From contig VJWM01000239.1 in assembly GCA_010909165.1 (NCBI GenBank), positions 62,001 through 126,000 of the forward strand: DNA of 64,000 nt, written 5' to 3'. The position numbers were made by a program, and so were the translations under genes. Position 1 is the stretch's first letter, and each line of letters begins with the position of its first letter. This document shows, one piece after another, positions 1 to 64,000 of this stretch. The notes below the pieces were generated by a model that searched no databases, was not told the origin of the DNA, and saw only the letters and a list, made by a program, of their open reading frames with translations. Source of the DNA: Anthoceros angustus (Eukaryota > Plantae > Anthocerotophyta).

Positions 1-624
1 CGGATCCACACAATGGTAAGTTTGAACACTGCAATCCACACCTCCAGAAAGACGATCGGTTACCACTCACAGTGTATTCGCCTTGGTAGGGTCCAGCAGA
101 TGTCTCCGCCAGCCCGATGATGCGCAACTCGCTGCTGCCGCCGTTGTAGAACCATCCAGCGATTCCCCGAGGGAAGGCCACCACATCGCCCCGCCTGATC
201 CGGCGCACGTGGGAAGCTTCTCCGACAGAGTAGCCGGACAGGAGTCCCACATAGCCCTCTCCTGGCAGTGCCACGCGAGCAGCCGGTCGTTTCAGTCGAC
301 ATCGGATGCATTGTCGAGATCGCCACTTTTGCAGCTCAGGAAAGGCCGGGTCATGAGAGACGTACCTTCCTCCACGTATTTGAGGACAGCAGAATTGGAG
401 TACTTGGGAAGGTACAGGCCACGCTGCCCGAGCGTGATTCTGGCCGCTGCGATGTTGGCGTCTCTGATGGCCCGGATATTGGACCACGCGTGGATGCTTC
501 CTCCATCGGTGCGAAGACGTTCTTGCGGCTCGCCCAGCCGGAGCTCCTCACGCTGGGCACTTGCCAGAGAGATGGCCACGAGCAGGGCCAGCGCAAGGCC
601 GGCCCATTTGTCAGCAGAACCCAT
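1..624 (-). CDS. 11S globulin/legumin-like cupin storage protein, N-terminal part (runs off the left edge)
   Basis: ATG at 624. Signal-peptide-like MGSADKWAGLALALLVAISLASA, then DGGSIHAW...DANIAAARITLGQRGLYLPKYSNSAVLKYVEEG. GT-AG intron 365-262. Exon 2 (261-71) reads GEGYVGLL...RRGDVVAFPRGIAGWFYNGG, matching cupin motifs of 11S-like proteins. Next donor GTGAGT at 70. Confidence 0.8.
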
Positions 625-1088
625 TTCGAGCTCTACCACGGATGTTGGAGTCTCGCAAGGCGCTGAAAGAAGGACGATGCGACTGGATGAATGCAGTACT
701 GCAGAGCTGTTGATCAGCAAGCTTATGTATTGGGAACCCGGCAGGCGGATATAGCAAGTCCCAGCTCGCAATCGCAGTCTGGCAGTTTAGGTTCATGCAA
801 GGAAGGGAATAAGAGGGATGCTGCATGCGGACACGGCCGCATGGATCTGGTCAGCCTGTGGACCTACATACAGGAACGAAATGAGTGTGAATGTGCTCAT
901 GCTCCCATGTGATGTCAATGGCACTTGATACAAGAAGATAGCCCATTTGCCCATTCCTCACATGCTTGATGCGGCTGATCATGTTGTTATGCGGTTGATA
1001 AGGATTGGGGTGGCCTTTAACGGGTTTAGCTTTTCAGCGTACCACTGGTAATATTATTTCCATAGATCTTTCCCACCACGTACGGGAG

Positions 1089-1155
1089 GCGCCAGCCGGA
1101 GTCGAACCCGGATCTGCCCACGGGGAGGACGTTCTCGTTACCACCAAGAGGACAA
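1089..1155 (-). pseudogene. degenerate tRNA-Gly-like fragment / possible SINE head
   Basis: Minus strand reads ...cagatccgggttcgactccggctggcgc, which resembles the T-arm/B-box and 3' acceptor strand of plant tRNA-Gly. A CCC anticodon-like loop is present, but the 5' acceptor strand does not pair. Confidence 0.35.
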
Positions 1156-1234
1156 TAACTACAACAACTTCATTTATGTCCACTAGCATAAAAGAACCAT
1201 CATGGACAGAATTTGGATAAAGGAGGGTGTACAT

Positions 1235-1256
1235 GTACGTACGTACGTACGTACGT
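1235..1256. repeat. (GTAC)n microsatellite
   Basis: gtacgtacgtacgtacgtacgt read directly. Confidence 0.9.
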
Positions 1257-1619
1257 TTGTACTAAAGAAAGTGAAATAGGGGGAATAAAAGGCGGAGCAA
1301 AGACAAGAAAGTTATAGGGACAACATATGATCAAGCAGCATCATCTCATAACGACATAGAGCATAGAGCTTGGGAATATGAAAGGAAAAAAATCGCCATT
1401 CGGAAAAACCTGCACACTAAAAAAGGGTAGAGTACTTGGCCATGACATCGTTAAAAGAAGGGCAATAAAATAAAAAGTGTATTTCGCATTCCTTAGTGCA
1501 ATAAAATAAAAAGTGTATTTCGCATTCCTTAGTTGAGGAGCAAAACCTGGAAACGCAGTCACTCTATCTTAAACTCCCACATTTGTTTCAAGCATACTAA
1601 TGCACTAATAAGGTCAGAT

Positions 1620-2450
1620 AAAAAAGGAAGACCCTCGTAGTGATTTCAAATTGAGGTGCTATGAATAAGCTGGCAAAAGCATTCCTAATATCTTCATAGA
1701 CAGGGCAGAGGAAAACAAAGTGTTCATGAGTCTTAACATCCCTGTTGCATAACTTGTGTATTGTATGGCCTCAAATAGGCACGTCTATTGGACTCAATCC
1801 TTAAGATGGTGAGACCCCACATGAAGATGAGCCATAATCATCCTAAGCTTGAAGGACGCATGATTGCAAAGATAGAGTGGAAGCAAGAGTCTTTCAGACT
1901 TGGAAAGGATACGAAACAATTATTTGGAAGTTTGGAGTTTAGTGGATAGAATCGAGAGACAGGAGACCAAGTGTGGGAGAGATAGGCAAATCAATTCATT
2001 GGAAGGAGAGCTCTCCTAGAATATGATAGGGTTTGTCATACACTTTATCACAATTTTTTGTCACACACTATGAAAGTGTGACAACCGTATCCTCGGAATG
2101 TGCTCTGGGTAAAATTTTCAAGGCAAAACTTGGAAGGGGGATGGCGGGAACACTTTCGGAATAGAAACCAAGCTTTTTGAGCAGATGACTCGGCATCCCA
2201 ACAAGTCTTCTTCCTAAAAAGCTAACTTCCGAGACGATTGAAAAGCAAGGAGGAGGCAGGGGGAGTGAAGGTGGGTTGACTAGCATGGACTGAGCTTCCT
2301 CTAAAGAATAGATGCGGTACAGGAAGTTGGTTAGATAAAACAAACCCTCAAGCTCAAGCGAGAAGGTGGCAAACTCTCCAAGAAAGATGGGGCATGGACT
2401 TGACTCCGCTTGAAAAGTTGTGTGCATGAAACCACTTTTATTGAATTGAA
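1620..2450 (-). mobile_element. decayed non-LTR retrotransposon (LINE) 3' ORF2 remnant
   Basis: Minus-strand broken frames give KLRMIMAHLHVGSHHLK and LCNRDVKTHEHFVFLCPVYEDIRNAF, resembling the C-terminal Cys/His motif (E-H...CP-Y--IR) of LINE ORF2. Stops and frameshifts throughout; boundaries approximate. Confidence 0.55.
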
Positions 2451-3896
2451 TTGAATTGATGGCTAAGAGGCTATAGACTTCTTACTATGAGAAAGCAAAA
2501 CATTATACAAACCGGAGATAGAACATACAATTTAGCCTCGAGGATTTTTGTTCTTCGGAATTTTTAGCCTCGGGAATCTTGGGCTTCACAACGAGGAGTG
2601 ATAATCTATGGTTACAATTAAACACATCTTTGAACCATGGTTAAATATATTTATATAAAGCATATATATACTTATATAATTATAAAACAAATAAAATAAA
2701 ATAAAACCTTTCATATGATAGGTATATATACCTAGTACGTACGTACTTTTTTTTTTTGAGTCAAATTGGGTTATGTTGCGACAGGGGATCGACTCAAAAA
2801 ATATGTAGACCAATCGAGTTGCGGTTCAGCATCTATGGCAAGCGTCGCGGACTAGTCACCGACGCCGGAAAGCTGATTTTCTTCTCGGTATCCCCTGGCA
2901 TGTGGGAGAAATACCGTGGCGAAAATCTCGAAAGATTGGCAAGCCCTAGTCCTGACTTGGGATCGGGGCAGACCCGAGTCTGTTTGAATCTTTGCTGCGG
3001 ATCTCCCGTTCACTGCAATTTTCATCTCGCGAATCGGCTGCATCGATTACCACTCCTAAGGTGCATCAGCAGCGTTTCTCTTGATTGTGCAGTGCGATTC
3101 TTCAATTCACACTGTGTGTTAGAGTTGGTGGACTGCAGGCCCTGTCGCTTTAGATGAGAATTTGTCGCGGGCCGTCGTCTTTATGTGCACAATAGTCAAC
3201 AGGTGCTGGTGTTTGTGCAGGGAAGACGGTAGGGTTTTCTCTTCCGGATTGGTGGTGTGTGGCGGGCTACTGAAGTGGCGGGATATTGTCTGTGGAAGTC
3301 CGGGCCGTGACAAGGGCTCCTGACTGGCGGCGCACACATTGCGCCCTGGCTTTCCTCCCTCGAGTGATTGGACCCGACAACATGTGTGTGCCAGGACCCG
3401 GACTTTGTCCCGTGGCGGAAGTTTTGGACAAGATGAGCTGTTTCTGCTTGCCGTAGATTCTGAGTTAAGGCCTGCGCATCTGCGCAGTGTGACAGAATAA
3501 GGTGAGTCGGGGAGTAGTCTGATTTGATGGTGGCATGTTGGGGTTTAGGGTGAAGTATGTGGGAGCAGATGAATTAGTTTCTTTCACAGAGTTCTTTTCT
3601 TTTTTTTGCAGTTTAGGAAGTCTCCTTCGATTTTGCTGACTCTGCCTTTGCTGTGTATGCTGACTGGCCGAGTGGTGCGCCATGAGCACAGCAAGAGCTG
3701 TATTTTTGTGTGATACTAACCTGCAAATCTGTCTTCTCTTTATTGTTTTGGTGTTGGCAGGCGAACGCTGAAGCTGTTTGAGGGCTTAACGATTGGTTTG
3801 CATTTCTACGGTGTTCAGGAGACAGATCATTCCAGGAGTCCAGTCTCTGAGGCAAAGGCAGGTTGACTTGAGCTGTCAGCTTGTGAGAGGATCAAA

Positions 3897-4650
3897 ATGA
3901 GTGTTGGGGTTGAGAGACAGCAACAGGTTGGATGGTCCAGGTCACTTTCACGACGAGACTCCTTCGGTCGGTCTGGACTTCGGGATGACAGGGGTTGGAC
4001 TGCTCTTCATGTGGCCTCCCGAATGGGTGATCTCGAAGAGGTAGCTCTTGTGCTTCGTAGTGGTTGGTTACTTGCTCGTTACAGAGTTTACCCTGAAAGT
4101 TGGAAAGCTTTCTTTCCTGATACATTTCCCGAGTATCTTAAATTGCTTATACTTTCGTCTGATGACTTTCTGCCTTCGAAAACAGGTGAAGCGGCTGCTG
4201 AACTCCGGGGCAGCCGTCAACGAGCCGTCATTTGGTCCAAAAGCTCCTGGAACGACACCTCTCCACTTAGCTGCAGCTGGGGGCCACTTGCATGTGATGG
4301 ATGAGCTGCTTGAGCGTGGTGCAAATATTGATGCGCGAACCAAGGGAGGCTGTGGATGTACGTTCCTTCATCCTCTATCATGTAGTCCGCTCAACAGCGG
4401 ATTCAAAACATGGATCAAGTGCTTGCACGTGCCTAAAACTTTACTGTTTCCTTCTGCTCGTGTTGCAGGGACTCCATTGCACAACGCAGCGAAGGAGAAA
4501 AACAAGCGGGCAGTGAGATTTCTTCTCGAGAATGGGGCGTTCTTGCCCCCTGACATGACGGACGGAAGATTCAACCCTCCTCTGCACTACTGTCCAGGAC
4601 TAGAGTGGGCTTACAAATTGAAAAGCAAAGCGACGGGAAAAGATTCGTAA
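3897..4650 (+). CDS. PIA2: ankyrin-repeat protein, PIA1/PIA2 (ANK6)-like
   Basis: Three exons (3897-4040, 4186-4357, 4469-4650) with GT-AG introns. DDRGWTALH...TPLHLAAAGGH...GCGWTPLHNAAKE...NGAFLPPDMTDGRFNPPLHYCPGLEWAY matches the plant PIA/ANK6 family C-terminal signature. Confidence 0.8.
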
Positions 4651-5295
4651 CATCTGAAGATGGGCGGTGGGGAGCTTTGGAGATTCCTACTGGGTAGTCT
4701 TGTTCTTGATTTACCACATCTGAACTTCAGCATAGGGAACTGATCCGTGCCAACCTTCAGATCAGTATTTCAGGACTTTTGGTGGTCTCCCTAGTCCAAG
4801 TTATTCCGTCACTTGCTCATGATCCCAGACATTGATAGCCACTATGCCCTAGATCACTTATGTTTTTAGTCTTGCGGCTGGTGAAGTTAAATACGAACTA
4901 CCTATGCCTGTAGCCAAGACTGAAACGGGCAAGGAACTGCAACAGTAGACTAGACCAACCGAGGTGTGAAACAAAAGTTGAGTACCTACATTCAAGGAAC
5001 TCGTCGTTTCACAAAACCCTAAGGATTGTAAAGGAATTCAACTGTAAAGGAATTCTAGTGCCGTTTAATAACTGTTCCGAAATTAAGTGCTGTTAAAAAC
5101 TGTTCCAAATTCAGGTCCTGTTTAAAAACTGTTCCAATCGACAGCCGTGAAGGTAACCTACACCATGGTCTGGATTGAAAGCATCGCTCTGTGTTGGGGA
5201 ACACGTTTGAAGACCCTAGAACCTGGCTAATTTGATGCGAAGAAGTACATAAATTAAGCTACGTGGTTTCGAATTTACAAAGGGTGTGCAACGAA

Positions 5296-7422
5296 CTATC
5301 TGAGACGTAAAAGCAGGTGCCCAGGTTCCTCCAAGAGCGTCTTCCATTCATTGCAGAAGCGTGCAACAGTTGCTCCATCAACAATTCTGTGGTCTGCTCC
5401 CAACGTTACCTGGAATTGATGAGAAAATACTTCCGTCAGAGGAAAGAGCAGAGAATGGCTACTTTGTAAGCAGGAGATAATGACGACAAGGTAGCACTTA
5501 CAGTCATTATCGAGGTAGCAGTCACACTCCCGTCTTCTGCAATTCGCGGAAGTTTCTGAATCCTTCCGAACGCCACAATGGCTACTTCTGGTAGGTTAAG
5601 GAGGGGGTAACCAGTCTTGCCGCCAATGGCACCGATGTTGGATATGCTGATCGTCCCACCTGAGACATCTTGTGCGCTCAGGCTGTTTGTTCTTGCTAGC
5701 GAGCCAAGCCGAGACATCTCTGCAGCAATCTGGAAGGACAGCAAGGGTCAGCCTGCCAGATAACGGTCTTAGACTACAGATAACCAGGTGAGGTCAGATC
5801 CTTCGTACCTCAAGCACAGACAGTTGCTGCACATTTTTTATGTTGGGTACCACAAGGCCGGATTCTGTTGCCATGGCAACTCCGATATTGTGTGATGCTG
5901 CAGACATAGCCACATGAGCCCAGCGGGACAACATACAATTGAGTATACAAGCATCGACCGAAAGGGAGACCAGATGCTGACACATACCTCTGCATGTGAT
6001 TTCGGAAAGATCACTGCTAACACTGCTGTTCATGATGGGAAACTTGTGAAGAGCAACTGACAGAGCCTTGATTATGAAGGGCAGATAAGTGAGCTTCACA
6101 CCACTGTCCAGGGAGGCGACAAGGAGGCTTGTCCTCAACTCCACCAGACAGTCCATCTCAATCTCCTCAACATAGTAAAAATGAGGGACACTTGTGGTTG
6201 CAGCCATTGTCTTTGCCATGGTCCTTCGGAACCCTCTGCCAACACGTCACGACCAAGAGCATATCAGTCCTTCATGCAGATATCTGGTCACCAAACGATA
6301 GCAATGTCAGCAGCATCCAAGTAACACGGCTTTGATTTCACCTGACGGGAATAACAAAATCCTTGCCATGAGGGGTCGGTTCTGCAAGCTGTGCACTCTC
6401 ACTCTCTCCCACCTGACGAGGCTCCACAGAGGCTCTAGAACTCGCGTTCGAGTCCACAGCCTGCAGGTTAGGTTCTGGAACAGCCTGGAGATCCTCTTCG
6501 ACAATCTCCTTGACACCAGCAGCATTTATGACATCTGCTCTCAATATCCTGCCTCCTTCCCCAGAGCCAGCAACATCCGACAGGTTGATGCCATATTCCC
6601 GAGCCAGACGCCGGACTGCAGGAGTACAAAGCACGTCGCGACTTGCTTGCTTCTCCTCCTCCACAGCATCATTTCCGTCCTCCTCATCGCTGCTGGAGGA
6701 CGAGTGACTAGCAGAAGACGACTCCTCGTCATCCCCCTCGTGGACCGAAGCCACTCCATGTCCCCCATCAAGCGAAATCTCCAGCAGAGTCTCTCCAACC
6801 TGCAAACCACGAAACCCTGAGCTGCAGCCAGCAACAGCGACAGAATCTGGACCCAAAACAGGAACTGGAGCTACAGGGCATGCAAGTCCCAAACCTTCAC
6901 AACATCCCCGGGCACGAAGCAAATTCTCGTCACCCTGCCCTTATACCGACTACTGATATCTACGCTTGCTTTATCACTCTGCACCTGGCAGAGTGGCTGA
7001 AACTCCTCCACATCTTCCCCCTGCACCAATCACCCACAAACCGTCAATACCCCCCACAAACCACCTCCAGCCTGAGCCTCACCCACTGCAGCAAGCAATC
7101 CTACCTCGGTCACATGCCACTTGAGCAGCTCACAGTCCGCAATGCCTTCACCAGTCTGGGCCAGAGGCACCTCCACAATGCCCCCGGGACCGGCACCCTT
7201 TGGAGCCTCAGAGAAGCTCCTCCGCTGTGCGTGGTGAAACCACCCAGGAGAATTCCTAGACAAGCTCAAGCTCCCGCACCGCACCCCGGACGTGCCCCAC
7301 TTGTTCCTTTCCTCACAACCCAACACCCGGGTGGGAACCGGAGCCGACCCAGCTGATGCAATCCCGCGCACACTTCTGGCAGCTGCTCGCCTGGACAACC
7401 TGAGAAGCGCTGAAATCCTCAT
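5296..7422 (-). CDS. BCE2: dihydrolipoyllysine-residue acyltransferase E2 of branched-chain alpha-ketoacid dehydrogenase (mitochondrial)
   Basis: Multi-exon gene. Presequence [12 protein letters not shown]; lipoyl domain [25 protein letters not shown]; E3-binding [15 protein letters not shown]; catalytic domain ...[11 protein letters not shown]... and last exon [18 protein letters not shown]...LR* (stop 5296-5298). Confidence 0.93.
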
Positions 7423-8225
7423 CTTGGCCGACAACACACACCCGAAGAGGTGACAGCCAATGCATATATAGCCGGTAGTTCAGGTGATCGCGGTACCATG
7501 TTCCAGCCTGACAGATTTGGCACATGCCTGCGAGATCAATATTGACGTACATATGTCGATTGAAGGCCGGCTTTCCTTCCTGCCAAATGGACATACGTAC
7601 GTAACATGCGAGCCCGAGGATGGATCGAGCGCTGGCGACACGTCAGCGTCAGCCTCGGGAGCAAAGACGCCATATCCTCGTGGCAAAGAAATCCACTTCT
7701 GGAATTCACTGTTTCTGCCAACAGGTAATTTCAAGGGCAGAGAGACGGGAGCCAAGACAAGACGAGACAAAGACAAGACAAGACAAGCCCCGTAGTGAAG
7801 GGGGATGAAGGGATGAAATTCAATTGGATCGTGAAATTACTCTTCGACTTGGTTTTCAAAAATTGAGCACTTGTTTTGCGCAAAGGCGCGAGCGCGTTTC
7901 CTGAGTCTGCTTCTGGTGGCGTTATCATCGTTACGGTTGGCGTCCCGCAAAAGCCAGAGCTCTGCGTCTGCTTGAACTGCTTCTCCTTCAAGGCGCTGTT
8001 CCGCGGTTGTCTTCTTCCTCGAGCTGAGATCTATGTGGTGCTGGCAACGATCCAATGGCGCCGGATTGTCTGCTTTGAGAGGATTCAACAAGAAGCTGTG
8101 AAATGTTGTTGGCTTCCAATTGGCGGGGGCGTGATTCTGGATGCGGTTTTCCGTTGGCTCGTTCTGTTAGAGATTTTGTATTGCAGGAGGACCCGGTGCG
8201 GAGTGCGCTTTAGAGTGTAGGAACT

Positions 8226-9590
8226 ATGGCAGGTGGTACTAGGTTGCAACAGCATATCTGGCTGGATGAGTTCCTTCAGGGAGATAGAGATGGAGGAGGA
8301 GGAGAAGGAGGCGAGGTTAAGGGAGCGATGGGAGGAGGATGTAACGCACGGGGAGGGAACAAGCGGAGACCGCTCGCTGATATTGGAAATCTTAGAGGCT
8401 CTGCTCCTGCTCCTGGTGCAGAGGGGATGAATCCTGTGGCAGGGGGCAATTGCAAGCAGGTGGCTAGGGGGAGGCATCCTATGGTCAGGCGGTCTCAAGC
8501 GGCGACCGGGGCTCGGATTCCTGATCTGGCAGGCGGGCATGTGGCTATGCCGGAGGGGAAGCGGAGGCGAGGTACTAATGCTGTTGCCGCAGCGCAGAGA
8601 GCGGTTATCGCAGCTTGCGCTCGGATGGTGGATCATGAGATGCCGGAAGTGAAAGAGAAACGGCCTGGCAGCGAGGACGCGACATGCAGTGGTCGGGACA
8701 TGGATGATGTCGACTATGCTGACGAGGTGTATGCGTTCTACCGGAAGATGGAGAGGCAGTTCCGCGTGCCACCGGATTACATGCAGAAGCATGCGGACAT
8801 CAACCCCATGATGCGTGCGATTCTCGTCAACTGGCTCATCGAGGTGCACTGGAAGTTCCGGCTCCTGCCGGAGACGCTCTTCCTGACGGTGAACCTAATC
8901 GACCGGTATCTGGCAGCGGCGAGTGTGTCCAGGAAGGAGCTGCAGCTCGTGGGAGCCACGGCCATGTTTGTTGCTGCCAAGTATGAGGAAATCCTGGCTC
9001 CTGTTGTGAACGACTTCGTCTTCATATCCGACAAGGCCTACTCCCGGGAGCAGTTTCTGGCAACGGAGAAGAGCATGCTCAACACGCTGCAGTACAAGCT
9101 GACGGTTCCAACGCCCTACCGCTTCGTGTTGAGATTCCTGGCAGCAGCCGAGGCACCGGATGGGCAGCTGGAGCTGGTCTCTTCTTTCCTGCTGGAGCTC
9201 TGTTTGATGGCGGACTTCATGCCCAGATTCGCTCCATCCCTACTGGCAGCCGCTGCAGTCTACACGGCCCGGTGCACTCTGAGGCTAGGTCCATCCTGGA
9301 CGGCAGGCCTGCAACACCAGTCTGGGTACGCGGAAACGGACCTGCTGGAGTGTGGCAACATGATGGTACACCTGCACAGGATAGCAGGGGCCGGAGACCT
9401 CACTGTCGTCCACAAAAAGTACTCCAGCCCAGACAGGAACGCAGTTGCCACTCTCTGCCCTGCCTTCCTGCCAGCTGCACCCACTCATCCCAAGGAGTCG
9501 GACCCTCCTCTTCGTCACCAGCGACCACAGCAGGAACTGCCGCCTTCACCCGTTCTGCCACCACAGGTACCCAACCCTGCTTCCATGTGA
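8226..9590 (+). CDS. CYCB: B-type mitotic cyclin (intronless)
   Basis: Single 454-aa ORF. D-box RRPLADIGN; cyclin box MRAILVNWLIEVHWKFRLLPETLFLTVNLIDRYL...LQLVGATAMFVAAKYEE; C-terminal VHKKYS. Confidence 0.92.
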   Translation: MAGGTRLQQHIWLDEFLQGDRDGGGGEGGEVKGAMGGGCNARGGNKRRPLADIGNLRGSAPAPGAEGMNPVAGGNCKQVARGRHPMVRRSQAATGARIPDLAGGHVAMPEGKRRRGTNAVAAAQRAVIAACARMVDHEMPEVKEKRPGSEDATCSGRDMDDVDYADEVYAFYRKMERQFRVPPDYMQKHADINPMMRAILVNWLIEVHWKFRLLPETLFLTVNLIDRYLAAASVSRKELQLVGATAMFVAAKYEEILAPVVNDFVFISDKAYSREQFLATEKSMLNTLQYKLTVPTPYRFVLRFLAAAEAPDGQLELVSSFLLELCLMADFMPRFAPSLLAAAAVYTARCTLRLGPSWTAGLQHQSGYAETDLLECGNMMVHLHRIAGAGDLTVVHKKYSSPDRNAVATLCPAFLPAAPTHPKESDPPLRHQRPQQELPPSPVLPPQVPNPASM

Positions 9591-10836
9591 TTCCAGTGGC
9601 AGACAAGTGTACCATATTTTTAGGTAGCGGAAGCCAGCTGACACTCATCCCTCCTGCTCCTGAATGGCTAGTCTGTCTGATATAGTCAAATTGTGCAACT
9701 TCCACGCCTTCCTCTTTCATTCTTTGTCCTTGTCATCGGTGGTGCAGTGTGGTGATGACATCAACTCTGGCCGCCTCTGACATCACAAACAAAGGCTAAC
9801 CGGAGTCCGTGTTAGGGTGACAGTGCGTGGTTTCAAATTCCCAGCACAAGCGCCAAGCCCCCAAACGCGACCGACGTCCCGTTCCCGAATCGCACCAATG
9901 ACAAAGATGGACTCCCATCCCGGATCATGTATCATGGTGCGCACCGCCGAACCTTGTCCTTGCATGTGATACATGTGAGAATTTTCCAGGACGGTGGGCC
10001 TCCAAATAGGGTAGTCAATGCTGGAGGGGACGGAGGCCGCGCCTGTCACGGCAGCACGTAGGAATATCACTAAAACCTAAAATGGGCCGTGACAGCAGGA
10101 TACTCCCAAGTAGAGTATCTTGGACGCCGTGTCCCCGTCGTGAACCGTCGTGATAAGCACCAGCAGGTCCAGGTCCCGCGCCAGCGCCAGCGCCAGCGCC
10201 AGCCATGTCAACCGCACCGGCTGCCGCCGGTCTCCGGTCTCCGGTCACCAGTGAGTTGCCTGGAGCGTTATCTGGGTCAGAGCGTGGACTTGCTCCACAG
10301 CCCTTTTGGCCTCTTCCTTCCTCACACGGCTGGTCTCGATTTCCTCCTCGCCGAAACCCGAAACCGCAGCGGCAGGGCCTGCCCCTGCCCCTGCCCCCTG
10401 CAAAGGGAGACGCCCCCAGCCCCGTTCCGCCGCTCTCGGATGGCGCGGTAATGGCTGCTCCGTGAGCGGCTCCCCGCGCATCGCGGCGCGTTTCGCGGAG
10501 GGATCGAAACGCGCGACGTCCCGGGCTGTGCCTCACAGGGAATCGATGGTTGATCGATTCCTGCTGCGAGGAAGCGGGTGGGGAAGGACGCGGGGCGGGA
10601 AGGAGGGGGAATTCACGGGGATGGCGCGTGGGAGTACCTTCCCGCGCAGAATTAGAGGCAGGAGTGACGAGTTTCTGTTGTGGTACGGAGGGGATGGCTT
10701 GAGGCCCGGGGGGAGGAAATGCGAGCACCCGGATCACGGGAAGGGGAGGAAGTGAAGGTCCTGGAGGGAGGTACAGGAGGCGGGGACTTGGGAGAGGCAG
10801 GGGGGGGAGACAGAGGGTGCGCGCATCGTGGGAGCC

Positions 10837-13136
10837 ATGATCCAGGGCGGGCGCGGGTATGGGGAGGAAGGTGGGCGGAATGTTCATTCCGTGGAGCTGA
10901 GTCCGGAGGAGGAGGAGCAGCAGCAGCAGCAGAGGACGGGGTGGCGGCCCAGCAGGAGCCTCACCATGCCGCCTCCGGTGATACGGCTCTACGGAGATGG
11001 GGATGGGGAGGAGGCGGGCCCCGGGGATCCGGAGGAGGAGCCCGGGAGGCGGAGCACGGCCGCGCCCTTGTACTTCATCTGCCCGATCTCGCTGGAGCTG
11101 ATGAAGGACCCGGTGACGCTGTGCACGGGGCAGACGTATGATCGGGAGAACATCGTGCGGTGGATCGAGTCCGGCCACAGGACGTGCCCCGCCACGGGCC
11201 AGGCCCTGCAGACGCTGGAGCTCATCCCGAACCACATGCTCAGGAGCCTGGTGCAGGAGTGGAGCACGATGAATCAGCGCATCGGGGTGGAGCCGGTTGT
11301 GAGCCCCTTGCCCACCGTGAAAGCGCAGGAGGTGAGTGTGATCTTGGTGATGGGTGGTGAGATTTCAGGGAAGAAAGAAGTCTGGATTCTTGATTCCGAG
11401 ATGTGGGCTGTGCATGTGGAGTAATGTGTGACAGTCGCTGGGTGGGTTGCAGGTGGGCGAATTGCTGCTGCAGATGAAGGAGGGGCCGGGGAAGCATGAG
11501 GCGGTGAGGCGGTTGCACGGGCTGGCGCGGCAGAGCATCAAGAACCAGGTGTGCATTGCTGAGCTGGGGGCGGTTCCCGTGCTGGCATCCCTGCTCTACA
11601 GCCAGGCGGAGGCGGAGATGGATGTGGTGCGGGCGGCCAAGCTGGCGGGGGTGGCCCGGGCGTCCACCGAGTCCCAGGAGCAGGGCTCGCCGTCGCCGGA
11701 CCGGCCCGGGGAAGATCTGCATGCCACCAGGAGGGGGAGCAACGCCACGGAGGTGGCCTCCACCAGCTCGCCAGCTTCCTTCAGGTCGGTGCCTCCCAGC
11801 CCGGAGCGGGACATTCTGGAGATCGTGGAGAGGTCGGAGCTGAAGGCGTCCTCCAGGCGGTCGCCCTTCCGGCGGCGGCAGGGGGATGACAACGCCGAGC
11901 CCAGCTACACCTGCTTTCCGGCTCTAGGCCGACGCAGGCACACGGCCAAGTCCTTTCTCCACGGGCCGGGGATGAATTCGAATTCCTCTCCCATGGCCAG
12001 GGATGTGGGTGTTGTGGAAGCCGAGGTGAAGACGACGGACCCGACCCAGACTGCTTCAGCTTCTGCGCCCAGGCAGGACCAGGGATCGAGGGGAGCAGCA
12101 GCTTCGAGAACGCTTTATCACGCGGATCCAGTTTCTGGGGTGAGATTACCCCGCATGTTGCAATGTCGGAGTCTGAGAAGGATGCGCTTCTCGCCTGCGA
12201 GGAAGCTCTGGCCCTCCTCAACCTCCTTCCGCTGGGAGATGACGACAGGCAGCTGATCATGGCGATTACGAATCGGGGCATAGCCATCTCCTGGTTCCTC
12301 CGGACTGAAGCCCGGATCAGCATCAAGCTCAACGCGCTCAGGTTGGTGAGGAACTTGGTGGGTTTGAGGGAGCTGGCGGGCCTGATTGGATCACGGCACG
12401 CCACATTCGTCAGGCTGCTGCGGTTTGTGAGGCACGATTTGCACCCGGAAGGGCTGAAGCTGGTGCTAGAAATCCTGCTCTTGATCTGCGGGTCCGGGGC
12501 TGCGCAGATGAAGAGGAGTCGACGCCGGGGCGGTGGAGTCTCTTCTCAGCTTCCTGGAAGCCCAGGTGGACGGCAGGCTGGATCGGTCTCCAATTATCGA
12601 CAACAGGCTGCCGTCTCCTAAGCCAGATCCGTGCCGGCCTCGGACTGCTCTTGACAGTCCGACGTCCTCCGGCACTCCCTTCAGTATGTTGACAGAAATG
12701 TGCAGGCCGCCATAGCCATCTCCTGAAGGAGGATGCGGGCGAGGAGCAGCACCTCTACCTGCGTCACGGAACTGCAGGCTGAACAAGGAGCTGGCGCTGC
12801 GCGTTGTGGACAAGCTGGTGGGCAAGGACCCGGACAGGTTGGCTATTGTGGCCAAATGCAAGGCAGGAATTCCGACCCTTGTTCGGCACATGGGCAGATT
12901 TCACCCCAGGCGACAGAGATCTGTGCTTCCATTCTGCGGGCTCTGTGTGGGCTGGAAAGCACGGACACTGCAACCACATACGATGTAGAAGTAGCAAGAC
13001 GGGCTGCAATTCAAGCTGGTGTCATCGATCAACTTGTGTTTGTTGTGCAGAGTGGTTGCACAGCAAAACTCGCCAGTCTGCTGCCCAATTGCTCAGAATC
13101 TTGAATTGGAAGCACAATTCGGGGAGTCCCTCCTGA
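10837..13136 (+). CDS. plant U-box/ARM E3 ubiquitin ligase; 3' half frameshifted as assembled
   Basis: ATG 10837. U-box YFICPISLELMKDPVTLCTGQTYDRENIVRW...TCPATGQ...LIPNHMLRSLVQEW. Intron 11332-11452 (GT-AG, phase 0). ARM-like region ends ...QLLRILNWKHNSGSPS* (13134-13136). Several 1-2 bp deletions after ~12139 relative to the intact duplicate at 13635-14996. Confidence 0.85.
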
Positions 13137-13634
13137 GCGAAGCTTCTCGACCTCACTCGCATTTTTATTTCCCCGGGACAGTATTTGCAGTCGTTGGCAC
13201 GTTCATTAACCAAACCCGACAAGTTTAACGTACTCCCAGCCCTTCATCAGCAGCTCGTACAAAGCTACACATGCTTAAGGTGTCTGGGGAGATCCAAGCC
13301 GTTCGGTGTAGAATGCATATGCGTGACCTATTCTTTCATTTTAATTTTCTTACGAGTTCCAAAGACCAAGGTCTTTTAAAGTAACGACACTGATCAAACA
13401 AGGTAAAAAAGTCTTTAAAGTAAGACACTGATCAAATAAGGTAAAAAAGTTAAAAGTTAGCAGATATAAAAAGCTAAGTTAGTAGTTGCCTTGTTGAGAA
13501 GATGCATGTGTTGCACGCTTATGCAATCTCCTATTAAAGAGGAAGTGCTATAGCCACTTATGAAACCTGCCTAGAGAGGACTCTTAGTGATCAGTGGTTT
13601 GTAAGAATTCCTAGATTTAGCAGCTACTTAGTTG

Positions 13635-15490
13635 AGGTCGGTGCCTCCCAGCCCGGAGCGGGACATTCTGGAGATCGTGGAGAGGTCGGAGCTGAAGGCG
13701 TCCTCCAGGCGGTCGCCCTTCCGGCGGCGGCAGGGGGATGACAACGCCGAGCCCAGCTACACCTGCTTTCCGGCTCTAGGCCGACGCAGGCACACGGCCA
13801 AGTCCTTTCTCCACGGGCCGGGGATGAATTCGAATTCCTCTCCCATGGCCAGGGATGTGGGTGTTGTGGAAGCCGAGGTGAAGACGACGGACCCGACCCA
13901 GACTGCTTCAGCTTCTGCGCCCAGGCAGGACCAGGGATCGAGGGGAGCAGCAGCTTCGAGAACGCTTTATCACGCGGATCCAGTTTCTGGGGGTGAGATT
14001 ACCCCGCATGTTGCAATGTCGGAGTCTGAGAAGGATGCGCTTCTCGCCTGCGAGGAAGCTCTGGCCCTCCTCAACCTCCTTCCGCTGGGAGATGACGACA
14101 GGCAGCTGATCATGGCGATTACGAATCGGGGCATAGCCATCTCCTGGTTCCTCCGGACTGAAGCCCGGATCAGCATCAAGCTCAACGCGCTCAGGTTGGT
14201 GAGGAACTTGGTGGGTTTGAGGGAGCTGGCGGGCCTGATTGGATCACGGCACGCCACATTCGTCAGGCTGCTGCGGTTTGTGAGGCACGATTTGCACCCG
14301 GAAGGGCTGAAGCTGGTGCTAGAAATCCTGCTCTTGATCTGCGGGTCCGGGGCTGCGCAGATGAAGAGGGGAGTCGACGCCGGGGCGGTGGAGTCTCTTC
14401 TCAGCTTCCTGGAAGCCCAGGTGGACGGCAGGCTGGATCGGTCTCCAATTATCGACAACAGGCTGCCGTCTCCCAAGCCAGATCCGTGCCGGCCTCGGAC
14501 TGCTCTTGACAGTCCGACGTCCTCCGGGCACTCCCTTCAGTATGTTGACAGAAATGTGCAGGCCGCCATAGCCCATCTCCTGAAGGAGGATGCGGAGCGA
14601 GGAGCAGCACCTCTACCTGCGTCACGGAACTGCAGGCTGAACAAGGAGCTGGCGCTGCGCGTTGTGGACAAGCTGGTGGGCAAGGACCCGGACAGGTTGG
14701 CTATTGTGGCCAAATGCAAGGCAGGAATTCCGACCCTTGTTCGGCACATGGGCAAGATTTCACCCCAGGCGACAGAGATCTGTGCTTCCATTCTGCGGGC
14801 TCTGTGTGGGCTGGAAAGCACGGACACTGCAACCACATACGATGTAGAAGTAGCAAGACGGGCTGCAATTCAAGCTGGTGTCATCGATCAACTTGTGTTT
14901 GTTGTGCAGAGTGGTTGCACAGCAAAAACTCGCCAGTCTGCTGCCCAATTGCTCAGAATCTTGAATTGGAAGCACAATTCGGGGAGTCCCTCCTGAGCGA
15001 AGCTTCTCGACCTCACTCGCATTTTTATTTCCCAGGACAGTATTTGCAGTCGTTGGCACGTTCATTAACCAAACCCGACAAGTTTAACGTACTCCCAGCC
15101 CTTCATCAGCAGCTCGTACAAAGCTACATGCTTAAGGTGTCTGGGAGATCCAAGCCGTTCGGTGTAGAATGCATATGCGTGACCTATTCTTTCATTTTAA
15201 TTTTCTTACGAGTTCCAAAGACCAAGGTCTTTTAAAGTAACGACACTGATCAAACAAGGTAAAAAAGTCTTTAAAGTAAGACACTGATCAAATAAGGTAA
15301 AAAAGTTAAAAGTTAGCAGATATAAAAAGCTAAGTTAGTAGTTGCCTTGTTGAGAAGATGCATGTGTTGCACGCTTATGCAATCTCCTATTAAAGAGGAA
15401 GTGCTATAGCCACTTATGAAACCTGCCTAGAGAGGACTCTTAGTGATCAGTGGTTTGTAAGAATTCCTAGATTTAGCAGCTACTTAGTTG
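13635..15490 (+). repeat. tandem direct duplication (~1.85 kb) of 11783-13634: 3' half of the U-box gene plus 3' flank
   Basis: Near-identical sequence. Both junctions share AGGTCGG (11783, 13635, 15491). This copy keeps an open frame to the stop at 14996 but has no U-box or start codon. Confidence 0.95.
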
Positions 15491-15960
15491 AGGTCGGGCT
15501 GTGGGATACATAAGGACGAGAACAAGGGCTTTGAGGAGGAGAGAACAAAGGCTTTGAGGAGAATGAGACATTCACTCTTTGAGAGAGCAGGCAAGTGTGC
15601 GCTACAAGCCTTGTGTTGTGAGAGAGAGCTGTGGAGAGCAAGCTTGTTGACAGAGAGTTGTAGAGAGCAAGCTTGTCGTGGAGAGTTGTAGAGAGCAAGC
15701 TTGTCGTGGAGTCAAGGGCAGTAGCCAGTTCGACGTAAACAGCCAGATTCCATCGTTGTATTTTTTCAATAAAGAGCAGCACCCGGAGGAAGTGGCCTGC
15801 GACTTGTCAGTGGACGGCGGGCTACTTGGAGCCTAGTGCTGTGTCGCGAGGTTGAGAGCACTGAGAATCATGCCAGTCTCTTGTGGAGTGAATTGGCAAG
15901 GTCCTAAGCTGGAAAGTCAGCACTTGTCGCTTCCTTACTGGCGGCATAGCGATAGTGTTA
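15235..15960. mobile_element. ~0.7-kb LTR-like insertion between the U-box 3' end and OTU copy 1
   Basis: Absent from paralogous units B-D, which have the 48-bp array here. Contains a TGTTGAG start at 15348, a GA-rich stretch and 28-bp internal repeats (gagagttgtagagagcaagcttgtcgtg). No TSD identified. Confidence 0.35.
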
Positions 15961-16042
15961 ATTTAAGCCTCTTTGAATAAATTTTTTTACAAAGTCCAAA
16001 GACAAACGTCTTAAGCCCCATGTTGAAGGCTATATACACTAT

Positions 16043-16872
16043 ATGATATTTCTAAAGATGGCTCAATTAAGCACCAAGAGAAAACTATCTCCTTCCGATT
16101 TTGATTCAAAGAAAGATTTGCCTATATCGGTGCATAAAAAAAAAGCAAAGATCACACACGAACCGAATATTAGTTCGGCGAATTCCAAGGTTGTTTCAAA
16201 GAGATGCACATCCGTAAGGATCCCATGTGAACGGAGTGCGGCGAATACTAGTCCAGCGAAGTCGAAGATTGTTTCAAAGAGTTTCACATTTGCAAAGATC
16301 CCACATGAACGCAATGTAGCGAAATCGAAGGTTGTTTCAAAGAGTTTCACACTTGTAAAGATCCCACATGAATGTAGTGCAGCGAAATCAAAGGATGTTT
16401 CAGAGAGTTTCGATTTCACATCACCCATTGATAGGAAAATATTGCAACCAAATGAATACAAGATCATTCATGTTGAAGGGGATGGAAAATGTTTGTTCAG
16501 AGCTGTCGCTGGATCATACTTTTACGGGAAGTTAGATAACGCTAGTCAAGGCGCGTGGCGGATGTTTTACGCAAAAGGGCTATGACCGAATTAGAAAGCC
16601 GTCGAGACACCTACAAAGATTTAGTAGAGGGCGACATAGACAACTATATTAAGAGGATGAGTATGGTCACGGAGTGGGGTGGCGAATTAGAGCTCTTGAT
16701 GTTAGCACAAGTCTTAAAAACATCAATCTCAGTTTATGTCAAATGTCAAGGAGGGGTCATATTTCTTGCAAAATATGAACCCATTGAATTTGAAAAGAAA
16801 AAATCACGTACCGTCAATGTATGGTATAACGGCAACTCCCATTATAATTTTATACAATTATCACCTCATTAG
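16043..16872 (+). CDS. OTU-family deubiquitinase, copy 1 (one 1-bp frameshift near 16550)
   Basis: VEGDGKCLFRAVA (catalytic Asp/Cys), EWGGELELLMLAQVL, VWYNGNSHY (catalytic His). Basic N-terminus with 21-aa repeats. Lacks one T (caaggcgcgtgg) relative to copies 2-4 (caaggtcgcgtgg). Confidence 0.8.
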
Positions 16873-17990
16873 CTCTTTATACATTTGATAGGTATTTTAT
16901 TAAGAAATATATTTGAAACTATGGTTATAAATGTTATTGTAGTTGAGTTATATTCAATCTTTATTTATAGTTTATTTCAAAAACTTTCTAACATCAAGAT
17001 TTATCTCTTGACGGTGGCCCTACTTTTTAGTTGCCAAGCTTGCATGCATAGTCCCTACTTGCATGCAGTCTTTGACTGTTGCATACTGAACCGTTTGAGC
17101 AACAGCAATCTCAATTTCAAATTCTGGTGCCCCCAAATAAGAGACAATCGTCTGCAATTATTGCTGCTTCTTAGTCTAGGTGGAGAGGGGTGGATGGCGC
17201 ATTTTAATTGTGACGTCCGTCTCACCTGTGTCCAATCTCACAACACCTTCTTCCGGCCCACCTTTGCTTGACGGAACCGTGCAGGTCACATCTACTGGCA
17301 CTACTAGGAAAAGTATCCTTTTACAACGGATTTTACAACGAGTTTACATCACTTTTACAACGACCGTTGTAAAATTATTGTTGTAAACACCCCTTAGTAA
17401 TATACGTTGTAAAAACGTCAAATGTATATACTACATAGACGTATATGTCCTTGCATATAGTATACGAACATGGTCTACACTGTTGTAAAATGGACTGTTG
17501 TAAATATTCTAAATCCTGCTCCATGGACATTAGTGCCATATACAAACTGGGCACATTGTGGGTGAATCCGAAGTCTTATCTTACTCCAGTCAGTTATGTA
17601 TGCCGTTATAAATATGGACGGCCTGTTATTGAAACCATGGTAAATTGAGTCGTTGTAAAACCTTTCTACCGTTATAAATATCTCCACAAATTCAAACTAT
17701 TATAAATAATAATAAATTAACCCATTACAAACTCCAATATTTTCAATAAAATATACCATTGTAAAAAGTTTCCCGCCCAAATTCAAATCCTTGTAAAAAA
17801 TGTATACCATTGTAAATTCTACAGTTATAAATATTTCCCCCCAAAATTCAAATCGATGTAAATAATTCAACCCGTTGTAAATTCTGCTGTTGTAAAGAGT
17901 TTCTGCCTTTGTAGATTTCTCCCACCAAAATTCAAAACATTGTTAATAATTTAAACCAATATAAATTCTGATGTTGCAAATAATTCAGGT

Positions 17991-18128
17991 TATAGTATAT
18001 AGTATATAGTATATAGTATATAGTATATAGTATATAATATATAATTATATAGTATAGTATATAGTATATAGTATATAGTATATAGTATATAATTATATAG
18101 TATATAGTATATAGTATATAGTATATAT
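17991..18128. repeat. (TATAG)n microsatellite inside CACTA
   Basis: read directly. Confidence 0.9.
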
Positions 18129-18441
18129 TGAATAGTAAATAGTAAGTAATAAGTAGTAAATATTATAAATAGTTTGGGCTATTGTAAAGTATTTCAAAAT
18201 TGTCCTATAGAAAAAATTGCCAAAAATTGCACTATATTTGCTACTAGGCAAAAATCCTACAGTACTCTACTACAACACTACCTATAGTAGTCTACTGTAA
18301 TTAATATGTAATTGCTACCAACTTTCAACCATCTCCAATTCATCATAAGAGGCCTGAAAAAATACAGACATCAAAGAGGTGTTCATCATTAGATTCGAGC
18401 CCTCGCAATAGCTTTGTACAATCAAGACGTTCAATAGACGA

Positions 18442-20340
18442 TTACCTACAATCATGCAGAAGCATTATTCTTCTACATAGACGAGGAAGCATATGGTTTA
18501 GCATAAAACCATCATCTTCAACAATGTTGTGATAGATAGCCTCCATCACCTTGGCATCTGACTCTTCAATTCCATACTCTGCAGCAATCAAGTCGTTCCA
18601 CATAGTTAAAGCCTTCATCTTCTTCCCATTTGAGTGCTGTTGTTGAACCATAGGAGGGGCAGGGTGTCCACTCTCCTTCCAATATGCATTCAACTTCTTC
18701 AGCCATAAACCTAGTTTGGACGCCATAGTAGCAATCTCCTGAGTTGTGGGGCTCTTACCAAACCTACCTTCATACCGAGCCACAAAGGCCTTCTGACCTC
18801 CATTGCCAAAATGAGCGAAAGGTTTGATCATGTTTGTTGCAGCCACCTTCTGCTGGGATGGGGCCACTACCCCATCCCTCTTGTCACATTCCTCCTTCAA
18901 GAAAATCTGCTAGTGCTCCTCCTTCACAGATTTGGGCCTCACCTTCTTGATTCCGTCCAAAAGGTTGCTAGCTTCCCTCCGCACATTGTTCCTCCAAAAC
19001 TTGATGTTACTGGAGAAAAACTGCATCGCAATGGCATCCACAGTCCAAGGACCAAATATCAATGTGCGAATGTTAGATTCCACAAGGAGTCTTGTACCCT
19101 CAGTCTCATCCCAAAAGCTTTGTACCAATGGATTGCAGAAAAATCTCGCACTCCAGCAACACTGGTCTCTCATGTGCACCCAGGAATTGGTGTCACGCGG
19201 ATCCGGTGTCATTGCCCTGGTATGACCGCACCACGCTCCATCTCTTGTTGCACATGCCATATACCTCACACATTGCTTCCACCCTCCACACCACGCGCGG
19301 CCCCTCGCACGTCACGGTGCCCCTCTTTTCTCGCGCGGGAGGTCGCAGGGGACAGTGGCCCTTTTTCATGCACGACAATTACTTCCAAGTATGATTTTGT
19401 TCACTGGAATATTAGGTTTTTCGTTTGGAGATCCGCGGTGCACACTACTACTACTACTACTACTACACTACTACTACTACTATTACTACTACTATTACTA
19501 CTACTACCTCATGCTGCTTTTGACCGTACTACCCCATGGCATGCCTCTTCCATTTACGTAATATGGGAGTCCGCCATGCTGCTTTTGACTGCACTACCTC
19601 ATGGCATGCCTCTTGGATTTATCTAGCAATATAGTAGTCTGCCATGGGAATCCATCTTCTCCAAACTTGTTTGGCCTACATATTGATGAGGTGGAATGAA
19701 GTTGGATTGCGGAGTGTGCAGATCATGGCCGTCTCCCCTAGCTAGATCCCCCTGCTACATGCGTGCCGTTATACTTCAAATGTGTACTGGGTGGGAGATG
19801 GCATTGTGCTTTTGGGTCACCTGTGCCGAGGGCCTTCAAGGACAAGTGGATGTATCATGGCACTTGGGCGAGGCCGTAGAGTGCCAAAAAAAAGGGGTTT
19901 GGTTTGGTTTGGTTTGGTGAGCTATGCCTACCTATAATGAATCCTACAACCAGCGCAAAAGCAATACGACCATAGTTAGAATCTAACAATGAAACACTAA
20001 CCACTCAAAGCTTGAACATCAAGCTCTGAATCTTCAGGCTTGAACAACATGCTTGAATATTCAGGCTTGAACATGCGACCTAAACAACAGGTCTGATGAC
20101 ACACTCTTATGGTACATTAGGAACTACCCGTAGGAAAACCAGATGGTGGCACTCGAATCTACTAGTGGAAAAAGAGAACAAAAATTAAATCAACTTACCT
20201 GACACAGGTCATATATCCTCTTCGGGAATATCATACTCCACATCAAAATTTCTTCGACGCTTCACAAGACGAAGGACAAGTTCATCGACATCTTCTGCAC
20301 AACATGCGCCCTCCTTACATATCTATACACCAGCTTTAAC
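18442..20340 (-). pseudogene. CACTA accessory (TnpA/Ptta-like) gene remnant
   Basis: Minus-strand frames FWRNNVRREASNLLDGIKKVRPKSVKEEH*...MKEECDK...HFGNGGQKAFVARYEGRFGKSPT resemble the H-x-G-x-GG region of En/Spm accessory proteins. In-frame stops present. Confidence 0.5.
19444..19507. repeat. (CTA)n microsatellite inside CACTA
   Basis: read directly. Confidence 0.9.
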
Positions 20341-21204
20341 CCTCTTGCTCACGGTCCTCTTCAATACTTCATGAATGGGGGTCCTTTGACCTCCTGGAAG
20401 GAGTGGAGCTTCCTTAGGTCCTTCATGAATCTCCCTGTCACGAGGGCAATCATCGCCATCGGCTTGACTATCACACACAGCTTCATACACCTCATCATAA
20501 GGCGTGACATGGTGGACAAGACGGGAATTGTGGAATTCCCCACTGCACGATCTACTGGGAGACCTGCTACATAATGTTTGCCTGGGGTATCCTACACCCC
20601 TGGCCTACATCCTCCATCTCCACCAGCCCTAGTTGAGGGCATCTGATGCCACGCTGGTGTGGATATCTCGCCATGAAGAGGATACCTAGCCATCTCAATG
20701 ACCCACTCTGGCATTTCCTTCAATTTCTCACCCCTAGATGTATGTGCAGGCTTCAATTTTGATCGTGGCACCTCGTGGCACGGCGATCGTGGCACTCTGG
20801 ACACCTCCAAGGCTTCTCCAGATGTTGGTAGTAGCGATGCAAGGGGCTCATGCCTACATCTCGCTTGCCTCATCACGGCCTGCATCTCGCCAAGGACAGT
20901 AGATGTCGTGAAAATCGACATGTGGAGCACAGCCTTCCCATACAAACGTGCAGCGGGTGCGGTGGCGCCATCCCCACGCGTGCGGTGCGGGCGCAATCCC
21001 CATCCCCACGCTGCGGCGCGGCGCCATCTCCACGCGCCGCTCTTGCGGCCCTCACGAACATGCACTGCGGTGCCATCCCCATCCCCATGCGCTGCAGGTG
21101 CAGTGACCCCATCTCCACGCGCCGCTCTTGCAGCCCTCCCAAAAGCACAAGTTGCACCTGCAGCGACGCCATCTCTACGCAAGGCTCCACCAGCCCTCCC
21201 ACTT

Positions 21205-21365
21205 ATACGGGCTGCACTTGCAAGAGCGCCATCCCCATCCCCACGCGCTGCTGCAGCAGCAAGAGCGCCATCCCCACGCGCCGCTGCTGCAGCAAGAGCG
21301 CCATCCCCACGCGCTGCTGGTACAGCAAGAGCGCCATCCCCACGCGCTGCTGCTGCTGCAGGAGC
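21205..21365. repeat. 30-36 bp GC-rich tandem repeat (gcagcaagagcgccatccccacgcgctgct) within the CACTA left arm
   Basis: About 4-5 copies. Frame-preserving; the minus strand translates as AAAARGDGAL repeats. Confidence 0.8.
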
Positions 21366-24300
21366 GCGTTCCCCACGCCAAGTCCTCTCAGCCTTCTTCA
21401 TAGTTTGCGAACCCATCTTCCACATATTCTCGAGAAAAATGAAGCCCGCCAGTGATCACATCCTTGTTGTGGCTTTTACATGGCCCTTTGCCCCGACCTC
21501 TACACCTGCCATGAAAAGATCTCCTTGCCTCTTTCCCACGCGCCCCACGTCCGGGGTCCTCCTCCTCTACCACCCTGGACGGTCCTGAATGATTTCATGT
21601 TGAAGATACATAGGGAGACTTCCCACACTTGCCTCGTCCTCGCACAATACTGCTAGTGCATTCGACAACATATTGGCTCTCAAATTCTGCATCAGATAGC
21701 TCTTTCTCGAGAATGTGAGTTGCCTCCATCCTTTTGGATTTGAGCTTGCTCCATTTCTCCCTCAAGCCTGACCCTGCACCACCCAACATTGTTTTTGCAG
21801 CCATCAAGTTCCTGCTATTCACACCCTGCTGTGAGTCCTCGAGCCCCATACCACCAATCACCGTGTCGACAGCAGCATCTCCACATGTGAGGGTTGTTGT
21901 TGTCAAGCGTCTAATGTCTGTATCTGCCTCCGCATGAAATATCGGCTTCTTGTGTTTGGGCATCTGGACGAACAGCAGGTTGTGAGTAGCAGGAGTTGTG
22001 GAGCACACAAATCAAGATATACAGCCATGCCTGAGAAGCAAGCAAGAAGAAAACAGACAAAGGTGGAGTATTGTGTTGTAGTTCGCCCGTACCTTGACCT
22101 AGTCACGCAGCATGCGGTCGCCATTATCCGCACTGTAAAACCCGGATCAGATGCACCCTTTACAATGAAGTGGCTGCTGTAAACCTAAAGGCAAAGACGT
22201 GTTGTTGAGGAAGATGGGATAACGGCTACCTGGCCACGGGCGGGAATGCAACCGAGGTACTAGACCCCGCTCAAAGCTTTGGCAGGAAAGGATGGGTTCG
22301 GAACGCAGTTAGGTTTTAGCTGTCGGTTTGTACAATGGTGGCAGCTGGAGAACTCTCGTGAAAAAAATGGTTGCTAGCATATACGATACAAAGTATGCAA
22401 AGCATTCAGTCTCTTGCTTGCAGGAATGCCAACACTGGCAGCACAATTTTGTTTCTCCATCTCAGCAAATCTTGCCACGTATCTACAACGTGTGCAAGGT
22501 GTGTGTATCGCAGATACCATCATCCAGCGCCCGGCAGGAAAGGCACAGACGGCTTCTATACAATGCAGGACACTATTATACACAGTCTAATGATGAAACT
22601 GTTGCTAGTCGGAAACTTATGAGTCTTCCTTGCCAAGTTTGCTGCAGTCTGTTAAATTTGTTTCCATCTGAACCCTTGGAGAACAATAAACACATGCAAA
22701 CTGTAACGGCTAAGTATCCTAACCAAGTTAAGTAAATGAGTCACAAGTAGACCACATGAAACCGCACCATTGATGCTCATGTGCTGCACTTTTTTAGGAT
22801 TTCGCAATCTTAGCCAGCGCTCCAAGAACACAAAGTCCAAGTCCGCAAGGCATAATTCCAACAAATCAAGCCTCACGGCATAACTTTGATCAAATTGCGG
22901 AAGAATGGAGTGCAAGTCGTTCGATTAAGATCCTCCACACTCCAGATAGAGGAATCACCACGCCTCCTGGTGAGAGCTCCAAGTTCGAATCTGATGCCGC
23001 GCGGACGTCGAGGCATGTACTAATAGATTATTTTTCCTTAGCAAACAGGGCTTCGTATAGAAGATGTAAACGATCTGGATTCGAAAACTCCCTGTTGGAT
23101 TGCGTCTTTGAGTGATTTTTTTTGTTTTTTTTGTTAAGTGTGGTGTTAAAGTGAGTCAGGTTGTCAGTAGGAAGGGATATTTATACTTGAAAAGGTTCTT
23201 GGCCTATGGGGGTTGGGTTGTTTCCTAGGTTAAATAATAAATGGTCCTCGGATCATAAACGCGATATTCCTTGGCCTTTGGTCTCGGAATATCTAGTAAA
23301 AGTCTATATATGTGGGAGTGGGGGCCCCATACATGGCAGAAGTTGCTAAGTCCATAAGTTAGAGGTCGATCCAACCAGGGGTAGTCCACGGGAGGAGGGG
23401 GAGGGACCAGGGCTTACCTTCTGCAAGTGAGGACCCGAAGTGGATACTTCTTCCACTGTGCCCAGGTATGGGGATTGGCCCCCTATTATATGGAGGCAGT
23501 TTTGGAGGAGCTAACGGAAGAAGAAGTCCAAGCATGGGTGGATGAAGAGCCCGTAATAATCCTCAGCAATAGGCGGCAGGCAGGAGTGGGGGAAGCTCAG
23601 GGACAGGACATACCCCCGATTAGGTGCGAAAGGACATCCAGCAGTGGCAGCGAGGTGGAGGTCCTATGGGAGGACTTGTCAGATCAGTGGCGAGGAAGGA
23701 GGGCTCGTAAAGGCAGCAGTGGAGGACGGAGGGCCAGGCGGCCAAGTCGGTGAGAAATCTGGTGGGCTATGACGCCCCAGCCGATGTACAAAAGGGGCGA
23801 ATTGTGCCCCTCACATCAGATAATTCCTGGTTGAGATCCCAATGCTTCCTGTGGCTGGTTAGAGACGTCCGATTAGCAGAGGTAGTGTGCGCGAGACGCT
23901 CCTAGGGGTGGTCGAGAGCTTGCTCCGCAACTGGTGGAGAGGGGGGTGAGTGAGCGCTCCCCGCTGACAAAGGAGGAGGAAATCGAGGGACTGGCGTGGG
24001 GTGGGTCTGGAGCTTGCTCGTAACGCCTGCTGTGACGCCCGCGAATTTCCCTTCCTCTCACCTTCCCCGTTGGTTGTGTTCCAAAAACTAAAGTGTGTGT
24101 GGTGTGTGGTCGGAAGCCTGAGGGCGAATCGAGAGTGAGAGAAAGAAGGTGAGAGAAATGGGAGGAGCGAGATGTGGACGGAGGAGAAGAGTGGGTGAAG
24201 GAGTGACTGAGCACTGTACACGATGCGAGGTGTGAAGCTGTGAAGGGAAGATGAGAAGGAGAACTAATTGAGAGACTAACAGTGGGAATTTGCGCGGATC

Positions 24301-26156
24301 AAAGAGGATCCAAACCGATGCTGCTGAGGGAAGTGTGCACAAGCGGAAATAACATATCCATGTGGAGCTGTGTGAGTGTGGCGTCTTGGCGCGCGAGAGG
24401 GAGCGGTTGAAAGGGGATCTGTGGAAACCCAACCCCCTAAGTCCCAGTGTGTATGTACGAGTGTAGAGTGCAAAATAAAGTCCGACTGGTGCAGGTGATA
24501 GCCCCGTGGCAGGAAACCCTAACGCCGCGCGTCAGAACTAAGTCGCTAGGATTAGAAGTGGGACCCACTTCGGTAGACGTAGCAACTACCCGATAGGAGA
24601 GAGAGTCGCTGCGATGGTAGCTCGGAGGCGAAGGTGGTAGAATAAGAACCGCGGTTGTAGAATAAGACGTGTGGTCATAGAACAAGATCGGTGGTAGCTA
24701 GACAAGTCGGGAGTAGTGGATGAGCGATAGACAAGAAGAGCGACGGTAAGTAAGTCATGATTTAGGCAAAGGTCAAAAGTGATAGGAGATAGCGTCTCTT
24801 GGCACAAACCATTCCGTTGGGAGCAAATCCTAGGCCTACAACGACATTGAGGATGAATGTGGACCTCATGGTGTCTCTAGACACGGGTTGCCACTCCAGA
24901 GAAGAAGAAGAAGAATTTTATTTAAGTCCACTAAGGACGGATTTCCGTCATGGGACTTGGTACTTAACAACTTGTACCATGGTGTGCCTAAGCTACTTGC
25001 ACCAAGGGCATCCACTCCCTTTAGGCACCCCATCTAAGTACCGATCTAAGCTCAAGATGCTTAATCACGGCGTTCTTATAAATGTGTGTCCATGTGGCCT
25101 AAGCCATTTGGACATATAGAGATGCATATGGTGTGGTGGATAAGGTCAGGCACTATATGTTAGTAGTCTCGGATTCGAAACTAATGTCGTGCAGACATCG
25201 AGGCATGTACTAATAGATTATTTTTCCTAATCACATAGGGCTTCGTATAGAGATACATATAGTGTGGAAACTGATGTCGCGCAGATGTCGAGGCATTTAC
25301 TAATAGATTATTTTTCCTAATCAAATAGGGCTTCGTATAGAGATACATATAGTGTGGTGGATAAGGTCTGTATGGTGGTGATCACGGGCTCGAATATGAG
25401 AGACGTGTAAGTATAGAATACTATTTCCAATCAAATACGTTATTTTGTAAAGATGGTATTAGTCTGGAGGATAAGATCATGCACTGCAAATAGGCGTCTG
25501 AAAGTTTGAGTTCTTTGCCATATAGTGCCCTTATGGCTCTGGTATTAGCCCGGTGGATAAGATCATGCACTGCAAATAGGTGTATGAGAGTTCGAGTTCT
25601 TTGCCGCATAGTACCCTTATGGCCCGAAACCCTTGTATGGTACTTGGGTATCAATGTATGCTACTTGGGTATCTCCAATAGTACAGTATTACCTTTAATT
25701 TTATGAATTACTGTACAGAGATGAAACTAGTGTTGATCGGATACGCGATTGTGGGTTTGAATCAGTGTTGTGGTTAGTGTTATGTCCTATGTACACGTGA
25801 TTATGGGTTCGAATAAGTGTTGTGGTTAGTGTTATATCCTATGTACACGCGATTGTGGGTTCGAATCTGCTGGACACCGTGGCCTCTAGTAGTACACTAT
25901 TATCCCTAATTACTAGTCTAGTAGTACACCATTATCCCTAATTACTAGAATGAAACTAGTGTAATGAAATTAGTGTTGTGGCTAGTGATATAACCTGCAT
26001 GCATAAAGATGAAATTAATGTTGTGGTTAGTGTTTATGCCACTCAACCCTACAGACGCCTCCACACTCAACTCGTCATGGCCTCCATTAAGTACTAAATG
26101 CTACTCAACCAATGTTTTTGATTTTTTTTAATTTATTTTTGTGCTCCCAGCATTAG

Positions 26157-27656
26157 TTGATTCATCACTTGATGGACCCTATGCACATTGGGAAGAATGT
26201 AAGCGAAAAAATTTTGAAACGTATGACTGCCATTTGCGAAACCCTTGGTAGCCGTCGAGATCTAGAAGTTACTAATACAAAAAATCCTTGTTGGTGGCCT
26301 CAAGAAGACTCAGATGGCACAATGTGGTACGAATCTCCTGCACCTTGGGTTTTAGGGTACAACACAAATAAAAGTTTCAACAAGCAGAGGCAGAGTTGAG
26401 AGACCGTATTGCAACCTTACGACCCCCTACAGGTTATGGATCAAACCTGAAGCGGTGCTCCTCTAAAGACTATGGGGATAGTATATCGGGGTTAAAGTCA
26501 CATGATCATCATCTACGTTTAAGTGATTTATGGCCATTAGTATTAAAAGGTTCAATATCTAAAAGTGTTCATGAGGCTGTTTGTGGTCTTGGGACTTTAT
26601 TTAGGTGGATATGTTCTAAAGAAATCAAGATATCAGAGATCCAAGAAATGAAGGTGTTTAGAGCTGAAGTAATGTGTGTCCTAGAGCGAGAGTTCCCCAC
26701 TTCATTTTTTTCAAGCTAGGTCCATGCTGTGATACAGCTAATTCACGAGATAGAATTATGTGGGCCTACCAGATATCGATGGATGTATTTTCTTGAAAGG
26801 CATATGAAAGTTTTGAAAGGGTTTGTATGACAAAGGGCTAAAGCGAAACGTAGCATGGCAAGTGGATATCTCGCACAAGAATCTATGCATTATTGTGCAT
26901 AATACATAGGCCAACAATGTGATGATGGGCTACGCTGTATGTGGACTGCAGTAGGTATTGAAGAACAATGTGGACAAGTGTTACAGGGAAAAGGTGAGCA
27001 ATATAACCTGTCAGAGGTAGAACGCAAACAAATTACGACATCAATGCTAGAAAACTCTGTTTTCACGGAAAAGTGGAGACTAGTATATGATGGAGTTCAT
27101 ACGAAGATGTCTTTTGTGGATTGGCTACAAAATGAAGTAAAGGGGGCCATTTCATCAGACACTGTTTTGAATGAATATGGGCTGGATGTATATGGACTAG
27201 TGAATGGCCCCATAGCTGTAGCAAAATCATATTCAATGATGTGGGCGTATGGGAATCACATAAGGACGGAAAATTGTGATGTAGGGAAACTTACAACTGA
27301 TTGTATAATACAACAAAATTTCCTTAGTGGTCAGACATGCACAGATATTGAAGATTAGATGCCATATGTTGGAATAGTGCAGAAAATTTTGAAGGTTGAG
27401 TTTGGGTTGTCCCTTCTTCAATCCCTTGTTGTGATCCTTTACATCCTCATAAACTGGTTTGAACCACTTAACCTTTAAAAATGGAATGCACGTAGTGAAC
27501 CCTAGATCTTTTTATCCTTCTACCACAGTTCAAGATGATCCCTTTACCCTTGTGTCACCCAAACTAATTCAAACTTTTATGTATGACAATAAAGTGGTTG
27601 TCGGGACTAGTGCACGTGGAAAACGCGTTGTCTTTGAAGAAAATATAGATGCATAG
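26157..27656 (+). pseudogene. CACTA transposase (TnpD) C-terminal remnant, DUF4218-like region
   Basis: DPMHIGKNV...PTGYGSNL...GLKSHDHH...LEREFPTSFF...ELCGPTRYRWMYFLERHMKVLKGFV...SMASGY are En/Spm transposase motifs, broken by stops and frameshifts. N-terminal part not seen. Confidence 0.85.
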
Positions 27657-28750
27657 GGATATGGCTCCACCTGGCTCCATGGATGTATAAAAGGAGGGCC
27701 ATGTTACCCTTAAATTCTACTTGAGTTTCTTAGCTTATGAAAGGATTTGGAAAGTTTGTTTCCCATTGACTTACCATGTAGCTTACAATTGAAATTGTGT
27801 GAAATTAAAAAATTGTTTTGCTCATACCTGTTGTAAAAACAAAAGGTACATTTACAACAATTACATTTTACAACGCCAGTTACAACGAAAAATCTTAGGG
27901 TAATTTAACATAACGTCAACAACCAACGAGGGAAATGGTCATGGCCCTTTACAACAAAATCCCTTTACAACATGAGTTACAATAGTAATCAAAGATAATT
28001 ATAAAATAGATAATATGTGTTATAAATTTGGATTTATGTATTGTAAAAGCATTGTTGTAAAATTGAAGTTATCATTGTAAAAGAGACTCGGTTGTAAAAA
28101 ACGTATTGGTTGTTGCAAAAGTTTTGTTGTAAAACACCCGCCATTGTTGGAAAAGTCACACTGTTGTAAATTGCGTATTCCATGTTGTAAAAGTCATGTT
28201 GTTAATTGCATCATAACGTTGTAAAAAGACACAGCATTATAAATAGAGTAGACGGTGGTGCAAACCCCATGTTGTAAAACACTGGCCATCATTGTAAACC
28301 AACACCATGTTGTAAATATAGGAGACGCCATTGTAAAACGCCAATGTCCAAAACTAAAGTTTGTTGTAATTTTTCAAACCTCCATTGTAAAAAGCCCTAA
28401 AGAATGCCACCTCGACAAAATACATAGTACAAAAATACCATCAGTTGTAAAAAGTCAAACACATCTTGTAAAATGTTAAGTTCTATATGAAAATCATACA
28501 TGGCTTGAAAACCCCGTTGTAAAACAAACGGACGGCCTAAAAATCCCTCTCTCTAATATTGAAGGGGTAGTAAAGTGATGGTTTTCCTAATAGTGTGGAC
28601 AGGCGCGTGTACACTAACATTTAATTAGGATTAAAAGAAAGGATGTCATGGAACAACACTACAAGCTAGTCGCAGTCAGTGTTTAACTAGTGTGCCGTTA
28701 CTTAGTTTTCACCCTAGACAATTGCTCCCATAGGGTAACTCATGGTGCAA

Positions 28751-29260
28751 AGTCAAGGAACTGCAAGCTGAACAAGGAGCTGGCGTTGCGCCTTCTGGGC
28801 AAGCTAGTCGGCAAGGATCCGGACAGGTTGGCTATTGTGGCCACGGGCCAGGCATGAATTCCGACCCTCGTTTGGCACATGGGCATAGAAATCTGTGCTT
28901 CCACTTTGTGGGCTCTATGTCGGCTGGAAAGCACTAACACTGCAACGTTACCACATACGATGTAGAAGTAGCAAGACGGGATTTAATTCAAGCTGGTGTC
29001 ATCAACCAACTTGTGTTTGTTGTGCACAGTGGTTGCACAACGAAAACTCACCAGTGTGCTGCCCAATTGCTTAGAATCTAGACTTGCACGAAGCACAATT
29101 CGGGGAGTCCCTCTTGAGCGAAGCCTTTCAACTTCACTAGCATTTTTATTTCCCCGGGATAGTATTTGTAATCGTTAGCAAGTTCATTGATTAACCAAAC
29201 TCGGACTAGTTTAACGTAATCCCAGCCTTCATCAGCAACACGCATAGTGTTCTTGGCACA
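28751..29260 (+). pseudogene. U-box gene 3'-end fragment, unit B of the tandem array
   Basis: Homologous to ~14620-15130 (ggaactgca..gctgaacaaggagctggc...ggggagtccc) and diverged. Further copies at ~30865-31050, ~31185-31660 and ~33575-34030. Confidence 0.85.
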
Positions 29261-29347
29261 CAAAGCTATATATGGTACAGGTGTATAGGGAGAACCCGTT
29301 CCGTATAGAATGCATATTCTTTTATTTTAAGTCTTTTACGAGGTTCG

Positions 29348-29508
29348 AAGACCAAGGTCTTAAGCCCCTTTTAATCAATGTGTTTACGATATTCAAAGAC
29401 CAAGGTCTTAAGCCCCTTTTAATCAATGTTTTTACGATATTCAAAGATCAAGGTCTTAAGCCCCTTTTAATCAATGTTTTTACAATATTCAAAGATCAAG
29501 GTCTTAAG
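29348..29508. repeat. 48-bp minisatellite, 4 copies (unit B)
   Basis: Unit aagaccaaggtcttaagccccttttaatcaatgtttttacgatattca starting at 29348, 29396, 29444 and 29492 (last partial). Confidence 0.95.
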
Positions 29509-29555
29509 CTCTGTGTTGAAGGCTATATATGTTCTTTGTGTTGTATATACAGCAT

Positions 29556-30312
29556 ATGATATTTTTGAAGATGGTTCAATCAAGTGCCAAGAGAAAACTA
29601 TCTCCTTCTGATTTTGATTCAAAGAAAGATTTGCCTATATCGGTGCATAAAAAAAAAGTAAAGATCACGCACGAACCGAATATTAGTTCGGCAAAGTCCA
29701 AGGTTATTTCAAAGAGATGCACATCCGCAAGGATCCCATGTGAACGGAGTGCGGCAAATACTAGTTTAGCGAAGTCGAAGATTGTTTCAAAGAGTTTCAC
29801 ACTTGCAAAGATCCCACATGAACGGAGTGCAGCGAAATCGAAGGTTGTTTCAGAGAGTTTCACATCACCCATTGATAGGAAAATATTGCCACCAAATGAA
29901 TACAAGATCATTCATGTTGAAGGGGATGGAAAATGTTTGTTCGAGTGTCATTGGATCATACTTTACGGAAGTTAGATAACGCTAGTCAAGGTCGCGTGGC
30001 GGATGTTTTACATAAAGGGCTATGACCGAATTAGAAAGCCGTCGAGACACCTACAAAGATTTAGTAGAGGGCGACATAGACAACTATATTAAGAGGATGA
30101 GTATGGTCACGGAGTGGGGTGGCGAATTAGAGCTTTTGATGTTAGCGCAAGTCTTAAAAACATCAATCTGAGTTTATGTCAAATGTCAAGAAGGGGTCAT
30201 GTTTCTTGTAAAATATGAACCCATTGAATTTGAAAAGAAAAAATCACGTACCGTCAATGTATGGTACAACGGCAACTCCCATTATAATGTTATACAATTA
30301 TCACCTCATTAG
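29556..30312 (+). pseudogene. OTU deubiquitinase copy 2 (frameshifts and an internal TGA as assembled)
   Basis: Colinear with copy 1. GDGKCLF then a frameshift; atctgagtt stop where the other copies have atctcagtt. Confidence 0.75.
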
Positions 30313-31768
30313 CTCTTTATACATTGGATAAGTACTTTATTAAGAAATATATTTGAAACTATGGTTATAAATGTTATTGCAGTAGAGTTCTATTCAATCT
30401 TTATTTATAGTTTATTTCAAAAACTTTCTAACATCAAGATTTATCTCTTGACGGTGGCCCTGCTTTTTAGTTACCAGGCTTGCATGCATAGTCCCTACCT
30501 GCATGCAGTCTTTGATTGTTGCATACTGAACCATTTGAGCAACAGCACTTGAGACGATTAATCGTCTGCAGTTATCGCTGCTTCTTAGTCTAGGTGAAGA
30601 GGGGTGGAGGGCGTATTTTAATTGTGTTGTCCATCTCACCTGTGTCCAATCTCAGAGCACCTTCTTATGGCCCACCTTTGCTTGACGGAACCGTGCAGGT
30701 CACATCTACTGGACAGGCGCGTGTACACCAACATTTAATTAGGATTAAAAGAAAGGATGTCATGGAACAACACTACAAGCTAGTCGCAGTTAGTGTTTAA
30801 CTAGTGTGTCGTTACATAATTTTCACCCTAGATGATTGCTCCCATAGGGTAACTCTTGGTGCAAAGTCAAGGAACTGCAAGCTGAACAAGGAGCTGGCGT
30901 TGCGCCTTCTGGACAAGCTGGTCGGCAAGGATCCAGATAGGTTGGCTATTGTGGCCACGTGCAAGGCATGAATTCCGACCCTTGTTTGGCACATGGGCAT
31001 AGAAATCTGTGCTTCCACTTTGCGGGCTCTATGTCGGCTGGAAAGCACTAACATTTAATTAGGATTAAAAGAAAGGATGTCATGGAACAACACTACAAGC
31101 TAGTCGCATGTTGTTTAACTAGTGTCTTACTTAGTTTTCACCCTAGACAATTGCTCCCATAGGGTAACTCATGGTGCAAAGTCAAGGCGCAAGTGAACAA
31201 GGAGCTGGCGTTGCGCCTTGGACAAGCTGGTCGGCAAGGATCCGGATAGGTTGGCTATTGTGGCCGGGCGGGCATGAATTCACCCTTGTTTGGCACATGG
31301 GCATAGAAATCATGCTTCCACTTTGCGGGCTCTATGTCGGCTGGAAAGCACTAACACTGCAACGTTACCACATACGATGTAGAAGTAGCAAGACGGGATT
31401 TAATTCAAGCTGATGTCATCAACCAACTTGTGTTTGTTATGCACAGTGGTTGCACAACGAAAACTCGCCAGTGTGCTACCCAATTGCTTAGAATCTAGAC
31501 TTGCACGAAGCACAATTCGGGGAGTCCCTCTTGAGCGAAGCCTTTCAACCTCACTAGCATTTTTATTTCCCCGGGATAGTATTTGTAATCGTTAGCAAGT
31601 TCATTGATTAACCAAACCCGGACTAGTTTAACATAATCCCAGCCTTCATCAGCAACTCGCAGTGTGTTCTTGGCACACAAAGCTATATATGGTATAGGTG
31701 TATAGGGAGAGGCAACCCGTTCCGTATAGAATGCATATTCTTTTATTTTAAGTCTTTTACGAGGTTCG

Positions 31769-32071
31769 AAGACCAAGGTCTGAAGTCCCTTTTAATCAAT
31801 GTGTTTACGATATTCAAAGACCAAGGTCTTAAGCCCCTTTTAATCAATGTTTTACAATATTCAAGACCAAGGTCTTAAGCCCCTTTTAATCAATGTTTTT
31901 ACGAGGTTCGAAGACCAAGGTCTTAAGCCCCTTTCAATCAATGTTTTCACGATATTCAAAGACCAAGGTCTTAAGCCCCTTTTAATCAATGTTTTTACGA
32001 TATTCCAAGACCAAGGTCTTAAGCCCCTTTTAATCAATGTTTTTACAATATTCAAAGATCAAGGTCTTAAG
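31769..32071. repeat. 48-bp minisatellite, 7 copies (unit C)
   Basis: Starts at about 31769, 31817, 31863, 31911, 31959, 32007 and 32055. Confidence 0.95.
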
Positions 32072-32118
32072 CTCTGTGTTGAAGGCTATATATGTTCTTT
32101 GTGTTGTATATACAGCAT

Positions 32119-33003
32119 ATGATATTTTTGAAGATGGTTCAATCAAGTGCCAAGAGAAAACTATCTCTTTCTGATTTTGATTCAAAGAAAGATTTGCCTA
32201 TATCGGTGCATAGAAAAAGAGTAAAGATCACACACGAACCGAATATTAGTTCGGCAAAGTCCAAGGTTGTTTCAAAGAGATGCACATCCGCAAGGATCTC
32301 ATGTGAACGGAGTGTGGCGAATACTAGTTCAAATAAGTCGAAGGTTGTTTCAAAGAGTTTCACACTTGCAAAGATCCCATATGAACACGGTGCACGAAAT
32401 CGAAGGTTATTTCAAAGAGATGCACATCCGCAAGGATCCCATGTGAACGGACGGCAAATACTAGTTTAGCGAAGTCGAAGATTGTTTCAAAGAGTTTCAC
32501 ACTTGCAAAGATCCCACATGAGCGGGTGAAATCGAAGGTTGTTTGAGAGTTTCACATCACCCATTGATAGGAAAATATTGCCACCAAATGAATACAAGAT
32601 CATTCATGTTGAAGGGGATGGAAAATGTTTGTTCGAGGCTGTCGGATCATACTTTACGGAAGTTAGATAACGCTAGTCAAGGTCGCGTGGCGGATGTTTT
32701 TACGAAAAGGGCTATGACCGAATTAGAAAGCCGTCGAGACACCTACAAAGATTTAGTAGAGGCGACATAGACAACTATATTAAGAGGATGAGTATGGTCA
32801 CGGAGTGGGGTGGCGAATTAGAGCTTTTGATGTTAGCGCAAGTCTTAAAAACATCAATCTCAGTTTATTTCAAATGTCAAGAAGGGGTCATGTTTCTTGC
32901 AAAATATGAACCCATTGAATTTGAAAAGAAAAAATCACGTACCGTCAGTGTATGGTACAACGGCAACTCCCATTATAATGTTATACAATTATCACCTCAT
33001 TAG
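32119..33003 (+). pseudogene. OTU deubiquitinase copy 3 (frameshifted as assembled, extra N-terminal repeat block)
   Basis: Colinear with copy 1; EWGGELEL and NSHY retained; several small deletions. Confidence 0.75.
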
Positions 33004-34141
33004 CTCTTTATACATTGGATAAGTACTTTATTAAGAAATATATTTGAAACTATGGTTATAAATGTTATTGCAGTAGAGTTCTATTCAATCTTTATTTATA
33101 GTTTATTTCAAAAACTTTCTAACATCAAGATTTATCTCTTGGTGGCCACCTTTTTAGTTACCGGCTTGCATGCATAGTCCCTACACCGCATGCGTCTTTG
33201 ATTGTTGCATCTTGAACCATTTGAGCAACAAAGACTTGAGACAATCATCTTTAGGTGGAGAGGCGGAGGACGTATTTTAATTGTGTTATCCGGCTCATCT
33301 CTAGGTGGAGAGGGGTGGAGGCGTATTTTAATTGTGTTGTCCATCTCACCTATGTCCAATCTCAGAGCACCTTCTTATGGCCCACCTTTGCTTAGCCAGA
33401 GTGCGGTCACATCTCGGGCAGGCGTGTACACCAACATTTAATTAGGATTAAAAGAAAGGATGTCATGGAACAACACTACAAGCTAGTCGCAGTTAGTGTT
33501 TAACTAGTGTTAATAGATTACATAATTTTCACCCTAGATGATTGCTCCCATAGGGTAACTCTTGGTGCAAAGTCAAGGCAGTGAACAAGGAGGCTGGCGT
33601 TGCGCCTTGGACAAGCTGGTCGGCAAGGATCCGGATAGGTTGGCTATTGTGGCCGTGCAAGGCATGAATTCACCCTTGTTTGGCACATGGGCATAGAAAT
33701 CTGTGCTTCCACTTTGCGGGCTCTATGTCGGCTGGAAAGCACTAACACTGCAACGTTACCACATACGATGTAGAAGTAGCAAGACGGGATTTAATTCAAG
33801 CTGATGTCATCAACCAACTTGTGTTTGTTATGCAGTGGTTGCACAGCTTCGATGTGCTACCCAATTGCTTAGAATCTAGACTTGCACGAAGCACAATTGA
33901 GTCCCTCTTGAGCGAAGCCTTTCAACCTCACTAGCATTTTTATTTCCCGGGATAGTATTTGTAATCGTTAGCAAGTTCATTGATTAACCAAACCCGGACT
34001 AGTTTAACATAATCCCACTTCATCGACCTTCATGATGTGTTCTTGGCACACAAAGCTATATATGGTATAGGTGTATAGGGAGAGGCAACCCGTTCCGTAT
34101 AGAATGCATATTCTTTTATTTTAAGTCTTTTACGAGGTTCG

Positions 34142-34448
34142 AAGACCAAGGTCTGAAGTCCCTTTTAATCAATGTGTTTACGATATTCAAAGACCAAGGT
34201 CTTAAGCCCCTTTTAATCAATGTTTTTACAATATTCAAAGACCAAGGTCTTAAGCCCCTTTTAATCAATGTTTTTACGAGGTTCGAAGACCAAGGTCTTA
34301 AGCCCCTTTCAATCAATGTTTTCACGATATTCAAAGACCAAGGTCTTAAGCCCCTTTTAATCAATGTTTTTACGATATTCCAAGACCAAGGTCTTAAGCC
34401 CCTTTTAATCAATGTTTTTACAATATTCAAAGATCAAGGTCTTAAGCT
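34142..34448. repeat. 48-bp minisatellite, 7 copies (unit D)
   Basis: Starts at about 34142, 34190, 34238, 34286, 34334, 34382 and 34430; same diagnostic variants as unit C. Confidence 0.95.
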
Positions 34449-34492
34449 CTGTGTTGAAGGCTATATATGTTCTTTGTGTTGTATATACAGAT

Positions 34493-35311
34493 ATGATATT
34501 TTTGAAGATGGTTCAATCAAGTGCCAAGAGAAAACTATCTCTTTCTGATTTTGATTCAAAGAAAGATTTGCCTATATCGGTGCATAGAAAAAGAGTAAAG
34601 ATCACACACGAACCGAATATTAGTTCGGCAAAGTCCAAGGTTGTTTCAAAGAGATGCACATCCGCAAGGATCTCATGTGAACGGAGTGTGGCGAATACTA
34701 GTTCAGCGAAGTCGAAGGTTGTTTCAAAGAGTTTCACACTTGCAAAGATCCCATATGAACACAGTGCACCGAAATCGAAGGTTATTTCGAAGAGTTTCAC
34801 ACTTGCAAAGATCCCACATGAACGGAGTGCAGCGAAATCGAAGGTTGTTTCAGAGAGTTTCACATCACCCATTGATAGGAAAATATTGCCACCAAATGAA
34901 TACAAGATCATTCATGTTGAAGGGATGGAAAATGTTTGTTCGAGGCCATTTGGATCATACTTTTACGGGAAGTTAGATAACGCTAGTCAAGGTCGCGTGG
35001 CGGATGTTTTACGCAAAAGGGCTATGACCGAATTAGAAAGCCGTCGAGACACCTACAAAGATTTAGTAGAGGCGACATAGACAACTATATTAAGAGGATG
35101 AGTATGGTCACGAATTGGTGGCGAATTAGAGCTTTTGATGTTAGCGCAAGTCTTAAAAACATCAATCTCAGTTTATTTCAAATGTCAAGAAGGGGTCATG
35201 TTTCTTGCAAAATATGAACCCATTGAATTTGAAAAGAAAAAATCACGTACCGTCAGTGTATGGTACAACGGCAACTCCCATTATAATGTTATACAATTAT
35301 CACCTCATTAG
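34493..35311 (+). pseudogene. OTU deubiquitinase copy 4 (frameshifted as assembled)
   Basis: Colinear with copy 1; one G missing in gaagggatgg and further small deletions; NSHY end retained. Confidence 0.75.
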
Positions 35312-35476
35312 CTCTTTATACATTGGATAGGTATTTTATTAAGAAATATATTTGAAACTATGGTTATAAATGTTATTGTAGTTGAGTTCTATTCAATCTT
35401 AATTTATAGTTTATTTCAAAAACTTTCTAACATCAAGATTTATCTCTTGACGGTGGCCCTGCTTTTTAGTTACCAG

Positions 35477-35712
35477 GCTTGCATGCATAGTCCCTACCTG
35501 CATGGCTTGCATGCATAGTCCCTACCTGCATGGCTTGCATGCATAGTCCCTACCTGCATGGCTTGCATGCATAGTCCCTACAAGCCATGCATAGTCTCTA
35601 CCTGCATGGCTTGCATGCATAGTCCCTACAAGCCATGCATAGTCCCTACCTGCATGGCTTGCATGCATAGTCCCTACCTGCATGGCTTGCATGCATAGTC
35701 CCTACCTGCATG
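35477..35712. repeat. 28-bp tandem repeat (gcttgcatgcatagtccctacctgcatg), about 8 copies
   Basis: Single copy in units A-C (e.g. ~30478), expanded only here. Confidence 0.9.
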
Positions 35713-35769
35713 CATGCAATCTTTGATTGTTGCATACTGAACCATTTGAGCAACAGCACTTGAGACAAT

Positions 35770-35925
35770 CATCTTTAGGTGGAGAGGGGCGGAGGACGTA
35801 TTTTAATTGTGTTATCCGGCTCATCTCTAGGTGGAGAGGGGGTGGAGGACGTATTTTAATTGTGTCATCCGGCTCATCTCTAGGTGGAGAGGGGTGGAGG
35901 ACGTATTTTAATTGTGTCATCCGTC
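35770..35925. repeat. ~59-bp tandem repeat (tctaggtggagaggggtggaggacgtattttaattgtgtcatccggctcatc), 3 copies
   Basis: One copy in units A and B, two in unit C (~33250-33345), three here. Confidence 0.85.
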
Positions 35926-36119
35926 TCACAGTGTCCAATCTGATAATACCTTCCAATCTGATAATACCTTCTTCCGGCCCACATTTGCTCCTCGACGTCC
36001 CTACTTGCAGTCTTTGATTATTGCATATCCCTAGAGTTGCAAAGATAAAGCAAGCCTAGTCCTTACTTATAGTCTTGATTATTGCATATCCCCAGAGTTG
36101 CGAAGATAAATACGCTCTG

Positions 36120-39100
36120 CAGTGAGGTCAAGGAAAGTGGTTAGTGAATTGATCAAAATCCACGCCACCCTTGACTCACACGGATGTACATTTCTGGTCG
36201 ACTGTAGGGCCAGTGCTTTTTCTTTTGTCTTAAAACTTTGCTGCATAGAGGTGCTTGCCGACAGGAACCGAGTGCGGGCCCCATCTACTTCTCAGCAAGC
36301 AAAGAAGCAGTGCATACATCTCTCCTTAGTAGACAAACTCCTCTACAAATTAAAGGGCAATCAGAATTCGGATCATCCAGCTGGGGGGAGGTTTCGATGG
36401 CATTCTTGGAGTAGCACCTTCCCTGTCAACATGGCAAAAGTTTTGCGTACATGTAGTACCTCAGCCCTATTGTATGTCATTAAGGAGGCATCTCCTTTTG
36501 CAGACAGCATCAATGCTGACCCTGACTTGCAGAGGTTGTTGGATGAGCATGCTGACGTTATAGTGACCGAACCTCCTCCTGGTTTCCCTCCACATTGTAC
36601 AGGGTCATTGAACATGCTGTAAAAGTGCGAGATGAAGCAGCCAAGCCACCAAACAGGCCCACCTTCAAGACGTCACCAGAGAGATTGACGAATCAAAAGG
36701 ATAAGTTGAGGAACCGCTAGCAAATGGGTATATCCGTCCTTCAAAATCTCCATATGGTGCCCCTATTACTTTTGCTAAGAAGAAGGATGGGAGTTGACGT
36801 ATGTGCATCGACTTTTGAGGGCTGTAAAATAGTACCAAGCACAACAGTTTTCCATTACCAAGAACGGATGAGATGTTGGAGAAGTTGTCCGGGGCACAAT
36901 ATTTTTCAAAGCTCAACTTAGCTGCAGGCTACCATCAAATTAGGCCAAAACAGAAGACGTCGAAAAAACAGCTTTCAACTCGAGATATGGCAATTATGAG
37001 TGTCTGGTCATGCCTTTTAGCATGATCAATGCCCCTCCAACTTTTCAGAGCTTGATGAATGAGGTCTTTGCCGACCTTCTGGACAAGGGGTACTCATCTA
37101 TATGGACGATATTCTCGTGTACAGTAGAACACAGGAGGAACACTTGCGTGTCTGAAGAGAAGTTCTGGCTAGACTCACGAAACAACAGCTGTATGTGAGG
37201 AAAAGCAAATGTAAATTCCTCACTCATAGCATAGAATACCTTGGCCAGATTGTGTCAAGGGAGGGTAACACTATGGACCCAGGCAAGGTAGAGAGCATCC
37301 ATTGGTGGCCGAAACCCACCAATGTGACGGAGGTGCAATCGTTCTTGGGGCCCAGCCTCCTATTATAGGACGTTTGTGCATCAATTTGGACACATTACAG
37401 CTCCGTTACCTGAGCTGTTGAAGGGAGATGATAGGTGGGCGTGGGGGTCTACGCATGGTCGAGCTTTTGAGCTGATAAAACAAAAACTTACCTCAGCAGC
37501 CGTGATTATTCATCCAGACCCCGACAAGGAATTTGTGGTCGCAACGGATGCCTCTGACTGCACAGTTGGAGCAGACTTACAACAAGGTTTGGGAAATGGT
37601 CTTCAGCCTGTCGCTTTACTTAGTAAGAAACTTAAACACGTAGAGCTGAATTACGCCACACACAAGAAAGAAGCCCTTGCTCAAGTCCTGGTATTACGCC
37701 ATTGGAGATGCTTTTTAGAAGGGCCTCTCTCTGTGCTTCAGACAGATCACAGCCCTCTTAGATACCTTCACACCCAGCCCTTGCTGTCCCGCAAACAGGC
37801 CAGATGGCTGGAATTCTTCCAGCAATTTCACTTCAAGGTTTTCTACAAAAAAGGGGAAGAAACCAAAGTAGCAGATGCTCTTAGTCGACAACCATGTATC
37901 AGACAGGAGCGTTTACAAACCTTTGCAATACTCACAGAAGCAGTAATACAACCTGAACGGAAACGGGAAGTAGAAGAGGCCTTACAGGTTGATGATTCAT
38001 GAAGCAAGGGTGATCAAAAGAACCATGGAGCTCCCAAATCCTGAATCAAACTGGATATTGCAGGACCGCCTGCTGTGGTTCAAAGGACGTCTGTATATTC
38101 CAGCCCTGCCACACAATAGATTGGCTCTTATCAAAGAAGCTCATGAAACTACCTCGGCCGGCCACACAGGCATAGATGAGACTCTGGCAGCTATTCAACT
38201 CCCGTATTACGGGCCCGGACTCAGATGACACGTTATGGATTTTGTTCAGCAATGCGATACCTGTCTACGTATCAAGCATGAAACTAAAGCACCCTCTGGA
38301 CTCCTACAACCTATACCCACACCTTTACAGCCTTGGGAAGTAGTACACATGGATCTCATTACGGGCTTGCCCCGCACAGCAGCTGGCTATGATGCCATTC
38401 TTACGGTCATTGCTAGAATAACAAAAATGGTTCATTTCATCCCTACCACCCAGACCTGTTCAGCTCAAACTGTTGCAGACCTATATCTCAGACATGTATA
38501 TAAACACCATGGTTTACCTCGTGCCATTGTATCCGACCGAGACCTTAGGTTCCTTTCCCATTTCTGGCAGTCCCTACACAAGGGACTAGGCACTCGGCTG
38601 CAATTCTCAACTGCCTAGTCTGATGGCTTAGCAGAAAAGGCAAACCAGACTGTGGAAACCATGTTGAGGGCCTTTTCCACAGACAGTAGCTAGAATGGGA
38701 GACATTCATTCATCTGGCCGAGTTTGCCTGCAATAATGCCCGCCATTCCTCCACCAAGCAGACACCCTTTTTCCTTAATCATGCCCATCACCCCCGCTTT
38801 GTTTTCTATGCCCCGTTCCTTGCAGTCAACACACCAACAGCTGAAAATTTTCTCCTGGAACATGCACAGGCTTTGAAACAGGCCAGGCAATTTGCGGTGG
38901 AATCGCAGAATCGACAGAAACAGGCAGCAGGTCAGCATCGAAATCAAGACAGCTTCGCCCCTGGTGATCTCGTCCTCCTTTCCTCCCGACATATTCCTCT
39001 CAAAGATGGCGTGCTGAGATTATCCGACCGATGGCTAGGTCCCTTCCGTGTACTGGCAGCGGTCAACCCAGTAGCCTACAGGCTCCAACTTCCTTCACAG

Positions 39101-39470
39101 TGGCAGCTCCACAACGTCTTCCACATTTCATTACTTCGGCAATAACATGGCACTCCGCCCCGTCCTTCCTCCACCAGACATCGTCGAAGGTCAAGAAGAA
39201 TACAAAGTTGAAGAAATCCTCCGGCACCGCCGTGTTCAAGGTAGGTGTCAATTCCTCGTCTTGTGGCAGGGGTATCCGCCTTCTGATGCAACTTGGCAAC
39301 CCCTCGCCGGCCTCACTCACTGCCAGGATGTTCTCTCGGCCTACCTCCAGCGACACCATCGTCGGCATCGGGACACAGCCTCCCCGCACCCTCGAGCGGA
39401 TGTAACGGCACTGCAGCCCTACAACGGAACGGGAGATGTGACAGGATGTAACGGCACGAAAACCGTTTAA
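36120..39470 (+). mobile_element. decayed Ty3/gypsy chromovirus pol region (PR-RT-RH-INT-chromodomain)
   Basis: [13 protein letters not shown] (~37095); RNase H FVVATDASDCTVGA...NYATHKKEALA; integrase H-H-CxxC (HETTSAGHTG...QQCDTC), HMDLITGLP, SDRD, WLGPFRV; chromodomain EYKVEEILRHR...FLVLWQGYPPSDATWQP. Many stops and frameshifts. TGTAACGG possible 3' LTR start at 39401 or 39447; gag and 5' LTR not seen. Confidence 0.92.
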
Positions 39471-39539
39471 CGGAACGGAAGGAACACAATAACGGGATAG
39501 ACTTAGAACTCTAAGTTTAGACAACGAGCCATTAGACTG

Positions 39540-40050
39540 CTGAGTGAGTGTGCCTTATCCATTGGGCATGTACATATTCGAAAACACAGCTAAAGAAGAC
39601 AGTCCGTTTTGTAAACATGGTGTGTTGCACCAGGGCTTTCCATGTCACCGGACCCTTGTGCCTATGCTGTCAAAATCCTGGCGCGCATTTCTCATAGCAC
39701 AACATTTTGCATACATGTCCAACAGGTAGTGGCCAACAAAAGAGGTACTACATGGGCACCGGATGACAACCTCACCGTCTAACCAATTCAAGTCCATTCG
39801 GCCATGGTAGTGCTCACCATACGCAGAGATGACAAAAGACCACATGCAAGCATCTATGAGCCCAACACTGCGTATCAAGCAGTCCCTAATCAATAATTAG
39901 AAAGTGGAGCTGCCCGCCCTTCCATAACATATCAATATTTGCACTGGCACTTAGAGGGCACACAGACCATCAAATGTGGCAGGACGGACATCCAGCCTTC
40001 CTTACAGCCATGCAATTGTAACCCTCACGCCAGATCTTTCAAGGTCCAAC
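39540..40050 (-). pseudogene. PLS-class PPR gene fragment
   Basis: Minus strand: WSFVISAYGEH and VGHYLLDMYAKCCAMRNARQDFDSI (compare VGNALLDMYAKCG...AR-VFD), then SNMY. Frameshifted. Confidence 0.55.
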
Positions 40051-41434
40051 AATTCCAATACATGCACACAAGGTAGTTGTAAATAAACACATCCCGGACA
40101 AGCAAGTTGAACACAACATGCGACCCTGTTCAACTTGCAGTGCACAGAGAATAGGTAGCAAAGATTCAAACAACGGCGCTCATACAATTCAATCACCGTT
40201 TCACAAGAGTAAAAACATGTTGCGCATCATTCAATTCAGCACATTTGCATACCCAGAAATCATGCATTCCATGTCCGCACATCTTCCGTGCCTCTGTGGA
40301 AGTGCTGTCGAAACCATACGTGCCAAACACACATGCCTGCACATTATTATGATCTAGAGTTCACTGTGTCTCAAAAACTCATTTAGACTTCGTTCATCCT
40401 TATGACACCATATATAATTAGTATATCAATAAAATCGAGTACATAAATATAATAATATCTACATCCATTGCCCATATCCATTTCATATATCAATAAATCA
40501 AGTATAATAGAAGCTACATCTATTTTTCATACATAGTCCATGGAAATAGACATCGAGAATAGGTTTTACTCATTATATGATATCACCTTTTTTGTTCTTG
40601 TCCCAATATTTTAGCGTGTGGGACTCCTAGGAAGCACAAGAGTCTTTGTACTCAAATGGAAATGGAAATGGCCAAGAATCCATGTAATAATTGGAGCAGG
40701 TATATTTTTGGAGAAATTTATTTTATTAATAATAAATATTATCATAAATGAATTATTTATTAATAATAAATATTATCATAAAAATTTTCTTTATATATAT
40801 TTTCTTTCAGGTCCACTCATGTTCATAGGAAAGCAAAGAATGGGCACGAATTATGAGTGGGTTGCTTTCATCGTTGCTAGAACCCTGAAGCATTCACCTA
40901 GTCGCTAGAACCCCTGCTATATAGACCCTAGAGGGGCTTCCCATTTGCAAATGCTATTAAAGATTGGATGTCCAGTAATAGAGAATGCAAGAGTGTTTGA
41001 TGAGCAATACACTGGACCTTGGATAAATGTTATAGTATGGCAGTAAATATATAGTGAACAAGTAGTTATGTAGGTATAATTTTTACCTGTTAATTGTATT
41101 ATTTATTTATAAATTTTAATATAATTAATAGTATCTAATTAATTATAACCTAAATAATATCAAAAAGAGGGAAGGAAACTCCCAGTACTTGTATCATAAT
41201 ATAATTGTTTACTCATAATATTTATTATCGTTATTATCAATATTATTGTATATAATTAAGGTTTAACCTTTTTTAGCACTAAAGTGTGAGGCCTCATCTT
41301 GTTTGGTGTACCAAGTAACACTTATTCCAAAACCCTTTGAGAAATTTTGGGAGTAAGCTCGAGGTAACAGCTGGAGGCATCATACGTAGAGGTTAACATT
41401 TATGACAGGCACACCCTCTTATCCAAGGTCGACT

Positions 41435-44050
41435 GTACATTGGGAGGGAAAAACTCAACAGGCTACAAGAAAGAATCACACGATCAAAAGCACACGTTGT
41501 TGTTCTTGCTAAATGGAAACATCTGGCAAATGGTGACAGCCGCAGGCTCCTGAAACTGGTCTTGCTGGTACAAAGCTCTCACAGGCACCTGCTCATGGAC
41601 ATCGAGATTCAGCCACATGCGGATACTGCAGAATGCACAAACTCCAAGAGGCATGCCAGGAAAATTTTGAAGCAGTAGTAACATGCTGAAGAGGAGAGAA
41701 GGCAAGGATACGAAGCGTGAACGATTGAGACGGTGGTTAAGGCAGTTACGTCGCAGGCAAGCACTGCAAACCCTACGACGGGACCTGCTACATTTCAATG
41801 ACCGAAGCAATACCCAAAAGGTGTGAGCGATGAAAGGTCACCTCTCGGAACCATCAACGTTGCTTACCCACATGGAGGGAAGCAATATTACAGACCAGAA
41901 GGATCAAACAATAGTGACCTCTTGAATAAGAACCGACGTCTGAAGCTAGCGAAGAAGAAGAAACGTGTTTAGTGGACTACAAAATGTGCATCCCTAGTAC
42001 CTGTTTTGAAACACCACCTGTCTCACAATGACACTGCGGGTGCTGCATCGGATAATGGAAGTTCTACATTGCATTGTGATCGATGGAGAGTGGGTGCGAG
42101 AGGATGCACACATACAACACAGTGAAGTACCGGAAATTGCAACCAAAAACCATTCCGATCTGTCCCCACCCGAAGAGGAGGCAGACACAACTGGTACAGT
42201 GCGTTCACCACCTCTAATAGTTGGGGTATGCCCCAAGGAAAGCTCCCAGATCACCAATACATCATGTTGATTCATCCTGGCAGGCAAACAGGAAGACGCA
42301 CAACGCGAAGCAGCGGAGAGCGCACCTTGAGCAATCAGCTTGCGGGCGCGGCTGCAGACTCTAAGGGAATGGAAAGCTCAGACGCCGCAGCCGCCTTCCT
42401 GACAGCCACTTTAGCAGCCCTGATTTCCGTGACAAGGAACGCCTTGGTTTTGCTCACCGGCGCGCATTTCACCAGCGTCACTGTATCGCCCACCTTGCAG
42501 CTGTTGTATGGGTCGTGAGCCTGGTACTTTTTGCTGGTTTTGATCCGCTTCTTGTACTTGGGATGCGGCGCAATCCTGAACACCTCCACCGCCACGGTTT
42601 TGTCATTGGTTGCGCAAACCACCTTGCCCTGCACCTTCTTCATAGCCTCCACCTGCAGGCTGAATCCTGGCATGAGTGCCGGCCTCGCAACGCTGCTGCT
42701 ACTGCACGCCAGGTTTCCGCCCTGGAAAAAAGTGGAGGAGGATAGCTTGACCGGGGCAGCCAGCGGCTTCATTGCGACGGATGCAGCGGCCATAGCCGAT
42801 AGCGCCATTGCAGTCGCTGTTGCTATTGCTGCTCCACGGCGTGCTGACGGGACGAAGGGCTAGGAGTTTTGTGACCTTACGCATGAGAGAGAAAAACTGC
42901 TTGCCTGTCGCTGATGACTGGATTAACAGAAAAAGAAGATGCTCAATGAGCAGCTGCAGCTGGTTCTTGTGGTGGCCTTGCTTCAACTGCAATTGCTGGT
43001 GGTTGTTGGCTTTCTAGTCTTCTTCATCTTCTTCAGACAGTTTGTGGATGTGTTTGTGAATCTGGCACCTGGTATGGCCAGATACTTCCCGGTTTCCACA
43101 GCCTTCCTCATGTCATTCTTCAGCTGCGTTTACTGACCAGGATTACTCTAAACCGTCTTCATCAGTGGTGTCGCACGTTTGGAGAATCGGGGAAATTGGG
43201 CGCCATTTTCCCTTTCGAGCGCCGCCGGCTGCTGGCTTTGTAGCTCCATCCCAGTAGTTGAGAAGCTCCTGGGCGATGTAGTTTGCTGTGGTGAAAATCT
43301 CAGCGGTGCCGCGGCTATGGGGGACTGGGTGCTGGCGAGAATTTCACCCTCTTTGTCAGCTCGGAATGAGGTGCCCAGCACGTCGTACTGGCAGGACAGA
43401 GCAGCTGGCGGGAGGAACGCAAGAGGTACTACTGCAAATGGGTGTGGGTGCGGTGTCCGCCGGGTAACCATCAGGAATGCAAGGCATGCAGGTAAAATCG
43501 GCAGATGCAATATTGTCCTGCGGAGATCGTGTCCACAGACATGGGAAGGCTTGCAGGCGCTGGGCGGCGGAGGACGTGGATTTGAGCGGCTTCCTGGTTG
43601 TCGTCAGAGGATGGATGCAGTCCTTGCACTGGGACAGCAGCCAGGATCGTCGAGCCCGGGGGATCCCAACTTGGCTGCTGCAATCCTTCATTCCATTGGC
43701 AAAAAGCTCAGCCAGCTGGGTGGGAGTGCTGGCTTTGGCAAGGAACGCAATCCGGCTCTTTGCTTGACCTCTTTTATCGTAGCTGATGGAGGTATCGGTG
43801 GTGGGGATCATGGTAGGGGTAGGGGCGGCGGCGGTGACGGGGGCAATGGGGAGGACGGGTTTGAGAATGAGGATGGAAGGCATGCAATATCAGGTCTACT
43901 GGCCACATTCGGATTCCTGCTGGCAAGCAGACAGGGTTTAAGGCCATGGGTTTTGTGTTTGTCGGCGGCCTCTCTTGGATTCTTCTTGTCAGGTAGTATG
44001 GTGTGGGGAGGTTGTTATGATCTTGCCCTGGCCCTGACAGCTTCCTCTTT
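41435..44050. repeat. left arm of a ~2.6-kb inverted segmental duplication (partner ~51430-53930)
   Basis: For example ggctacaagaaagaatcac at 41461 matches the reverse complement of gtgattctttcttgtagcc near 53890. Continuous diverged homology runs through RPS17 and the RUS1 5' region. Boundaries approximate. Confidence 0.9.
42335..42808 (-). CDS. RPS17: plastid 30S ribosomal protein S17, copy 1
   Basis: Ala/Ser-rich transit peptide, then MKKVQGKVVCATNDKTVAVEV...HPKYKKRIKTSKKYQAHD...CKVGDTVTLVKCAPVSKTKAF (uS17 signature). Confidence 0.95.
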   Translation of the reverse strand: MALSAMAAASVAMKPLAAPVKLSSSTFFQGGNLACSSSSVARPALMPGFSLQVEAMKKVQGKVVCATNDKTVAVEVFRIAPHPKYKKRIKTSKKYQAHDPYNSCKVGDTVTLVKCAPVSKTKAFLVTEIRAAKVAVRKAAAASELSIPLESAAAPAS

Positions 44051-46452
44051 CTCTAAGCCCCGTCGACTGGCTGATGGAACTAGTGGCAGTGAGAACGGTG
44101 ATGATGTGTCTAGTCCTCAGACTGAGAGGAATTTGGTCGGAGCAATTTGGGAGGTCCAGGGAAGCAAGTGGAGAAGGTTTGTCCTGGATTTGAAGAAAGA
44201 CGATTTTGCACTAGATGTTGTGAAGCCCAACGAAACTGAAGCCGAATCCTATGAGCTCGCTTGCCAAGAGGACAGAGATCATGAACTCGTGAAAGGTGGC
44301 ATTGACAGGGAGTATGCAATGTTGACGTCCCGAATGGCGGACGAGGCTGAAAAATGTGAGTCAGAAGGGTCACCAGTTCATGATTCGGGTTTGCAGACTC
44401 CAAATGGTTTCAACACCCTAGTCCCTCCAGTAGGGGAAGATGAGCTACGGAAGTCTGATATTAACAATGCTGTGGAACAAGTTCGTGACCAAATAGAAGA
44501 ATATAGCTCAAGAATAGAGAGGACTCAGCCTGGCGTGGAGAGCTTGGAAAGGCGGTTTAAGGATGTGGTTGGACGCTGTGGGGCTCTTGTTAAGCAAATA
44601 ATGCTGCCAGAAGGCTATCCCAGAAGTGTAACAGATGACTACACAGAATTCACACTGTGGAGGATGGGACAGATTATTGCCAGTCAAATAAGTGGTGTGC
44701 TCACTACACAGGTTAGATGTCTATAGCCGTACTGTGCTAACTGCAGGGCCGAAGGAGAATGGTTGTTGTGGTTCCTGTGTCGTGCTCTTCTGCAAGTGGA
44801 GATGTTTGTGAGGACAACTACATGATTAATCAGCTCTTGTTGCCGCAGGCTTTGTTATATGCCATAGGTCTAGGGAAAGGTGCCATTCCCACTGCAGCAG
44901 CAATTAATTGGGTTCTCAGGGATGGCATTGGCTACTTGAGCAAAATTATGCTTTCCAAATATGGTCGTCACTTCGATGTCCATCCTAAAGGGTGGAGAAT
45001 GCTATCAGACTTGCTAGAGAATGCTTCATACGGCCTGGAGCTTCTGACTCCAGTATTTCCTCATCTTTTTGTTTACTTGGGAGCAGCGGCAGGAGCTGGA
45101 CGATCTGCATCGGGTATGATCCAGGTCAGGCCTATCAGTCAGAGTCCCTTCTCCTGCACCTATGATGGTTGGCCTACTGCTGTAAGAAGCAGCTTACCGA
45201 TGGTGTGCGGGTGTTGTGATGTTGCCTACAGGCTGCAACCAAGAGTTGCTTTAATGCAGGATTTGCTGCTCAGAGGAACTTCGCAGAGGTTTGCAAATTC
45301 TACTCCTGTGCTTTACTACGTTGCAAAGCTCTCGTGAAGGTATAGCCCATGGATGTTGTAGTAACCTTTGTGAGCTCCTGTGGTGCGCCAGTTGGTGGCT
45401 AAGGGTGAAGCTCAAGGGATGGTCAGCAAATCCATGGGCATCGCGTTAGGAATAGCTATTTCTGGCCACGTCGGCTCTTCTGGTCCTCGGCTCCTGGCAA
45501 CTTTTGCTGTCGTAACTGCTTTGCACATGTTCTTCAACCTGAAGTCTTATCAGGCCGTCCAGCTTCGAACTTTGAATCCTTACCGTGGCAGTAAGGCATT
45601 GTCTATTTGTTCATAGGCTCTCTTCAGTTCGTTTCTTGACTCGTTCAGTATTTGTTGCTGAGACTCTGTTTGCTCCGTGCTGTTCTACAGGCTTGGTTCT
45701 GTCTGAGTATCTAAGGAGTGGCTCAGTACCATCTGTGCGAGAGGTCAATGCTGAAGAACCCATTTTTCCTAGGATTGGTGTTCTGCACTTGCGTCTAAAG
45801 GGACAGCAGGTGAGGTATTCATTGCGCCCACCCCGTCCGACAGTTTGCACGTGAAAACACAGCTGGAGCCTGTAAGCATGCCTGTTGACAACCATGTTCT
45901 GTTTCCGTCCGTATAGGAAGGACTCAATACCTTGTCAGAGAGCAGCAAAAGAGATGCAGAAAGCATTGATCATAACCTAGAGCTGGGTTCGATGTTGGGG
46001 TCCTTGATCCACACACGAGAAGAAGCAGAAGCACTTCTACCCCTTTATGAAAAGGAGGCGTACATGCTTGCCAGGCGAGGGGATCGACTGCTGGTGAGTC
46101 TAGGTGATGTCTCCAGCTGTTGCTGATGTTCTTGATTGGTCAGTCTGTGGCCAACTCTTGCGTGCGTATCGTCCAGGTGGTACTGAAGAAATCGGTGACT
46201 CCAAGGGACATGCTGCGAGCCTTATTTCAAGTCACAATCATGTACAACCTACAAAATCAAAATAGGTTTGCGGCAGGGACAATTCCGGGGGATTGTGTGA
46301 AAGGTGGTGTGCTCGAGGTCTCTCACAGGATCATGGTAGAGGAGTTCCAAAGAATGCAACAAAATCTGAGTGCCGTTGGGTGGGTAAGTGAAGGGCTGGT
46401 TGCAAGGCCTTCACCTAACAGGCTTCTGACGGTGGCTATGAAAGGTGAATAG
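43317..46452 (+). CDS. RUS1: ROOT UVB SENSITIVE 1 (DUF647 family); start either ATG 43317 or ATG 43611
   Basis: Multi-exon. Gly-rich N-terminus, [29 protein letters not shown]...[11 protein letters not shown] / [50 protein letters not shown] / [12 protein letters not shown]...[16 protein letters not shown] / [11 protein letters not shown]. Stop at 46452. Confidence 0.92.
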
Positions 46453-47749
46453 TCCTCTGCGAGCGGGAATTGTGACAAACAGGTAGCATTTCCCTCTGCG
46501 GATGTCATTCTTATTAGTACTCCTCAAGGGCACTTGAAGGATTTGGCCTTCGTCAGCATTTCTTTCCAAGGCCAGCTAAGGCCAGCTACAGGGCGCTAGG
46601 AATTCTTGAAGCCTTGGGAGGATTGTTTGGCCTAAGGGGGGATTGTTCAGCCGAAAGCGTCTTTGATTAACTAGAGAAGCTCGTGCACAGGTATAGCATT
46701 GTAGAGTGATCGTGTGACAGCATCCAAAATCCACATCGAGGCTGCCAATAATTTATCCGTTCGAACAGGAAGAGCTAACGGATGATCCAAACGGAAGATA
46801 AAGTGGCCTCTGAGAGGGGCTTCTTCCCCTCAGGGCTTGTAGTGGCTAGAGAAAAGTTGGCACCAGGAACATAAATGAACTCGGCATCCTGCATCCTACC
46901 CGGAAACAATCCCAGGCGCGGCAAACCAGCAAACCAGCCTCGCCTTATGCTGGGTTTGCTGTAGCCCGACCCGGAAATAATCCGGTCACTCCGCGGTTAT
47001 GGGCAACCCGCGGAATCTTTGAGTTGACCGCCATTAACCGGTGATAGGCTTTCCCGGTTGGTAACCCTATTAAATGCGCCCGTTCTTGGTCACGGCGAAA
47101 TTGGTCTTGCCCGAGTTCGTGTTTCATCATGTGTCATTGCCACATTGCGGGATTGGCCAAGTTGGGCGATCGTGTGGGCTCCTTCACTCTGCATCGGCTG
47201 GGAGTTGAGATACAAGCACTTGGGCGTATTTTGAGGATGGCATCCCTATATGCATTTGTGTGTAAGAAGTCGTGTTGGCAATGTTAGGATATATTTCAGG
47301 ATTTTTTTGAGCTACTCTAAAAATTAGATTCAATATTTCCCATCAGCCCTAAATGCTTCAGGATGTGTACAAAGAAGACCATGTCAAGTGAGATTTATTC
47401 TTTTGACAACAAAGGGGCCTTGAAGAAAATAATGATAACAGAAGACACTCATAGTAAGATATACAACCTTATGCTTCACTTGGAGAAGGGGGTGCTTTCC
47501 CCTGCATGAGGGACCTTATTGCTGGAGACCGTCAAGCAAAGATTGTCGTCTCAAGAGCTGGAAGCCACAATAGAATAGATCCAAATAGATCAAAGAGAAG
47601 ATATCTACAGATTGAGACACGCTCCATATGCAATACCTTTCCAATCAAAATATGCACACACCAAATATTAAAAAATTATCTTTTACTATTTTAGAAGCGA
47701 AGTTGTATTAGGGGTGTGTGTTTTCATATAGTTTTTCAACTGCACTTCC

Positions 47750-48255
47750 GAGGATGTGCATCGACCTTGGTTTTACATGCCTTGATGCTAACACCGCACA
47801 TACTTTCGGATTATTATGACTTTCTGATCCTAACAGTATATGCCAATAATAACTTCTTATTTTGTACATTTAGTGAGCTTATGGTCAGGATCAAGAAGAT
47901 ATTATTGCTTACCCGTTTTAAGATGACAAATGGAGTTGAATCTCTCCTCCAAAGTTCAATTCCATTTCTATGATTATGGCCATACCGTTGATATTCACCA
48001 AGAGCATTTTGTGCAGCAGCTTACTTGCTCGACTTGTTTTGACGCCCATGCTCATTGGCGAGAAATTCTCAAAGGAACAATGCCCCACTACTCAAGCTGA
48101 GAAGGATGTTAAGACGAAATACCTATAAGGAAGCAGTCGGCTGTTTGATATCTCTAGTTGCCTGGACACGTATAAATATTTGCCAAACTATAGGAAATAT
48201 ATCTCGATTTCTTGAGAATCTAGGACATTAAGATATATTGCTTATTAAGAGATCC
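47750..48255 (+). mobile_element. Ty1/copia reverse-transcriptase remnant
   Basis: LGFTCLDA..., LILTVYANN (degenerate YVDD), KKILLLTRFKM, TPMLIGEKFSKEQCPTTQAEK, YKEAVGCLISLVAWTRINICQTIGNISRFLEN. Confidence 0.8.
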
Positions 48256-48285
48256 ATTGGATATGACGGTAAAGTGAATAATATA

Positions 48286-48350
48286 CACTACACAAATTGC
48301 AGGTGTTTCACAACGTATTTTACAACCTCACATTGTAAAAGCCCCCAATT
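48286..48350 (+). mobile_element. orphan CACTA terminus
   Basis: CACTACACAAA followed by tttacaac/ttgtaaaa subterminal-type motifs, located where the copia remnant stops. No partner end found. Confidence 0.35.
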
Positions 48351-51300
48351 ATATTTATGTAATTAACAATAACAATAAAGAGTTAACCATTATGTATACG
48401 CTTATCCTCTATAGAAGCAGCGGCTGTTTGAAAATTTTATATGTGGCCTTCTGCAGTGTTCAGATGTAAGCGTTCTTCGGATTTATCGCTAAGCTAGGTC
48501 TCCAGAAGTTTGTGAGTCTCAAATGTTTGAAGACAGGCATGGAAATAACAGAGGATACCTACATCAAAAACATTTGGATTGCTAGAAAGACTATGAAGTG
48601 GTGTGCAAACAATGGATACGAGGAACCAAAAAGCGTCTAGCTTAGAGGAAGCATTTAGATGCGTGAAGATGTTGGTGAGAAAATCTTCAATCAATGACAT
48701 AGATTATTATCCTGAGGTGGCAGTACAGGAGGACGTAAATAATGAAGACATGGATGTTGAGGTACATGAAGAACACGAACAATCGGATAAAGACTTTAGT
48801 AATGAAGAAAATGTAGGTATTAAGGCTGATGAGCAATTGGAGGAAGACTTGAATATCGAAGAGGGTTTTCCAATTCATGAAGACTTAAATGATGAAGTAG
48901 ACCTGGACCAAGACTTAAGTAATGAAGAAGATATTGATGAAGACTTAAATAATGAAGAAGATTTTGAAGAAGACTTTAGAGATTGAAGCACGAAAAGAAG
49001 ACTTTATTATAAAAAAGAGATGGAAAAAACCCATTCACCCCAAAAACAAAGGGGGAAAAACCCAACGAAGGGTACCATGAAAGGGGGACTAACCCGTACG
49101 TCTTTGCTCACTAGGTACTTGTCCATACGCTCATAACACAAATGAGATGATTGCTTCTAGCCATAAATTGACCTTTTCAGCTTGCAAACAAGATTCTCAA
49201 TATATTGGACAGCCGTATGGTATTTATATGTAGATATCTTCAATGAGTTCACCATTTAGTTATGCAATCTTCACATCAAGATACTAAATTTCGAAGTCAT
49301 GGATTGCTCCAAGAATAAGCGTATGATGATAATAGGGAGGCTCTTATGAAGATTAAATCCGAGGCCTTAGACTTTGAAGAGGCTAAGAGCGACATGGACT
49401 CCGAGGAGTCCGAGTGGGAGAAGGCTACCGAAGAGGAGGTAGCACAACAAGGAGGGACAGGGGCGGCTAGGGAAGCCCCTATGAGAGGAGCACTTACCCT
49501 TGAAGGGTGAGGAAAGTAGGTGTTAGCACCGGTAGATGACCTACCTGGCACCGTAGGTGGAGGACCTACTGGCATAAGTGAGGTACCTACCGTGGTAGGT
49601 GACCTACCCTACCGAAGTAGGTTAGTCGAAGATGGCAGCAAATAAAGGGGCTGCCAAGGAAAGTGAGGCGGTGGGGGAAGCCAATGCTTCTCCCCTTACA
49701 GAGGAAGCAAGGCCAGGGGTTGCTGCCCCTAGTGGAGAGGCGAGAAGACTAGGGGATGCCCATCCTATGACGGGGGACGAGGGAGCAAGAGGGTCACTTG
49801 TCCCCCAAGTAAGGAAAAGGGGCGAGACAGGAAATTAGCCTGTGGCCAAGAGGGCACGAGCCATCCTTCTAGAAGAGGGGCAGCCACCTGTCTAGCAAGG
49901 TGAAGAGGGTTCTTGTTCATGACCCATAGATTTGGCTTAGAGTTGTAAGCATGATGTCACTTGAGGAAGTCTCTTCTTAGGGGAAGGAAAGCATAAATGC
50001 TCATTGAATGGACAGCTGTGAATAGAATTGTAGGATAGCATCTTTCCTTGCTTCCGCCAAGCTTCTCGGAAAGTCTTCAACACCAGATACAAAAGCATGC
50101 TCCACTTCTGTACTGGCAAAGTTATCTAAGAACTACTTTGGAACATGATGCCTTGAGCTACACCTTAAATCACCAGACTCGTTCTGGCTGGCAGAGATTG
50201 ATGTAGCAAATCTTGGAGTTGCTTAACGCAAGCAAGCTCAAGATTTGTACTAGAGTCCCGCTATTAATATTAGGCGACTTAAGACAACTAGGAGTACCTA
50301 ACTATCTCATAACTCGAGTGGTGGAATCACGAGCTAAACACTATGACGGGGCTCGTTGCGTCGATGCCCAGTCACGGTCTTGATTCGTTCTTCGGATATT
50401 ACCTGAGTTATCCTAATGTACAGATATTAGAATATATCTCCAGAGATATTCTAATTCTTATCTATCTATTTATCTTGAATTGCTTAATTATTGTGGCAAT
50501 AGGCCAACAAGTTACAAGTCGACTTCATCAGGCAACATCTTGGCCTCAGGTTCCCTAACGGATACAAGGTTATTCCAAGACCGAAACACTATCGCTAGCA
50601 TAGTAGACATGCCACCCCTGCCAATCAACTTCCTCTTACAAGCCAACAAGGTTCTGAGCAATTAGCAACAACGTCACTTGCACCACACCTTTTTCTCCGC
50701 TATGCTACTAAACACCCCAAGCACCACCCCCTTCCTCATTTCTTGTCACGCCCCTTGACTGCCACCCGCTACTATGTTTTCCTATAGATGCTAGATTGAC
50801 GTGACAAATGCCCTATTCAGACTAGGTCACACAGTCTGCAAAACCCAACCAAATGATCATGCAAGCTAATCCGAAATTCCAAGAGAAGTTACCCGTTTTT
50901 GTATTTGAAGGTGTTTATGCCTTTCATTATAACACTCCTTAGAATAGCTTAGGGTGAAATGATGTAGCATGAAAGGCAAGGGGTGGTGGTCCTTCTTCCT
51001 TCTTCCTAGCTTTCTGAAATCTTGACACACTCGTACCTTTCCTTTTGAGTGCGCTGGACTCCCTGGAGCAAGTCTTAAATCTAAATGACAAGCCCTCAAA
51101 GCCGACCTGAAAAATTGTGTTTTTACCCAACCCAGAACAACACTCACGTACCTCATGGAACGGTTCGGTAGAAAATATTTAACGATTAAAATCTATAATC
51201 TTTTAGGATCCAAGTGTCGAACTTACCAAGAGGGCTAGTTGCCGAAACCAAGAGAAAATGGGGCGCAGGATCTGGAGGGGTGTCGCTGAAGTGCAGTCCG

Positions 51301-51429
51301 TCGAATGAAGACCAGGACACCGTTTTTTAGCTGCCACCGTTTTTTACCTGCCCTTCGAGAAGGTATTTGGTCCTGTTGTGTGCGTCTCAACCACCATCGT
51401 TCCGACTGGGTATGTACCACCGGTTCCAC

Positions 51430-52250
51430 GGGCTAAGAGGAAACTGTCAGCTGTTAGACTTACCTCCCGAGTCCCGAGTCCCAACGCCATTGTTGCCAGA
51501 GCAAGTTCTATCAACCCCCCAAACACCGTCTTACTCCGAGCTCTTCTCACCAACCAAGCTTCCCGCACCCCCCTACCTGTCAAGAAGAACCCGAGCCATA
51601 CTCGTTCACAGACTCTCAAACCCGTCCTCCCAATTGTCCCCGTCCCCGTCACCTCTGCCCCTACCTCTACCATGGTCACTACCGCCTTACCTCCATCGGC
51701 TGCAGCAGAAGTGGTGAAGCAACGAACCGGATTACGTTCCTTTCCAAACCCGGCACTCGCGGCTAACTGGCTGAGGTTTTCGCCAATGGAATGAGGAATC
51801 GCAGCAGCTAGTTTGGGATATCCCGGACACGATGACCCTGGCTGCTGTCCCAGGCACATAAGCCATCTGCGACTCTACCTGCATCCCCGGCATTCCTGAC
51901 GTTACCCGGCCCACACCACATCCACACCCATCTACGGGAATGCGTCTGCCATGGGCTCTCTCCTGCCATTGCCAGTACGATGTGCGGGGTAACCAACCTC
52001 ATCCCGAGCTGACAGTGAGGGTGAAACTCTCCCTGGCAACCCCCACAGCAAACTACATCGCCCAGGAGACACTCAAGTCCTGGATCTACAATGCCAGGGC
52101 CTAGCTGCCGGCGGCGATGGGAAGAGAACGTGGCGCTGAGATCCTCCACTTCTCTAAACGAATGACACCATGATGGTGGGCGGTTTAGAGTAATCCCGGT
52201 CAATAGACGCAGCTGAAGAGTGACCTGAGGAAGGCTATGGAGACGGGGAA
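51430..52250 (-). pseudogene. truncated, decayed RUS1 5' copy within the inverted duplication
   Basis: [42 protein letters not shown] matches RUS1 [42 protein letters not shown]. It then has a deletion and frameshift and lacks all DUF647 exons. Confidence 0.8.
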
Positions 52251-52528
52251 GTATCTGGCCAGACCAGGCGCCAGATTCGTAAACACGCCCACAGACTATC
52301 TGAAGAAGGTGAATAAGACGAGGAAGCCAACAACCACCAGCAATTGCAGTTTCGACAAGGCCACCACGAGAACCAGCTGCAGCTGCTCATTGAGCACCGT
52401 CTCATTCTGATTATCCTGTCATCAGACACCGGCAAGCAGGTTTTCTCTCTCATGCACAAAATCGCATGACCTTCAACCCTTCGTTTCGGCAGCACACAGC
52501 GGAGCAGCAGCAGCACCCAGCGACAGCA

Positions 52529-53002
52529 ATGGCGCTCTCCGGGATGGCCACTGCAGCTGTCGTAATGAAGCCGGTGGCTGCCCCGATCAAGCCATCCTCG
52601 TCCACATTTTTCCAGGGCGGAAAGCTGGCGTGCAGTAGCAGCAGCGTTGCGAGGCCGGCACTCATGGCAGGATTCAGTCTGCAGGTGGAGGCTATGAAGA
52701 AAGTGCAAGGCAAGGTGGTTTGCGCAACCAATGACAAAACCGTGGCGGTGGAGGTCTTCAGGATTGCCCCGCATCCCAAGTACAAGAAACGGATCAAAAC
52801 CAGCAAAAAGTACCAGGCTCACGACCCATACAACAGCTGCAAGGTGGGCGATACAGTGACGCTGGTGAAATGCGCGCCGGTGAGCAAAACCAAGGCTTTC
52901 CTTGTCACAGAAATCAGGGCGGCTAAGGTAGCTGTCAGGAAGGCGGCTGCCGCGTCTGAGCTTTCCATTCCCTTAGAGTCTGCAGTCGCACCTCCAAGCT
53001 GA
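52529..53002 (+). CDS. RPS17: plastid 30S ribosomal protein S17, copy 2
   Basis: Intact ORF from ATG 52529. The uS17 core is identical in amino acids to copy 1; differences lie in the transit peptide and last residues. Confidence 0.93.
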   Translation: MALSGMATAAVVMKPVAAPIKPSSSTFFQGGKLACSSSSVARPALMAGFSLQVEAMKKVQGKVVCATNDKTVAVEVFRIAPHPKYKKRIKTSKKYQAHDPYNSCKVGDTVTLVKCAPVSKTKAFLVTEIRAAKVAVRKAAAASELSIPLESAVAPPS

Positions 53003-55601
53003 TTGCTCAAGGTGCGCTCTCCGCTACGTTCAGTTGTATGTTTTCCTGTTTTCCTGCCAGGATGAATCAGCATGATTGTTTGTGTCATTCTCCAACTATA
53101 GGAGGTGATGAACATACTGTACCTTTTTTCTGTGCCTCCTCGTCGCATTGGGAGAGAGTGGGATGGGCTTCGTTTGCAAGTTCCGGTACTTTACTGTTTT
53201 GTATGTGTGCATCTTCTCTCACCCACTCTCCGTCGATCGCAACGCAATGTAGAACTTCCATTATCCAATGCAGCACCCGCAGTGTCATTGTGAGACGGAC
53301 TGGTGCTGTTTCTGGATCAAAAAAAGTAGGGGTGCACTTTCACTAATCCATTAGAGAGGATCCTTCTTCTTCGCTCGCTGCAAACGTTGCTTCTTCTTCA
53401 AGAGGTCACTGTAGTTAAATCCTTCTGGTCACTCACACTGCTTTCCCCACATGTGGGTAAGTACAGCACCGTAGATAGTTCCTACAGGTGACCTTTCATC
53501 GCTCACACCTTTTGGGTAGTGCAAAGGCCTCGGTCATTGAAATGTAGCAGGTCCAGCCCTAGGGTTTGCAGTGGTTGCCTGAGATGTAACTGCCCTAACC
53601 ACCTTCTCATTGTTTGACGCCTCTTATCTGTGCTTTCTCTCTTCTTTATGGTGTGTTACTGTCGTCTCACATTTTCGCTGGCATGCCTGTTGGAGATTTG
53701 TGTAATCTGCAATATCGCAGGTGCCTGAATTTTGATGTCTATGAGCAGGTGCATGTGAGGCTTTCTACCAGCAAGACGAGCTTCAAGGGCTTGCGGCTGT
53801 GACCTTTCGCCACGTGTAGAGGTTAGTATGAGATGTTCCAGTTTAGCAACAACTAGCATAAGAGGACCAAATGTGTGCTTCTAATCTTGTGATTCTTTCT
53901 TGTAGCCCGTTAGATAGTTGTCTCTCAATGGGTCTGTAAATTCTAGCTCATTAACCCCTCTTGCCGTCTCTAATTGTGGTCATCCAGTCCCTGATAACAG
54001 TGACAACTGGGAGCCCAAATTTCTGCCCATTTAGGTGGACTAGTTTTGGCAGGCTACCTGCGGTCTGTTTCTCTTTATCCAGCCATGATGTCAGCTATCC
54101 TTCTAAATGCCTATGGGGTGTTTTTCTTCTCCTATAATTTGATCTGCAGGATCTTTTTCCCTTTGCTTTTTCCACCGGCTCCAAACCTCTTCTAATTTCA
54201 CTGGCTGAGCTAGCGGATGTGGTATCGAGGACATTTCTCTTATTTGGGCCCGCAACCTTCGTTTAGTGATGCACAACATATGTGCAATGCTGCTAAATGT
54301 GGTGTGAACCGTCTACTGCATGGCTTGTGTGAACTCGGAAAGCTTGCCTACTTCTCCTAGCAGGTTTGTCAGAAATGCGGGTTTCAAGACCACGCGGTTG
54401 TTTGGTCAAACTGAGAGCTATTTTATGAGTCACTCTGAATTTATGATTTGGAGTCTCACTAGATGAGGACCCTTGAGTCCTGAGGATATGCTTAGAAGGC
54501 AGAAGAATCTGGCTGATTTTAGCCCGTTATTTCTTCTAGGCAGGGAGATTTTGTGATTGAGAAGTAATCGAAGACTTGTTTGACCGTCCAGGAAGCGCGT
54601 ACTTCTACACGGTTGGCACACACGGGGCGGGGAAAAATTGATAAGCGGACTTTCATGAACATCGACGTCCACTAGACAGCTCGCTGTCGACTGGTGGAAA
54701 AGTTGGGACAACTCAGTTACCAACATTTTAGGTCGAAAATTTTTGGTACAGATTTGTTTCTTCCCACGTGGGTCTGGTGGAAAGTGGGTCCTGCAGATGC
54801 TTGTGATGGACGCTGGCAGTGCCTGTAAAGCTGATTTTTGCGTGAGTGGTATGACGGTGGGTGGGCCAAGCTGGAAACACCTTCCAATCGCCTTTAGGGT
54901 GTAGGCCATACACTGAAAAGCTTGGGCTTGGCTGTCCTTGCTTGGGGCCAACTACACCTGATCTAAACAGCAACAGATTCCAAGGTTGTACGAAAGCGCG
55001 TATACCACAGCGCGAAACCTCGAAGCAGGAGTATCTGGACCTACCGCTGTCATGATTCTGCAGACCAAAATCTGCTACTCACTCACCTTTGAGTATCCAA
55101 ATGGTGCTCGGTGGAGCAGCAGTTTGACCTCGATCTTCCACATGATGCCCAACAGGACGAGGAGGGGATAAGTGGTAACATGGTCACCTTCCACAGTGAA
55201 GTACCTGGACCACCCACTCCTGCCCCTCCCCGCCCCCGGCCCCGAAGATCCCTGTTCTGGTTGAGGCCAGTTCATTCCCTGTTCGTACTTTCATCGATAG
55301 CACCTGGAAAGGCACGCATAAAGGTGAATATTCTGAACAGGCAGCACGGCTCGCCTGGACGTATGAACTTTCCAAGGCAAGGAACAGTGTGAAGGCCTTT
55401 TCACGGTACTGGACAGGCCATTAAGAAACTGTGAGGTCGCTCCCGCAGACTCAGAGTACAGATTGACAAGAAGATCCGGAGGGTCCCATCCCATCCCATC
55501 TAATCGCCTCAAGCAACAGTGCCACAACAAAGCAGATCAGGTTCCCCAGCCTCCCTTCCTCCCCACCCCATGAACATGCTCCTGCCACGGAGTGATCAAT
55601 C

Positions 55602-56771
55602 ATGAGCCTCCCAGTGAAAGACCTGAGGCAAAGAGCAGCCGCAGTGTGCGCTACCTACATCGAAGAATCACTCCTGACCTGTGCCGACGAGTACGTCGCC
55701 ACATGGGTGCCCCTCACATACCGAGCCAAGATGGCATGCTACGTCCTGCAATGGTACCGCGCAGTGCCGCTCAAGGGCATCATCCTAGGCCAGGCTCCGT
55801 CCAGCCTGGACAGCCCTAACACCTCCTTCCCGGACACCGGGCCCATACCCCTGTCCGCAGCCTTCTCCTACAACGAGGACGCCCTCGCATGCAAGCGGCA
55901 GGGCGTGGTCGTCCCACCCCTGGCCACAGACCTCCTGGCCCAGGAGATCGGCAAAACCTGCGCCGTGGACGAGGAGGCGGTGCTCACGTCCCTCCGGGAC
56001 TGCCACACCCTCCTAGACCAGGGCGTCATCGTCTGGTACGCCCTCCCCCTCGGGAAGCAGGAGATCCGCTACAACAACTACTCGGAAGACGCCTTCCGGC
56101 TCAAGCACAACTCCCGGCAGATCCAAACCCTAGCTCACGCCCTGCACCAGCTCATCTCCATCAGCAACCAGATGGAGCCGAGCGCGCTGGAATCCACCAC
56201 CGTGGTGGCCCTCGGGGTGTGGGCCAGGAGGGTGTCTGCGGCCATCCGGGCCAAGGTCTCGGATCAGTCCGCAGAGCTCACCCGGCGTCTGGACATCAAG
56301 GACGAGGCGGTGGCCCCAGGCCCGTGCCAGTCCCAGGGCCGGGGGCGAACCCGCGAGGGTTTCCTCCCCATCGCGCCTCCCGCCGAGCTGCGGGCCATCC
56401 ACGCCCTGCTCAATTTCCCTCGCCAGCACTGCTCTCCCAGCTCCATGTCCCCTGTGCCAGAACGTCGGAGCCCCAACTCCGTTAGGTTTGTGGACAAGCA
56501 CCTCCGGGACATGCTGCGCATGGACGACGCAGTCTCCTGCTCTAGCCACGACGCTGCCGTCAAGCCGGGGAAGCCGAGGTTGCGGCTGGACTTGGATGTC
56601 TCTCGGGCAGAGGACGATGAATCGAGGCAGGAGGAAGTGGTGGCGGAAACACCAGCTACATTTGGAGCTTTCACACGAGCAAGATACACCGTTAAGGAGA
56701 AGGGTAAAGCGATTATGATAGACGAGCCCGAGGCCTATGCTCCTTCAACAAGTGACTCTGATGACGATTGA
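55602..56771 (+). CDS. intronless orphan protein with a degenerate family-1 uracil-DNA glycosylase-like motif series
   Basis: 389-aa GC-rich ORF. LKGIILGQAP ~ VKVVILGQDP, AAFSY ~ GLAFSV, VVPPL ~ IPPSL, LDQGVIVW ~ ARQGVLLL, TVVALGVWAR ~ VVFLLWGSHA, in the correct order. No HPSP motif. Confidence 0.6.
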   Translation: MSLPVKDLRQRAAAVCATYIEESLLTCADEYVATWVPLTYRAKMACYVLQWYRAVPLKGIILGQAPSSLDSPNTSFPDTGPIPLSAAFSYNEDALACKRQGVVVPPLATDLLAQEIGKTCAVDEEAVLTSLRDCHTLLDQGVIVWYALPLGKQEIRYNNYSEDAFRLKHNSRQIQTLAHALHQLISISNQMEPSALESTTVVALGVWARRVSAAIRAKVSDQSAELTRRLDIKDEAVAPGPCQSQGRGRTREGFLPIAPPAELRAIHALLNFPRQHCSPSSMSPVPERRSPNSVRFVDKHLRDMLRMDDAVSCSSHDAAVKPGKPRLRLDLDVSRAEDDESRQEEVVAETPATFGAFTRARYTVKEKGKAIMIDEPEAYAPSTSDSDDD

Positions 56772-57379
56772 CAAAAACAAAACCAAGGCCTTCCGTTCGC
56801 TGCCTGGCTCATAGCTAGTAGGTACATGCCATAAAGGTGTCTATTTGCTATGGTGACCCTATTTGTCTTCAAAAGATGCCCAAGAACTGTACTTTGTGAG
56901 ATTTAAAGCTTTCAACTACGAGTACACAAACCAACTTTATCGCAGAGTTAAAAGAGTTGGATAGATTATAAGTGAATACAATAAGACCAATTTAGGTTTA
57001 TATGCTTCTATTTTCTAATGTGATAGATACACACCAAGAAATGAACAAACAAAAATTTTAAAAGAGGGAGAGATTGATCAAAAAACTTGTGTGATACATT
57101 TAGTTCTTGACATAGTGAAGAAGAAGAAGAAGAAGAAGAAGAGTCTACTCTAGCCTAGTGAGTGTTGGGTTTTGTTTCCTACATTGAGAAATTGAAGAAT
57201 GATAGTATAGATAAATTTATTTAAATGTGGTACACCACAAAAGAAAATATAGAATTTTGATTTTGAGTTTTACCACTTAATGTATACTTGCACGTCTATG
57301 TGAAATAATATTGATGAAGTGTTTGTGTTTGTATATGTTTGTAAGATTTGTATAGCAAGCATAGATAAATTCATTAAGA

Positions 57380-58927
57380 ATGGCTACAACGGGCGGTTCT
57401 GGAGTGGCCTTGGACAAAGCCTTACCAGCAACTAGGCTACTAGAAAAAAGACGTCTCATGTTCCAAATTCAAGAGGCCTTAGAAGCACAAAAAGTTGAAT
57501 TTGCAGCGTAAGAAAATATATTCATTTATTTGTACTATAAGATGCATCAATTTTGCTTTCGCTTGCTAATGTTTGTATTTCTTGGTTGGACAAATAGCAA
57601 GGAAGAGATACTTAAAAAACGTGAAGAATCTTTGAGGTTGAAAGACCTTGAGTTACAAGAGTCTTTAATTGGCTTCTCAAAATTTTTACAGGTTACCACC
57701 TCATAGGAATTAAAACTAATGACTGCTTCAAAATCATGTAGTTATATTGAAAAGAGAAATATTTTTTTTTCTATTGACTCTTGTAGGAAAATGGGATAAA
57801 AAAAGCAAGAGCAGAAAAGAAAGCTGCTGATGAAATGAGAATACGGATCGATAAGGTCGATGTTCAATGTTGTGAACTACATTATAATATCGAAATCCTA
57901 TTTGCTTAGCATTGAATTTAAGTTAATTTTGTACTAATTCCAATACATATTCTATGAAGGAAGCAGAAATCCGGCAATTAGAAGACACTCATGCTGCAAC
58001 CCAACGCAAAAAGACTAGCATCACTAAGGAATTAGTAAGAATTTTGCCCTACAATAAATATTTGGAGACTGTGGTGGACTACGGTGGGCAATATCACGAG
58101 ATAAATGATCTCCTTGTAAGGTATAGTTTTCCAATTTCATGTGCACAAAGAGGTAGTCTGAAAATAAATTGGCAATATCTATTTGGTAATGGGATCATTT
58201 TTGTGGGGCTAGATATCAAACTTTAGCTGCTACAAATAAAGACTTGAAAATGCATATTGAGGATTGTGGTATCATGATAGAAAAGATAAGAGCCGACATG
58301 CAAAACTATACCAAGACTAGCAACAACCAAATGCTTACCTTGAATAACGATATAAGTATAACAAAACAAATATATCAAAAGAAAAGACGGGAAACATCTG
58401 ATATTCAATTGCGTATGGATTCCATTCTCCACCTAGCTGCTCAAAGAACGCTTGCACGTAGTCAGGTAAATATAAGATTTTTTAAATATTTTCAAACTAA
58501 AAAATACGTTAATAAAATATCATTTACTCTCAAACACTTGAGTTAAGTGGAGCAATGTTAAGTGGAACAGATTTGGACTTAGTATACATCTTATCGCTCT
58601 TTGAGGTGTTTAATATGAAAACAAAATGTTAGATACCATACATCTCAGTTTCTTTATAAATTGTTGTTAATTGTTTTGCAGGTATGTTTGGCAGCAGAAT
58701 ACCTTTTCAACCGCATATGTTTGAACTCTAGTGTGAAACACTATCCTCATACGAATCCACTAAATCAATTATCCGCAGCAGCAGACTATATATCAGATCT
58801 CATTTTTACAATCAGACTCCATAGAGGTACACCAAACAAAAGGGAGATGATGTTGTTTGGCCGGTTTGGACGTAAGAACAAATTTCCAAAAGGTAGTGGG
58901 AAACCCAAGCAGAAAGTTCGATTCTAA
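57380..58927 (+). CDS. CFAP73: CFAP73/CCDC42-family (DUF4200) flagellar coiled-coil protein
   Basis: Six exons with GT-AG introns: PATRLLEKRRLMFQIQEALEAQKVEF / KEEILKKREESLRLKDLELQESLIGFSKFLQ / ENGIKKARAEKKAADE / ...PYNKYLETVV...YHEINDLLVR / YQTLAATNKDL...AAQRTL / VCLAAEYLFNR...NPLNQL. Confidence 0.85.
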
Positions 58928-59224
58928 ACCGATTGTCCATGTTTCCTATCATCCTCTATTATGTATAAAAATTTGAAAAATAAAATATAATATACATGAT
59001 ATTTTAATATTATTTGATATTTAGTAATTAAAAAAGGTTCACAATCTATAAATGGCCTCTCACAAGGTACCTTCTTATCTCATACAAACACATACATATC
59101 CAATCATGGCATATGATGCAAGGTTGTATCATAAAGGAGAGTATGGGAATGACATTCCATCATCCAATAACTACAAAATATCTAGTATTTTAGAGTTTTT
59201 CCATGCATATTACCATAACCCAAT

Positions 59225-60260
59225 CCGAGATATGGAGTACAAACCCTAAACCCCCAAGATCTAGAGTACAACCGTTCTCCGAGTCCAAAAGGAAGTCGTC
59301 ATCAATGCTGGGGACCGGGGGACGAAAAGAACTGCCACAATCACAAGCAAATGTGGACAAGAATATCACAGCCTGCAGAGTGTACTTCGTAGATCCACCA
59401 CACCTGTTTGGGAGTGATAAAAACTGCAGTAACAAAGCTCACGTCAAAAAGGTCAGTCCTGCTGTCCGAGAAGCCACGAAGCGCACTTTCCAGGCGCTGC
59501 AAGTTTTTGTGTGGCAACGATGCGTCCCACAAAACTGATTTGGTGCACAAATATCGACCTGCAATTCCGCTGCTGGAGCTCCAGCTGCGGGGAAAAGGTG
59601 GGACAAATGGGGAGCTGCAGAGAAAAGGTGGGACAGGATGGGAGCTGCATGGAAAAAGTGGGACAGAAGGAAGTCACGAACCGCATTTGAGTCCACAGAA
59701 TGACGCAGCGTAGAGCCCAGCATGGACCAATCTCCAGCCTGTCCGGATTCTATAGCAAACCCCAGGAATAACGGGCTGGCTGGCAAAGCCTTTTTGCGAT
59801 ATCTTCATATTAATGGATTGTTACCCGGCGGAAGACAAGGAAGGCTGTTGGGCGAACGGAATGCAGCCGACTCCGTCACTCCCCGTGCCAACGTGGGGTC
59901 GAATCCCAAAGAGGGTATCGCCTTCGATGGTTGCGTGTCTTTGCGTGGCAAATTTAAAGCATGCGATTCCACTTTCGGGCATCGTGTTTGCCTCCTAGGT
60001 GTCCCAGTTCACATTTAGCGATTCTGCTTGCCCTTCAATTTCTGATCCCCGTAATCCAGCTCGTAGAGGAGAGACCATGGCGCTGTGACGTGACATGCTC
60101 CTTGTGCTTGCTCGGCTGCTTGGAACAATGACCGCCATTAGGACAGGATTCGAGGAACGTGGTGCCATAACGATGGCTTGCCGGTGGTCTCCCTTGCACC
60201 GGACTTATGCATGTTCGGGAGACTAAACTCTCTTACGAAGTATGGTGCTGTCGCCTTTGG
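59225..60260. repeat. ~1-kb diverged direct repeat, copy 1 (partner ~61435-62420), unidentified
   Basis: Shared blocks include ttccaggcgc...tgtggcaacgatgcgtccca, gttacccggcgg, ccccgtgc..acgtggggtc, gcgattccacttt.gggcatcg, gtgacatg..ctccttgtgct and gtggtgccat.acgatggcttgc. Confidence 0.85.
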
Positions 60261-60351
60261 CCCGTGGATGAGGGACTTTTAACCAAAAAAAATGATTAGC
60301 ATTTTAATGAAAAGATTAATGAATGATCTTTTATCCACGAAGTTTTTATAA

Positions 60352-60970
60352 AGCGAGGCAAGAGGAGGTTGAGAGGCAAACAAAAGATCCATTCGAAGCA
60401 AATCCAACAGCTCCATTTAAGGCAAATCCCACGAGCAAGATATACGGTTAAGGAGGAGGGTAAAGCCATCATGGTAAAAGGGTCCATGGTCTATGCTCTT
60501 GCTGGTAAGGAGAAGGGTAAAGCCATCATGATAAAACAAGCCAAGGTCTATGCTCCTGCAACAAGTAACTCTTATGACAATTGACAAAAGATAAACAACA
60601 AGTAACTCTTATGACAATTGACAAAAGATAAAGCCCCTCTCTGCCTTGTCTGTCTAATTTATATATGCCATAAAAGTCTCTATTTGCTATGGGCATCTCA
60701 TTGTCTTCGAAAGAGACTGTGAAGACCTACATAGCTAAATAAATGTGAGATATTGAAGCTTTCAACAACAAGTACACAAACCACCTCTATTGTGGAACTA
60801 AACGAGGTGGATAGATCAAGATTTAGGTTTATGTACTTTCATTTTAATGTTGTAAATACATTCAAAGAAATGGACAAACAAGAATTCTAAGAAAAGAATG
60901 ATCAATCTAAAGCTTATGAAATAAGTTCAATTGCTAACATAATGAGTGTTGGGTTTTGTTCCATAGATTG
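60352..60970 (+). pseudogene. diverged copy of the C-terminal tail and 3' flank of the 55602-56771 ORF
   Basis: RARYTVKEEGKAIM...KEKGKAIMIKQAKVYAPATSNSYDN* matches RARYTVKEKGKAIMIDEPEAYAPSTSDSDDD*. The downstream ~400 bp is colinear with ~56770-57180. Confidence 0.85.
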
Positions 60971-61434
60971 ACAAATTGAATGGGTGGGTATGGCATGTAA
61001 AAAGTAGAAAAATACCCAAGAAAATTACAACATGAACCTAGTGTCTTTGATCATCATCATCCTTCTTTCATATAAAATATCAACACTAGAACATGAACCT
61101 ATTGTCTTTGATCATCATCATTCCTGTTTCATATAAAATATCAACACTAGAACATGAACCTATTGTCTTTGATCATCGTCATTCCTATTTCACATAAAAT
61201 ATCAACAAAAGATATGCAGTATTAAAAGAGCACACAATCTATAATAACTTTCCACAAGTAGGTCTCATCTCATGCAAATACATACATGTCATACAATTTC
61301 TATCATAAGAGAAGAGTAAGATCACAAGTTAAGATGATGATATTTTATCATGTAATATTTTAAAATATTAATGTCAATATTTTTTTTACGTATTATCATA
61401 ACATAATGGTGAACGCTGAGACTTCAAAAATATG

Positions 61435-62420
61435 CATATATGTATGGAAAACCTGATCCAAGATCTAAAATACAATTGGTTTGAAGACTCCAAAAAGAAA
61501 TCATGTGAGGACCGTAGGACAAAAAAATAGAACGACATAAATGATGGCTACAGTATGAGCCTGCATTGTGTACTTTCTCACACATAACAGTAACCAAGAT
61601 AACGTCAAAAAAGCCGCCCGTACTGCCCGGCAAGCCACAAATCGCACGTTCCAGGCGCCACAAACTTTTTGTGGCAACGATGCGTCCCAAGTGCCCAAAT
61701 CAGGCGTGCACTTCCGCTGCTGCAAGGGAAAAAGTGCAAAAGAAGGAAGTCGCGATCCACGATGAGTCCACAGAGCAATGCAGACTAGGGCCCAGCCTGG
61801 ACCAATCCCAGCGTTCGAATTCCATCAAGCCCATTCCGGGTATTGCCTTTCTGCAGCACATTGATTTAATGGAATGTTACCCGGCGGGAGACATGGAGGG
61901 CTGCTGGGCGAATGGAATGCGGGCGGCCCCGACAGTCCCCGTGCGAACGTGGGGTCTGAGCTCAAAGGGCACATTAGCATTGATGGATGCGTGTCGCTTT
62001 GCTTCCCATGGCGATTCCACTTTAGGGCATCGCATTTGCCCGCCAGGGACCTGTCCCACTGCACACTTGGCGCATTTGCTTGCCCTCCTAGTTCTGATCC
62101 CTGCAATCTCGCATCGCTCGACCCCTTGTGTTGCGAAAGCGTCACGTCTCTTTTTACTGCCGGCTCGTGGAGGAGAGCCCTTGGCGCAGTGACATGACCT
62201 GCTCCTTGTGCTCGCTGCACTGCTCGGAACCACGGCCGCCGGCAGGACGACGTCTCAATGTTAGGGTTCCAAGAATGTGGTGCCATGACGATGGCTTGCT
62301 GGTGATGTCTCCCTTGCACCGGAATTCCCTGCCCATGTACCAAGTGTCTTACCAGATGTGCGCGGCCAACAACCATCAAAGATACCGGAGAATCCGAATC
62401 CTTGATATGCGATACCTTCC
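61435..62420. repeat. ~1-kb diverged direct repeat, copy 2
   Basis: see 59225-60260. Confidence 0.85.
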
Positions 62421-62472
62421 TTGATTTCACAGCAGAGCAGAGGGGAGCTGGTCTGGTTTGGTGCAACATTGA

Positions 62473-63275
62473 ATGGCGACTAAGAAAAGAATCCGCGATC
62501 TGACAATCGGTCCTCTCCTTTTAATATTATTTGGCATGCAAATTGTTCAGCTGGCTCTTGCTGGATCCGAACAGCGACATTACAGCAGTAATACAACAAC
62601 TCTCAATGGTAGTACTCCTATTCCAAGTACACTTGTCACTTGCTTACAATTGTGTAGGCTCAGCCTCAAATTTCCTACATCAATAATTCAGGATTTAATG
62701 TTATTGTAAGGGAAGTTTGCCGACATGCTATGATATCGGGATCAATTGGATTGACCTCAGCTCTAGCTGCTCTCCACCACCTACTAGTTTGGCGCCCAGA
62801 ATCCCGAGCGGCTTATGCAGCTACTGCCTTAATTGATGTCTCTTTATCTTTGCTTGCACTTGGGTAATTCTATTTTATAAGCTAACTTCATGAAAACGTA
62901 TCTTTATTCGTATTAAAAAAACTTTAATCAGATTAGATATCAAATAACATATATATAAATATAATTAAAAATATAATAAAATTTTCGTCTGTAGGTATTC
63001 TTGCAAAAATATTCGCAACGGAATGCATCATCCAAAAGATAAAGAAATGGTAAAGTAGCTTGTGAAGTTCGGTTGAATTTTTTTGCAGAACAAAAGTTGC
63101 AAATGGAAAAAAAGCCAAAATTTATAAATGGATGAAAAAATATTAATTGGATTATTCTTCTTTGCAGAATCCATTGGATTCATTTGTCATTATTGTCGCA
63201 GCCCTTAAATTGCTTCAGATTGGATTGCTACTTAATCCCCTTTGCCCAACTTTTTCTGCTCTGGAAGACAACTGA
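62473..63275 (+). CDS. AWPM-19-like membrane protein
   Basis: Spliced model: MATKKRIRDLTIGPLLLILFGMQIVQLALAG...GSTPIP / ...MISGSIGLTSALAALHHLLVWRPESRAAYAATALIDVSLSLLALG / YSCKNIRNG... / NPLDSFVIIVAALKLLQIGLLL...DN*. Parallels the AWPM-19 pattern (GPLL; H-xx-WR-ES-A; LACK; L[ED]-F-II). Confidence 0.7.
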
Positions 63276-63553
63276 ATGCTGTTTACAAAGTTATGTGGTG
63301 CTGTTACCTTTTAAGTGGATGATGATTGACTTTTAACCCAAAAATTCAATAAGCATTTCAAAGAAAAGATTAAATGATGATATTTTCTCTATTGATTTTT
63401 ATAAATTAAAATATTTAAATACTTATAAAAAAGTGTCTAAACATATTTTATTTTTGTAAGGAAATTTTTAGGGCTACAAGAATTGATAGGAACACCATAC
63501 TAGTAAGAGCATACTTTATATGACATTGAAGTAGTTTTAAAAACCCATTCACA

Positions 63554-64000
63554 ATGGTATGCTTTTGTCTTTATAAGTAGTCGAATATATGGTGAGACAC
63601 CATAATTTTAGTAATTTCATGCATGAAACATTGTTATGCAGATTCAATTTGTGCTAGTTATGAGTAGACAAGGTAAGATTCGGTTATCCAAATGGTATAC
63701 TCCTTATTCTCAAAAGGAGAGAGCTAAGGTAAACAAAATTCATGTGTCATCTCTATATTACAGATAAAGATATGAATATTCATCTCTATGCTTTTTAATC
63801 ATCTGCGTAAAGGAGATTGTACTTTGGGGCTTCAGATAGTGAGGGAAGTAAGCAGCCTATTTATTAACAGAGGACAAAAACTTTGCAACTTCGTGGAATG
63901 GCAGAATTATCGAATTGTATATAAGCGGTATTGCATGGTATTTGTTATGCAAATTATCTTGGAGAAGAAATAAGGGAAAAAATATTTTTGACAAGAAGAC
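63554..64000 (+). CDS. AP1S: AP-1 clathrin adaptor sigma subunit, 5' part (runs off the right edge)
   Basis: ATG|intron 63557-63641; IQFVLVMSRQGKIRLSKWYTPYSQKERAK; intron 63729-63835; IVREVSSLFINRGQKLCNFVEWQNYRIVYKR, then a donor at 63928. Confidence 0.88.

Follow-up and report, generated by a model that had tools for sequence, protein, structure and literature searches.

Does the GC-rich, uninterrupted reading frame at positions 55602-56771, which a first-pass annotation had described as a catalytically degenerate relative of the uracil-DNA glycosylases (UDGs) and a candidate viral or mobile gene, encode a real protein, and if so of what kind and origin? We evaluated this frame, ORF389, in the 64,000-nucleotide stretch of DNA that contains it (the window; all coordinates are window positions and all features lie on the plus strand). 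ORF389 is present as that annotation described it, with an ATG start, 389 codons and a stop, and was read as one exon with no splicing model required. It is also richer in GC than its AT-rich flank, as had been noted, with a GC content of 0.62-0.66 inside the frame vs 0.31-0.35 across 2 kb downstream. Overall GC is 0.63, and by codon position it is 0.64/0.47/0.78; third-position GC (GC3) reaches 0.85 over residues 1-281, with a second-position value (GC2) of 0.48 in the domain described below, and is 0.62 over residues 282-389. Shuffling the mononucleotides of the stretch 2000 times never produced an open run of 389 codons (mean 143, maximum 328), and in the family alignment the N-terminus of ORF389 lines up with the starts of its relatives from Sphagnum and from contigs L002 and L003. 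Given that the frame is longer than in all 2000 shuffles, that GC3 far exceeds GC2 and that the N-terminus is common to the relatives, ORF389 is a genuine single-exon plant gene. The other frames of the same stretch carry chance ORFs of 139-198 aa. An origin of ORF389 itself as a chance ORF or as contamination is scarcely credible. GC-rich DNA does yield long chance ORFs, and the exact ORF389 protein has no record in the public gene collection, but the protein has homologues at E values down to 2e-25, the stretch is contiguous with plant genes on both sides and the codon preferences match. We rejected the chance ORF on account of these homologues and of a length unmatched in the shuffles. Exact look-ups of the ribosomal protein S17 gene described below, and of other proteins from the window, L002 and L003, also came back without a match.

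The surroundings of ORF389 are those of a host gene. An intronless host gene for plastid-type ribosomal protein S17 (52466-53002; Pfam Ribosomal_S17, E 3e-25) lies 2.6 kb upstream, and a probable spliced host gene, seen as AT-rich ORF pieces (57954-58546; a weak DUF4200 match below the Pfam cut-off), lies 1.2 kb downstream. Named ORFs across the window are host genes for a cyclin, PUB-ARM, RUS and S17; the one exception, 17.6 kb upstream of ORF389, is a retrotransposon fragment (RT/RNase H). The best matches of the cyclin, 45-62% identical, are from Diphasiastrum, Marchantia, Riccia, ferns and Sphagnum, which places the window among non-seed land plants only. Nothing viral was found in the ORFs around ORF389 (54430-54951, 55111-55392, 57954-58546 and 61566-62469). 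GC-richness had been put forward as a sign of foreign DNA, and we rejected it as such because the intronless host genes of the window (cyclin B, PUB-ARM and plastid S17) are themselves 57-60% GC, with GC3 of 0.64-0.68, and because the synonymous codon preferences of ORF389 and of host genes in the window correlate (r=0.70). Capture of the whole gene by a transposable element was likewise rejected, as ORF389 has neither inverted nor long terminal repeats on its flanks, the protein carries no transposable-element domain and only a 3' module is repeated. This module (56547-57196) comprises the last 74 codons of ORF389 and about 430 bp of 3' flank. It recurs once, 3.8 kb downstream, as a degraded partial copy (60336-60980) that has no UNG-like part and contains small internal duplications; the two are 66-90% identical in pieces at the nucleotide level, and 33% identical at the protein level over residues 316-389. 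No second full copy of ORF389 was found within the window.

We searched exhaustively for relatives with phmmer among 1.84 billion representative sequences and recovered only five related clusters (E 2e-25 to 5e-4). These correspond to a single-exon Sphagnum gene, two more plant-like contigs and a distant clade of proteins of 570-613 aa, here called P0005-like after one of its members; the collection includes many sequenced mosses, liverworts, ferns and seed plants, and none of the clusters came from these. One cluster contains CAM6014924.1 of Sphagnum balticum, a continuous 373-codon gene that adjoins the host UCR_14kD gene. Run on three Sphagnum sequences, the dN/dS comparison that the first-pass annotation had proposed gave 0.19-0.25, indicating purifying selection, and the relative on L002 is broken by one frame change. 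The two clades are only about 20% identical, and a profile of the plant members aligned to a profile of the P0005-like members with a probability of 98.4% and E 5e-15 over 180 columns (hhalign). A word-index protein search with ORF389 gave no match; with profile A1, the P0005-like clade alone appeared among the matches listed. ORF389 is the most divergent plant lineage: where the other three agree on a residue, it has kept that residue at 59% of positions, the corresponding figures for the others being 69-90%. The GC3 of each gene lies near the composition of its own contig (0.47 in Sphagnum, 0.48 in L003, 0.32 in L002 and 0.78 in ORF389), and comparison of the window with L001-L003 detected neither nucleotide similarity nor synteny. 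No model in Pfam, NCBIfam, PHROGs or PADLOC matched ORF389 or its relatives, and the sub-threshold hits to Spectrin_Anc-1, TEX47, AIRS_C, Cas7b and unnamed phrogs were set aside as chance matches. The label of orphan thus stands insofar as no curated model recognises the protein, but not insofar as it has single-exon relatives in Sphagnum and on two plant-like contigs. ORF389 belongs to a small family outside all curated models, made up of a plant clade and a distant P0005-like clade.

To place this family structurally, we used template-free AlphaFold models. The model of ORF389 (alignment A3) had a pTM of 0.74 and a mean pLDDT of 70.5, and together with Foldseek it delimits a UNG-like alpha/beta domain over residues 1-236 (55602-56309), predicted to consist of four strands (59-64, 142-147, 199-204 and 230-235) with helices on the flanks. 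Among the matches listed in a Foldseek search of the PDB, ranks 1-44 and 46-47 were family-1 UNG and rank 50 was Xenopus SMUG1; these UNG matches were weak, with E values of 0.026-0.36, all above 0.001, and low TM-scores. The model of P0005, with pLDDT of 80-95 across most of its N-terminal domain, gave a stronger result, all 40 rows listed (ranks 1-49) being family-1 UNG with probabilities of 0.98-1.00, a best E of 2.5e-4 and TM-scores to target of 0.4-0.55. The check by AlphaFold and Foldseek proposed for the UDG-like fold was run, and family-1 UNG led the fold matches for both models. Fold searches with these two models, joined to the firm profile-profile homology of the plant and P0005-like clades, support a UDG-superfamily, family-1-like fold for ORF389.

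The link at the level of sequence is marginal. For this comparison we used Ung of E. coli K-12 (L004) and its enterobacterial relatives (L004-L084). The family domain aligned with the E. coli and enterobacterial Ung alignment colinearly over 157 columns, with the hallmark positions in register (hhalign), and the domain-only score of about 20 (P 0.04) fell within shuffled-column controls (mean 13.5, sd 2.3, maximum 21.5). The full alignment A2 gave no match to the single E. coli Ung sequence, and searches of PDB sequences with the ORF389 protein and with the family profile returned no UNG among their matches. The Pfam UDG model matched neither ORF389, at E up to 10, nor seven relatives, at E up to 1; that no UDG sequence model matched even at the looser threshold bears out the earlier view that this is not the ordinary host UNG. 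Beyond the domain, a C-terminal extension (residues 237-389; 56310-56768) shows weak family similarity to about residue 281 and none further on. Residues 237-260 were modelled with low confidence, residues 267-389 lay outside the model, and the last 60 residues are acidic (pI 4.2).

Residues were mapped through the family alignment and the hhalign alignment to E. coli Ung. Five blocks in UDG order, which the first-pass annotation had picked out, are found at residues 57-66, 86-90, 103-107, 138-145 and 200-209, and they go beyond chance resemblance in that they fall on strand 1 with the water-activating loop, the stacking aromatic, the Pro-rich loop, strand 2 and strand 3, respectively. In strand 1 and its loop (55770-55802), Ala65 replaces the catalytic Asp (Ung D64), with no Tyr after it. 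The aromatic block (55857-55871) retains an equivalent of Ung F77 as Tyr90, and this position is Phe or Tyr in all family members. The Pro-Pro block (55908-55922) corresponds to the Pro-rich DNA-backbone loop of UNG, and its P106 is nearly invariant in the family. In strand 2 (56013-56042), the uracil-specific Asn (Ung N123) is replaced by Tyr146, next to W145. Strand 3 and the following Gly (56196-56228) include the nearly invariant G205. In strand 4 and the loop that carries the catalytic His and intercalating Leu of UNG (56289-56333), H187 is replaced by Gly240 and L191 by Ser244; this loop has no His in ORF389, whereas every relative aligned there keeps a His-Pro motif. The catalytic degeneracy noted earlier is thus borne out at Asp, Asn and His alike.

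Across the family, the Asp position is Ala in ORF389, Ser in its plant relatives and either Ser (five) or Asn (five) in the P0005-like proteins. The Asn position is Asn in five plant rows and in 10/10 P0005-like proteins, and Tyr in P0004. The catalytic His is kept by every aligned member except ORF389, and at the position of the intercalating Leu the plant clade has Thr and the P0005-like clade Leu or Ile. ORF389 keeps the nearly invariant core of the family (W35, Y47, W51, P56, I60, P66, A86, P106, A113, Q173, L181 and G205). This is a compact family without a curated model, all of whose members lack the family-1 catalytic Asp, and its Sphagnum gene is under purifying selection.

What these replacements would mean for activity can be judged against known enzymes. 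Human UNG2 mutated at both the equivalent Asp and the equivalent His has no catalytic activity and still binds uracil-DNA (PMC4756853). From the residue map and this inactive mutant, we infer that the ORF389 protein would be unable to excise uracil by the UNG mechanism, and it has probably also lost specific recognition of uracil, to judge from its residues. UDG families 2, 3 and 5 are functional with either Asn or a non-polar residue at the Asp position. Since some UDG families act without a polar residue there, absence of the Asp is by itself no proof of inactivity across the family. Half of the P0005-like proteins have Asn at this position and all of them keep Asn, His, Tyr and Leu or Ile elsewhere, so that activity is conceivable for those relatives. 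That ORF389 is itself a still-active DNA glycosylase, with a different catalytic arrangement or for a different damaged base, is nevertheless very improbable, as the four positions Asp, Asn, His and Leu have all changed at once, to Ala, Tyr, Gly and Ser, and the two loops offer no evident polar substitute. In lacking the family-1 Asp, ORF389 resembles families 2, 3 and 5 (MUG/TDG, SMUG1 and UDGb), which belong to the same superfamily; in contrast to these, its fold matches place family 1 far higher, and they are active enzymes whereas ORF389 is without every polar residue mapped.

These data allow us to propose that ORF389 is, with fair probability, a single-exon gene that resides in the genome of a non-seed land plant and encodes a very divergent family-1 UNG-fold protein in which catalysis has been lost. 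Its likeness to E. coli Ung and human UNG2 lies in the predicted alpha/beta fold with four parallel strands, the order of the five blocks, the stacking aromatic and the Pro-rich block. It differs from them in that no sequence model detects it, in that the catalytic Asp is absent family-wide and Asn, His and Leu are absent in ORF389 as well, in being intronless, and in carrying about 55 additional residues at the N-terminus and a tail of 150 residues. The whole family has replaced the water-activating Asp of UNG; the Asn specific for uracil, the catalytic His and the aromatic that stacks are kept by most members, and in ORF389 the aromatic and the Pro-rich block are all that is left of these features. 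If functional, ORF389 most likely works without catalysis, perhaps as a DNA- or partner-binding module that joins the UNG scaffold to a long acidic tail, at least part of it modelled with low confidence; retention as a binder of DNA or nucleotides, as first suggested, is plausible. The family has probably resided in plant genomes for long, its base composition tracking each host genome; the Sphagnum dN/dS, the closeness of each gene to the composition of its own contig and the host-gene neighbours argue for long residence and for function.

Two precedents illustrate what such a module could do. The inactive human UNG2 sensor, in which the same two catalytic residues are missing, nevertheless binds tightly to uracil-DNA (PMC4756853), and it serves as a model for a possible role of the Asp-less family members. 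Unlike ORF389, it still has the intercalating Leu and the Asn specific for uracil, and as an engineered mutant it represents no natural family. For vaccinia virus D4 and gammaherpesvirus UNG, structural, non-catalytic roles in the replisome are described (PMC4450493, PMC5934625, bioRxiv 10.1101/2023.05.19.541466), which offers a possible analogy for the use of the UNG fold as a binding module independent of catalysis. These proteins are catalytically competent and come from known viruses, and we found no specific relation between them and ORF389. The UDG fold is among the best studied in DNA repair and, to our knowledge, natural members of the superfamily that have given up catalysis are rare. 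The family would offer a natural series, possibly from lesion-binding to fully degenerate members, through which to probe how the UNG scaffold is used without chemistry. For annotation, ORF389 should be treated as a real gene for which the label UNG is inappropriate.

The same divergence could signal decay. ORF389 might be a dying gene whose active site has been lost and whose frame is open only because stops are rare in sequence of 63-66% GC. We consider this unlikely, although several observations speak for it: the Asn and His kept by almost all relatives are gone, ORF389 has kept the fewest clade-conserved positions (59%), its tail cannot be aligned past about residue 281 and lies within the duplicated, degraded module, chance ORFs occupy the other frames and the L002 relative is already broken. 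The involvement of its 3' part in that module and the broken L002 gene also count against our main reading of ORF389 as a non-catalytic host protein. Against decay, a 389-codon frame was never reached in the shuffles, the domain bears a strong coding signature, its GC3 being 0.85 and its GC2 0.48, the nearly invariant core fold positions of both clades are retained and the template-free model reached its pTM of 0.74.

A foreign or viral origin for ORF389 at this locus, as the first-pass annotation had it, is unsupported, as host genes lie alongside it, its codons are used much as in the host and our searches turned up no viral relative. There was no relative in phage records (INPHARED) or plasmid records searched with tblastn, nor in a single-protein scan of IMG/VR. 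Fold matches to viral UDGs in BFVD had 12-20% identity and E values of 1e-3 or weaker, no better than cellular UNG, and BFVD held no close viral relative of ORF389. An older origin is a separate matter. Plants may have acquired the family in the deep past from a mobile or virus-like element, or such an element may have captured it from plants, with ORF389 a domesticated or leftover descendant of a viral UNG-like gene; this has a minor but appreciable chance of being correct. The distribution of the family is very narrow and patchy, with five clusters among 1.84 billion representatives, every plant member seen is intronless, and large DNA viruses commonly carry UNG-type genes, including those named among the BFVD fold matches. 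The only other relatives, the P0005-like proteins (P0005 and P0020-P0028), are on contigs of at most 28-32 kb, and one 90% cluster of them recurs on contigs of 28,445-28,483 bp, a length that fits a small complete replicon. Giant-virus-like relics with UDG genes are moreover present in Physcomitrella patens (PMC4083422). Weighing against it are a locus without viral or mobile features, having a host gene upstream and a probable one downstream, no terminal repeats and one full copy, the host-like codon usage and a GC content like that of neighbouring host genes, the purifying selection in Sphagnum, and the failure of the phage, plasmid and IMG/VR collections to yield a relative or of BFVD to yield a close match. 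Given that the plant and P0005-like clades are about 20% identical, any transfer must have been ancient.

A more specific scenario, which we regard as a long shot, is that an Asp-less UNG was exchanged long ago between a virus-like replicon of about 28-32 kb and early land plants, and that a few lineages later domesticated it to read uracil, abasic sites or DNA ends without catalysis, with ORF389 a further-specialised derivative. Were the exchange real, plants and undescribed elements would share a new, natural pseudo-glycosylase branch of the UDG superfamily; were the domesticated reader real, it could have a role in, for example, genome surveillance. With so patchy a distribution, the family also lends itself to testing whether early land plants and small DNA elements have exchanged genes. 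A described parallel is that of the NCLDV-like relics of P. patens (Maumus et al. 2014), in which intronless UDG-type ORFs likewise occur in an early land plant (PMC4083422). No P. patens protein was among the relatives of ORF389 recovered by phmmer from the 1.84 billion representatives. The relic UDG ORFs are clustered with virus core genes in blocks of 2-34 kb, and are present in 15 copies with a repeat-like low GC (PMC4083422). ORF389, in contrast, stands alone among host genes, is GC-rich as they are and is single-copy in the window.

ORF389, the single-exon gene at 55602-56771 on the + strand, begins with an ATG and stays open for 389 codons. GC is 0.62-0.66 within it and 0.31-0.35 over the next 2 kb, bearing out an earlier description of a 389-aa GC-rich ORF with an AT-rich flank. 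By codon position GC is 0.64, 0.47 and 0.78, and GC3 reaches 0.85 over residues 1-281. Chance ORFs of 139-198 aa occur in other frames of the same GC-rich stretch; 389 open codons were reached in 0 of 2000 composition-preserving shuffles (mean 143, maximum 328). ORF389 is a real gene, and the five blocks previously read in uracil-DNA glycosylase (UDG) order are all found in its translation, at residues 57-66, 86-90, 103-107, 138-145 and 200-209.

The first-pass annotation had described ORF389 as GC-rich and a candidate foreign gene. The window consists of plant nuclear DNA and includes an intronless B-type cyclin (Cyclin_N and Cyclin_C; 8226-9590, +, a single uninterrupted 454-codon ORF), a PUB-type ARM protein (13632-14996), a fragment of an LTR-retrotransposon polymerase (37376-38002, +; RT_RNaseH, E 2.5e-28) and a RUS/UVB_sens gene (43179-45337, +). 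A plastid-type ribosomal protein S17 gene (52466-53002) lies 2.6 kb upstream of ORF389, and 1.2 kb downstream are AT-rich ORF pieces that match DUF4200 weakly (57954-58546). The best relatives of the cyclin, just 45-62% identical, are from lycophytes, liverworts, ferns and mosses, and the source is thus a non-seed land plant that is distant from those in the protein collection. Intronless host genes in the window have GC of 0.57-0.60 and GC3 of 0.64-0.68, and their synonymous-codon preferences correlate with those of ORF389 (r=0.70). Because host intronless genes are GC-rich too, the contrast between ORF389 and its flank is the normal look of a gene here; together with the shared codon preferences, this means that GC-richness does not mark ORF389 as foreign. 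ORF389 is not bracketed by terminal or inverted repeats, and the locus offers no other support for a viral or mobile insertion. With host-like neighbours and codon preferences, the proposed foreign origin is unsupported there, and a recent insertion is highly improbable. Genes in the window fall into two groups by base composition: intronless genes including ORF389 have GC of 0.57-0.63 and GC3 of 0.64-0.78, and the apparently spliced DUF4200-like pieces have GC of 0.31-0.38.

ORF389 was not recognised by Pfam (E up to 10), NCBIfam, PHROGs or PADLOC, had no recognised match among PDB sequences, and yielded no relative in a word-index protein search. An exhaustive HMMER search, in which all 1.84 billion representatives were read with local alignment, returned five clusters of relatives; given that exhaustive, local design, longer, shorter or fused relatives would have shown. 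The closest cluster, P0001 (E 2e-25, 39% identity), includes Sphagnum balticum CAM6014924.1 and peat-metagenome copies. P0002 follows at E 1e-21, P0003 and P0004 are two neighbouring pieces on the same contig, and the fifth, P0005, is a 571-aa protein (E 5e-4). Past residue 281 of ORF389 this search gave zero matches. The Sphagnum relative is a continuous 373-codon ORF adjoining a host UCR_14kD gene. A second plant-like contig, L002 (Logan run SRR33208241), also carries bromodomain and SAD_SRA genes; its ORF389 relative (1559-2844, +) is split by one break into two called pieces whose frames differ. Three distinct Sphagnum sequences show 14-18 synonymous and 12-13 non-synonymous differences (dN/dS 0.19-0.25) and, judged from these sequences, the family in Sphagnum is a constrained gene. 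The label "orphan" was therefore an overstatement. GC3 of the gene is 0.47 in Sphagnum, 0.48 on L003 (another contig with a plant-clade relative), 0.32 on L002 and 0.78 in ORF389, following the composition of its own genome in each host, as expected after long residence in plant genomes.

A profile search added nine further proteins of 578-613 aa to the distant clade represented by P0005. Comparison of a plant-only with a P0005-like-only profile gave an hhalign probability of 98.4% (E 5e-15, 180 columns), and from this match the two clades are truly homologous. The P0005-like proteins, all unnamed, had no match in phage or plasmid records and no close counterpart in BFVD. We regard an ultimately viral or mobile ancestry of the family, through ancient exchange with a virus-like element, as unlikely but conceivable: the family is intronless, its occurrence in plants is extremely patchy, and its sole other relatives lie on contigs up to 28-32 kb, one cluster at a constant 28.4-28.5 kb. 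Physcomitrella is known to harbour giant-virus-like relics that include UDG genes, and ORF389 is unlike these clustered, multi-copy, low-GC relics (PMC4083422).

Residues 1-266 of ORF389 were modelled with template-free AlphaFold2 from an 18-sequence alignment (pTM 0.74, mean pLDDT 70.5), giving strands at 59-64, 142-147, 199-204 and 230-235 amid helices. Foldseek against the PDB placed family-1 uracil-DNA glycosylases (UNG; human, cod, bacterial and herpesviral) at ranks 1-44 and 46-47, with Xenopus SMUG1 at rank 50, the matches being weak (E 0.026-0.36, TM 0.2-0.4). The N-terminal domain of P0005 was modelled at pLDDT 80-95 across most of its length, and family-1 UNG made up 40/40 of its PDB matches listed (ranks 1-49; probability 0.98-1.00, best E 2.5e-4, TM to target 0.4-0.55). 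Against BFVD, the UNG-type matches of P0005 were many kinds of viral UDGs at 12-20% identity, no closer to it than the cellular enzymes. We further compared the family domain with an alignment of E. coli K-12 ung (L004) and 79 enterobacterial relatives; hhalign found the two colinear over 157 columns (score ~20, P 0.04; shuffled-column controls: mean 13.5, sd 2.3, maximum 21.5), a link that, from sequence alone, is marginal. The UNG assignment is thus carried by the predicted folds, weakly for ORF389 itself and more firmly for P0005, to which the plant clade is joined by the profile-profile match. On these models the proposed UDG fold holds.

Residues 64, 66, 77, 123, 187 and 191 of E. coli Ung were read from L004 and carried through two alignments. 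D64 corresponds to Ser (5) or Asn (5) in P0005-like proteins, Ser in the plant relatives and Ala65 in ORF389. Y66 is Tyr in 10/10 P0005-like proteins, Ser or Thr in that column of the plant relatives, which have a Tyr two residues on, and Ser67 in ORF389, which has none nearby. F77 is Phe or Tyr in both groups and Tyr90 in ORF389. N123 is Asn in 10/10 P0005-like proteins and in five plant rows, Tyr in P0004 and Tyr146 in ORF389; H187 is His in the P0005-like proteins and every aligned plant member, and Gly240 in ORF389; L191 is Leu or Ile, Thr and Ser244, respectively. The alignments indicate that the Asp has been lost throughout the family, and that loss of the Asn and His is specific to ORF389 and, in part, its nearest relative. 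The degenerate active site was thus called correctly at D64, N123 and H187, and the earlier view that this is not the host UNG stands. ORF389 is a very divergent member of the UDG superfamily, belonging to a small unnamed family with a UNG fold, replaced hallmark residues and, here, a host-like locus.

From these replacements we infer that the protein would be unable to excise uracil in the way that UNG does. A mutant of human UNG2 that lacks the corresponding Asp and His has no activity but still binds uracil-DNA (PMC4756853); specific uracil recognition by ORF389 is doubtful since the Asn and Leu are also gone. ORF389 may instead be a module that binds DNA or a partner without catalysis, built on a UNG scaffold and carrying an acidic tail, the tail being at least partly of low confidence in the model. 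We consider this reading as a whole, a real UNG-fold family gene in non-catalytic use, somewhat probable, and its binder component tentative. Viral UNGs are described, in PMC4450493, PMC5934625 and bioRxiv 10.1101/2023.05.19.541466, as replisome parts independent of catalysis; they show that non-catalytic use of the fold exists.

The main rival is that this copy is decaying. Of the positions on which the other three plant lineages agree, ORF389 keeps 59%, compared with 69-90% in the others (the broken-gene pieces on L002 being separate rows, pooled just for these per-column counts), and its 3' end falls in a module that is duplicated locally and degraded. This module, the last 74 codons and ~430 bp of 3' flank (56547-57196), is the sole repeated part of ORF389, with a degraded second copy at 60336-60980 that is without the UNG-like part. 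Decay sits poorly, however, with the open frame, the strong GC3 signature, the confident model and the retention of core positions nearly invariant across both clades.

The P0005 model runs from an N-terminal UNG-like domain through long helices and a low-confidence stretch of ~140 residues to a C-terminal helical domain predicted with confidence. Nine near-identical 591-aa members of its clade (P0023, P0030-P0037; one 90% cluster) lie on contigs of 28,445-28,483 bp; four sister clusters lie on contigs up to 29.8-32.3 kb, and the others occur solely on contigs of 4-7 kb. Taken together, these lengths suggest a small complete replicon. The lack of introns in the cyclin B of the window is unusual among plants, and that gene may be a retrocopy. 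The adjacent ORFs 43179-44726 and 44759-45337 both match UVB_sens_prot (RUS family), cover successive parts of the profile and probably represent a pair of exons from a single host gene; the N-terminal 467 residues of the former have no family match.

The window also holds several repeats. Within the degraded module copy, a short stretch encoding a Lys/Gly-rich peptide is duplicated in tandem (60427-60632), with two 100% identical copies of a 37-nt unit across the stop codon. Immediately upstream of that copy, the GC-rich stretch 59688-60191 is 79-85% identical, in several colinear pieces, to 61763-62309, ~2.05-2.1 kb away; neither has a Pfam match or a long ORF. Tandem arrays occur at 61021-61212 (three copies, 61-nt period, each reported as 70 nt and overlapping), 59583-59672 (three 30-nt units) and 48785-48979 (30-nt units within the acidic-repeat ORF 48603-48986).
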